A stretch of DNA of 62,609 nucleotides, the filler included, from Asterionella formosa (taxonomy: Eukaryota), in the NCBI GenBank assembly GCA_002256025.1. It is 16 parts of 16 records of this genome, joined end to end, with 100 filler letters (N's around TTAATTAATTAA, not from the genome) between each part and the next. Parts side by side here need not be neighbours in the genome. Positions count along the whole stretch, not along the records: positions 52,325 to 54,299 come from NKIB01000714.1; 15 more parts are not named here. The stretch is one strand, 5' to 3'. How positions within the stretch are numbered: position 1 is the first letter of the stretch; the number at the start of each line of letters is the position of its first letter. The position numbers and the translations under genes were made by a program. Below the pieces are notes generated by a model. That model worked only from the letters and a program-made list of their open reading frames with translations. It was not told the origin of the DNA and did no database searches. This document shows, one piece after another, positions 1 through 62,609 of the stretch.

Positions 1-378
1 ACTATAGCAGCAAAGCATGGAGCTTCTTTGTTAAGAAGAAAAGTGAAATGTCGAAAATTGTCGAAAACCTTGTCATCAAGTTGAAGAGTGCTAATTATAT
101 CCTCAAGAAACTTCGATGTGACAATGGCGGCGAAAATGTCAAGGCATTAACTGAGCTATGCGAGAAACACGGACTCGCTATCGAAATAACTGCCCCCTAC
201 ACGCCTCAGCAGAATGGCATTGTCGAACGTAAATTTGCGACCATACGTGACCGCAGCTCTGCCGCCATGATAAAAGCGAAATTCTCTGAAGAGGCTCAAG
301 GAACACTCTGGGCGGAAGCTGCCAACACACACACAAGACTCACAAATATTGTGTCCAATTCCAGTGGCTCAAAATGTC
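1..378 (+). mobile_element. Ty1/copia integrase (rve) fragment, canonical copia type
   Basis: ORF 48-536 N-terminal part reads KLRCDNGGEN...TAPYTPQQNGIVERKF...LWAEAANT, the copia integrase core motifs. Homology switches abruptly after SSGSKCP. Confidence 0.9.
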
Positions 379-2496
379 CTGGTGGTAACAATTATGTCAT
401 GGTGTTGTATGATTTTGATAGCAACTTCATTTTCACGCACCCATTCCGCAATCGCACTGCCCCTTGCATCCTTGAGGCTTACAAACACCTCCATCAACGC
501 TTATGCAAAGCTGGTCTTTGCCCACAACTTTCTTAGACGATGAATGCTCCACACTGCTCAAGGATTTCATGGATATGGAATCCATTGATTTCCAGTTAGT
601 GCCCCCAGCAGTCCATCACCGCAATGCGGCTGAACAGGCAATCCGCACCTTCAAGAATCATTTTATTGCCGGATTATGCAGTGTTGAAAAAGATTTCCCC
701 CTTCACCTGTGGGATCAACTCTTGAACCAGGCTGAACTCACCCTCAATTTACTCCGGGGATCACGGATCAATCCCAAATTGTCTGCATGGGCCCAAGTGA
801 ATGGATTGTATGACTACAATCGTACTCCATTGACACCCCCTGGATGTAGGGTTCTTGTTCATGCTAAACCGCAACAATGCACTACATGGTTCCCACATGC
901 CCTTGACGGCTGGTATGTGGGCCCTGCTGTGGATTCTTATCGTTGCTATCGAGCATGGATGTGGGACACCAGGTCCATGCGTATTTGCGATACGGTGTCC
1001 TGGTTCCCTACCAAAGTGGCCTTACCTACTAATTCTTCTGCTGACATTATTTCTACCAGAGTCAGTTTACAAGATATTGCGCATGCGCTGGCCAACTCCA
1101 CTTCCCGCTCTCCTGTTGATCCCCTTCCACACACGCACAAAGCTGCTTTACAACAGCTCCTTGACATTATGTTGGTACCCCTCCCTGATGCCACCAGCAC
1201 AAACTGCTCTCCTGTTCCATCACTGAGGGTGCAAAGTTCACCGGAGCTGCCAGCCACTCCAAAAATGCATCTCATCCCCGAGTCTGTTGTCCCCACTCCT
1301 CTGCCACCACCATCATACCATACCCCTGTCCAATCTCTGAGGGTGCCCCCCTCCATGAATGCAAGTGTTGACAATCCTCGTTTAGGTGTGGACCTTCAAA
1401 CTGACACTCGTACCCCACTCACCAGCACCTATGACTTCGAAACAAGTCCGCCAGGGCGCTGACAACTTCAACTAATACGCAAATCTCTGCGCGCAATCAC
1501 GCCAGCCGCATTGAACAAGCGCACCATACGCACCCCTGAACACGTTGCCTTGAGTGCCAATCTTGTCATTAAACCCCCTCCTGTTACCGAATATTGCTTC
1601 CATGGCACTGCTGTGAACCCCGACACTGGAACGATCGCCGGTTACAAGGAACTATTAATGTGTAGCACGGCCTCTCTTAGGGCTACAGCCAACGGTTTAG
1701 AGATTGGTTGGTTGTTCCAAGGTTTGGGGATCAACTCTGGCATGCCCACTGGGACAAGCAAATTGTTGTTTTTTCATCCACAAACATAACATCCCCAAGA
1801 ACAAACAAGCCACATACATTCGTTTCATGTATGCCAATCGCCCCGAAAAATCTACTCCACACCGCGTCCGCTGGACTGCGGGGGTTGATCAGGTCCATTA
1901 CACAGGCAATGTTAGCACCAAGATAGCTGACCTTAGCTACCTTTGCCAAATGTTTGTTCAACAGTGTCATTAGTACCCCAAATGGACGCTTCATGACTGA
2001 AAATCTCTCCGATTTCTATTTGGAAAGTCATTTGCCTCCGGCTGATTACAAATATGTCCGCATCCCAACCTGGATGATTCCTGATGGCATTCAGGCATTC
2101 TATCATCTAGCCGACAAAATCCAAGATGGATATGTGTATGCGGAAATTCACCATGGTATGTATGGCCTTCCCCAAGCTGGTAAATTGGCCAATGAACAAC
2201 TCGAACACTTCCTCCAACCACATGGATACCTTCCCTGTCCTGTCACCCCAGGATTATGGAAGGACTCCAATAGCGATTTAATGTTCACCCTTGCTTGTTG
2301 TTGACGACTTTGGCGTTCATTACACTCACCGTAGCGACGTCAAACGCTTTCTAGCCACCCTTTGCACAAAATATCGTCTCACCACGGATTGGACCGGTGC
2401 CCGATACATTGGCATTACGCTTTCTTGGGACTATCTCAAACATACTGTTGATCTAACCATGCCTGGGTAAATCTCACGTGCATTACAGCGATTTGC
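379..2496 (+). mobile_element. Decayed diatom CoDi-like Ty1/copia pol (integrase + reverse transcriptase), truncated
   Basis: Integrase motifs: GNNYVMVLYDFDSN, LDDECS, FQLVPPAVHHRNAAEQAIRTFKNHFIAGLC, GWYVGPA..SYRCY. RT motifs: RVRWTAG.D, LSDFYL, GMYGLPQAG, VDDFGV (~2300-2317). The reading frame is broken by several frameshifts and stops. Confidence 0.9.
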
Positions 2497-2748
2497 TACC
2501 GGTAATAACAGTACTGTCTCTGGTACTACCGGTAGGGTACTCTATAGTATGTGTTAAGTATCTACCGGTACGTTAACTGGTACCGGCAACGTTTTACGTG
2601 TTGTACTTGATGGACAACACGATACGCCATTTGCATACACAGCATGAGAAAAAACCTGATGACACAAATTTGTTCCCACCACATCTTGCTTGATGCTGAC
2701 GTTCTCGATGTACAAATGGCAAATCTGTATTAACTAATAGTAATCGCC

Positions 2749-3822
2749 ATGACGGAAAATCAACTACCGTCAACTGCCATGAATGGCGAGTACTTTGATG
2801 CTGTTCTGGATAGCATGCAAGAAGTGAATCCTGGGCTGCAGGACGTTACATATTTCTCCCATCTCCCGGAAGAACTCATTTTGAATTGCGCCTCGTTTCT
2901 GAACGTGACATCGTTATTGACGTTCCGAACTGTAAATAAGACCTTTTCGGAACTCGGTTCTAGAAATGAAGCTGGCTGGACCGAGCGATGTAATGAACTA
3001 TGGAAAGACAAAGTCTTTGTTTGGAAGTCTGCTAGGAATCACTCCGACAAGCGCATGGGCTACAAATTATCGCTTCACGACTCGCGCGTCCGCCAACACC
3101 TGTCACTAGACGAGCTGTGCTACAACGAACTAGACAATTGCGGTACGATTTGGAGCTTTCGATTCAAGGTGAGTGCCGGACCTGATTGGACCAGTTGGGA
3201 CCCGTGGTGGATGGGAGGTCAAGCCAGGCAAATGGTGTTTTTGAGAAATGGCAGTGTCAAGCAATACGTGAGGGAACCGGCGAGTGGGGAGACACTGGAA
3301 TCGCCGACATTTGGACGGTTGATTGATCCACCCGTTAATATGGAATGGAGATTTATTTCCAAACCCATGGACTTGCCCAGTCGACCTGATGGTTCGTACC
3401 TTCGCTTTTCAGTCGGTGGCCGCGACGTGCCTACCTATGTAGTCAAGCGATCACCGACCAACAATTGGGGATTCATCGCGGAGTCGTGTTGGGGCGTCTA
3501 TACTAGCTTCGATATGCCACGTCGAGTCAAACAGGATCCTAGAATGCGCTTGAGGAGGTCTCCGTCGGGCCGAGCGCACTGGCTGCGAGAAGCTGATGAA
3601 GACGATGAGCAAGAAATACTACTGTCAACTCTGAATGATGACTCAATATTTACCATCACCAACGAAGTGCAATGGAGAGAAGCCTTGTTGTATAACTTTG
3701 GGGCCTCTGTACTTCCTGATGGAGATGGGGCGACCGAGGATTTCGATCGAATGTTCGGGCAAACAATGCATGAAAGAGATGGAGTTGACCATGGTGGCTA
3801 CCACGATGAACGACGAGCGTAA
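2749..3822 (+). CDS. F-box domain protein
   Basis: Intact 357-aa ORF with an N-terminal F-box pattern (FSHLPEELILNCASFLNVTSLLTFRTVNKTF..L). Confidence 0.75.
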   Translation: MTENQLPSTAMNGEYFDAVLDSMQEVNPGLQDVTYFSHLPEELILNCASFLNVTSLLTFRTVNKTFSELGSRNEAGWTERCNELWKDKVFVWKSARNHSDKRMGYKLSLHDSRVRQHLSLDELCYNELDNCGTIWSFRFKVSAGPDWTSWDPWWMGGQARQMVFLRNGSVKQYVREPASGETLESPTFGRLIDPPVNMEWRFISKPMDLPSRPDGSYLRFSVGGRDVPTYVVKRSPTNNWGFIAESCWGVYTSFDMPRRVKQDPRMRLRRSPSGRAHWLREADEDDEQEILLSTLNDDSIFTITNEVQWREALLYNFGASVLPDGDGATEDFDRMFGQTMHERDGVDHGGYHDERRA

Positions 3823-3998
3823 AGACATTTTGACAGGACACGAGTGCGCTAAATAAAGCGCGCAAATACAGTATGGTCGTTGGAGCAGAATCATTCGTAT
3901 TAATTAAATTATATTCACATGCCGATTTCGCCTTTAGATGTCTTAGCAGTATCCAGATAGGCATTCACACGACGTCGTGGAACAATAGAAAGACAGGA

Positions 3999-4847
3999 TC
4001 ACACTGAAAATTTTCTCTGGATGTCAATTGCAACTGATCCATCTTTTCTGTAGCTTCGCATGATGCTTTGGTTCTCGTGACGAATAGTGAGAGAATCTCC
4101 ATTCAAGGCAAAACTAATGCCTCGTGGTAGTCGAATGGTGCCGTCGTTTACTTGCTCAACCACTTCGTCACTGAATTGCGTACCGGAATTCAACTCATCA
4201 CCTAGCAGTCTCGACACAGTTCTTCCGTCCAATCCACCTCCATCCGAAATAGTGCCTCTTGTTGACGTCGTTGATGTTCGACGCTCCAGATTGACCCGAA
4301 TGGGTGATTGCACTTGTTGGTTTATTAAATCAAGAATAAGTCTCAATCGGTGATTGTTTGGAAGAGCAAAGATAGTTTCCGTTCTAACCTTTTTGTCGCT
4401 AATTTCATAATCCATAGCAATGGCGGCATCACTGGACGCTTTTGAAGCCCATCGAATGCACTCAATAACCTTTGATGTATCCAAGTTGTCTACACCGCAG
4501 CCAACTGCAGGATATACAGTCACCGTTTGGCGTTCTATTGTTCTCTCGTCTGCTAAAATTTGTTCTGACACAATAACTTCCAAGCAAGACGGCGCCTGGC
4601 CCCATTCGAGAAGCGCCTCCGGGACGAGGTGTTGGGGTACCGGGATCAAAAACCCCTCAGGTGAAAAGGTAGCTGACAGACCAGCAAAGTCACCTGAAAT
4701 CAAAGTAGTATCACTTTGTGTTGCTGCTCCGTTCGACACGGAATGCATTCGTTGATGAAGAGTTGCTCTCTGTCTCTGAGCGATTAACGACGATGATGAT
4801 CGAGGTAGGAGCAAGAGGAAAGAGTACAACATCGATCTGTTCATCAT
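3999..4847 (-). CDS. Hypothetical protein with probable signal/plastid-targeting presequence
   Basis: Long intact ORF. Likely start is MMNRSMLYSFLLLLPRSSSSL (hydrophobic leader, then S/R-rich stretch). No family recognised. Confidence 0.6.
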   Translation of the reverse strand: MMNRSMLYSFLLLLPRSSSSLIAQRQRATLHQRMHSVSNGAATQSDTTLISGDFAGLSATFSPEGFLIPVPQHLVPEALLEWGQAPSCLEVIVSEQILADERTIERQTVTVYPAVGCGVDNLDTSKVIECIRWASKASSDAAIAMDYEISDKKVRTETIFALPNNHRLRLILDLINQQVQSPIRVNLERRTSTTSTRGTISDGGGLDGRTVSRLLGDELNSGTQFSDEVVEQVNDGTIRLPRGISFALNGDSLTIRHENQSIMRSYRKDGSVAIDIQRKFSV

Positions 4848-5617
4848 GATAGCAAAGGTATGCTTACCAAAGTTCGTCATCCCAGAAGCAGATATTGACA
4901 ATCTTTAGTACCAGCATTGAATTTCAATTACCGGGTAACAGGTATGATGATGAAATGTACTGCATTCCGGAATATATTTAGTATGATCTCTTAAATGTTC
5001 TACTGTACTCCTCATTTTCTTCTTTTCTTTTATGTATGTATCATCATTCTTGGAGTGGACTCCATACCGGCTAGGTCACCGGCTCTAACCCTAACCCTAA
5101 ATGATCGTCCACAACATGTACCTGTATGATGGGCTGTGTTTGCAGTCAAGCCATTAAAATACCGGCATGACTATTCAATCATGTATTCATGCTTGAAGAA
5201 AATACATAGGGCCGTTTCGTGGTTGCACGCGGCCATCATCATACGACGTCGTCTCCTTCCCCTTTGTTATTTAGTTACCGGTACCACCACAGAGTAGACT
5301 ACTATACCGTTATCCGATGTCAATGCACTGCCCAAGCAATTCTTCACTCAGGCAGACCTGAGCATCATTGAGATCAGCGTTTGCGTCCTCCTCGAAAAGT
5401 GACTCCGAGGGTGTGACCACAGATCCACCGGTAGAAGGTCTCTCACTGTCAAGGAGTATAACGTAGTGGAGATAGGAATCTGATTCCACAAAAACGAGAG
5501 TCCAAGGGTTTTTCGGTCAAGCCACAACTTCGATCCATCATAAATACTATACCTATCGCAGTACCCGATTCATTTGTATTCTATCCGCAAAAAGGAGCAA
5601 CCGGCGTTACCAATAAA

Positions 5618-6469
5618 ATGTCAAATTATCAAGCCAAGGATTACCCATTGGAGTATCTCACAGCATCAGCGCTCGCGGCTTCCGTCAACTACCCGCTCTG
5701 GCGAGCCTCTGCGGTTGGCCAGTCTGGTTTCAAAGTGGCTGCCATTTCTGGCGTCCCACCATCGATGAGCCCCTACATCTATGCATTTCTACCCCCCTAC
5801 AAAGGTATGGTGGGTGTCATCTTCGGTATGACATGGGCTCGAGCGGCCATTTTTTGGGGATCTGACCGAGGGAAGGACATTCTACGACAGTACAACGCAC
5901 CGGAATCTGTTGCTACCATTGCGCCACCTCTGCTAGTTTCCACTGCTGTGCAATGCATCAATATGCCCATTGTGAGAGCCAGCATCACCTTACAAAATCC
6001 ACAATCTGATCTACCAAACACAATTGCATCTATCAAGCATATTTACCAAAACAACGGCCTCAAGGGCCTCTGGCATGGAACTTCCGCTGGAATTTTGAAG
6101 ACGGTACCCAAGTACTGCACTGCCGTCGTGGTGAAAGATTACATGGAAACAATCTTGCCTCCATGCGACCCAACATCTCCCACAGTCAATTCAGACAAGC
6201 TGTGGAGGTCAGCATACAAGTCAGCTGCTGCTGGCGTTGCTGGCGCTGCACTTACTAATCCACTCGATGTCGTTCGCAATGAAATGTTCAAAACGGAAAA
6301 GTCATTGATTGCAACTGTCAAACAATTGCATGATGAATTGGGATATTCCTTCTTGACCCGAGGCATGGGGAAAAATCTTGTGGCTGTGGCGATTCCACTT
6401 GGATGCACGATCTTTTTTACCGATGCTTTGATTGAGTACAGCATGAGAGGTGGTAGCCAAAGTTTGTGA
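5618..6469 (+). CDS. Mitochondrial carrier (SLC25) family protein
   Basis: 283 aa with three repeats carrying PX(D/E)XX(K/R)-like signatures (YPLWRA, MPIVRA, NPLDVVRNEM) plus GLKGLWHG and FLTRG motifs. Confidence 0.85.
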   Translation: MSNYQAKDYPLEYLTASALAASVNYPLWRASAVGQSGFKVAAISGVPPSMSPYIYAFLPPYKGMVGVIFGMTWARAAIFWGSDRGKDILRQYNAPESVATIAPPLLVSTAVQCINMPIVRASITLQNPQSDLPNTIASIKHIYQNNGLKGLWHGTSAGILKTVPKYCTAVVVKDYMETILPPCDPTSPTVNSDKLWRSAYKSAAAGVAGAALTNPLDVVRNEMFKTEKSLIATVKQLHDELGYSFLTRGMGKNLVAVAIPLGCTIFFTDALIEYSMRGGSQSL

Positions 6470-6799
6470 CGAGACAGCATTTGTCTTGAAATGAAATTGT
6501 CATTTTTAGGTTCCTTGTTTAGAGACATTCACCAACACATAAAATCAAGAATATAAAGGTTGTTGAGAGGTGGTGGGCATAGGCAAATGGAATTATTGAG
6601 TTGTCTTGCACACTTTGTTCGTGGCCAGGTTGCCACAGACTGCGAAGGTTTCTCCCCCTGGTACTTTCGTTGCATGGTACATAGGGTGATTCAGTCTCAG
6701 CAATGGTGAGAAGCATTCATTCCAAGTGGGGGGTGAAGATGTACTCTGAGTATAAAATAGCTTTATTCTTAAGAATCAGTATAGTTATGATGCAATGTG

Positions 6800-7086
6800 A
6801 GGGAATGGCTTGAGTGGTAAATCATGTTGCCTTTTATCCGTAGTTGTGTGGTTCGATTCCTGCAGTTGGTTTGAGAAGCAATTGCTGGGTTCAACCCCAC
6901 TCTCCTTACTGTCCCACACGGTCTGGTGTGCAAGAAATAGTTGGTTACCCCCTACAAGCTAGCAGCTTGTGGCGCCTTCCTAAACAGTCCGAGTTTCCCC
7001 TAAGGCTGCAACTAACATGACTACCTTTTGCGAAAGATGGTTGGGGACTCACCTATGCTAACAAAACTAGGAAAGCACAGGTCTTG
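6800..7086 (+). mobile_element. tRNA-derived SINE-like repeat, copy 1
   Basis: A-box TGGCTTGAGTGG (6806-6817), B-box GGTTCGATTCC (6850-6860) and a second B-like box (6887-6898). Aligns end to end with the reverse complement of 14214-14499. Confidence 0.7.
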
Positions 7087-7239
7087 AAGGGAGCACAAAG
7101 AATAATAGGGAAGTGCAATTGGGCTATAAAACAGATTTTCATTAAAGAATGAGTATCTTTTGTTCTTCATGCTTTGGTTGGCTTGATAAGGACACAAAAT
7201 CGACAACCATTTTCATTCAATTCAAAAAGCAAGAACAGA

Positions 7240-9623
7240 TCATACCTCCTCTTCCATATCTGCCATGACTCTCTCATGATCATTTAAAACCATGTCAAAC
7301 CTGTCCTCTTCCAGTAAACCTTCGATCCACCAAGTATCCATGTCGCCCTTGCCCTTCACATTGATTATTCCCCGAGGCCTTAAATCAAATGCGAACCTCG
7401 ACGAATCCAACAGCCTGAAGGTGGATTCAGTGCACTGGATCTTCATCTTTGTGGAAGTTGACTCCATCCGTGCTGCAGCATTCACGGTGTCACCAAATAC
7501 CGTATAATGTGGACGTTTGGTTCCAACAACGCCAGCAACTACTGGACCACTGTTGATTCCAACACGAACGAAGAGCCGTGTACCATTTGGAGCCCGGAAT
7601 TCTCTGACCATTGCCAAGACATCGATTGCAAACATGGCTACTCTCTCGGCGCCATCTAATGCTGTGCAGTGTTCCGGGCATCCAGCAGTCACCATGTACG
7701 CATCTTTAGTGAATTTGGAGAACAACTTGTTATAAGAGTGACAAATATATTTGAACAAAGCAACATCGCAGCACATATTTTTCATCGGATGAATATGCAA
7801 CTTACCTCCAATAGTCTCCACTTTATACACCTTGTGCTTATCAGCTAGTTCATCCATCAGCGAATAAAACTTGTTTAACATCTCCATGACTGCTACAGGG
7901 TGCATCTCAGCAGACATGGAAGTATATCCAATAATATCTGAAAAGAATACGGTGATCATGTCATATTGCTCAACTACAGTTTCGCCCCGTTGAATCTTCC
8001 GAAGGACACGTGGTGGTAGTATCTCTTTCAAGAGGTCTCCATGATTGTGCTTTTCAACCAAAATGAGTAACAGCATTAATGAAATGATTAGTGAGAAAGC
8101 AATAACTCCCGCAATAATAAAGGGCAAATTTGTACCATGAAAGCCTTCTACGGAGCCAACAGTTATTCGCCATAAATTATCAGTTGTTTCGAGGTCAACA
8201 GTTTCCGTATTGCGCTTGCTTACAGAATTCGCGTTCAGGGACTTAGCAAGCACAACATCCTGCAAATAGTACTCCCCCGTTGTGGTATTCAGCACATTGT
8301 CTGTTCGGGTAAGTGAAAATTCCAATCCATTTTTACGGAACTGCTCATAAATCAAGCTGCGGTTGACTAGGGCTTCCCAATTGATGAGAGCCGTGGCAAG
8401 GCCCCAACTTTGGAACACTTCGCCATCCACGGTGATGTTGAAACCATCGATGGCAATCGGGAGTCGGACGATTAGGGCTTTCTCGACAATTGTATTGCAT
8501 CCATTGCATTGAACCAGCTTTAAAGGTCCGACTGTAACAATTCTACTGCCACGAAGAGTTTTTTCCACAATAAATTTTCTTGACGGGTCATGTAGCAGGT
8601 CGTGTCCAAGCGCCCTAGAATTGTCCAAAAAGATTCCCGGAGGAAAATCTTCTGTATTGTTCACGGGATACAATAGGCATAGTACTGCAGCAGGTTGCAG
8701 CTGAAGGTTCACCAAAATTCCATTCATGCCAGCATTGCGCTTGATGGTTGATGCGATCTTGTTGTAACGTGATACAAGTTGTGGCTCATCACAAACACCA
8801 GTGACATTGCGATGTGTAGCTACGCCACCTACCTCCTTTGGTGGCAAAAATGGTAGGGCACCTGATATGCCAGCTTCACCAATCTTTCGGGGAAGATCCT
8901 GAAAGAAATCGAGTTCATAGACAAACTGAGCCAGCGAGAAAAGGGGCAAAGTTGCGCGATCAAGCTGGTCGGAAAAAACTTTTCCTGTCTGTATGGCAAG
9001 CTGTCTTGCACCCTGTCGATGAGTATCTTCATCCTGCTGATCAAAAATAATTGTGATTGATATTCCAATAGAACATAGTGCAATAAAAGTTGTTAACGTC
9101 CAAACCAGTATAAGCGGGTGATTTCGAATCGTCACTGCAGTCGTCTGACAAAATTGACAGATTAATTTTAGAAATTGGTTGCACCAATCGGGTAAAATTG
9201 CTCTCTTTGATATTGTCTTTTCTTCAACTACCGATACCTGTATAATAGACATTCTGTATAGACGTGGATTGATTCAAATTATCAGCGTCTAACCCTGTGC
9301 ACAATTTACTTCCTATTATTAGGCCAAAGCAATCAGACTTACCTCCTCCATATTGTAGCGCTTCCTAGTGGTTCATCGTACCCAGCGTCCTCACCTGCGT
9401 TATCCATTGTATACATCAATTCTCGTTCTACCTCAGTTCCACTTTTGGAGCTAGTATCACTCAGAGCTTCTTGAGTACCGATGTTTCCAAGCGAAAAACC
9501 ATGAGTCGCATGGTCAAAATCAGTTGCATTTTCATCTGCAGATGTTACCTTTGAAGGGGGAGGAGCCTTCTGCAATTCATTATTGTTGGGTTCGTCTCTA
9601 ATCTTTTTTCCGGTGACGGTCAT
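7240..9623 (-). CDS. Membrane receptor-type class III nucleotide cyclase with CHASE-like extracellular domain (3 exons)
   Basis: Exons 9623-9343, 9253-7806 and 7703-7240 are joined by GTAAG...AG introns that keep frame. Architecture is TM-CHASE-TM followed by FFSDIIGYT, KVETIG/DAYM, RVGINSGPVVAGVVG, FGDTVNAAARMES. The E in ETIG suggests guanylate preference. Confidence 0.9.
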
Positions 9624-10958
9624 TTCGGATACCGTAGAATAGTGAATATGTTAAAGGGCGACGAGAAGAACAGCAAGAAAAAAGCGATACTTCAATACTT
9701 GTCGTAGTGTCGTTGTTTGTTTTATCAACTTAGTTAAAATGTACCATAAAATACCATGCTGCTTTTTTTCTTCGCTGATTGAATCCTGCGACAATCACAA
9801 CCGAGAGCAACATACTGGGCATGTGTGACTATCATATGTCTATAGTACCAATTACCAGTACCGGGGTACAGAAATACAGGATTGTACATATGAAACGACA
9901 TTTGTGCGAGAACATTGTCTTCGAAGAAAATGGTGCCATCGGCATATTTTTTGTTTGCATGTACTTTCTGTACCCAAAACAGTTGCCGCGATTTCGGATG
10001 TTCTGTAATTGTCCAGGGGACATTCGACCGGTAAACGTCGTACCCTGGTACCGGGACATATTACGATCATCTCCGGTGCATCAAGATTGCCCCCGCCTCA
10101 GTCAACATGAGGCCGTGGTCTCTTCGAGTGGCCGATCTACATGCCGTTGTATTGTACGACGAGTGGCTGACTCGAACGGATGCCTGTTAGTTAGAATCTT
10201 CTTATTTTGCTTCCTTTGTCGCCTATATAACTCCCAAATTCGCTCAAACACCCACGAAGATGAATCTTCAGCTGCTGCCTGAAGATTTTGTGGATGACCC
10301 CCCTGTGAGAGATCAACGAGGGGGAGAAAATGACCGATGGCATCACAATATGTACTTAGGTAGACCTACCTAAGTAGATAGAATCAAAACCTATTTATGC
10401 ATACACAAATAACATGGGCTCGTCTACAAAGCCTACCAGTATACCGGTACTGATTCTTACTCTCATGGTACCTGGTAGAGACTTCTTTGATTTACACCTT
10501 TAGGTGTAGTATGTCGTCATCTGTGAAACGTGTGTTCCCATCAATGTTCACTTGACTAGCACACGTTTCGTGGTGCATAATTATGTACCGGTACACGATA
10601 TCGAACATGACTATGGTACCAGGTACCGATATAAGCATAGCAACTACGTAGTACTAAATATGTACATTACATAGATTGGATATTTTATACTTATTACAGA
10701 CAAGGACGGACGCGATGCGATGGGTTATGCCACGCGAGTCCGTAAAGCAATACATATGTACATACAATCTCGAATTCGTTTCGTAGGAGTCGAAGCTAAG
10801 GTTGCGGCCCTTCAGGTACACGTCGCGAGATCTTTTTTTTCTTCCAAAATAATTTTAAGATGTTTTTCAGTCCAATACGAACACTTTGCATATGCTTAGA
10901 TTCAGTCATCGCTCGACTTCAGGGTATGATCTATATTCAGATATGGTAAGGACCTCAT

Positions 10959-11071
10959 TTCTGGAGAGAAGTGGCAGTTATCCCCATGGGAATCGTAACT
11001 AGTATCCCAAAAAAGGGGCTTCGAAGCTTTTAATAAAATCTGGGAGGGATAACTGCCACTTTTATCCAGAA
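10959..11071. repeat. 26-bp inverted repeat pair (MITE-like/foldback)
   Basis: TTCTGGAGAGAAGTGGCAGTTATCCC (10959-10984) matches the reverse complement of 11046-11071 at 24/26 positions. Confidence 0.7.
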
Positions 11072-11099
11072 GTTAACTCTTGATGTTATAGGGTACACA

Positions 11100-13150
11100 G
11101 CTATCTATTTTACTTCTTCATGAAACCCTGTAGATGTGGCGCAATCCTCATCCAAAAAGTCGACCCGATCAGCTTTTTCAACAGTCGCCAAAATATTGGA
11201 ATCGGAATTTGTATGTGCAAAATCGTTCTCGTAGACTTAGAGTGGTCTTGCGTAGGTTTTTCGCTGAATAATTCTCTGTCCGAAAAGACTACTGGTACAG
11301 GGTAAGTTCCCACGTGACTTCACATATTCTGATTGGTTGAATTGAATTTACTCACCTGCTCCAGATTTGCCGAAGTATCCCGGTCTTGTAAAGGAAATGA
11401 GAGAATAGATCAAACTGGGTGAGACGGTCATCCTCGTCAATGTCCAATTTGTTCTAACCTTGCATATATTATACATCAAAAACTGCTGGCGCACAGTCTA
11501 TGCTTAGTCACCATCTCACCATTTTACACACAAACATTTCCGAATTTCCTCGAATATCTTATCAACATCAATATTTGACAAAATATCATTGTGAGACGAG
11601 ATCCCACCATTTTCGACTGACTATAACGACCTGCAATGGAAGTTGAGAATTTAAAAACAAATTCTTTTATGTGTTCCATAATTTGGATCATCCAAAACTC
11701 CTCATCCTTTTCTTCATGTGCTTTCAAATTTTTCCTACTATAGTTAACAACAATGTTGACGGAATGTAGCTGGTCCGAAAAAAAGAAGACCTTTTGTAGC
11801 ACTTCCCTTTTCCGACTTACCATAGGATGTGCTAGTATACTGTTGTGAAAGATAGTGCATTAGCAGCGATGCACCAAAACTCAACTTTAGATATAATTTT
11901 ATACCAAATAAAATCGAGCTACTAATTTGGAAAAAATTCCAAGTACACAAGATCGATTCCTCCATTTTGTGTTGTGTGGATATGGCTAGAACAGAGGTGT
12001 ATTGTTTAAATCAGGCATCAGCAATTTTTTAGGAATGTGTTGACTGGTGTGCAGAAAAAATGCGAAATATTGCGAAAAATAAAGAATATTGAGAGGTTGA
12101 ATTCAATGAAGTTGATGGTCCTCTGCTACTAGGCCTTTTAATCATTTGCCATATCGTTCTTGGTAAACATATCAATGTAGATGACTTTCAGTCGACCTTT
12201 AATTGAGTAGAATGCCATTGTGGAACATCTCATTTTCGACTTTACTAAGCACGATGACATGCAATGAAGGGTAGAATTAATTTCAACAACTATTAATTGA
12301 GAATTTTCATAACTTGATTTGACCAAAGCTCCTAGATCTTTCATTCATTTACAAAACCGTTCTTGGTACAGACATCAATGTAAAAGAACTCATTCTGTCT
12401 ATAAATTAGAAGACCATTATTGTGAAACATCTCATTTTCGACTTGGTACTACCACGAGGACATGTAATGAAAGAGTAATAATTTCAATAACTATTCATTG
12501 AGAATTATCATAGTTTAATTCGACCAAAGCTCCTCGACCTGTTATGCATTTACCATATCGTTTTTGGTAAAGATATCAATGTAGAGTATTACAGTCGGGC
12601 TGAAAAGGAGGAGTACTTTGTGGCTTCTTTTCATTGTGACTTTTAATAAGGATGGGCTGATACTAAGCCGGGATAGTAAGTACTGAATCAGGGATGCACC
12701 ACAAAACGAAATGAACTTTTCTCCACAAATCTCTATCCAGCGATTTAATTGGAGAGTATTCGATGTACATGTGATCAATTTCTACAGTTGGAATGTCGAT
12801 ATGCTTACAACAGTGGCGAAAATATAAGGTTTGTATAAATAAATATTTTTCGGAGTGTGGAAACAGGTGTAAAGAAAAAGTGCGAAAAAACAGATATGAT
12901 AAATGATTGATAGCGATCTCCATAGCTTCTTACCCCTTTCCTTCGATTGAATCATCGTACTCCTTGCTACAGTTTTCATTGTATACTCGGTCAGAAAAGG
13001 AGGAGTATACGGTTGCATTTCTAGATTTCGATTCACTATGAAGGGGACATGCTATGAACGACAATGCTGAAAACCGACACTTCTTTGGAGATTTATTTAG
13101 CTGTCTTGTCCTCAAATCCGACTATTGTAAACTCTGCATCAACAATCATG
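11100..13150 (-). pseudogene. Degenerate helical-repeat (PPR-like) gene with ~201-bp tandem units
   Basis: The unit marker ATCAATGTA recurs at 12171, 12374 and 12575. Minus-strand translation gives YIDIFTKNDMVN..., VENEMFHNG, YIDVCTKNGFVNE and IAANALSFTTV, with many stops. Confidence 0.4.
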
Positions 13151-14213
13151 ACAAAAACGAAGTGCGATAATGAGACTTCTACTCCCTCTCCTAAATTCTA
13201 CTGTGTGAAGCGTCCTTATAGTTTTGTTACTCTTTGGCAATTTGCAATCAAATAAATATTTGAACGCGGAAAAAATAATAATTGAAATGAAAATGGGGAA
13301 TTTTTATGTAATTATGTGGTATCACCATCATAGTCTGGCCACCAAGGGCGCAGCATGCATAGTTTCGCCACTACACGGTTGCGATTGTTGGTCGGTCTAT
13401 TAATATCATATAATTTTTTGATAATTGAATGAACTTATGAACACATAGATTTTGGTTTGATCCAAATAAATAACGGAAAAGATAACATAATATTTTAGAA
13501 AACCGGCATAAACACGTCAGCTTAGACATTAATTCGAAAATGTTTCATAAACGGCGTCTTACGACGCACCTGATTAGAGAGCTTAACTTCTTTATTTATT
13601 GTTTAGCTGCGCTTGACGCTCGCCCCAATGAAACTCAAATTATAATAAATTTCTCGAGTTGAACTGTCTGTCAGTGGACCAAGACCAAATCTCCAGTTGA
13701 AATCATAAATTAAGAAACTTTTACATGATGATGAAATTATTCAAAAATCAAAACAACATATTAGCAGTTGAAATCATTCGACGAAAATTGAATTGTTTCA
13801 TTGACTTCAACTCTCAGCAGATCCAACCGAGTCTCGCTTTCAATATGAATCATTAGCCCTCATGATATGACCCTTGGTTATCCAACACAACAAAGCTGTT
13901 TTCAACCTAGACGCAGACCTCATTAAATTATTTGGTTCAACTCTCAGCAGACCCAAATCTATTTTGGCATTCCAAATGAATCACTACTAGTCTTCACCAC
14001 ATTATGATAGATTATTCTTTGCAACCAACAGTATGTATGCACTTTTCGAACAGGTCGACACAAACTTGATCAAACTTTTTGTTTACGATTAAATGCTCAC
14101 AAGATCCAAATTGAATTTCTCTTTCCATGGGAAGTATAAAAAATTTAGCATGTTTCATAGTCCAATTTTACTCCCCTCTTTCGAGGCAAGTATTTCATTG
14201 TGCTTTCTGTCGA

Positions 14214-14499
14214 CAAGACCTGTGCTTCCCTAGTTTTGTTAGCGTAGGTGAGTCCCCAACCACCTTTCACGAAAGGTGATCGCCTAGCCGCAGCGTTAGG
14301 GGAAACTCCGACCGCCTAGGAAGGCGGCGTAAGCTGCTTGTAGGGGGGCAACCCACTATTTCTTGCACACCAGGCAAGACCGTGCGGGACGGTAAGAAGT
14401 GTGGGAGTCGAACCCAGCAATTCAAAAAAATTGCAAGAATCGAACCTCACAACCTCAGATCAAAGGCAACGTGCGGTCTTATCCACCAAACCATTCCCT
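14214..14499 (-). mobile_element. tRNA-derived SINE-like repeat, copy 2
   Basis: Reverse-complement homologue of 6800-7086, with GGTTCGATTC and GGGTTCGACTCCC B-boxes on the minus strand. Confidence 0.7.
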
Positions 14500-15169
14500 T
14501 CTCCATGGGAATTGAAATTATTCTTTATGACGATAATTTTTCAAACAAAACTCGACTCAAGAAGAATTGATTTTTTACCTACCGGTAATCTGCCAGCTAC
14601 CCCTAAATTAGTTTTCGCTTTGCTTCCAGACCGTATGAATTCTTCTTCTTTATTGTGACCATAGATTTTCTCCAACAAATCAAAACATAACATTTCTGGT
14701 CCTTGTTCATACAAGTCGTTCTTCATGATGACCTCATAACCTATCAAATCAAAACAGTATATTTGTACTAATTGGACGAATGGGTGCCAATTAAATCTTG
14801 GCAGGCCCAAACCGAATTTTGATTTCGATCTGAATTTCTATTTATTGTAATGATGTGAGATCTTATTCAACACCAAGAACTCGAAATAGCATGATGTTAG
14901 TACTGCTAGCTAACTCAAAATTATAGTTACATGGTACATTGAGTGTACTATGTATACTGGTCGATGAATTGTACATATCCATGCACGCTTTCAGACATGC
15001 ATTGTATATTTTATAATGTGCTGCCCCATTTTGACATCAAGTATGGCGTACGAACCGATTCTGGATTCCGTCCTGTGGTACACTCCTCGTGTGGAGAACT
15101 CATTGTATGTAATCTGATCATATCTGACCTACGTAAATGTCAAAGTGTCCGGTAAAACTGAAATGCAAC

Positions 15170-18100
15170 TCATCACATAAAAGAAATGATGCATCACATA
15201 ATAGTTAAGCTAAAATTAGTTTTGATAACTTCCATAATTTTTTAGAAACCCATATAATTTTTGGGCAACTAACAATACTTTATGCAGCCAATCGAATAAT
15301 TTCTTGATCAACGACAACAATTATTATTCGCAGCAATCATCTATAAATTCTATGAATGAACAAAAGAAACTGAAAATGCTTTTGAAATGATAATATTGAT
15401 GGAACAGCTACTACCAGAACTATTTTTAGATTGTATGACTAAGTAGTAAATTAAATTTAGAAAATTGCAGATTAGGAGCATGCTGATGTGGAAGCAGGTG
15501 CGAAAATTGCGGAATAGGAACAAGTTGATGTGGAATCACTGCTGCCCTGCTTGCTTGCTTGTGACGACCTCCTTCTGGTCGTTTTTGTACAATCAACAGT
15601 TATTCCGACACCTTCACTTCAATCACAGACCAGCAGTAGCTGCTTAATCACTAGAATCTCGTCATAGTTGTTGGCTGATTGTAGCTTGAAAATTAATGAT
15701 TCCTGAAAATAGGAGGGAGATAAACTAGGGAGAGTTGTTGAATTGAAAACAATTACAAAGCGCACAAACCAATCATAAATCTTCTTACCTTATTTTGTCT
15801 CTGGAATGTCAACAAAGCATTTTTGCTTCTGAAGCACGAGCTAGATTACTTGAGTGAGTGCTTGCAACGGACAAATAGCAAGAAAACAGATGAAACAACT
15901 AACAACATACCACAAAGGCGCCAACAACCAAGCCTTGAAAAAACCTTGATTTTTTCGAATCTTGAATTTTCGTTCATGGAAGGCTATAATTTAGAGAGGA
16001 GGATGAGGTTTGAGGAGAAGAAGCTCATATTATCCAACAATTGCATCATACTTACTGCGCAGAGTTCATCATCATCAATTTGGTTTTCCATGATCTCGGC
16101 ATATTTTACAATTTATTCGGTGCAAGAATGATGAAAGGGTCGATAATTAATTTAAAATGATTGCGGAAAATTGTGCTCACTTACTAATACAATGTATCAA
16201 ACTCCTGTCAACTTTTTGGGTGGGCTGCAGTTTTGTACAAGTCAACCACGAGGACCACCAATTTTACCACCCTTGTTGCTTGAACTACCAGTAGCATGTG
16301 ATACAAAAGGAAAATAATTATGACTTGATTGATGTTCAGGATACCCGAAGTATCTCTTGTCAGAGCTAGTATATAATGTTTAGCTTAGATGGGGGATTGC
16401 ATTCTAGTTGGATAATAGCACGCCTTCATAGGTGGCGGTCAGCGCCCGACGTCACCACATTTGTTGGGATGATCCTGGGTTGGTAAGTAGTTCTAACTAT
16501 ACAAATGCATTAACATCAGGGCTGGAAGGTCCAGTAGTGCACGTTGACCTTTATGCGCACCTTTTAAGTTTCGATGCACTCCCAATAGAATGTCTCACCT
16601 GCCGGACGAGATAGACTGGCTTTCATTCAAAACTCTAAGTAACTTTGTTCAATTTTAAATTTATAATTCCTTAAATCCAAGTCGTGTTCTGGTTATCGAA
16701 ATCGTGTTCACCTACTACTACTAATACTGGTAATGGTTTTAAGCGATTGGATGACGGTTTGCTAATGGAATTTCCCAATCAGTAACTTCTAGTCATAGTC
16801 AGCAATTTCTAATCATATTATTCTTGTATGTTTATCAACGTTCGCTTGTTAGTTTTTGGTCCCACCTGATTGATTTCCATAAATGACGTGGAGGCATGGC
16901 AACATAAAAATTGTCTTTCCGTATCTGTTCCAAAACTTCTTACGGTTTCAGAGATTTCCTTGATTCTTGTGGTTTCAAAGCAGGTGCAACAAATTCTGCC
17001 GAAAGTATATTATGAAATTCAACAACGCTCAATTCATTTGTTTCTCAACATCTATGATATGGTTTCCATTGTAGAAGTCTCACACTAACTATATTTACTA
17101 TGAAAACAAAGTATGCTTTTGATTCTATTAGATCCATTCAAAATCAATGTCGTCATCAATGTCCAATTGATTAATGTGGTCATTGCAATCAATATTCTTC
17201 TCAGGAACATTTGGTTGAAGTGCTGGTTCAACATATTGATGCATATCCTCTTCACTTACGTTGGGAAATGAGAAGTATGAGTGTTGGTAGTTGATGATAT
17301 TTGTGATGGAAGAATCAATTCCACTAGGATTCCTTCCATATTCAGATCGATTCTTTTGTGAAAGTCCAGTGTAGAACTCCTTATAAAAAACAAGCAAATC
17401 ATCAGTCCATTGGAAGTGAGACCATTTGAAACTGAACTTTCTTCCCTCACACTTTTTTGATAAGTGGTTTCCCACCAATGTCAACAAAATCCTTAAAACA
17501 CCAAGAAGCAAAATGCTTCTGAGCTGGCATTAATCAGTGAACCAACAAAATTAGATTGCAATTCAAACTGTGCCCAAAGACTGAGTTGAAATTTGCTCAC
17601 ACCAGATTTGTATCCTGTTCGAAATGCTTCTCCATGCAAGCTTGATCCATTTTGCTTACGATATTTCTTTTCATGAAGCAGGCATTGCTTGCTTTGGCAT
17701 AATAACTCTACTCATTTCACATGCCGAATCTTCACAAAAGTAGCTGACTTCGGAATTGTTTTCGATGATTTTACAAAGAAATTCTTTTCTTCCATGCATG
17801 ATTTGGAAAAAGATTCGATTTTGTGCTTCAAACTTCGTTCCCGACACAGTGCATCAGCTGCCTTAGCCAGTATGTTCATCAAATCTCTGTCTGCATTGAT
17901 CTTCTTGAATTCGAGGTCTTGATCTAGCGCAAACTTTTTCTTGTAGATCTTTCCTTTTAGAAATGCAATAGTTTCTTTGCTTTCATGATGTTCATCAATC
18001 TGGACGAATGGAGAGAGATATTTCTTGGTTTTGCAACTTTTCAACCATTTCTACTTCAGAAGTGATGTCTCCCATATTTCCGCCGGTATTTTCATTCATC

Positions 18101-20641
18101 GCATCAACTCTGCCATCAAATGAATGAGAATCACTGAGTTCTTCTTCATTATCAGCGATTTCGGGTGAATGAGCAAAATACGACACTAGATGGTGGAACT
18201 GTGACTCTGTAGGAATAGAGTCTTCATCTGCGAAGAACAACTGTTTGGGCTTCCTCTTCGAAAAAAATTTGTATTATTATGAATCTGAGTGTATTCAATG
18301 GAATCTTCGATTGATTTCATAAGTTTCTTCATCTTCTTTTCCGAAAACATAAAGTCGTGAAGTGTAAACAATGGAAGTAACAAGTCACGTTGCTTGTTTG
18401 ACTGATCCTTTCCATGAAATCCATGAAATGCCATTTGGAAAGTTTTCGAAGGGCCAGAAGACTATGATGTAAAATAGTGGAAGGGAAACGCGGAGCTTTT
18501 TGCGGCGCTTGTGGAGGTGCAACTGGTGTGATGGTAACCGAGTGTAGTAATTGTTGAACAGAGCACAGTGTAATATGAATGTTCCGCCAGTGTAGTGTTT
18601 ACACAATACATCTGCCGGTATATATAGCTATAACAAGGAAAAACGACATGATGATGAACTTGATGGCTGGTTGTTGAGGATACCGGTATGTGATGTGCAT
18701 CAATCCATATCACAAATCACATTATAGTGATGTACATATCAACGCATCCATATACTTAGATTCTATCCACAATAGAATACTATCATTTTAACTGTTGGCT
18801 TTTACTGTACACCTTTAAAGTCGAATATATATATACATATTTTAATTAACATACTTTATGATTAATCAATTTATTTTCTATGATGTTTTGATAACACTTG
18901 CGTACATATTTTTTCGTACTTTTTTCATTGTATTTTTTTTAACATAATCATATTTTGATTATAAATATATCATGGACATTTTAAGAAATCATCATAGTTC
19001 TATGATAAATGTATAATAGCTATTGATATGATACTTTATTCGATATTACATATCATACTTTGGTGATGTATGCATCGATGTAAACCTATCGTGATATCAC
19101 ATTATCATCTTATCAATCATGATGAGATGATTGGGAACTGTAGTATTCTGCATCGTACTACGGAGTATGATATTATAACACGCAATTAAGTAGCTAAGTC
19201 ACTCCTGTAATGTAAACAAGTCGACAGTGTATGTACACACACGCTAATCAGGTTTGAGGCAACAGACAATGGTTCCAAAGAGCACATCACGATATGGGTA
19301 CCAATTTTTCCTGTGACAAACCGCAATGACGAAGGACACTTGCCCCTCTATTGACGAGGATGACATGGACACCGACTTTTCCAGGAGCAAACAACAATGA
19401 AGAGACCCACTTGCTGCTCTATTGATGGTAACAAAGATGCGGACAAGTTCAACATTGAATACAAGAACAACATACCAATGAAAACAAGTCGGCAGTGTGT
19501 GTACGCACACGCCAAGCAGGTTTGAGGCAACGGACAGTTCCAACAAGCAAATGATGATATGGATATCAAATAATTCCTACAAGCAAACAACAATGAAGAG
19601 AGCCACTTGCTTTTGCTCTCTTGATGGTATCAAAGATGCGGACAAGTTTAACAGTGATTACAAGAACAACATAGCTACCAATGAAAACAAGTCAACAGTG
19701 TGTGTACACATGCGCTAAGCAGGTTTGAGGCAACGGACAGTTCCAACAAGCAAATGACGAAATGGATATCAAATTTTTCCTGTGGCAAACCACAATGATA
19801 ATGATGAAGGACATTCGTCCCTCTTTTGTTGATGATACCGATACCGGTCGGTTTTTCCATGAGCAAACAACAATGAAGAGGGCCACTTGCTGTCGCTCTC
19901 TTGACGGTATCAAAGATGCAGACAAGTTCAATAGATAATACAAGTACAGCATGTGAAATGCGGAAACGAGCGATATGACAAAGAAATTGTAATCAGAATC
20001 ATTCTATTACTAAAACTATGTTCATAGCAGTCTGTTATACTTTCGTATCTCCTTCTATGCTGAATCTCAATAATAGATGTAGCATCATGTGAGAATTGAA
20101 AATGTCAACAAGAACAAGTAGAATGTTTTTGTTTACAAGTTGATCTGCGAGATTTTCATGCTGGTGGTCAACAAAACGGATTTTACTATTTGCGCTGTAT
20201 GTGGAAACATTCCGAGTTTGAATGATTTCTTCTTTGTAACTCTAAATTGAATGATTATGAACATAGGTTCACTGCACGTGACGATTAATCAAAGATGTAA
20301 TGATCACTTGACCAACAATTGAAGATGTCGTTATCGCAAACAATTATTCCACTTGTCATGGCTAGTATTTTGTTGATGTGGAGAAAATCGGAGTGATGAC
20401 AGATAATAGTAACAAGCCAAATTACATTACTTTAGCTGGTGCATGATCATTTCAAGAAATTCAAATACAGGAATCTAATAGAAACAATACATATAATAAT
20501 CAAATATACACAGTCAAAAGGGTTACTATTTAAATTACAAGGGCATTTATCAAAATAATTAGATGATATAACGAAAAATTATGTTCATATGATCGCAATC
20601 CTATGATGCATCATGGGAACATGATAGTTTTTATATGCAGA
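15170..20641. mobile_element. Large unclassified dispersed repeat (probable decayed DNA transposon) with internal tandem repeats and broken ORFs
   Basis: 15170-15290 matches 51190-51315 (reverse complement). 18619-20165 matches 52789-54077. 20415-20641 matches 33252-33478 (reverse complement). Three imperfect ~200-270 bp tandem units lie at 19214-19950, and fragmented minus-strand ORFs at 17128-18713. Confidence 0.6.
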
Positions 20642-21337
20642 CGAAATTAAATGGAGAATTAGGGTGGTGGTGAAAAACCCCAATGGCAAGCAATTTTTAT
20701 CATTGTTAGTCTACCCACCTAATGGAATTCCGGCTTGGAAAGGAACCGCTTTTTCCGATATGCGTGGACAAAACCAAAATGGAATTCTGGTGCAGTGGTG
20801 GTAAGGAAAGAAAAATTAGTTCAGTTGAGGTACCAGGTAGACCATGCCATGTCTGAGCTGTGATAATCATCAATCGTTCCTCTGCACTGCATGTATTACT
20901 CATGATGCTGTCGCAGCAGACCCCACATATATGACATAATTTGTGATGGACATTCTACAGCATAGTTTATATTTACTGTTACGTACCCTCTGACTAACAG
21001 ACTAATATAAACTTGCTAATTGCTGGAAGCCTCTTCAAAAACCACATTTGAGTACTTGCTGGACACTCAACCAGTCTACTGTATAAAAATGGGTAATAGA
21101 GCTGCTAGATTCTAAATACCGGTATATTCATATACTTGGTATGACAATAAGGTAATGGTGTCTATAGGGTAATATCAATTGACAGACATCTAGCAACCTC
21201 CAAACAGTTCCACCATTTTTATCATTCAGATCCTAAGTAGCTACAACAGACATTTTTGCATTCAATGTGTACCATGTTTGTTCCTTGACCCACCACTACA
21301 TGCCAACTAAGGTAACTTTTATACTCTGTTAATAATC

Positions 21338-22660
21338 CTAAAGAGTTGATCCCTCCCACTGACCATAGTCAAATATTAGATTCACACGACATGATTCATT
21401 TCCAGTAAAGTACTGTGGGTCTGACCAGTCCATATTGGTAACACAACCACACAAGAGACTATGAACTTTCTTGAGAATCTTGACCTGCAACTGCTCCACA
21501 TGATCCATTGGAGTGAAGCCGTCATTGGCACTCCGTGCAATTGTCACGAGAAAAGGAGGATTGCCTACAGAAATGCAAGTGATGCTTCTGAGATAGATAT
21601 CTAGTAAATTGAGTCTCTCGTCACCAAGAGTGGCAGTTACCACTTCATGCGGAATAGTCAGTACACCCCAAGCTTCCATACTCTTTTGAATGAGCAATTG
21701 TTTAAACTTGGCATTTGCTAAATGTGTCACGAATTTGTGAATGGCTACGACTGCGATCACACTTTCATTGAGTGAATTTTCCATGTTCCGTGTTACATCA
21801 CCAATGGCGTTGCCTTTGGCAATAGTGCTGAGAAGATGACAAAATGAATCTTGAATCTCTCGACTCTTTTGCACATAGTCTGTTGCCTGTTTGGCAACGT
21901 TTGTCATAATTTGAACCAAGTCTTGGAGAAATACGGTGTATTCAACATCAATGCTGTTAAGCTCATCAAGAAAGGGATTCCTACAAGCGAAATAATCCAA
22001 GCAAATGTCCAACATCCATGGAATAGACATTGGCGGTGAAGGATCGTCGCTCTCATTTGAGACTTCTATTACATTGAGATCAAGCGATTTAGCAAAAAGC
22101 AACTCGCTCGTTGGCCTGACCGAATCATCATCATAGTAATACGGTGTTTTCCAATCAACTTTGAGTTTAGCACAGTCCGGCAAATCTATAAATGCAAAAT
22201 TCTCCATCAAATGATTAGCACGATGTGAATCTGCAGGATCAACCCAAGCCCCGACCTTCAGGTGATGTTGTCCACGCGGTAATTGATTGGAACACGGCGG
22301 CTTGATCCAGCGTATCGTCGTTAGCTCAGCAGCTACGACAAGAGGCAAGATCCATTCAGCAATACCTGCTGATGTTGCGTCCAAGAGATCGTATAGGTTT
22401 TTGGGAGACTCACTACTGCCTGTAGTGCTGCTGAAATCTAGTCTCGGAAAGAAGCATGCCTTGGCAGGAAATGTCCCACAGGCCAAGTCAGGGTGAGCAT
22501 CAAAGTGGATCAACTCCCAGGGACTACCAAGCCGCTTGTTGTTACTTCGTAATGCAGAATGAATATGCTCTAATGCGTGTTGATGAGATTCTACAACCAA
22601 AACATTGACAACAGGTTGCTCACTTCGTCTCGGCCGTTTACTTTCCGAACAGGACCGCAT
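21338..22660 (-). CDS. UPF0489 family protein (C5orf22-like)
   Basis: Motifs VVESHQHAL, LIHFDAHPDL, IAEWILP, LDICLDYF and IARSANDGFTP. Confidence 0.85.
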   Translation of the reverse strand: MRSCSESKRPRRSEQPVVNVLVVESHQHALEHIHSALRSNNKRLGSPWELIHFDAHPDLACGTFPAKACFFPRLDFSSTTGSSESPKNLYDLLDATSAGIAEWILPLVVAAELTTIRWIKPPCSNQLPRGQHHLKVGAWVDPADSHRANHLMENFAFIDLPDCAKLKVDWKTPYYYDDDSVRPTSELLFAKSLDLNVIEVSNESDDPSPPMSIPWMLDICLDYFACRNPFLDELNSIDVEYTVFLQDLVQIMTNVAKQATDYVQKSREIQDSFCHLLSTIAKGNAIGDVTRNMENSLNESVIAVVAIHKFVTHLANAKFKQLLIQKSMEAWGVLTIPHEVVTATLGDERLNLLDIYLRSITCISVGNPPFLVTIARSANDGFTPMDHVEQLQVKILKKVHSLLCGCVTNMDWSDPQYFTGNESCRVNLIFDYGQWEGSTL

Positions 22661-23119
22661 CTATCAAACACTAGAGGCATACCGGTACACCTGCAGGCAG
22701 TAGCAATCGTCTGTCGTTTTCAAATACCGGTAGATATTTTAATTTTACCGAAGACACGGTCGAATGATAATTAACGGTACCTGGTACCACCAGGTACCAG
22801 TACTAACTATGCGGGTACTTGATACATACCGGTAGTCTTCTCGGACTACCAGGTCCTATTGATGGTGTGTATTAGTGGCGGTGAAGGCGTCGTACCAGGT
22901 ACTCCGTAAGGAAGGTCCGATAAAACACTTTATACTTAAGAAAAGAATAAGCTAAATGTCTCGATTACTGGACCTTCCAAGGGTAATAACTGTCATGTGC
23001 CTTATTATACTTGATAGTCGTCTCGGCATCTTCGTCCTATGAATATGGACCCGTAATGACGAAATGATGTACCGGTAATGCACATACCGGCCAATCCTCA
23101 TCGTTAGTAAGAAATCACC

Positions 23120-24124
23120 ATGTCAACAATACTCGTTTTAGCAGAGGAGGAAGTACCAGCGCCGCCAACATCATCATTATTATCAGAACAGCACAACGGT
23201 GTTGTGGCCAACAGAATAGTGTACCCAAAAACGACAGCCGCATTGTCAACATCAGAGCAATGTTACATCTTGGAGGGTTGTCGCGACGATTGCCGATCGG
23301 ATGGTCGCAGACGCTTGGAATTTAGACCATTTACATTGCTGACAAATTCAGATCCAATCATCATGTCGCATGGGTCATCTCGCATCTTTGTGCAACAAAC
23401 TCATGTGGTGTGCTCCATCAAGGCCGAACTTGTTCATCCTGCGACTCATCAACCTTCGAAAGGAGCTGTTGAGATTCACGTTGACACCTTGATGGACGAT
23501 CCGAGGACGAGGCGCCAAACAGAACAGCAGCTCCAATCAACCCTGACCTACTTATTAGCGGATCATATTGTAGATATGTATGGATTATGCGTCGTCCCAA
23601 ATCAATACGTGTGGAAACTAAACGTTGACTTAGTAGTTCTTTCGGCTAAGCAAGGGAGCCTCATTGATATCTGCTCCAGAGCTATTCGAGCGGCATTGAT
23701 CAACACAAAGCTACCCAATCTAACACCGATCAATACAAAACAAGAAAGTAGAGGCGCGCAAGTTGACTTGGCTGTCGACTCTGACATTCAAAAAGCATCC
23801 ATGCCAATTGGAGCCAACGACTGTCCAATTGTTCTCACTGTATCTGTGCTAAAGTGCCCACCCAAGGGTGCGCTTGTGTTTGTTTTGGATACCACCCTAG
23901 ACGAAGAAGTATGTGCCTCCAGTCAAGTGCGCGTCGCCGTCAAGCCAAATGGTCAAGTGTGTGCTGTCTTGTCGCAAGGAGGATCTTTGGCCTTGGGAAT
24001 TCTACCAGATGTTACTTCGACAGCAGTGCAAGCATCGACGGCCGTTTTGGAAGCTATGAAGATGACGGTGCCAGGAGATGTGACGCCTCAAACACTCCTT
24101 CAGGAGCAGTTTCAGATTAGATAG
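23120..24124 (+). CDS. RRP42: Exosome complex RNase PH subunit RRP42/EXOSC7
   Basis: LSTSEQCYILEG...RSDGRRRLEFRP N-terminus, RNase PH fold motifs GSSR and WKLNVDLVVL..QGSLID, and a late D.T..EE motif. Confidence 0.8.
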   Translation: MSTILVLAEEEVPAPPTSSLLSEQHNGVVANRIVYPKTTAALSTSEQCYILEGCRDDCRSDGRRRLEFRPFTLLTNSDPIIMSHGSSRIFVQQTHVVCSIKAELVHPATHQPSKGAVEIHVDTLMDDPRTRRQTEQQLQSTLTYLLADHIVDMYGLCVVPNQYVWKLNVDLVVLSAKQGSLIDICSRAIRAALINTKLPNLTPINTKQESRGAQVDLAVDSDIQKASMPIGANDCPIVLTVSVLKCPPKGALVFVLDTTLDEEVCASSQVRVAVKPNGQVCAVLSQGGSLALGILPDVTSTAVQASTAVLEAMKMTVPGDVTPQTLLQEQFQIR

Positions 24125-25680
24125 TAAATGGCGACAAGTGGAGCATGGCTTTATACAACTGATAGCATTATTCATATGAAGAAAAATGGAACAACTTGAT
24201 CATTGCCTCTAGTCAAGATCATATTGTCCAACTGGCATGTTTGTTGGTTAATGCCTAGAAGTTATGAAACTCTGATTGTGGACAAGGAAGATACTTTCTT
24301 GGCTGTAGTCAATTGTTGTACTGCATTTTTAGTGAGGACATATTGTAGACTAAGAAGATTTGGCTTCTAGTACCATTACACCAACAGCTAGATTCCTTTC
24401 GAAAGAGAGAAGAATATAGTGAATGCTAAGAATGATAGCTAAAAGGATGGTGGAAGCATTTGCAAGGCAGCTTATTTTATTTGCTGGTAATCAAAGGATC
24501 AAAGAAACACAGTGATCCTGGAAGCTGAATATTGCTGAAAAGTTGGTGAGACAGGAGGTCTTAACAGTGCTGGCATCAACTTGTTCTGAGATATGATAAT
24601 TTGACTGGAATTGGATTGGTGACAGACTTGAAAATTTTAAAATGGCAATAATTGATGAAATTAGGAATCTTCTGGTTGATAAGGAGTCCAGAGAGGAGAC
24701 ACTTGGGCTGCCAAAGCATTAGAGGATCAGAGGAGGAAAGTTAAGTGCATGTCTTTGGTACCTGGCATGGTAGTGTGTGTGAGCTGCAGCAATGAAGAAT
24801 AGTTTCTTGGAATTTCCCGAGGGTCTGGGAGCCTTCTAGGGCAATATGGGAGAATTGGAATTGGAATTGGAAGTGGTAGGGAGGGAGGGAGGGAGGGGAA
24901 GGTTGTGGCAGTGGAAATGGGCATTCATTTGAAGAAAGAACTTCAAGAAGGTTGTGTACTAGTAGGAAAAATGCATATTCTCAGGAGGGCAAGGGTGGAT
25001 TTGGTTGATTTTTGCTGTGGAGGGACCAGCAAGTCTAGCAGAGCAAGTTGAATGGGAAGAAGAGTAGAGGTTGCAGCAATATCTAAAATGAACAAGGTGA
25101 ATGAGGAGGGTGGGTGGCAGCAGCCTGGTACTACATGGGGGAGAAAACAAGCAACTCCTTCTGGATTACCTCTGCACTATCCAAGAAAGTTCAGTATTGC
25201 AGTGCTGAAAAGTTGAAATTAATACGTTATTATCATACATATGTACCGGTAGTACATATCTTATGGACACAGCAGTACTGCTTGATAACTGGTACCAGGT
25301 ACCAGGTACCATACTCAGTACTATGGCTAAACCAGGAGTACCATCATTGTAAGGTACCGGTACCCTGGTACCAGGTACCAGGGTACCTGGTACTCCCGGG
25401 TGTAATTCCACGACTCTAGGGAAATCATGCTGTGGTAGAAAGAACCAGGTTCGGGTACCGGTACCCTTGCACTGTCAACCAGGTAATTATACCCCTTAGA
25501 CTATTTGTAGTCTACCGGTATACCACCGGTCAAAACTACCCGGTGATACCAAGTAGAACCAGTACCGGCATTTGTGTTCGTTGCTATTTGCTATACACCA
25601 TACTGTGTATGGCACCTAGGGGACGTTCATCTTCTTCCTGGAGCCAGCCTCTATTGAACAAACGCAATTGGTGCCTCGTC

Positions 25681-26733
25681 ATGTCATCTCTAGCCGCTAC
25701 ACAAGCTGATGGATACTATGTCCCTGTAGAGTATTATGAAAGTGGCGCATACAAGAATGTGTCAAAGAACCAGTTCAACGGCTCATCCGGTCACAATCAG
25801 TACCTACAGAACGGTGTCGTTCGGTTTGAACTTCCTTACGATGGCTTTTGCCAAGGATGTAGTGCTCATGTGAGCAAAGGGACTCGGTTTAACGCTCAAA
25901 AGTCCAAGGCCGGGAAGTATTTTTCAACTATCATTTGGGAATTTCGAATGAAGTGCAGAAAATGTGCCAGCAACGGATTTTTGATCAGAACGAATCCGAA
26001 AGAACAATCATTCCAATATGTTGAGGGAATAAAGCAAGCAGTCAAAGATTTTGATACGAAAGAAGCCGGTACATCGGGTGTCATTGATACAAACATTGGC
26101 AACAAGATACTTTCCCCGAGGGATGGACCAATTGATACGTCTGAGTTTGCATTAGACAGTCTACAAACAATTGCCATTGGCAAAGCCAGGGCACTGACTG
26201 AACAGGACCAGCTAAAGGAGCTTTTGCAAGCCAACAAGAAGGCATACATGGAAGACTTCTCAAATAATTCCGAGATTCGGGCGAGCTTTCGTCTAGATCG
26301 CAAACAGAAAAAGAGGCGACTAACCGCAGCGTCAAAATTGGGCTGGAGTGGAGAAATGGAGCTGTTGTCAGAGGACACAACAGATGATATTGTTGCAGCG
26401 AAATCTATAACCTATAAAAACGGAAAATATGAGGAATCAAAAAGATTTCTGTCGCTGCGAAAATCTTCCATCTTCGAAGTAAGAAAGATAGCGAAGGTGC
26501 AGAAACTAACACATGAAATGGTTCCCGATGGCGTTGTTTCAACTCCAATCAAGTGTGAGTCACAACACGTACGGTTTCAGCAGCCCCATTTGATCAAAGT
26601 GGAAAGATTGCCTCCTCGCATCAAGAAACTGGTGCACATACCGCACGTGCGCGCTGTTTCTGTAGCGACACGTGAATCAAAACATTTTTCTGCCCTGGAT
26701 TCGTTGCTTGCCTACGACTCTGATTGCGATTGA
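25681..26733 (+). CDS. CWC16-family splicing factor (CCDC130/YJU2B-like)
   Basis: MSSLAATQADGYYVP...VVRFELPYDGFCQGC...KGTRFNA.K...YFST.IWEFRMKC..C. True start is inferred at ATG 25681; the longer ORF upstream is motif-rich intergenic DNA. Confidence 0.9.
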   Translation: MSSLAATQADGYYVPVEYYESGAYKNVSKNQFNGSSGHNQYLQNGVVRFELPYDGFCQGCSAHVSKGTRFNAQKSKAGKYFSTIIWEFRMKCRKCASNGFLIRTNPKEQSFQYVEGIKQAVKDFDTKEAGTSGVIDTNIGNKILSPRDGPIDTSEFALDSLQTIAIGKARALTEQDQLKELLQANKKAYMEDFSNNSEIRASFRLDRKQKKRRLTAASKLGWSGEMELLSEDTTDDIVAAKSITYKNGKYEESKRFLSLRKSSIFEVRKIAKVQKLTHEMVPDGVVSTPIKCESQHVRFQQPHLIKVERLPPRIKKLVHIPHVRAVSVATRESKHFSALDSLLAYDSDCD

Positions 26734-26914
26734 ATACCAGATGTAAACAGCACTATGATTTATTAGGTATATTTCCATTTTGATTCATCTGATATCGACA
26801 ATTTCGCCAATGTTCCTTTTTGCCGGGTGCCACCTTTTCCGTACTGGACGAATCATAATCCAGGCAACGCTGACGAGATTTGCTCCCTTCATTGTTTGTG
26901 AAGGCAGCTCGAAG

Positions 26915-27793
26915 TTATGTCTGTTTTTTGCGTTTCTTACTTCTGCGTTTCCCTTCACGCCCCTTATATTCGGCTTCGATGGACTCGTCGCCGCTGTCAA
27001 AGTCATGGCGCGAGCGTTTTCGTTTGGACCTCTTTTTGTACTTGCGCTCTTTTTTTTTATGCTTTCGTGTCCGACGATCGACGCTTGAATCTGCATCAGC
27101 TTTTTCATCGGAATCTTCGTTAACCAATGGATACGTGTGGTTGCTGATACTGGCAGCTTTAGTCCGTTTCTTACTACTACCGAAAAGAATGGCATTTTCC
27201 AATTCTGCATCGTGCAGTGCTCTGTCGGTTCTAATATCCACACTTGGCGATTTTTGTCGCTGACTGGTTTCCACCTGCCGGCGTCGAACTGCATCCAGGT
27301 AGCTTTGAGCATTTGGACTTTGAGGATCTAATGTAATAGCTTTCTCAAGCTTCTCGATAGCTTCGTCCATTCGCCCTTGATTAGCACAGAGAGCTCCGTA
27401 TGCCACAAGAAGGTCTACATGGTCGGGAACTAGATCCAAACCTTTCTTATAGCAAGCTTCAGCTTCTCCTTCGTTTCCCGCTTTGGCGAAATCGATCCCT
27501 TCTGTCAGCTGTTTTGTTGCCCATTGCGAATTTTGAGTTCGACGTAAATCAAGGTAGTTCCAAGGCGGAAAATGATCAGGCGTCCCATTAGACCGGTCTG
27601 CCTTCATTTGACTCGTAACCTCGTCAGTATATCGCAACTTCCAGGGTATGTTGGACAGCTCCACACCGTCCACCGTCTTTTCCGCTTCAGGGACTATTGA
27701 AGCATCGTGAATTTGCTGGCTAATGGTTGATTTTAAGAATACTGAAACATCACCAACAACGGGCCCGGGCGTTTGCTTTTGTGTCGGCATCAT
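26915..27793 (-). CDS. TPR protein, TTC14-like, with K/R-rich C-terminus
   Basis: LRRTQNSQWA...G...AKAG...A..CYKKGLDLVPDHVDLLVAYGALCAN.G...AI..LEKA..LDP, followed by a basic low-complexity tail. Confidence 0.8.
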   Translation of the reverse strand: MMPTQKQTPGPVVGDVSVFLKSTISQQIHDASIVPEAEKTVDGVELSNIPWKLRYTDEVTSQMKADRSNGTPDHFPPWNYLDLRRTQNSQWATKQLTEGIDFAKAGNEGEAEACYKKGLDLVPDHVDLLVAYGALCANQGRMDEAIEKLEKAITLDPQSPNAQSYLDAVRRRQVETSQRQKSPSVDIRTDRALHDAELENAILFGSSKKRTKAASISNHTYPLVNEDSDEKADADSSVDRRTRKHKKKERKYKKRSKRKRSRHDFDSGDESIEAEYKGREGKRRSKKRKKQT

Positions 27794-28749
27794 CCATCCT
27801 TTTTAAAGGATCTTGGAGAAGCAGAGTAGTAGCTTATCTTTTCATCCGTTTGTTCTACGAAAAGGATTGTTCATCACAATGATCCATCTCCGCCATTGTC
27901 AAGACATCGCTGAAATGTTATGATTACTGCATTACCAGGTACAAAACATGTATTCCTGATGAAGGGTTAAATTGCCATGATGAATGAAAATGACTTTTGT
28001 TATGGCATGCATACCGGTATGTACTTCGACAGGAGGGGTATCTGGTAGGCAGGCAGGGCAGAGCCAACGACGTCCACGTATTTTCTTCGAAGCAAGGAAT
28101 GGGCTTGGTTGTCCGGTGCAGAAAACATATGTAGCTGCTAAACTTGCTCTGATGAATCCTGCTACCTGGTACCTGGTACCAGGTACCGTAGCTAAAAACA
28201 GACCCTCCCATTAATACCCGTAGGATAGAATCCTCGTATGGTGATGGTGGTGTATAAATAAACCGGTATATGTGTTCGAAGTTTTGGCACAGGGGTGTCT
28301 TTTTCGTAAAATTTTGCCCCCACAAAATCAGGAGGTGTACATGCCAGAAATAGGCGACCTATAGCTGGGGTACCTGGTACCAGGATACCGGTACCATATT
28401 GTAATTCTAGTATCGTCAACCTATTTCTTAGTGCCTCTACCCTTTGGTCTAATGCGACAGCTCTGATACATGGTAACTTGGCCCCCCATTGTCCATGTAG
28501 CGGTGCTGATGTAGGTGAAGTCATTCTTTGGAAGCCGAAGGAACCTATTAAATACCGTGGCTAGAAGAGGGATGGCAAAATTGCATTAAATACAGGGTCG
28601 CTAGGAAGAAGAAATACAGTGACCCAGTTGCTTGCTGTCCTCGAAAAAAAATCATCCATCATAAAATTTGGATAATCTATTGTAGCATAGTTGGTTGACA
28701 TATCATGAGCTGGTATGCACGTAATGAAACCACTGTGTGACTCTTGTAT

Positions 28750-30120
28750 TTACGCATAAGAGTCCAGCCGGCAGGACAGCAGGCGAGCCTCGATTGTTCG
28801 ACGAATATCATCTGGAACACTAGCCCTACCGTCCTTATCAAAACTTTGAATCGCTTTTGTGCACATGATCACCAAGTTTTGGCAATTTGCCGGCTTAGTC
28901 AAGTCCCATCGAACCAACTCAAGAACAGTGCCTAACCTATCGCCAGTTACGCCACATCGGTTTCTCCAAACCTCTAGAAGATATTCCACATCGTCACTGT
29001 CAACCTGAAGTGGGCCGACCCATATACCACTAACTAGCCTACCTTCGCCTTCGTCACTTCCTTGGAGACCAACTTGGGCACCTTCTTCAACAGCCTCTTG
29101 AATAATTTGTTCACGGCGCTTCAAATGTTGCCACATTCGATTGCGTACGTTGCGTCCCACACGCTCACCTGTTACCGGAGAGAAAAACTTACCCGAAAGT
29201 TCACAAACGGCCATGGCGGCAAGAGCTTGTCCCATGACAGCTGGCATCGTTCCCAGCACAGGAATCACTCGAATACGCATGCCATCGACAGCTCCAAACT
29301 GATGGACACCTTCAGCCTTTTGTTCGTCAGTGAAGTCTGCCAGCTTCACAACAGGCTTCTCGCTGCTGTAAATGACCGAAAGCCGATCCATGTCATCTAA
29401 ATAGGAGAGATCTTTCGGTAACAACCTCTTTAGGGATTGCCGGAGCTTGGAGGCAAGTGGATCTCGTGATGCGGTTCGCAAGTCCGAAATATGTAGTCTG
29501 GTGACGTCCGACTTTCCTCCTGCTCCCATACAGGAAATGGCTCGGATTTTATTTTTCAAACAATGCGCAAGGAGGGCTGCCTTTGTTGGTACATCATCGA
29601 TTGCGTCAATCACAAGATCCCATTCCTGCCCTTTGAGTAGTTCTTCACCACAGCTCTTGGTGTACATTTGTACAATATCCTCAAGGAAAAGATAGTTTGG
29701 ATCAGGACATATCCTTTCCAGGAATTTTTTGAGGCAAGTAGCTTTGGAGGTGCCGACATCTTCCAGTGTGGCACACGCATGTCGATTCAATGACGAGAGC
29801 GAGACTTGATCAAAATCAATCATTCGAAGGTGACCCACACCAGCACGAGCCAACATATGAGCTGTATGCGAACCGACGCCACCAAGCCCTACAATAACGA
29901 CTTTGGCAGCCTTCAACTTTGACATTCCTTCTTCGCCAAAGTACAGGGTGTGCCGCGACAGCTGTTCGTCCCGAAGCTCTCGAGGAATGTTGCGTGACAA
30001 TTTCTTCGCCGTGGTTCTTTTCTCTTTCCTGTTCTTGATCTTGCTCAAGAAGATAGATAGGATCAGAGTGCTGGCCGATCCCAGCAGTAGGCCGGTGAGC
30101 AAGGATTTTGAATGCAACAT
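28750..30120 (-). CDS. TCD1: tRNA threonylcarbamoyladenosine dehydratase (ThiF/E1-like, TCD1/TCD2 type)
   Basis: N-terminal TM anchor, EQLSRH..YFG, VGLGGVGS, IDFDQVSLSSLNRH, VIDAIDD, MGAGGK.D, DPLA, YSSEKP and PVLGTMPA. Confidence 0.9.
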   Translation of the reverse strand: MLHSKSLLTGLLLGSASTLILSIFLSKIKNRKEKRTTAKKLSRNIPRELRDEQLSRHTLYFGEEGMSKLKAAKVVIVGLGGVGSHTAHMLARAGVGHLRMIDFDQVSLSSLNRHACATLEDVGTSKATCLKKFLERICPDPNYLFLEDIVQMYTKSCGEELLKGQEWDLVIDAIDDVPTKAALLAHCLKNKIRAISCMGAGGKSDVTRLHISDLRTASRDPLASKLRQSLKRLLPKDLSYLDDMDRLSVIYSSEKPVVKLADFTDEQKAEGVHQFGAVDGMRIRVIPVLGTMPAVMGQALAAMAVCELSGKFFSPVTGERVGRNVRNRMWQHLKRREQIIQEAVEEGAQVGLQGSDEGEGRLVSGIWVGPLQVDSDDVEYLLEVWRNRCGVTGDRLGTVLELVRWDLTKPANCQNLVIMCTKAIQSFDKDGRASVPDDIRRTIEARLLSCRLDSYA

Positions 30121-30851
30121 ACTGTTAGTATAGTTTAAGTTTCAAAATGAAAAAGGAGCTGGTTTTGAAATTTGTTACATGAAAAAAATTCAACCAAAAG
30201 CAAGTTCGCCTTTCTATGCCCTTCATCTTTTGGCTTCCAGTATGCCCATTCCCTTCATCTTTTGGCTACCATCTATCTAGTTCATGCCGAAACCCACCTC
30301 ATCTCTGCTCGGATGATTTTTCACCTACCGGTATGCCGGTAGCAACATGCCACTTGTACTAACGAGCACGCTACCCTGGTACCATATCGAAATTTATGGC
30401 GCTTCTTACTAGCGCGCTCCAGTACTGCCCTTGAATGACCGGTCAATACCCTATCTATCTCGCGCCGCTCGTCTTGATACCGGTATGTATTACTGTATTC
30501 TGCTACTCCATCATTTACCGGTACCAAATATCCGGTCTATTTCCGTTACGACATTACTCAGACTACATCTAGTCTTCGGACACCTGTCGACATCAACAGC
30601 CTAACAGACACATTCTGACACATCTCAACCTTCTTTGCATTGTTTCATTTTCATACGTAGGACTACCGGTACCAGTTCAAATTTTACCAAAATATTTATT
30701 ATTCCGGAATATTATATGTAACCGTTGTATGTTTCACATGATACCAGGTACTGTACATCAGTAAATTTGATTTGTAATGCCTAATGTCATTCCCTGTTGC
30801 TATGGCGATTGTACCGCTAAATATTTTACTCCATAACTCACTTTCGCCTTA

Positions 30852-31391
30852 GGGCCGTTCTTATCATTCTGTTATTTGTTGTCATTGGTGTATCATCACC
30901 GAAATATGATACAAAAATGGCGGTTTGGTTTTTTTTGTGTATCACCAACGGTTTTTTTGGTCTGATCACCGGTGTATCATGGGTGTATCACTGATACAGT
31001 TTTTGGACCCCTGACCAATGCTGTATCACTGATCAAGCCGTTGATCACTGTGTATCACGTCCGTTGCCACTGATAAAATAACTGTAAATACGCAAGCACA
31101 ACACTATTAAATATTGCGCCAACTATTTTTTGTTATATATATACTACGGTACTCTGTCTACATTACCTTTCAGCTTCGTGAGTCATACAAGAATCAGTAG
31201 TCCGCTCATATCTATACCAATCTTCCAACATCGACTATATCTTGATTAATTGGCGCAATGAGCTGCAAAGTAGTGGGTACGGCTGAAACTTCTGATGCTG
31301 CCTCTATTCGCATTGATTCGGAAGAGAAGCAATGCGTTGTAGCTGATGAGGACGTCGAAGATATTGTTGAGTTGTCTACTGCTGATCCAAC
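30852..31391 (+). mobile_element. Probable DNA transposon left end (PIF/Harbinger-like terminus) with subterminal TGTATCA repeats
   Basis: TTA is followed by GGGCCGTTC at 30852. Clustered TGTATCA/TGATACA/TGATCA motifs at 30888-31060 precede a short acidic ORF start at 31258, which is cut by the contig end. Confidence 0.45.
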
Positions 31392-31491
31392 NNNNNNNNN
31401 NNNNNNNNNNNNNNNNNNNNNNNNNNNNNNNNNNNTTAATTAATTAANNNNNNNNNNNNNNNNNNNNNNNNNNNNNNNNNNNNNNNNNNNN

Positions 31492-33251
31492 ATCTCTTGA
31501 CAAATGACACACTAATGTCACCACAAAATGTGTCATTTGATTTCGTCAATCCGTGTAAAGCACCACAACCCACCAGTGTCAGATCCGAATTTCACACTGG
31601 TACCTGGTGGATAGATGCCCATGAATATTTATGTTCTCAGCCAAATGACTTCCTTGTTCCACTCATGTTCTTTATTGACAAGACACATACGGTTGAAAAA
31701 GGAAAGTACACAATGGAGCCTCTCCTAATGTCACTTGGTATATTCACTACCAATGTGAGAAATCCAGTCCCTAACAACCCCTGATCAAAAGGAATCCGAT
31801 TACCACGCTGTCCTTGTTGTGATTCTTGAGGGTGTCAAGAATGTCCAACAAGCTGGTGGATTCAAACACATTTTCAACTTCGGAAGCAATCAATTTACAC
31901 TTAATGTGAAAGTTCCGGTTGGTCTAATTCTCGGTGATGCTGAAGTTTTAGATGGACAGTGCGGACGAAAGAAAACATATCTAAAGACTGCCAGAATGTG
32001 TTGTGAATGTGATTGTCCATTTGATCAAACGGAAAATCCATCTCATGAATGCAGTCCTGTAGGTCAGATTGATTACGAGGAACTATTAATCCGGGGCATA
32101 AAAGATTTATTGGATAATTTGAGCCAAAGATTCATCTATCCCTTTTGGTATCAGTTGTGTTTTGGTGGCGATCCTTTTGGTGTTAATGGGCATGTTCCTC
32201 CTGAAAAACTCCATTCCATTCAAGAAGGAAAAATGGATCACCTCATGGAGCTATATTCTTATATGATCGGGCGCCCCAAAACAGTGAAGGGTAATTCCAA
32301 TCGAAAACTGTTTGACCAGTTGTTCAACAAAATATCTAAATTCTTCCTTCACCAGAGTGACCGAGACCTTCCTTGTTGTTCCTTCAATTTCGGCTTTCAT
32401 GGTTGCAAAACGAAAATAACTGCTAACGAAAGAATCGGAGTGATGCTTAGCTATTGCCTGTGTTGTCATGGCATGTGATGCTGGAATCAAAATCTGCCGA
32501 GAAGAAAGTGGTATGACCAATCAAGAAATTCGAAACTTTCAAGGTCTATTCGAAGGGATGCTCTGCTACAATGCCTGGTTTAGTAAAGAGAGCTATGATG
32601 TGGGAAATTTACCAGAGGAACACCAAAGCGTTGTCAACTATTTTACTAAGCTGGTGAGAAAAGAATGCCCGAGAACAACAACCTCTCAGGGATGGAAGCT
32701 TGCGAAGTTTCACCAACAGATGCATACTGTAATAAACATTCATCATTTCGGAAGTCCACAGGTTTTTAACGGAGACCCAATGGAAAAGAATCTTAAATTC
32801 TTGTGTAAATTACCAGCCAGGACTTCCCAGAAACGCAAAGATGTGATGGATATTCAAAGTGGGGCGAGAATAGTGGAGAACATGGTGATCGGAACCGCTT
32901 GTAGTCAGTTTCTTGGCGAAGATATTGGAGATTTACAATACAAATTGGGAGCTGTCCCAGTTGACGTTGGAATTGTGAAATCCAAAACAGGAGGTACTCG
33001 ATATTCTCTTCTGATTGAAGAAGATGGAAATAATGAATTTGAGATTGCCAGGGTTACATCATCATCAAGTAGCATCTGCAAAACTGGGGTTGACCGAGAT
33101 CTGGTGCGAGTTCTAGGCGCCCAACTCCTTCCTTTCATTTTGTCAATGGAAATTGAAGTGATGTGCGACCACAATCGTAGTGACAACGTAATATTTCATG
33201 CCCATCCAAGCTACCGTGGTGGTCATTCCTGGTATGATTGGGCAGAGTTCC
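31492..33251 (+). mobile_element. Plavaka-type (CACTA/EnSpm-related) transposase, frameshifted
   Basis: EFHTGTWW, PLMFFIDKTH, MEPLLMSLGIF, ILGDAE..D..CGR, RMCCECDC, KLAKFHQQMH..I..FGSP..F.G.P.E, and FHAHPSYRG..SWYDW, spread across three ORFs. Confidence 0.75.
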
Positions 33252-33578
33252 TCTGCAAATAAAAACTATCATATTTCCATGATGCATCATAGGATTGTGA
33301 TCATCTGATTATAATTTTTCGTTATATCATCCAATAATTTTGATAAATGCCTTTGTAATTTAAATAGTAACCCTTTTGACTACATATATTTAATTATTAT
33401 ATGTATTGTTTCTATTTGATTCCTGTATTCGAATTTCTTGGTAGGATAATGTACCAGTTCAAGTAATGTAATTTGGCTNNNNNNNNNNNNNNNNNNNNNN
33501 NNNNNNNNNNNNNNNNNNNNNNTTAATTAATTAANNNNNNNNNNNNNNNNNNNNNNNNNNNNNNNNNNNNNNNNNNNN

Positions 33579-35564
33579 TCACAACTCCCTCCGAGGAGCC
33601 ATGCCAACCGTTGTTGGTCAAAACCGAGGGCGAAATTCGGCCCTAACGTCCGAACTTTCGCGATCAATTCTGCCATGTGTGGCTCGGTACGTAGAACACG
33701 CCACCGACCACACGTGAACACTAAGTGTTCCAGCGTTTCTGGTTCATCCATACCACAAAATGGACACTTCCTCAAATACCTATGAGGCATTCGCTTCCAC
33801 CCCACCAAGGTGGGGACAGTTACAAATGCCCCAATCCGACACCGAACTATCAAAGCCAGTCCTGCTTGGTCTTTGGGACTGCCCCCCACACGTGACCGTG
33901 TGAGTGGATGCTTGTCAAATCCGGCTCCCTCATACCACACTGTGCGGGCCCCCGACGGACGAGTCAAGTTCCGTCGGATCCCACACTCTCTCTCCAAAAT
34001 GCATGCTTTCACTACCTCAGCCAGTACCTTTGGTTCCAGGCTCTGCCATCCAGCACCCAAGTACCGGTACCTCTCCACAATAGACACCGGTGCATGGGGG
34101 AGCGCATAGCGTTTCAGCCAGCGCGGAACCCCTGAACACCATGTCCATTTCTGACTTCGGAATGGTCTTAGGACCAATTCCTGAAGCCAGGTTTTGAGAC
34201 CCGAGGCCTTGGCATAAGCTCTGGCCCGTCGGGCACCCGCCAAGGCACACATTGGCAACATCCGTGCCTCCTTCCAAAGGCCTACTGATGGCACATCCCC
34301 TGCCCTCCTGGCTCCAATGCTAGCCCTAAGGCATCGGTTCAGAAGAACCTGCATTTTGTCCGTAAGGTGACGGTTCATACCATACAGCTCAGCCCCAAAA
34401 AGGAGGCGGGGGGCAACTACTCCTGCAACAGTCAGCAAACGCATGGCCATTGGTACCACCGGGCACCGTAGAAACGGTACCAAGGTGGCAACTGTGGCCC
34501 GCCCTTGCTTGACTCTATGGTCCACCATAGACGAGATAGACAGACCTGGTGTCATGAGGACACCCAGATACATATATCTGTCCACAACAGGGAGTGGAAG
34601 TCCCTCCAGTTCCAGTCCAGCCACATCTTGTCCAGGGACAAGCGGTTCGGTGGCCGGGTCTGGGTCTGGCGGTAGGAATTCCATCAGCCCGCACTTCCCT
34701 ATGCCCACACTCATCTCGTTAGCTGTAACCCAGTTGGTAACGTGCGTACAGAACCGTTTGGCCGCCTCCTGGGAGGGGCAGATTCCGGCCGCATCATCAG
34801 CAAAGAGGGTACATCCCACTGTCAGTGTGGAGTTCCGCCATGTGCGACTGTCCCCAGTTGGTACCAGGGCACCGCTCTCCTCCGTCCCCACTGCCAAGTC
34901 ATCAATGAAGATGTTGAACAGTATAGGCGAAAGAGGGCAACCCTGCCGCACACCTCGCAACAGTCTGCAGGGGTCCGAGTAAAGGGCAGTCAAGCCACCC
35001 CCCACTCGTACCCTGATTGTCCGAACTTTCGCGATCAATTCTGCCATGTGTGGCTCGGTGCGTAGACCACGCCACCGACCACACGTGAACACTAAGTGTT
35101 CCAGCGTTTCTGGTTCATCCATACCACAAAATGGACACTTCCTCAAATACCTATGAGGCATTCGCTTCCACCCCACCAAGGTGGGGACAGTTACAAATGC
35201 CCCAATCCGACACCGAACTATCAAAGCCAGTCCTGCTTGGTCTTTGGGACTGCCCCCCACACGTGAACGTGTGAGTGGATGCTTGTCAAATCCGGCTCCC
35301 TCATACCACACTGTGCGGGCCCCCGACGGACGAGTCAAGTTCCGTCGGATCCCACACTCTCTCTCCAAGATGCATGCTTTCACTACCTCAGCCAGTACCT
35401 TTGGTTCCAGGCTCTGCCATCCAGCACCCAAGTACCGGTACCTCTCCACAATAGACACCGGTGCATGGGGGAGCGCATAGCGTTTCAGCCAGCGCGGAAC
35501 CCCTGAGCACCATGTCCATTTCTGACTTCGGAATGGTCTTAGGACCAATTCCTGAAGCCAGGTT
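33579..35564 (-). mobile_element. Non-LTR retrotransposon (LINE) RT + C-terminal zinc knuckle, with in-frame tandem duplication
   Basis: GVRQGCPLSPILFNIFIDDL, LFADD, YMYLG and CPFCG...ETLEHLVFTC. 33648-34193 is repeated at 35019-35564. Confidence 0.92.
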
Positions 35565-36420
35565 NNNNNNNNNNNNNNNNNNNNNNNNNNNNNNNNNNNN
35601 NNNNNNNNTTAATTAATTAANNNNNNNNNNNNNNNNNNNNNNNNNNNNNNNNNNNNNNNNNNNNCCAAGGAAGATTTGAGGTTGATTGTCATTTTGCTTG
35701 ATCAACAATGCGTGGCAACAAGTGTTTGAGTGGAACAATGAAAAGAACAAAAAAAATTGATTCGCTTGGTTTTGACTTACTTCGAGAGTCAACTATCATT
35801 CAAAGATCAACTCAAGCACATCCTCAAGCATGAGTTCTACCATAAGCCAAAATCGACTTCGCATCGCTGAAGGCAATCGTGTTATGTCGAGAGAACGCGC
35901 GTGCCTGGTGTCAATTTTCTAACAAAAAATCGTAAATAAATAGTTGAAGTTGAAGACAATTCCATGACGCATCAAGAAAATAAGCGTGACTGGTGTCAAT
36001 TTTAACAAAAGATCGTCTTCGCATTGCTAAATGCAGTCCTGTGATGTATCAAGAATACAACCACCATTTCAAGCGTAAATTTGTACATAATAATTTTATA
36101 CTCAGTGGCAATGACAGGGCACATGCATCTTAATGCAACCGACCACGCATGGAATATGAAACAACGGTCAAACATAAGGTTCATGGAGTTAACATTACTA
36201 ACACTACTAACCTTGTTCCTGTTCGGAATCCGGGTCCTGTTCCTCTCCTGGCTGGCGTAGAAATTCTACGCGGAGCAAATTTTCATACTAACACAGCTTA
36301 CCGGTACTCTATTCATGTTTTCTTCCGTGCGTGTTTTATACAAGCAAATCCATGGGTTAACCCTATGATGATGTCTGGTTAGGGTACTGTGCCGATGGCC
36401 ATACCTGCCGACAATTATGA

Positions 36421-36608
36421 ATCTGCCCCGGAAATTTTAGTGGTCATGAACCCTCCTGTTGGTTAGTTAGTGGCCGATGTGCCTAATAAAAAACCAGCAG
36501 AATGCTGAACATATCTGCCCAGGAAATTTTAGTGGTCATGAACCCTCCTGTTGGTCAGTTAGTGGCCGATGTACCTAATAAAAAAAACCAGCAGAATGCT
36601 GAACATAT
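36421..36608. repeat. Tandem duplication of ~92 bp
   Basis: ATCTGCCC..GGAAATTTTAGTGGTCATGAACCCTCCTG...GCTGAACAT occurs at 36421 and 36513, nearly identical. Confidence 0.9.
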
Positions 36609-37749
36609 CGCCTTAACAGAAGTATGTGCGACAAAAGCAACAATGCTATGATTTTAATAATATACATATAGATATATTTATGAGTGACAGCACATTGAAT
36701 ATGTCTTACGTCAATCATTACCTGAATAACTTTTGTTATTTACAGGATAATTACAGGTTGGATATCACCGCTATTTTAACACGGGATATTTTAAAATGCA
36801 AAGCTTAATTGCATTTCATTCTCATGTCATAAGCAACCCAAGCATTGGTGGCTGCGTTGTATATGCATGACATAAGATGAATATTATTTGATCGCGGTGG
36901 GTCCTGATCTTTAACTTATGAATGGATTGCACTTCAGGACATTTCGTTGTAAATCGAACATTTATAATTAATATATACCATGCATAGCAGGTATGATCCC
37001 ACCTTTTTTTTCTTCCTTTGCCAGTACTCAGCATGATGCTCTCAAAATTTAATCCGTCAGCTTGTATCTTGCAACAGAAGTACCTGGTCGTAGTACATTC
37101 TGCGAGTTTGCTCATTTGTCCAGCTGATTATTTTATGATGGATAATTTACAAATACCATGTCCTGTCTGTATGGTGGATATATCAGTGTTTTTCTGCATG
37201 TCATGCATTCCTACAATGATACGCACAGAACATTTGCACAATGGTTTGTTATATTTTGATACACCTATCAAGGATTATGTTTACACATGGAACATTCAAG
37301 CTCCTAACTATACAGATACGGAAATATGCTGTTATGGCTGAAGTCTTCCAGCACCATTCTATATGAAATGGTCTGTTAAAGAAACTGACTCATTGGGATA
37401 TCGATAAACTCCAACCGACTTCAAACTTTGGTCTTCAAATCTTAAAACAGGATTGAAATGGAACTTGACCATTTGTATGGTTACCTATGCATACATCAAC
37501 AAACTTGTGCATCAATGAAAGTATTGTTAGTTGCAGATACACTCATGAGTTATCCTGATCGTAATTTTCCTTTCCATATTTTTTACTAATGTTTCTGATT
37601 GTCAATTAAGAAACTTTCAAAGAATTTCGCTCTATGTCATTGAATGCGGNNNNNNNNNNNNNNNNNNNNNNNNNNNNNNNNNNNNNNNNNNNNTTAATTA
37701 ATTAANNNNNNNNNNNNNNNNNNNNNNNNNNNNNNNNNNNNNNNNNNNN

Positions 37750-39733
37750 AGTTGACGTCAGAGTTGTATTTGTGTATACGGCGTTTCTTTTGATTCTTTC
37801 GGACTATCATTAGTTCGATCAATCGTTGGTGTTTCGTTTCACTATTGACACGATCCTCAGGGTCTCCACGAGCGCGCTTTCTCCACCCGGTATATGCACC
37901 CAACAAGAAATGAGGGGATGTATTCGAAGACGGGCTGTCTTCAGGGAGTCCTTTAAACAATGCGTCACGACTTTGTAACTGGTCAAGGAATTGTTCGCAG
38001 AGAAATCGAGGACGGTGCGTTTCAAGGACGATGTTGCGCTTGGTGAGGCTCATACCTGCAGGATTGTGACCAATGGTGATTGATTCACAAGTGCCACCAA
38101 GGGATTGGATGCTGCTTGCCTGGTTAATGCTCAAACACACGGTCGCTTCTGATGATGTCAATGCCAGGAGACGACCGTCTGGTCGACCTGCCACCAAAAG
38201 AGACCCACGAACAACACGATGAGTGTGGCGATGCACAAGATGGTCGGTTGGGTTACCATGAAGGACGTTGACGCCCGCGATGGAGTATGAACAGGCAAAA
38301 ATCTTCGAGAGGAAGGCATCGCCTGCCTGCGCAACCCATGAGATATCTCCGATGACTACTGTTCTACCTACCATTCGATGCAACAAGTTCCGTCCTTGCA
38401 GCAAACGTAGAATGGTTATGTTGATCTGTGGAAGGAAGAAGTAGATCAATGCGTCTAAGCAACGGGTGATGTAAAACGTCCTCTCAGTATCTAGTCCGCT
38501 CACTTTTGCAAGTCCAGTCACAATCGGGAAGCCACTTGTTACTGTCACCATTATGTATACGAATGACATCACGTACGCTCGAGCATTCTCAAGAACGTGA
38601 TCACTCCAAAGTCGTCCAGCATCGCGAAGGCTTCGCTCGGTCTGCAAGCGGTCGCCTTGAAGTCGATTGCCCTCGCAGTCCACACCAACAATGTTCTCGA
38701 GAGCATGAATACAGACTTGGTTGCAGCGTTCGAGAATCTGCAAGTCAGACTCGGTGATAAGAGCTCCGCTCAAATGGCGAAATTCCTTTGTGCTCAGAAT
38801 AGTCAAGCAAATGTGTTCGAAAAGAAGAGTTAAAAGCTGCTGTGTAGCTGCTACACTGATGGAACAAGGCTCAGCTGGACGCAATCCGATATCTGTGGAA
38901 AAGATATGGCTTGCAGTCATCTTGTCATCTGCCATGCTGCGTAGCTGTTTTCCAATCTGAGTATCCCATTCGCTAGTAACAACAAAGATGTTCTTCGTCG
39001 ATGCTTGCAACAGATTGGAGCAGGCCAAAGGGGCGAATGTTCCACCGCTATGAGAAACAATGATGACTATGGTATCATGCAGGTCAGGATTGTTTGTTGA
39101 TATTGGGTATCCTACTGATGGGATGGCCATATCCTGACCAAACATTCCAAGAAGCTTGTTGCTGCTTACAGACTTGATGAACAGTCGCGGGAAGACCTTT
39201 TGTAAGTCACTTGCAAATTGTTCTGCCAACCATAGGGAAACTTCACACCCTGTCAGCAGTATATCAGCAGTGCCAGCATGAGATGGGATCTTTCCGCTGA
39301 TTCTATCGTTCAAGCGACCCTTGAGACAGCGGCTAAGATTCCAGCCCGTCAGTCGATTGAGTCCAACATTGGCCCAGCTCTGTTGAATCGCCTTGCATGC
39401 TCGTGGAATATCCTGTATGTCGAAAAGAATCAAATCCTTGGCTATTTCTGGGAGAGCTTGCACGAATTCATTACCCTCGAGTAAGGTCATACGGCTATAG
39501 AGCTTGCCGTGTGGAGCCGCAATGCTCTCTTGATGTAGCACTAGGACGACACTTCCACGAAGTACCAAGTGTTGTTGAAGGTGTCTATTAGGAACACTTA
39601 CTAAAGCCTCCCCCTCGTCCTGTCCCCAATCAATTAGACAAACCTCCCCACCAAGGTCATCGAGATCAAGGCGCAGAGTCTCGTCGTCGTGTGATGCGCC
39701 AGAGATAGGACGAGTCCACTCGTGTCCACCGGG
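37750..39733 (-). CDS. Partial large SIS-domain (GlmS/glucosamine-6-phosphate synthase-related) membrane protein
   Basis: The frame is open across the whole contig (upstream of the tracked ORF it reads RLDLDDLGGEVCLIDWG). SIS-like motifs DILLTGCEVSLW and IIVSHSGGTF are followed by hydrophobic segments. Confidence 0.65.
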
Positions 39734-39833
39734 NNNNNNNNNNNNNNNNNNNNNNNNNNNNNNNNNNNNNNNNNNNNTTAATTAATTAANNNNNNNNNNN
39801 NNNNNNNNNNNNNNNNNNNNNNNNNNNNNNNNN

Positions 39834-41010
39834 ATATGAAATGCTTACTGGGAAGAAGATAAAGTCTTATGCGACACCAGGAGCACCAGGAAAAACATTA
39901 GGAGCCAATAATGGAGAAACTATTATGGAGGCGGAATATCGCAAGATTGTTGGGAAATTATTATGGTCTACTAAGAAAGATTCCCCGGACTGTGCCAATG
40001 CAGTACGTGAATTATCTTCGTATTTAAGCTGTCCAGGCGAAGAACACTGGGATGGAATTTCACGAGTTGTTGGATTCTTATCAAGCAAATTGGACAGAGT
40101 TCTCAAGATTCGAAAACCTAAGGAATTACGGGTTATTGCTTATGTTGATAGTGACTGGGCTGCTAATAAGGTAAGCCGGAAAAGTACTACGGGTTTTCTG
40201 GTTACCATTGGTGGTGCGTTGATCAGTTGGCAATCAAAGGGCCAGTCATCCGTTACGCTATCAAGCACAGAAGCAGAATACGTTGCAATGTCGCAATGTG
40301 CTCAAGAGATTAAATTTATTGCAATGTTACTCAACGAAGTGACAGGTGGCAAAAATATCCTACCAAGCATTTTACGTGAGGATAATACAGGTGCAATATT
40401 CACAGCGAAGAATCAACAACTTGGAACAAGAACAAAACACATTGATATTAAGTTTCATCATGTCAAGAACATGATAGATGAGGGTGAGTTGCATATTGTT
40501 TTTCTAAGATCAGAAAACAATCCAGCAGACATTTTGACAAAGAATGTCAAAGAGCAGATTTTTACAAGGTTATCTGTACCCGTGCTGAGTGGTACAATTT
40601 TAGAACTTCTTGAACATGGTAACGAGGAGGATGTCAAGAATATAGCATCAATGGCTATAATGAGTCACAAGGACTGTGGACTCGACTATAGTCCAATGAG
40701 TCAAATGGTGCGTTCCCATGTCAAGAAGCTTGCTAACGAGATTGATGTCTTAGATCAATCAGAAGAAGGTTTACATCAACGAAAAGGGAACACGAAGAAC
40801 AGGTTCTCGAAGTGTGATGAATGGGATTGAAACTTAGTTTTAGTTTAATCTTATAATTAAGAAACAGTGAGAATTGACAGAGTAAGGTCAATAGCGAAAA
40901 CTAGCACGAAGGCTAGCAGCAGAAAGAAGATAACAATACTAGTGGTATAACAGGTAAGTTTTACGTAAGAGGAACCCGTCAGACGGGAAGGAGTACGAGA
41001 CCTTTCAACA
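39834..41010 (+). mobile_element. Ty1/copia 3' end: RT C-terminus, RNase H, PPT and 3' LTR
   Basis: YRKIVGKLLW, YVDSDWA, RKSTTG, LSSTEAEY, REDNTGAI, RTKHIDIKFH and NPADILTK. Purine tract GAGGAGGA precedes an LTR running TGTCAAG (40632) to TTCAACA (41010). Confidence 0.9.
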
Positions 41011-41678
41011 CTGATGCTGATCGCAATTTTTCTTGTGCGTGTTGTCCGCCTTCTCCATTTTGTTTTATTTCCGGTACGGGTAGTCGATGTTGGAATACAG
41101 GAATACTACACACTTAAGTTGTGTACAAATTTTAAAAATGTACTCCACAGCTCCACAGCATACCGGTATATTTGCACTCAGTACGTATTAATTGTAGTTG
41201 GCGGTGGCGGTAAAAAGATTCCCGCACGATGACAAGGGATGAGCGATGTCAAAGCTAGGAGCAGTTCCGGCACATCTTTATTAGTTAAATACTACCACAT
41301 ACTGGCGTACCATTACCTCTACCAGTACTGGTACTTGACTCCGGAGTAAGTCATGGTACCTGATACCTGGGTAACGCAGTAACAAGCAAAGTTACCTACC
41401 GGTACCGTGCCTCGGAATTACCGGGTCCTGTTTTGCCCCAGGTAACGATCAGGTACTCGTACCAGGTACCAGGTACCAGGTACCCCTGGTTTGGTATCTG
41501 GGACATGGATACGCAACACCATCAACATACCGGTAGACAAAGACACACCAGTAGACAAGGTCGTAAAAAATTACCGCTAGCAATTGCACTTCTCGACTTG
41601 CAGACTTGGTCGTTGTTCTTGTCAAATAATACTCTTTATGTTGTGCAGGAGGAAGTTATACGTGACTCAGCATCGCAA

Positions 41679-41817
41679 ATGGCCCCCCAACAACAGCACT
41701 TACCTTCCTTTTTTGGATCCACGAAGAAAGGTTCTAAGAGAACGCGAACTAATCATCAAGACAACTCGAGTCGATTCGGAAATTGTCCGCTTTGCAATGA
41801 ATGCTTTCCAATGCATG
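41679..41817 (+). CDS. 5' fragment of a protein with a UBZ/Rad18-type zinc finger
   Basis: MAPQQQHLPSFFG...FGNCPLCNECFPMH, cut by the contig end. Confidence 0.5.
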
Positions 41818-43489
41818 NNNNNNNNNNNNNNNNNNNNNNNNNNNNNNNNNNNNNNNNNNNNTTAATTAATTAANNNNNNNNNNNNNNNNNNNNNNNNNNN
41901 NNNNNNNNNNNNNNNNNATCTTTTGTAGCAGTAGGTGAACAAGCAAGGAATCTGCTGGACTGAAGATATATGTGTTAGCCATATCACAGGATTTACTGAA
42001 ATCAATAAACAAGCTTCCCCTGAGCGTCAATTGATCATATCTTTTCTGTAAGACTCCAAATGTGGACCTGGCTTGTAAGGATACACAATGAAGTTTGAAT
42101 CTTGATGTTTAGTATGTTGTTATCCTTCATCAATGGGACCACTGGAACTTGAGAGGACATCAACAATATTAATTCTAATTGGACTCTTTTTGAATTCAAA
42201 GTGAAGTATCTAACTAGAAGTAGTAGTATTTGTTGAATATATGAGCTTATTTGTTAATCCTTGTGTGTAACTCGTTCTCCAAGTCGACACCAAAGTATAC
42301 AATGAGGGTTAGTCGAGTTCTCTCATTATTGAGTTCTGATACATATATGATATAACACTAACCCTATATACATCTGTATTGATGCGCAAGATCGCTCACC
42401 AGGTACCTGGTACCTGGTACCACCATCTTGCTTCATGTGCATATTTTTATGCATCATCACGCACATCCCGGCCTTTCTACGACTACCTAATCAGAGTTGA
42501 TTTTTCAACCAAAAAGGGAGTACAAAATCAACCGTCAATGCAACCGGGTTGATTTTTTCCTTGTTGTACAATACTGTATTTTCTCGTGATCAAGTACGGA
42601 AAAATACCGTCAAGGTATTTTACCATCCGCAGTAGAACGATACTTGAGGCCTACAGAAAAATAGAACCTGGGTTGATTTTTACAAGTAATACCAGGGTAC
42701 CGTAGTCCATGGTATGTTTTTGTTTCTGTCATCTCTAGGCTGCTCATATTGTTCAATGTGCGTTTCGGCCATGATGCCATCGCTCAAGGTCGAGCGATAA
42801 AAGGCAATTTCATACTTGACAATGGATTGACCATCCGAAGACTATTCATGGTGGTAATGACCAATCATCGAAGATGACCAAGATTTCAATGTAACCAGTG
42901 CTCATGGATTATCGATGTGCGATACTCACGGTACCGGTTGTTAAAGTTTGAGGCATTCGTACACATGTCCTGTGTAGATCCCTTCACCTACGTATGTACT
43001 CCTTCCTACCTGTAAAGATCTCAGGAGGGTCATCCAGCAATGATTCTTGTACATACTGTAAATGGTTCCAGGTACCTGGTACCAGGTATTGTAGAAGATA
43101 CAGACTTCTACTATCCTACATCCTATATAATAGATAATATTGATGTGCGACAAAACTTGACGACAAAAAGGATGCCCCAAAAACGAGGATCATAAATCTC
43201 GAAAATCGTCAAAAGTTGCAACAGTTAAAAAAGACATTTAATCAGCATGAAGACTGTAAGTACTAATGAGCTTCAACTAAGCATGAACAAGCCGACATTC
43301 GTCGAGACAGCCAATAAAGACCACCAAGTTCGTCAACACAGCAAATAAAGACAATCAAGTTCAAAATAACAAGCGGAGAAAGATTCGACATTCACGTCAT
43401 CGTCAGATTCAATAATTGGTTTGGTTTCATTTCAAAGATGTAAGATTTATTAGCTCAACCTAACTCTCATCCTTCCTCCCCATCAGTTT

Positions 43490-43901
43490 ATGCCCCTCTT
43501 GTTGACCTTTCTATGGTTGAGAAGCGCCTCTTGCGCACCCAGCCCTCGAGAACTAGACACTCGCATTGTTGGAGGCTATCCAGCCGCCAAAGGCAGGTAC
43601 CCATACTTCACCTCAGTTCAATTCTACATAGCCAGCAGAGCTGGTTATGCATTGTGTGGTGGTACATTGATCGCTAAAGATATTATCCTCTGTGCTGCCC
43701 ATTGCTACGATCCGGCCGACTTTAATCTTGCAAGCAGCTTTGTCAGGGTGGGCATCGAAGATACAACAGTCAGCACCGGCTACTATCAGGCCTACATGGA
43801 AAAGGTCATTCCTCATCCGAGTTACAATAGTGCTACTAACAAGAACGATGTTCTTGTCATCAAACTCAAGACAGCCATTACTCAAGTCGCCCCTGTTGCT
43901 T
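43490..43901 (+). CDS. Secreted trypsin-like serine protease (S1), 5' part
   Basis: Signal peptide, R-IVGG activation site, CGGTLI, AAHC (catalytic His) and NDVLVIKL (catalytic Asp). Truncated by the contig end. Confidence 0.9.
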
Positions 43902-44001
43902 NNNNNNNNNNNNNNNNNNNNNNNNNNNNNNNNNNNNNNNNNNNNTTAATTAATTAANNNNNNNNNNNNNNNNNNNNNNNNNNNNNNNNNNNNNNNNNNN
44001 N

Positions 44002-45093
44002 GAACATCCCGGCATCCAGCCGACACACAGTGCTACTGCAACACAGTCCCAAATCACTGCTGCCAACCGTCTCTTTGACACCTCCCTTGACGCATTCCGC
44101 CGTTACTCCCAAATCCGTGAAATTCTCCGACAACAAATTCTAACAGCCATTGACCCAACCTACTACAACGTTCTGGAAGATGCTACATTTGGATATGCAG
44201 ACATCACTGTTCTGACCTTACTTGCTCACTTAGAATCTACATATGCAACATTGAGTGCGGATGATTTGGAACTCAATCGCATGCGCTTGGCCGATGCTTG
44301 GACACCAGAGGAACCTATTGAGCATTTATGGATCCGCATCAAACATCTTCGTGCCATTGCTGATGCTGGTGGAGAACCTTTCTCTGACAGTACTGTCATG
44401 CGATTGACTCTTTCTGCTTTAGAACAGGCTGGTGTATATTCGCATAGCATTCAAACTTGGCGTGATCGCGCTGAGCTGGACCGTACATGGGTTAATTTTT
44501 GCCCACATTTCATGCATGCTGATAAGGAACGATTGCGCCTTGCCACCGCCACCACTGCCGGTTATCATGGTGCCCATGCTGCCATTCAAACCAGTGGCCC
44601 TCCCCCATTGCCAGCTATTGCTGCCGCTGCTCGTGCTGTCCCTTCTGGATACACTTACAACAATGTCCAATTAGGCTATTGTTGGACTCATGGTCTTACC
44701 AAAAACCCTGACCATACCAGTGCAACTTGCAATCATCCAGCTTCTGGCCATCAACTCAATGCCACCCTTGATCGACGTCTGGGTGGCAGCGTCCGTCTGT
44801 TCAGTGATGGTCCCCGTCCTACCCGGCCACCCCGTGTTTCACCGCCACCTTCACCACTTGCTTGATGTGGAGGGGAGCAAGTTGCTGCCGATAATACTAT
44901 TAACACAAACTTATCTCCCATCACTTGTCCCCCCGTCACACTCATTGCTGATTCTGGTAGTTCTGGCAATTACGCCACTGTTGATTTACCTGTCATCAAC
45001 AAACGACCTACCACCAACCCTATCACCATTCAACTTCCTAACGGCAACCATGTTAAATCTACACATGAGGCCGAATTATCTTTACCTATCATC
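44002..45093 (+). mobile_element. CoDi-like copia gag followed in frame by aspartic protease
   Basis: Gag reads AIDPTYY..LED..FGY, WTPEEPIE and YCWTHG...H.S..C......H. TGA at 44863-44865 is followed in the same frame by ...LIADSGSSGNY...IQLPNG..VKSTH. Confidence 0.88.
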
Positions 45094-45096
45094 TAA

Positions 45097-45984
45097 GCCG
45101 CGTATTACGTGAAGTGACCATCACGTAAATAAGCCTAGTTGATTTTGAATGCATCACATGAATTAGTTGAATACATCAAAATACGTAGTTGAACATGTCT
45201 ATATATTATCTGAATACATCACGTTAAATATTTGATCAAAGTATCATGCATGCATTCCTGATCATCACTATATTATGTGATCACCTTCACATAATTATTT
45301 GAAATACTTCACATAATTAATTGAAATACTTCACATAATTATTTGAAATACTTCACATAATTATTTGAAATCCTTCACGTAATTCTGTAATTTCGTTCAC
45401 ATAATTCTAGAATAAAGTTCACTTAATGTGTTAAATTTGTTTACGTAATTTTCTGGAGCTCATTCAACTAAATTGAAGAGTTTCATTAATGAAATAAAGC
45501 CTGCTCATTCGGAACGGCATGCGAATGCTCCTTCACTGAAAGGGTTTGCTGCAATGTCAATTGAATGTAGAGGAAGATCAGTGTGAGTTATCAGTAGCGT
45601 TGCTTATATAGCCGTCAAAATAGCGCAGTAATCTTACCAGAACAACTTTCATTCCGGACCTCATTGTCCCTGCCTGTTGTCAACAACAATGCGTGAGCTG
45701 ACAAGCCATACTAGCATTTAGGTAAACAACAAGAACACACTCACCATTCAACTGTATTGCAGAGTTCTTTTATTTGAGTCGAGGATTCAATTGACATTGC
45801 AGCAAACCCTTTCAATTCAGGAGCATTCGGATGGAATCCAGGATTGAGTATTGATGCTTTCTGATTTTGTGTTAATGTCATATGATAACAGGGCTCCGTA
45901 AATCATGAGCTGTTAGTGTGCCTTGGCATGCTGTTTGTCATGCTGCCAGCTGCTGCTGTATTTCTACTGAATTATTGAACGACT
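45097..45984. repeat. Unclassified repeat end interrupting the copia pol, with a 22-bp minisatellite and a 49-bp inverted repeat
   Basis: CTTCACATAATTATTTGAAATA occurs about 4 times at 45285-45380. An inverted repeat spans 45518-45566 and 45785-45833. GAATTAGTTGA motifs are shared with 50116-50146 and 54272-54299. Confidence 0.6.
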
Positions 45985-46499
45985 NNNNNNNNNNNNNNNN
46001 NNNNNNNNNNNNNNNNNNNNNNNNNNNNTTAATTAATTAANNNNNNNNNNNNNNNNNNNNNNNNNNNNNNNNNNNNNNNNNNNNTTCTTTAACCATGTGA
46101 ACAAAACCAATTTTTACAATGATGACAAATCATGATAATGGACTTATGAGGTTGTGGCCAGGGATTGTCACATCTCAATCTTGATACTCCTTACCACAAT
46201 TCCTTGTAATTAACAAAGTTGGAAATCACTGTGAATTTTGTCTTCATCACACCATGTGCTTTTGGGGCAATCAACATGTATAGCTTATCTTTGCTTCATG
46301 TTTTCTAGCTGATCTTCAAACTTCGTTTGTAATAAAAAATATGATCATTGTTCCCAATGACAAAAATAGCGAATAGCAATCTGGTTTTCATTCTAACAGT
46401 ATTTGTGTTGTGCTGTATGTATATATCATTAGAAGTATAGTTTCAACATAGTAGCGTACTCACCTCCGGGTTCCCTACTTCTCTAAAACACATTTCACT

Positions 46500-48065
46500 C
46501 CAGCACTCAGTCTACGGGCGCTGCTACACGCTGCCGCTGACCAAAACTCTCTCCATCATGTCCACTTCGGACAACACCGCATCGGCTGCTCCTATCCCTC
46601 CCCCTCCGCTGCCCTCTGTATACCTCCCCCCCACCCCCACAGTGAATCAGAAGAAAACCCCATCGAAATCCGCACCGCAACGGCCGGAACCACCACTGAT
46701 CCATCACCCAATCCTGATCCAAAGCGCAACTCTGCTGTCTCCACTGGTGGCACTGTATTTAATGCTACTTCCCCTTCTATTCTCCCTCCACCCAGCACCG
46801 CCAACTCTCCTCCCGAAGCCTCATTCCTTCAAGCCTGGCTCTTATTCAGTGTTCCTCTCCCACAGATCACTCCACTTCCAGTCAATTATTCCTCTGATCA
46901 AATCGCAACAACAGTCCGATCCCTCCTCACTGCCATATTCTTCCATGATAGCTATGCTCTCTTACTCTCTGTCACTGGAAAACCTGACAAGCAGATCACT
47001 CGGGACTCCCCAATACCCACTTCAGTTGCCTCGCTTCAATCATTTATCCGATTCAACAATTTTTCGTCTCTTCTCCGTGGTGGTCGCACACTCCCAGACC
47101 ATGTAGTCAAAGGCCGAATTCATCTTTGTACCTGTCAACCCATTCAATCTCTTCTAACTACAGTAACCACTTCCCACCCTCAATGGACATTGCGGCGCGA
47201 CCGATTTCATGGAGATGTCCCGGTTGACTGTGGTTGGCTACTATACTTGTCCAAAAAGATGAATTGTCTCGCTACACAATTGCAACTGACAGCACTGGCT
47301 TTGGCAGAGCAACAGATTGCAATCCCTTTTGTCTGCCTTTGGAGACAAGTCGATGGCCCTGGTCGTTATCCCTCCATCTCCACATATACTATTGTTACCT
47401 GCACTTCCCCACCCTATCAGTCCAGTGCACGTCGTCTTCTCCAAGAAATCTTGTCACCTGATGAACAGTCGAAGTTCCCCACCAGGTACCCATTCCAATG
47501 CACCATGATTTTCCTTTCACCACACGTTTTAGGTTTATCAGACCAGTCATACGCTCAAAAGATGCAAGAGCAGCAAGAATTTCAAGCCAATGAACAGGCA
47601 GTCCGCATCACTGGTCTCCTTCCCCTCATACATGTCTTTCCTGACACATTTGAAACCTTAGGCGGCGCACTTCTTAGCTTCCCTGAACCCTCTCCTGGCT
47701 CCCAATGTCTTCTCCGTAGCCTTGAAACAGATCCAGCCAATCCATCTGTACTCTATTTTTGCACTCACTATTCTAATGTTAGCTACCTAGAATCTCTTAT
47801 AGAGACTCTCTTTCCAACTCTGAGACAAATCTATCCAACCCTGACCCCTGAAGATGTGTGGCTGGCACCCAACCACCACCACACCACTCAAACATTGGAA
47901 GATCTCCTTTCTCACTCCAACACAACTCTCTCTCATCTTCTCGATTTCACCCCCTATGACCTTTCTGACACGCCGGCTCTCCCCAACCCAACCTCCCACA
48001 ATAGGTCACGACCTGTCTCACGCTATGGTAAAGGCAGCAGAGGGCCCCGAAAGCATAGAGGACCC
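46500..48065 (+). mobile_element. Possible LINE ORF1-like region (frameshifted)
   Basis: C-rich sense strand with a Pro-rich start and broken long ORFs (RRDRFHGDVPVDCGWLLY...). The family assignment is an impression only. Confidence 0.3.
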
Positions 48066-48435
48066 NNNNNNNNNNNNNNNNNNNNNNNNNNNNNNNNNNN
48101 NNNNNNNNNTTAATTAATTAANNNNNNNNNNNNNNNNNNNNNNNNNNNNNNNNNNNNNNNNNNNNTCCAGGTCTTCTTAACCAAAGGAGTCAGCAGGTTG
48201 CGGATCAGTCGGTATTCTCATTGAAGGTCGAGGTACTGAGATACGAACCATTTTATGTCGACAAAATTTGCCAGTAATGGGTCACAGCAGTACTTAAATT
48301 TTTATCTATAATTGTATATAATTTTATATACCATTATGATCACGGATTACCCCGTTTGGTTTTCGCAAAATTATTTTTAAGAATTTTCGCATCCAATATT
48401 TATATCACGGTCACACAAAAATGCATTCAGCCACA

Positions 48436-49909
48436 TTAAATGCTTGTGCCTATCAATACCACTGCGATATCGCCCTCATCCCTATTAAGCTCCTGCCCTT
48501 CCACAAGCACAACATCAAGAGGCCGAATTGGATATGGAGAATACTTTTCTCCACGGCAACAAGTCTCCAAATATCTTGCCAACAAGTTCTGTCTGGTTAT
48601 TGGAAGCGGCGCATCGCCGTTGCGCTTGTACCATGTCACCATTGTTTTCAGTTCAGCTACGTTGTAGCTTCCAGCGTCCTTTTCAGTCTCTCTGATGGCC
48701 TGTACCTTCTGTGACAATTCAAAAAACCGTTGATTCAATTTCTGCTCCTTGTTGCTTCCAACTTCGTCAAAAAAAAACCGCTTGTCTGGTCTTGTCAATT
48801 TATATTTTGTCTGCAATCCAAATGCCTCCTCTTCAGTTTCAACCACATCCCCTTCCTTGTCGAACCACACTTCCTGCTCCAGCTCCTCAGCAATCTTTCC
48901 CATCACCATCTCCTTGTAAATGTCGGCATACATTGCTTCGCAGTTCTGATAGGTACACCAGTCCGCACGTTTGTTGTCAAACTTAACACCTTTTTTGCCT
49001 TGACATTCAGCCCATTCCGCTTCATGAATCCTCGCCAGTACCCCTTTCCCAACTCCTTCGTTGACTGCTGCTCATCCCTGAATGAAAAACAATGCTTGCG
49101 ACGCCAGATTTGAATGTTTTCCCTTATCGAATTTCCATTTACAAGTGAATTTGCAAGTTGCAGTCCCTCTCGGCATGTGATGGGTGAACGCATTTTACCC
49201 AACTGATCAATGAGCTCCACAATGTAAGGTTCCACTTCAAGCATAGGTGAAATGCGAGCTGTGTTTGTTCCTTGATTCTTTTTTCTTTTTGCACGTGTTC
49301 TAACTGTTTCGAAATTAATATTGACAGCAGGAGGAATACCAAGCGCCTCCTTTTCTCTCAATATTATAAAGGTAAGTGCATTTCTCTTCAATCGTGATTC
49401 TCCTCCTCCTTCTTTTTCTTTTTCCTCTTCTCTCACCCTCATATATTCTGCTGCTGAATTGGAAATACATTCTTTCACTTTTTCTGCCATGATGGAGCTG
49501 GCTACTGCAGTTGTTCCCTTTGGACGACCACCATAGGGCAGGGTTGTAGTGGCAGAAATGGTGCTGCTGCTTTCAGTTGATGCAGTAGTAGTGCTGGCAG
49601 GAGGCAAACTAGAACTTGTAGACATAATCATAGTATTAATGGAAGAATGATAATGAATTTTTCTGCTACAGACATAATCATAGTAGTAATGGAAGAATGA
49701 TGATAATTTTTTCTGCTATAGCTGTAATTTTCTACACCTTCCATTGTCAGCATGGATTTTTCGCTTTCTTGTGATTCTTCATGCACATCCTCCTCAGGCT
49801 GTTTGTCCATGCTGGTACTGGTGCCACCAGATGATCTCATTTTCCTTAGAAAGTATTTCACTTTCTGTGTAGTCACCCATGGGACAAGTTCTTGTACACC
49901 ATCGTGCAC
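48436..49909 (-). mobile_element. Decayed pogo/Tc1-mariner-like transposase with internal deletion
   Basis: GGRPKGTT, a CENP-B-like HTH (SPMLEVE...GLQLANSLV...LGKGYWRGFMKRN) and the first catalytic Asp in FFDEVGSN. The sequence then jumps to the C-terminus; frameshifts present. Confidence 0.7.
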
Positions 49910-51414
49910 AGCACAAGAAATTGCGCCATATGGTACATCTAAGACGCGAAATACGCCACTTTTCGAAATTTCGTCTACGTATGAGTGTTAAATATGTGGT
50001 ACTTCACATGCATTAATGCCACTCTTCACGTAAAAAAGATTACTTTTAACGGTTTCATGTGAAGTTTTAACTGTTTCATGTGAAGTTTTCACAATGAATT
50101 TTGAACGCGAGACTGAATTAGTTGATGTTTCAAATAATTCATTTGANNNNNNNNNNNNNNNNNNNNNNNNNNNNNNNNNNNNNNNNNNNNTTAATTAATT
50201 AANNNNNNNNNNNNNNNNNNNNNNNNNNNNNNNNNNNNNNNNNNNNTCTTGCCTTTTGTTGCTTGATACTGTTTGCTGTTGCTTGTTGTGGGCGGATCTC
50301 CTCTCCTATTCTCCTTCGTCTTTGTTCGGAATTGTTAGCGCATGAATTGCTATTTGTAATGAATTATAAAAAGGGCTTGATTGTGTGCTTGTTACTTGCT
50401 TGTTGATCACGAACTTACTCTGCAAACGCTGTTCTTTGTCTACAGACAATCAATCTGTTGAGCGAGAGATTTGTTGGGAATCAGGCTGCGGCATGGTAGC
50501 TAAGCACAACGAAAATGATGCCTTTGTAACGATTGTTTGTTCATGAACTCACTCTACGATTGTTGTTCACTGATTGCAGACAATCATATGATCAGGGCTG
50601 GGTTGGCCATTGGGGAACATGGTAAGGAGCACAGCAGAAACGAAATCATGGCTTCGTAACTTTTTTTCTCATCAACTCACTCTGCAAATGTTTCCCTCTT
50701 TCTACAAAAGACAATCAATCCGAGCAATGAGAATGAGCAGCCGGCTCATTTGCTATGAATTGATCTACCGGTAGTAAACATGGATTCCTGCAAGTACTAT
50801 GAGTAGCCAAGCAATCTTGCGTTAAGTTACAGCATCCAGCTGCAAGAATGAACATCCATTGCTTGTCGTATTGGTTTGAGAATCACGTTCTATAGAAAGT
50901 ATCAATATAAACTACTATATAGCGAAGCGATTAATTTGATTGATTTTGCGATTGTAGAATGAAATTGAAAAAGCGAATTGGTTACACATAATTATTTGTT
51001 TGACTAGCATATATATTTGTTTAACCTTGAGGTATTAATGTGATCAAAGTAAAGATAAAATGGGAGCAAACTAACAGAATTAATGGTAGTCAGAGTGAAG
51101 AATATTTGTGAACGGAAATGTTGCGAATTGTCGAGAAAAGTACCGTATTATAGAGATTATTACTGAACAAATTTTTCTTCCTCTCGCAAGAAAATATTGT
51201 CAGTTGGACCCAAAAATTATGTGGGTTTCTAAAATAATTATGGAAGTTGTCGAAACTATTTTAGTTCACTCCGTCCATATATATTGTATGATGCATCATA
51301 TTTTTTTGTGATGTCATACCCTTAAATTATGTACGTAGCTAAATTCGTCATATTGGGCCACCCAAATGATTAATTTGGGTGATCATATTTGACTAGCGTT
51401 TTTTTTGTGGCGGC

Positions 51415-52224
51415 TGTACCAGTAATCGGCGTTGTAGATGTAACTAGGTTAATAGCAGATGTAGTGATCGTGAGAGCAGGCTTATGGAGGCGCACAATTA
51501 GATAATCGGCGTCATCGAATGTAAGAAGTTTAAATGAGTATTCTTTTCCATTAGGGAGCTTTAACCAGAGGAGGTTCCCATGTCGGCGAAGGCGATGATC
51601 AATTTCATATCCAAGTCGTTTGAGGGCATGAATACTAAGTGACCGTCAGCGATAATGGGGAAGTTCAACAGTGTTTGGCAAGGACATTTCTAATTCGAGT
51701 GTACGATCAGCAGAAATGAAACAAGGTAGTAATGTGCCAATATAACCAACCTGATCATTGTCTCCAATTTTGGCAGTTTGACAGACCACGTAAGAGCTGA
51801 CCACATTATGGATCTCATTACTGACACATGTCACATTTCCATTTGCTCCAGTATCAACATGCATGAGAGTCTCACCATCTTGAAGGCGGGCAGCATATTC
51901 AAGAGCAGCAGTAATTGAGGTGGTGGTGGCATGAGGTAAAGAATATGGAGCACTGTGTTGAATTTCAATGGGATCATGATGTGAGTATGTTGGATTGGGT
52001 TCTGGATTTGTTGTCATAGCTATGCAAGAAGGATCAAGGACAGCAACCATGCCAGTATGGTAGACAGGTATGGTGGAAGTGTGACCAGTATGGTCCCAAC
52101 TGTAGACATGGGGAGTAGGCTCAAGAGATGAAGCGAAATCTGCAGCTGAAGTAGATCGCACCTCATCGAGCAAGGAATCAACTAGTGGTGCATGTGATTC
52201 TTCATGGGTTGTGGATGAGATTGC
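51415..52224 (-). mobile_element. LTR retrotransposon pol fragment (aspartic protease)
   Basis: LMHVDTGANGNV followed by ...RSLSIHALKRLGY..H, with an in-frame stop. Confidence 0.55.
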
Positions 52225-52583
52225 NNNNNNNNNNNNNNNNNNNNNNNNNNNNNNNNNNNNNNNNNNNNTTAATTAATTAANNNNNNNNNNNNNNNNNNNN
52301 NNNNNNNNNNNNNNNNNNNNNNNNGCCTATTTGTGACTTCCTGCGCAACACAACAAAACTTGCCACAACGACGAATCAAACGGGTTTCGAATATGAGGAG
52401 TGGTTGGAACGAAGAGACTTGTCATAAACATGACACTTCTGTCCGACTCGGTCGATGGAGCAAAAGAAACGACACCAGCGTGCGGTTATTTGCAAATGGC
52501 TGTACTTGATTAAAAACAAATAACCATTTTATTAGTAACTATTTATGAGTAAAAAAAATTCTTACTTCCATCTTTCCCCATAG

Positions 52584-52787
52584 AAATCAAGCAAAAACGA
52601 AACTAGTCCTGACAAGGGATACTGTATCGTCGATCCGGAAAGTGGGGAACTCATTCGTCTCACAGTAGCCGAAAAGGAGTGTATCTTTCTGGACGCGCTT
52701 CAGTCCTACGATGCCACTGGAAGGCAAATGCTCAAGGATGACGAGTTTGACCTATTGAAAGAAGATTTGCAATGGAACGGATCTGAG
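52584..52787 (+). pseudogene. PGRL1: PGRL1 (PGR5-like 1) exon fragment
   Basis: After a pyrimidine tract and AG acceptor the frame reads ...PDKGYCIVDPESGELIRLTVAEKECIFLDALQSYDATGRQMLKDDEFDLLKEDLQWNGSE, then stops inside a repeat. Confidence 0.8.
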
Positions 52788-52788
52788 C

Positions 52789-54077
52789 ATATATATAGCT
52801 AAAAAAAGGAAAGACGACACAACAATGAACGTGATGGCTGGTTGTTGAGGATACCGGTATGTGATATGCATCAATCCATCATGTCACAAATCATATTATA
52901 GTGATGTACCTATCAATGCATCCATATACTTAGATCCTATCCACTGTATAATACTATCATATTAGCTAACTGTTGACTTTAACTGTATACATTAAACGAC
53001 AAACACATATATTAATTAACATACTTTATGATTGCTTGATTTATATTCGATGATGTCTTGGTAACACTTGCGTACATATTTTATCGTATTTTATTGTCAT
53101 TGTATTATTTTTGCATGATCATATTTTGATCAAAATTATATCATAAACATTCTATAAAATCATCATAGTTTTAGGATCAATGTATCATAGCTATGTGATG
53201 TACTTTATTCAATATTACGTATCATACTTTGGTGATGTATGCATCGATGTAACCTTATCATGATATCACAGTATCATCTTATCAATCATGATGAGATGAT
53301 TGGGAAGCAACTGTATTCTGCATTGTGCTACAGGGTATATTATTATATCACGCAATTTAGTAGCAAAGTCACTCCGCCTGTAATGCACTAAAGTCGACAG
53401 TGCACATACCGGTACTCAGACGCTAATCAGGTTTGAGGCAACGGACAGTGGTTCCAACGAGCGAATGATGATACCACGAGTACCAATTTTTCCAACGAAA
53501 GAACTTGTCTCTCTATTGATGAGGATGACATGGACACCGACTTTTCCAGGAGCAAACAACAATGAAGAGACCCACTTCGTCTGCGTCGCTCTATTGATGG
53601 TAACAAAGATACGGACAAGTTTAACAGTGAATACAAGAACCACATTCCAATGAAAACAAGTCGACAGTGGCTGTGTGTACGCACACGCCAAGCAGGTTTG
53701 AGGCAACGGACAATTCCAACAAGCAAATGACGATACAGATATCAAATTCTTCCTACGAGCAAACAACAATGAAAAGAGCCACTTGCTTTCGCTCTCTTGA
53801 TGGTATCAAAGATGCCGACAAGTTCACTAGTTAATTCAAGTACAGTATGCCAAATGCAGAAATGAGCGAGCGATATGAAAATGAAATGCGTTCTAATCAG
53901 AATCATTCTATAACTATAGCTATGTGGACAGTAGTCTGTTACGCACATTTTCGTATCTCCTTCTATGCTGAATCGAAATAGTAGATGTAGTATCATGTGA
54001 GAATTGAAAATTTCAACGAGAACAAGTACCGGTAGAATGTGTTTGTTTACGGGTTGATTGGTGAGATTGTCATGCTG
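52789..54077 (+). repeat. Second copy of the 18619-20165 repeat segment
   Basis: Colinear similarity to 18619-20165, with fewer internal tandem units. Confidence 0.9.
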
Positions 54078-54414
54078 AAGTGGACAAATCAGATATATTT
54101 TGTGCGCAAAGACGGAAGTTGGTAGGGTTTATAATGTCATTTATTTCTCCGTTCTGAATGATTGGACCATTTATAGCAGCAGCATCATGATCTACTAAAC
54201 TATCAAGGAATAAACCATTATCATAGTCATCGGCATCAAAACAAACTGTTTGAACGAAATCAATTGAACTTTCAAATGAATTATTTGAAACATCAACTAN
54301 NNNNNNNNNNNNNNNNNNNNNNNNNNNNNNNNNNNNNNNNNNNTTAATTAATTAANNNNNNNNNNNNNNNNNNNNNNNNNNNNNNNNNNNNNNNNNNNNC
54401 GTGCGTTATCCATC

Positions 54415-55450
54415 ATGAAGCTATCTACGGTTGCCGTTGCCCTTGCTCTTGCCGTCTCCGCCAGGGCCGCTGATGTCCCCAGCTTGACCCCTGAAAACTA
54501 CGATGAGCTTACTGCTGGGAAGGTACGCTGGAAGGATTGTAACAACAACGTTCATATTGCTTGCTGGTACAGCCTCTACGGTGAAGGGCAATGACCATGA
54601 ATCATGACTAACCTCCATGTCCCTTGGCATCTCTCAATAGACTGTGTTCCTCAAGTTCTTCGCACCATGGTAAGTGAAGTGTTGATCATAGATGCGCGCA
54701 ATCTGCTTCAAGGTAGAACTGTTGTGATCGCCGACCTTAGTTTTCTGGGGTTCTCGTCGGCCTTGGCGAAGATTCCGTTTCCTCCCCATCCACAAATATC
54801 TTTCCCGGTCCGATTTGAGTCCACGTTCATACTTTCAATTGTTAGTTAGCACGCAATACTATTCACTATCAAGTACACTCACGACGCATTTACACTCTGT
54901 CCATTTTTAACCTAGGTGCGGTCACTGCAAGAAAATGGCTCCTGACTGGGAGAAGCTCTCCGACGAATGGGCTGGACACAAGGTTGGTTTCATCGGTGAT
55001 GTCGACTGCACCACTGAAGGAAAGCCTTTGTGCGACGCACAAGGTGTGAAGGGATTCCCTACACTCAAGTACGGCGATCCTGCTGCCCTAGAAGACTATT
55101 CCGGAGGCCGATCCTACGACGACTTGTCCAAGTTCGCCAAAGAGAACCTGAAGCCCGTTTGCAACCCATCAAACCTCGACCTTTGCGATGCCGACAAGAA
55201 GAAGACAATCACGGAATTGCTGGCCAAGACTGAGGAAGAGTTGACCGCTGCTATCGCCGCCGAAGAAAAGAAGATTGAGGAAGCTGAAACGGCATTCAAG
55301 GGTGAGGTTCAGAAGCTTCAAGACCTCTACCAGAAGCTTTCTGCAGACAAGGATGCTGCCATCGACGCTGTTAAGGCTGCGGGTCTTGGTCTCATGAAGT
55401 CGGTTGTCAGCTTCAAGAGCAAGTCCGCTGAGAAGAAGGATGAGTTGTAG
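54415..55450 (+). CDS. ER thioredoxin/protein disulfide isomerase-like protein (3 exons)
   Basis: Exons 54415-54522, 54641-54669 and 54916-55450 with GT-AG introns give a signal peptide, KFFAPWCGHCKKMAPDW, GFPTLKY, a coiled coil and C-terminal KDEL. Confidence 0.93.
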
Positions 55451-57727
55451 ATGATCAATTTTTTGGCTCGAGTGATGTGACAGGTTGGCCAACGAGTGAT
55501 GTTTCATAACGATAATAATTCCTCACTGTTTTATATTCAGCTTCTGTCTCTGTTTTTCGTTTTCTTTATTATTCTTGGCCGTTCTGGTTGGGGAGAATGC
55601 ATTGATTGTTATTGCGAACATTATGAAGGTGGAATCCATCTGGTCCATAATCACCACGACCTATGTGCATGTAGAGCAGGACAAGGATGTAGAAAGATGG
55701 ACGCAGCCATGCCTTGACAAAGCACAACTCAAAATACTTGTTGAAACCTATGTAGACGTGCTTGTTCCCCTCAAACCTATTTTCATGATGCATTTTGAAA
55801 TATCCTTGGCTGCCATCAGTACTCCACCTCAAATATGGATCTGGAACTAAAACCTCTCCTTCTTCATAAACATGTTATTTTTTGAAATTCCATTAACTTG
55901 GGGAAGATTGAGGACTAATAGACCAATGTGCAATATATTTTTGAAGATGTATTCTTGATGTCTAGTATGTAGAGCTTTGTACACCAAATTGATAATATGG
56001 TCATCCTGAAAATAAAATGACATTTCCTTCAGAACACCATTTATGCTGTGCTAAAATATATTTCATGAATTGATTTTAAGATGCAATTAGTACCAGTAAC
56101 ACCGCAGCATTTTTGGAAAATACAGAATCCTTTGAACAAAATTCATCTATAAAGTGCCAAGTTGCAGAAAGACAAGCAAAATTTGGTTCAGGGTTTTCAT
56201 CCTTGTTTGAATCGTATTTTATTGCCGTGGTTTTCATCCAACTTTCCCTTTCCCCAGAATTGTTCCTGCATTGATTCAGTGCGCTTGCATCATCATTATG
56301 TCACAAATCAGCGGTGATAGTGACAGTAGTAGCTTTGGAGAAGTTGCGGGCCCTTTTACTGAGCACAAGAAGAATATGNNNNNNNNNNNNNNNNNNNNNN
56401 NNNNNNNNNNNNNNNNNNNNNNTTAATTAATTAANNNNNNNNNNNNNNNNNNNNNNNNNNNNNNNNNNNNNNNNNNNNGGTAAAAGTTGAAATTGGCAGT
56501 CACCATGGCTTCCACTGGGTTTGATATTGAGTAGGTAGTATGGCTGATGGAGGAGGTGGAGGGCAGATGCATACATATGTTTTAGCAAGTCTTTTGGAAC
56601 CTTGATTCACGTATAACCAGCAAGGCCTGTTTAGTAGCAGCAACTTTGATATGATTCGTCTCATTTGGTCAATCTGTTTTTTGTATAGTATAAATGTAGA
56701 TTTTTTCCTCAAGTATAGTACGGAGGATAATACTGACTGGTTCTTCCTACTAAGGAAACAAAATGTATATTTCTATGCATTTGTACTTAGTGGGATGAAA
56801 AAACATGGATCTTTGATGTTGTCACACATACTATCATGCCAGCAGGGAAAATGAGATATGGGTAAGTAGTCAAAGACCACACAGCTACATATATTGAGAA
56901 AATTTTCCATTTCACTAGTACCAGTATACTTTAGCTACTTTTTTTTTTCACATTATTTCCAGCATCATTCAAATAAATAGCTTTGAGAATATATTAGGCT
57001 ACTGGTATGGACCCCCATCCAAAATGCGCCTTACTATTTTATCAGGTACCATGGTACCTGATACTATAGCTGTACTTTTATATTTATTCAAAAGTCGAGA
57101 CCACATTATTATTACAGTATAGAGATATGGAGGGTTCCTTCATTTCAACCCTGTGTTCATATATTTTATATTACGTCCTTATCAATGATACGAACAGATG
57201 CACCATGCTAACCCTGCTTTGGGTCTACAATCGTATGCCAAGCAGTAGGGTGCTCGCGCGCAAAATGGTTTGAGCAGCTGTGTACAAACTTATGTCCCTT
57301 TATGTAATGTATGTCGTAGGGCACTTGGTCTTAATATTGAGAAGTCTCGAAACGCTTTGAGTATACAATCATACTACGCCATGTAGTATAATGCTGGCTC
57401 GCAAGACAAAAATGTATAAAAAATGTATATAAATATATGTACATTGTGTTCTTAGGTATGATACAAACAGAAGTGCGATGAGAACACACGATTGGGTATA
57501 CAATCGTACGCCACTCAGTAGAATGCTGGCTCGCAATACGAGGTTGTACGCACCATACCAGGGCCTGTAGGTAGAAGTCCACGATAAAAATGAAGGTCAG
57601 TCGTCACAACATTGCTGACCCTTGCTTGTTTATTCATTGACAGGAGGTTCTCCCCTTCTCTCCTTTCCTCTCACTTCCATTGTCTTGTACTCCCTAGCAG
57701 GTACCCATCACAATCAGGTAGAAAACA

Positions 57728-58452
57728 GTGAAGGTTTGGTTCCACTTGTTCCTTGGAAACGCAGGACTATAGCCAGTTTATGTCACTTTGAATCCAAATG
57801 ATGACATTGACGACTTGAAGAAAGCTGTGAAGATTAAATATTCAAGGTGTTTCTCCATCGCAGCTCCGTGTGTACCCACCTGGAACTCAAGTGCCGGTCA
57901 CTGAGGGAGCTGATGATCCAACCTTGGATCCTGGAGGTCCGGTTGTTCATCTGATGAATTGGGGAACTAGCAGCCAGAATGCGTTCGTGATTGTTGCACC
58001 TGATATTCGTACGTATTTTGATCTCATGGAATACCTTCTATTTTATTGTAGGTCACAGCTCCTAATACTCACGTATCATTTCGTATCATTTATCCCATAC
58101 AAATACTCGCTACTGTTGAAAAAAAACCAAGGAACGACGAAACGCCAGAAACAAAATGATGAGCAGGAGGAAGTCTCCTTAATAAAGGTTATAGACGAGA
58201 GGCTCAAACTTCAATTTGATGACTTGAAGAAGGAGCGGAATCAAGATTTTGACCAGGAGGAAGCCTCGTCCTTAATATTGCTTATAAAGGAGAAGCTCAA
58301 CGTTCATTTCAAGCGCTTGGAGACGGATCAGCAAAGGCGAAGAATTCCAAAGACAATGCATATCTACATGATTGATCCAAAAAAATTCCTTCTATTCCTA
58401 CTTTACCTCCTTCTGACCCTACCTTACCTCCTTTTGATCCTACTTTACCCGC
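57728..58452 (+). pseudogene. Crinkler (CRN)-type N-terminal ubiquitin-like header, disrupted
   Basis: VKVWFHL...*PVYVTLNPNDDIDDLKKAVKIKY, then a frameshift to QGVSPSQLRVYPPGT...LDPG...GTSSQNAFVIVAP. A GTACGT donor follows at 58009. Confidence 0.55.
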
Positions 58453-59410
58453 NNNNNNNNNNNNNNNNNNNNNNNNNNNNNNNNNNNNNNNNNNNNTTAA
58501 TTAATTAANNNNNNNNNNNNNNNNNNNNNNNNNNNNNNNNNNNNNNNNNNNNTCGCCTGTTGCAAGGCGAGATCCAATTGGCAATTTGGATGACTTCGTC
58601 TATGAATGAAAAATGCGTTAGGCCTTCTAACACTTTTGCTTAATTGTCGACTACCCCACTAAATAAATACATATGGAATCCAACATTATAAAAAATTCAA
58701 TTACATAAATTGTGAAATTAGATTATAAATTAGACCACCCTGTTCCGTCATGTTGCAATAAGAATGACGAAAATTTCTGGTTACAACCGCATATTGATCC
58801 ATCAGTGTGTATGTTGTTATCTTGTCGTTTCAGTTCGGCAACAGTGTGTCCATTTCTTTGTTTTATAGCTGGCGATAAATAGAAATGAATCCGTAGAGCA
58901 CCATTTTTTTAACTATTATCCAAAGCTCCTCCATGGACTATATCTCCACGCATGAGAAAGATGAATTTGAATGGTATGGACAAATGTATTGCATGTTTCT
59001 CATCTGCACAGTTATCCCATACATTCATCTAGCCTCGTCTCCTTGCCTTTGTCATCATGATCAAAGTATCTAACCAGTAAGAGTCGTTCCTTACTTTTCC
59101 GTTGTCTCTTGAACAGACATGAAATGCGCCATAGAAACACGTTTTTCCTGATTGAACAATCTGCAATTGGTACCCCCTTCACAACCATTATCGTTCCATT
59201 CCTTGTAGCACTCGGAACATTTGCCATTCCGCCCAGATAACAAGAAATGATATATTGCACTATCGATAGCGTGCGAATGTCAAGAGAAACAAGGAAGCAG
59301 AAAGGGATAATGGTCTGTCAACAAAGGATTAAACAGTGGGCGAGTGCTGTATCAGAAGCGTTTCAGCACCGACATACTCAGTAATATACATTAGATTGGT
59401 AGTGCAAAGC

Positions 59411-59710
59411 TACAGTTTCATAGTACCAGCGTAGTAATAGGTACAGTTTCACAGTAGCCACATCATGTTCCGACCGGGTATTGAAACAAGAGGAAGAAGG
59501 GAATGCTGGTATGGCAATTCTACAGTCTCACAGTACTAACGTAGCAATAGCTACAGTTTCACAGTAGCCACATCATGTTCCGACCGGGTATTGAAACAAG
59601 AGGAAGAAGGGAATGCTGGTAGGGCAAACCTACAGTCTCACAGTATTAACGTAGCAATAGGTACAGTTTCACAGTAGCCACATCATGTTCCGACCGGGTA
59701 TTGAAACAAG
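59411..59710. repeat. 110-bp tandem repeat, ~2.7 copies
   Basis: TACAGTTTCACAGTAGCCACATCATGTTCCGACCGGG starts at 59442, 59552 and 59662. Confidence 0.95.
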
Positions 59711-59821
59711 GGGATGATAGGAATGCGGAAATTTTATTCACAGATGTTGGTGCCCAGTAATCTAATTTAGTTCATGCTCATACTAATTTTCTTTTAGTTT
59801 CTAAATAGATAATTGTATGGT

Positions 59822-60531
59822 TTAGGGATGATCATTTACATTACGACGTGATGGCCAAACAATCTTGTTTTGTTTCCATAAAATATCAAAATGTTCAATG
59901 AGTTTACTCTTGAAGAACTGTAAACTTAAATGCCGAACCACTCGAACTGTATCAACATTCTTTGTTAGCACTTCAATATTGAAGTTATCATTTGGATCTG
60001 GCACTAAATTGCGAATTGCATCAGGAATTTGTCCATCACCATCATTACCAGGACCCATTCCAGAGGTATCAATTGTTCGCAAACTGGCTAATCCAAGTAC
60101 TGCCGGTCTTGCAACTGTATTTAGCCTTTGAATAGCAAAAGGTGCTTCAGCACCATTTAATTGGCCTAATGGTCCTTCCCAGTCACTTAAAACACCATTT
60201 TGCCATTGCAGGTCTAAGCCATCAATATCAAGTAACATGTTATGAAATGCACAACATGTTAGCCAGACTTTGTCAGGTTCTGTTACTCCATGTATTCGGA
60301 TGCCTGATTTTAAAATCCGCCAGCGTCCCTTTAGTATTCCAAAGGTACATTCCACATCTTTTCTAAGTGACTCCAGCCATTCAGACCATCTAAGTTCTTG
60401 TTCCGTTTCTGGGTTTTTGGTTGGAGGCACTGTTGTAGACCATTTTAGATATCCATTGTCAACTATCAAAAAGCATCCACTATACTTTATGGATACAACT
60501 GCTCCATTCCGATCTTTTTCTTTAAGCTCAA
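59822..60531 (-). mobile_element. PIF/Harbinger transposase C-terminal part
   Basis: VDNGY...ESLRKDVECTFGILKGRWRILK...CCAFHNMLL, the DDE_Tnp_4-type motifs. Confidence 0.92.
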
Positions 60532-60631
60532 NNNNNNNNNNNNNNNNNNNNNNNNNNNNNNNNNNNNNNNNNNNNTTAATTAATTAANNNNNNNNNNNNN
60601 NNNNNNNNNNNNNNNNNNNNNNNNNNNNNNN

Positions 60632-61589
60632 CAAAAAGCACCAAACAAGATCAGCAAAAGCTACGACGGGTGTTGGAATACATAAATGGAAGTATGGATG
60701 TGGAATACACCATTGGAGCCGACGACATGGGCAAGATGAGGTCGTGGGTGGATGCGGCTTTTGCCGTGCACCCTGACATGAAGAGCCACACCGGTGGCGT
60801 GATGTCTTTTGGAACTGGAGGCATCATATGCAAGTCGACCAAGCAGAAATTGAACACAAAGAGTTCGACGGAGGCTGAATTTGTGGGTGCCAGCGACTAT
60901 CTCCCGAACACACTGTGGGTAAAAATGTTTCTTGAAGCACAGGGATACAAGATTCAAGAAAGTTTCTTCGAACAAGACAACGAGAGCGCAATTAAACTCG
61001 AGAAGAACGGAAGAATTTCGGCAGGGCCAAAGTCTCGGCATATCAACATCCGCTATTTCTGGATTAAGGATCGATCGGTAGATGAAGAAATCGCCATTGT
61101 CCAACGTTGGAAATGTTGGGGGATTTTTTTACGAAACCACTGCAAGGAAACCTGTTCAGAACATTCCGAAATGTGCTTCTAGGAGCTGCGCACGTCGATA
61201 CCCAGACTGCCAGTTCCCTGGCAACAGCCGAGGAGCGTGTTGGAAAAATGCGAGCTGACTGCCACAGGACAGGTCTGAAGGGTATAGTGGAGACGAGAGA
61301 GAACAGTACTAAAGTTAAAAAGGTACAGCAGCTACCAAGATTTACCTGGGCTGACGTGGTAAAAGGCACAACGCAAGGAAAAGCAATCAGAGGTCAGGAA
61401 AAAATGTTAAAATGCAATGTGAGTATTAAGAGTGTTTCAAGACCATTATCTCGAAGCAATCCAGTTAGTAAAGTGAAAGTTTAAGTTTGACAACTTCCTC
61501 GTTGCTATCAATTTCATCAACTGTATTCGATTAACACAGTACTAGGTTCAAGGCCTACGATACGGTCGAATACGGTAGTTGTTACAACA
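60632..61589 (+). mobile_element. Ty1/copia RNase H, PPT and 3' LTR
   Basis: WVDAAFAVH.DMKSHTGG, KQKLNTKSSTEAE, QDNESAI, SRHINIRYF and (frameshifted) DFFTKPLQG. GAGGAGCG precedes an LTR running TGTTG (61238) to CAACA (61589). Confidence 0.92.
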
Positions 61590-62609
61590 GGTTGCGGATT
61601 GTTTTTCATGGCCGTACGCTTTGAGGATGTCAAATGATGCCTTATTTGCAACTCTAAATCACCAGCAGAACAAACATATATGCGGGAACTACGGTATTCT
61701 TGCCTAAAGTCAAGAACTCATTCCGTAACTTTGGTAATCTGGCTGGTGCTCTATGTACTGAGCAATCAATTGCAGGCAAGACAAACTATCCCAAAGGGTT
61801 GGGCCATACCTGGGCCAGTGCCAGTGCACGCCCAGCCAATCAGTCGCTCAGTTATAAATACCTACTAGCAAGCGGTTTAGTAGCCCCCCAGATTCATTTA
61901 TCATTGGATAACTTTTTTCAACCGTTACTGCGACAAACGATGAGATCGTAAATGCATGACAAGAAAAGTCTCACTTTAAGCTAAGTTAGCTAGTCAAGGA
62001 TTACAGAAAAGGCAGGGTTCAGCATTGGTTAATGTTCCGTCAATAAAGCCAACAAAGCCATGAGAGGATCTCGAGACCAATGCGCACAGATAGCCAAACC
62101 TAACAGTCGTGAGGCCAGGGTTGTCTCATCAACAGGTCCCAGAAATTCCTCAGCTTCTTGAAACCGAAAAAGTTCCTGAAGCAGCAGCTCCAGTCAGGTG
62201 AATGCAAAGGCAAATACCATCACAGAGATTACTCGAGAACATCGAACAAAGGTTGTTAGAGGGCGTGATCTACATTCATAGTCTCAAGATATGAGTGACT
62301 AGCCGCAAATGCGATGGGATCATTCATTTGTTCCTGGATCTAATATTCCTCATTTCCCTCCAGATAATCAACCACCGATAGGTACCCTACCACCCAATAT
62401 CTAGTGCAGCGCACACAACCCCGCCGCCCAACTGATATTATTTAATTTCACTCTGCTTCTGAGGGGCGCTTTGCACCGCCTTGGCAGTGCGACCCATGAA
62501 TCTCCACAATCGTAGTAGTCGAGCTTCATTAAAGCGTACTCTAAAATTTTATATATCTCTATTGATAGCGTCATACATGCACATATCGCCAAATGCTGTG
62601 CGTTTTATA

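What the first reader, a model, noticed from the sequence alone, without database searches (positions are those of the whole stretch)
53407..54034. Filled/empty site pairs show TA being converted to TACCGGTA
Seen: two copies of one repeat differ by a clean CCGGTA insertion after a TA, at two sites. GAACAAGTA|GAATG (TA at 20119-20120) corresponds to GAACAAGTA|CCGGTA|GAATG (54027-54034). GTCGACAGTG-tatgTA|cacac-ACGCTAATC (TA at 19234-19235) corresponds to GTCGACAGTG-cacaTA|CCGGTA|ctcag-ACGCTAATC (53407-53414). Established: Tc1/mariner elements duplicate a TA target and leave TA + terminal bases + TA on excision (e.g. Sleeping Beauty TACAGTA/TACTGTA). Inference: an active process, probably excision of a TA-targeting element with CC...GG ends, writes this palindrome de novo into the genome.
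Basis: partly seen in the sequence, partly recalled or inferred. Interest (0 to 1): 0.8.

Follow-up and report, generated by a model that had tools for sequence, protein, structure and literature searches.

The report
Jumping-gene exit scars in a diatom
In this diatom, plain TA sites keep turning into TACCGGTA, most likely as the scar left when a resident cut-and-paste jumping gene departs; the mechanism is textbook, but here two different jumping-gene families appear to have stamped tens of thousands of such scars, each with its own signature.

Summary
Confirmed. Both filled/empty pairs are real, and they are gains. Across 60 copies of the host repeat, site 1 is filled in 28, all inside one nested clade; site 2 is filled in 14 of 56. 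Seven of 13 six-base insertion sites are TA>TA-CC(G/A)G-TA. TACCGGTA occurs 28,528 times in the assembly (control word 1,718) and TACCWGGTA 26,886 times (control 902). I found the predicted elements: young pogo-like DD35D transposons with TA|CCGTA…TACGG|TA ends (P1, P2), and a Pfam-less DD37D family with TA|CCA ends (P4). The flanks of TACCGGTA match P1/P2 insertion sites; the flanks of TACCWGGTA match P4's GG|TA preference. P4 also inserts into existing scars, which would explain the chained arrays. Missing: any locus seen both with an element and with its scar. Unexplained: new CCGG gains fall only in the younger subfamily. CCGG-ended DD37D elements exist in other organisms and remain a rival source. 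The scan noted this motif before on other pieces of this genome; I found no description in the papers searched.

The parts
53407..53414 (.). Filled site 1, TA-CCGG-TA
   Evidence: filled in 28 of 60 family copies, all in one clade; 12 of them carry a second unit, TA-CCGGG
54027..54034 (.). Filled site 2, TA-CCGG-TA
   Evidence: filled in 14 of 56 copies that cover it
19234..19235 (.). Empty TA matching site 1
20119..20120 (.). Empty TA matching site 2
52852..52859 (.). Older TACCGGTA fixed in the whole repeat family (copy B)
   Evidence: 0 of 42 covering copies show exact loss of the 6-base unit
18681..18688 (.). The same fixed TACCGGTA in copy A
52787..54107 (+). Host repeat, copy B (partial; younger subfamily)
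17689..20643 (+). Host repeat, copy A (older subfamily); start approximate, right end …TGCAGACG. The family looks like a TIR DNA element with CG ends and a 2-base target duplication
   Evidence: TIR pair with 'ac' duplication in L025 (one copy only)
48166..49935 (-). Decayed internal fragment of a P4 (DD37D, CCA-ended) element; ends not in this contig
   Evidence: 95% identical to L162, which carries the TA|CCAGTAAAAAACTGC end
14141..14500 (+). Fragment of a P2 (CCGTA-ended pogo-like) element, no terminus
   Evidence: 88% to L091
6800..7102 (-). Second P2 fragment, no terminus
   Evidence: 80% to L091
25355..25392 (.). Chain of five TA-sharing units (CCGG, CCCTGG, CCAGG, CCAGGG, CCTGG)
28163..28185 (.). 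Chain of three CCWGG units
41460..41482 (.). Chain of three CCAGG units
25279..25280 (.). TG in the window where one contig of run X2 reads TACCGGTA: probable between-strain polymorphism
   Evidence: (table 4); one contig, depth 32

Best explanation
TACCGGTA is the main excision scar of resident TA-targeting pogo-like transposons with CCGTA…TACGG ends (P1, P2). Step 1 (shown): the element inserts at a TA and duplicates it. Step 2 (inferred from Tc1/mariner chemistry): on excision the non-transferred strand is cut a few bases inside the element, leaving a 3' overhang, here probably CCG, on each flank. Step 3 (inferred): the two CCG overhangs pair through their terminal CG, one base is filled on each side, and TA-CCGG-TA results; a one-base overlap gives the minor TA-CCGGG-TA. 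A 2+2-base join (CC+GG) gives the same word. Step 4 (shown as a pattern): the six extra bases are inherited, kept out of coding DNA, and decay by point mutation. The same geometry applied to the CCA-ended DD37D family (P4) gives TA-CCWGG-TA. P4 prefers GG|TA|CC targets, which its own scars create, so it re-inserts there and builds chained arrays. I put attribution of most CCGG scars to P1/P2 specifically at about 0.65.
For: Polarity is gain: tree on insertion-free rows and states. Seven separate TAs gained a CC(G/A)G unit and none gained it away from a TA. P1 has 89 exact termini, nine copies 99.4-100% identical with different flanks, DDE_1 at E 1e-21 and DD35D. TA duplication is seen against empty paralogues (L081, L117), and a P1 end pair sits in a TA of this same host family. 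Flank profiles of 96 P1+P2 ends and 419 CCGG words do not differ (P 0.35-0.88 at four positions); both differ from background TA at position -3 (P 4e-4 and 1e-8). GG precedes the TA in 40 of 55 P4 ends and 191 of 367 CCWGG words, but in 7 of 96 P1+P2 ends and 52 of 419 CCGG words. 17 of 55 P4 ends abut an existing unit, against 2% of background TAs. CpG decay does not explain CCWGG: TACCAGGTA 106 versus TACTGGGTA 2. Footprints of 2-4 terminal bases between TAs are canonical for Tc1/mariner (PMC6943129, passages).
Against: No locus was found in both the element and the scar state: 33 of 170 element ends had an element-free paralogous flank and none was a demonstrable scar; no element sits at site 2. 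The one near-identical pair (L235+L287 versus L284) shows P4 inserted into a scar, not leaving one. Private CCGG-type gains are 4 in subfamily B and 0 in subfamily A, although A has 1,048 private substitutions to B's 361. L022, inside the filled clade, is empty at site 1. Scars outnumber P1 elements by several hundred to one, and a rough steady-state estimate gives 0.13-0.19 per kb against 0.42 observed. The P1/P2 flank signal is weak, so the match has limited power. The CAGT-ended family P3 leaves few TACATGTA (13 in about 417 kb). In rice, natural excisions are mostly irregular (8 of 94 perfect; PMC4423477, passages).
Confidence: 0.8

Rival explanations
1. Same mechanism, different culprit: an unsampled or now extinct CCGG-ended member of the DD37D family makes most TACCGGTA, because 4-base CCGG overhangs are self-complementary and religate exactly. 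(This is a variant within the excision reading.)
For: Relatives in metagenome contigs have TA|CCGGT ends (L387, L391, L393, L398, L400), and L400 has a TACCGGTA unit directly beside its end. The series CCGG/CCGGG/CCGGGG parallels CCAG/CCAGG/CCAGGG. TACCAGGGTA needs four bases from one end.
Against: All DD37D ends seen in G000 begin CCA. No CCGG-ended inverted-repeat family appeared among 779 TACCGG starts in the fetched loci, which cover only about 1% of the assembly. CCGG flanks lack P4's GG preference.
Confidence: 0.2
2. Scars without stable insertion: the transposase integrates and at once removes the element, or attacks a TA abortively, and repair copies the element tips. Most scars then never hosted a heritable element.
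For: Scar-to-element ratio of hundreds to one; no element-to-scar allele pair; scars far more uniform than natural excisions in rice.
Against: Serial hopping leaves one scar per jump without raising copy number, and the rough steady-state estimate is within threefold of the observed density. No such pathway was found in the papers read.
Confidence: 0.1
3. A transposon-independent repair or polymerase process writes CCGG at TA, or the word is a selected regulatory or methylation site.
For: The same repeat shows many other '2-base duplication plus core' insertions (NN-G-NN, NN-C-NN, NN-GC-NN) at any dinucleotide. The words avoid coding DNA (0 of 55 in ten long ORFs, P 6e-4).
Against: Selection cannot supply the same six bases at seven TAs of a decayed repeat. 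The two words carry the target signatures of two different element families. Avoidance of ORFs is expected of any insertion.
Confidence: 0.07
4. The differences are deletions by TA-to-TA slippage from an ancestral TACCGGTA.
For: L022 is empty at site 1 inside the filled clade, which may be one such loss or a gene conversion.
Against: All 30 copies outside the clade lack the site-1 insert, as do the repeat's internal tandem units. 42 of 56 copies are empty at site 2. The family-wide TACCGGTA shows 0 exact losses in 42 copies.
Confidence: 0.02

Closest known systems
Canonical Tc1/mariner excision footprints (Sleeping Beauty TACAGTA/TACTGTA; C. elegans Tc1 +4 scar)
   Same: TA kept twice around 2-4 bases from the element tips (PMC6943129, passages). 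Tc1 leaves a +4 scar in 78% of somatic excisions (PMC13148408, passage citing Eide and Anderson 1988).
   Different: Those are assay or single-locus results. Here about 55,000 intact scars of two kinds stand in one 68-Mb assembly, are heritable, and chain into arrays.
Passer (PS) DD35D family of the pogo superfamily
   Same: DD35D, short TIRs, TA duplication, 1.6-4 kb, 400-500 aa transposase, footprints of 0-4 bases (PMC9976928, passages and section 19). P1 is 2.46 kb with a 406-aa DD35D protein.
   Different: Passer is described from animals. P1 carries a second 145-aa ORF on the opposite strand. I did not place P1 on a tree with Passer, and the footprint sequences of that paper are in a figure I could not see.
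Stowaway footprints and repeated use of one TA in grasses; rice excision survey
   Same: Repeated insertion and loss at one site with distinct footprints (PMC1925063, abstract only).
   Different: Single locus; genome-wide rice excisions are mostly deletions or filler DNA (PMC4423477, passages).
maT (DD37D) family of Tc1/mariner
   Same: Same D-to-D spacing as P4 (PMC7325037, passages).
   Different: P4 has a much longer protein (779-aa frame), no DDE_3 or DDE_1 match and a pogo-like DGHxS motif (recalled); shared spacing alone does not show kinship.

Membership tests
Tc1/mariner/pogo excision footprint | TA duplicated around a short core | tested here: met
Tc1/mariner/pogo excision footprint | Core equals the terminal 2-4 bases of a resident element | tested here: met
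   P1/P2 ends CCGTA…TACGG; P4 ends CCA…TGG
Tc1/mariner/pogo excision footprint | Arises as a gain at a single ancestral TA | tested here: met
Tc1/mariner/pogo excision footprint | Flanks share the element's target preference | tested here: met
   strong for P4/CCWGG, weak signal for P1+P2/CCGG
Tc1/mariner/pogo excision footprint | Same locus seen with the element and with the scar | tested here: inconclusive
   None among 33 comparable ends of 170; the assembly collapses young copies
Tc1/mariner/pogo excision footprint | Formed in a transposase-dependent way | not testable with these tools
   Needs an excision assay
pogo superfamily, Passer-like DD35D (for P1) | DDE_1 domain with DD35D | tested here: met
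pogo superfamily, Passer-like DD35D (for P1) | Short TIRs and TA duplication | tested here: met
   18-26-base inverted matches; empty paralogues
pogo superfamily, Passer-like DD35D (for P1) | Brinker plus HTH DNA-binding motifs | tested here: inconclusive
   BrkDBD E 0.007 and HTH_Tnp_1 E 4e-4, both under the curated cut-off
pogo superfamily, Passer-like DD35D (for P1) | Falls in the Passer clade on a DDE tree | not tested
   No reference sequences at hand
IS630-Tc1-mariner/pogo transposase (for P4) | TIRs flanked by TA | tested here: met
   55 of 62 ends have TA, pattern did not demand it; full 3.4-3.5 kb elements
IS630-Tc1-mariner/pogo transposase (for P4) | Conserved D-D-D/E triad in a Mos1-like fold | tested here: inconclusive
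   D310 and D459 invariant, D497 nearly so in 49 sequences; top nine fold hits are Mos1, Sleeping Beauty and SETMAR at probability 0.89-0.98 but E 0.013-0.18; triad in register with P1 but E 0.17
pogo DDE_1 (PF03184) (for P4) | Match to the DDE_1 profile | tested here: not met
   0 of 49 members; so P4 is not filed under a named family

The most novel reading that the evidence does not exclude
Transposon exit scars are a leading source of small insertions in this diatom's non-coding DNA, with family-specific signatures, and an undescribed, widespread DD37D family runs a ratchet: each scar creates the GG|TA|CC target it prefers, so repeated visits write GGTACC-rich tandem arrays from nothing. 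A third scar class (NN-GC-NN, NN-G/C-NN) would come from 2-base-duplicating elements, making the genome a countable record of past jumps by family.
Probability: 0.45. Interest if true: 0.78.

Novelty: new variant of a known kind. Interest (0 to 1): 0.62.

Why it matters
Excision normally leaves little trace that can be counted. Here scars are uniform and family-specific, so the lifetime number of jumps of each family, their target maps and their share of new mutation could be read directly from sequence. It also warns that the top over-represented non-coding words in such genomes may be transposon scars, not promoter motifs. P4 is a candidate new TA-targeting transposase group with a GG|TA|CC preference.

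Tried and rejected
DDE_3 search of G000: 0 matches. Allele search with one young P1 flank (L069) gave a rearranged paralogue, uninformative. L155's apparent scar allele (CCCGGTC) proved to be the pre-existing flank, since the element's other end L269 carries it. An apparent CCGG-ended TIR in L210 was two inverted copies of another repeat. Pattern search for an element at site 2 gave one unrelated match. Contigs of four runs laid on 20700-31391: X8 and X15 covered little; X1 may be the source sample; only one CCGG-type difference was listed (X2), and 14 further indel rows were not shown. CpG decay as the source of CCWGG rejected. P4 profile against PDB sequences: 0. Paper searches with no description of this motif or of genome-wide scars in diatoms: (listings only; 40 of 509 hits seen). 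Subscription journals and supplements were not seen, so absence in print is not established.

Full report
Observation. The two filled sites (53407-53414, 54027-54034) and the two empty TAs (19234-19235, 20119-20120) are as described, and the two repeat copies align with a 6-base gap at each. TACCGGTA occurs 33 times in the window; shuffles give a mean of 0.42. A sister word, TACCWGGTA, occurs 22 times, and the units chain through shared TAs. In G000 (68.4 Mb) the counts are 28,528 against 1,718 for the reversed control and 26,886 against 902. None of the 55 words lies in ten long host ORFs that hold 12.6% of the window's TAs (P 6e-4). The organism is taken to be a diatom from named homologues; I did not go further.

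Direction of change. The repeat has about 750 first-look candidates in G000; I took the 30 best loci for each window copy, so the sample is 60 of several hundred and is biased toward the two queries. On a tree built from rows with insertions removed, the 30 B-type copies form a nested clade with support 100/99. Site 1 is filled in 28 of those 30 and in 0 of the other 30; the basal B copy L023 is empty, and L022 is empty inside the clade, which may be a loss or a conversion. Twelve copies carry a second unit, TA-CCGGG, at the same TA. Site 2 is filled in 14 of 56 covering copies (13 in B, plus L058). Five more TAs gained a unit, three of them in a single copy each, and one stacked on the family's fixed TACCGGTA. 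After merging shifted calls and one tandem tract, and adding site 2 (which a reference artefact scored as five bases), 7 of 13 distinct 6-base insertion sites are TA-CC(G/A)G-TA (merge by hand). None of 15 deletions of 5-8 bases removes the unit, and the fixed TACCGGTA shows 0 exact losses in 42 copies; this last test rests on one site. One contig of run X2 reads TACCGGTA where the window has TG at 25279-25280.

The predicted elements exist. DDE_1 gave 93 matches in G000. Of 70 loci examined, all but L083 belong to three families (L107 is 83-85% identical to P1 copies): P1 (TA|CCGTAAAACCTGG), P2 (TA|CCGTATACTTC) and P3 (TA|CAGTGAAACC). P1 is 2.46 kb, has 89 exact termini, a 406-aa DD35D transposase, and nine copies 99.4-100% identical with different flanks. 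Empty paralogues show TA duplication, and two P1 ends match the two sides of one TA of this same host family. The window's own ORFs at 48436-49715 led to a fourth family, P4: 99 termini with CCAGTAAAAAACTGC, full elements of 3.4-3.5 kb, subfamilies with CCAGT, CCACT and CCACC ends, and a 779-aa frame with D310, D459 and D497. It has no Pfam or PDB sequence match; its predicted fold (pLDDT 81) is closest to Mos1, Sleeping Beauty and SETMAR at probability 0.89-0.98 but E only 0.013-0.18. It has at least 273 relatives in public data.

Linking words to families. GG precedes the TA in 40 of 55 P4 ends and 191 of 367 CCWGG word flanks, but in 7 of 96 P1+P2 ends and 52 of 419 CCGG word flanks (P 5e-17 and 4e-34). 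With flanks that are themselves units removed, the contrast between the words persists (73 of 197 versus 17 of 324, smaller sample). P1+P2 ends and CCGG words do not differ at four flank positions, and both depart from background at position -3. That signal is weak, and P4 and CCWGG differ somewhat at -2 and -1 (P 0.015, 0.044). 17 of 55 P4 ends abut an existing unit (background 2%). One near-identical pair shows P4 in the first TA of a TA-CCTGG-TA unit whose other version lacks the element (L235+L287 versus L284; joining the two ends as one element is my inference).

Mechanism. Tc1/mariner transposases cut the non-transferred strand a few bases inside the element, and end joining leaves 2-4 terminal bases between TAs (PMC6943129, passages); Passer leaves 0-4 (PMC9976928, section 19). 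By inference, CCG overhangs from P1/P2 can pair through CG and give CCGG, with CCGGG as the one-base-overlap product; CCA overhangs from P4 cannot pair and give CCWGG. CCAGGG needs four bases from one end, so overhang length is not settled. CpG decay cannot make CCWGG from CCGGG (106 versus 2).

What does not fit. No locus was seen with both an element and its scar. Private gains number 4 in B and 0 in A (the script's fifth, L009, is a variant of a shared insert), although A has 1,048 private substitutions and B 361 (about P 0.004 by my arithmetic), whereas the G/C/GC insertions scale with substitutions (23 versus 7). Eight gains per 5,140 substitutions predicts 0.13-0.19 scars per kb against 0.42 observed, a rough estimate. 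P3 leaves few matching words. DD37D relatives in metagenome contigs include CCGG-ended elements, so such a family is a live alternative source; I saw none in G000, but sampled only about 1% of it.

Known and new. Footprints are textbook. In rice, natural excisions are mostly irregular (PMC4423477, passages); repeated use of one TA is known for Stowaway (PMC1925063, abstract). Ten searches of the open-access library showed no account of this motif or of genome-wide scars in diatoms (listings only). The scan has noted the same motif many times on other pieces of this genome with the same reading; that is not independent support. One note's mention of CCGG ends prompted my search for such a family. 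Verdict: real, gains not losses, most likely excision scars of two resident families; a new variant of a known kind; interest 0.62.

Noticed in passing
host repeat alignment, L001-L060: A second insertion class: a 2-base duplication around G or C (22 of 45 three-base sites) or GC (15 of 41 four-base sites) at many dinucleotides. Possibly hairpin-type scars of elements with C…G ends and a 2-base duplication, such as the host repeat itself (inference).
   Followed up: partly
L025:193-2788; window 17689-20643, 33248-33478: The host repeat has CGTCTG(C/T)A…TGCAGACG inverted ends with an 'ac' duplication in one copy, internal tandem units of about 200-270 bases, and about 750 candidates in G000; superfamily not determined.
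   Followed up: partly
L081:781-1218: P1 carries a second conserved 145-aa ORF opposite the transposase, with no Pfam match.
   Followed up: partly
L340-L418 (metagenome contigs): DD37D relatives have TA-flanked TIRs starting CCAGT, CCACY, CCGAT or CCGGT; several sit beside TA-CCWGG-TA or TA-CCGG-TA units.
   Followed up: partly
L057: A deletion of about 500 bases in one host copy ends exactly at the fixed TACCGGTA, as expected from re-insertion and imprecise excision.
   Followed up: no
L022 site 1: The site-1 unit is missing and a new TACCGGTA stands 11 bases downstream.
   Followed up: no
window 31392 onward: The window is a string of separate contigs of about 2 kb joined by N runs with a TTAATTAATTAA spacer; only 1-31391 is one contig.
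   Followed up: yes
window 33527-35608: High-GC reverse-transcriptase-like ORF with a 546-base direct repeat at 99% identity (33648-34193, 35019-35564); both copies hold a TACCGGTA in coding sequence, probably unrelated to the scars.
   Followed up: no
window 59822-60526: DDE_Tnp_4 / Plant_tran (PIF/Harbinger-type) transposase fragment.
   Followed up: no
window 31759-33262: Two ORFs that look like a decayed transposase (recalled resemblance to Plavaka-type elements); no Pfam match.
   Followed up: partly
window 30340-31391: Very high summed contig depth in all four runs: a high-copy repeat at the contig end.
   Followed up: no
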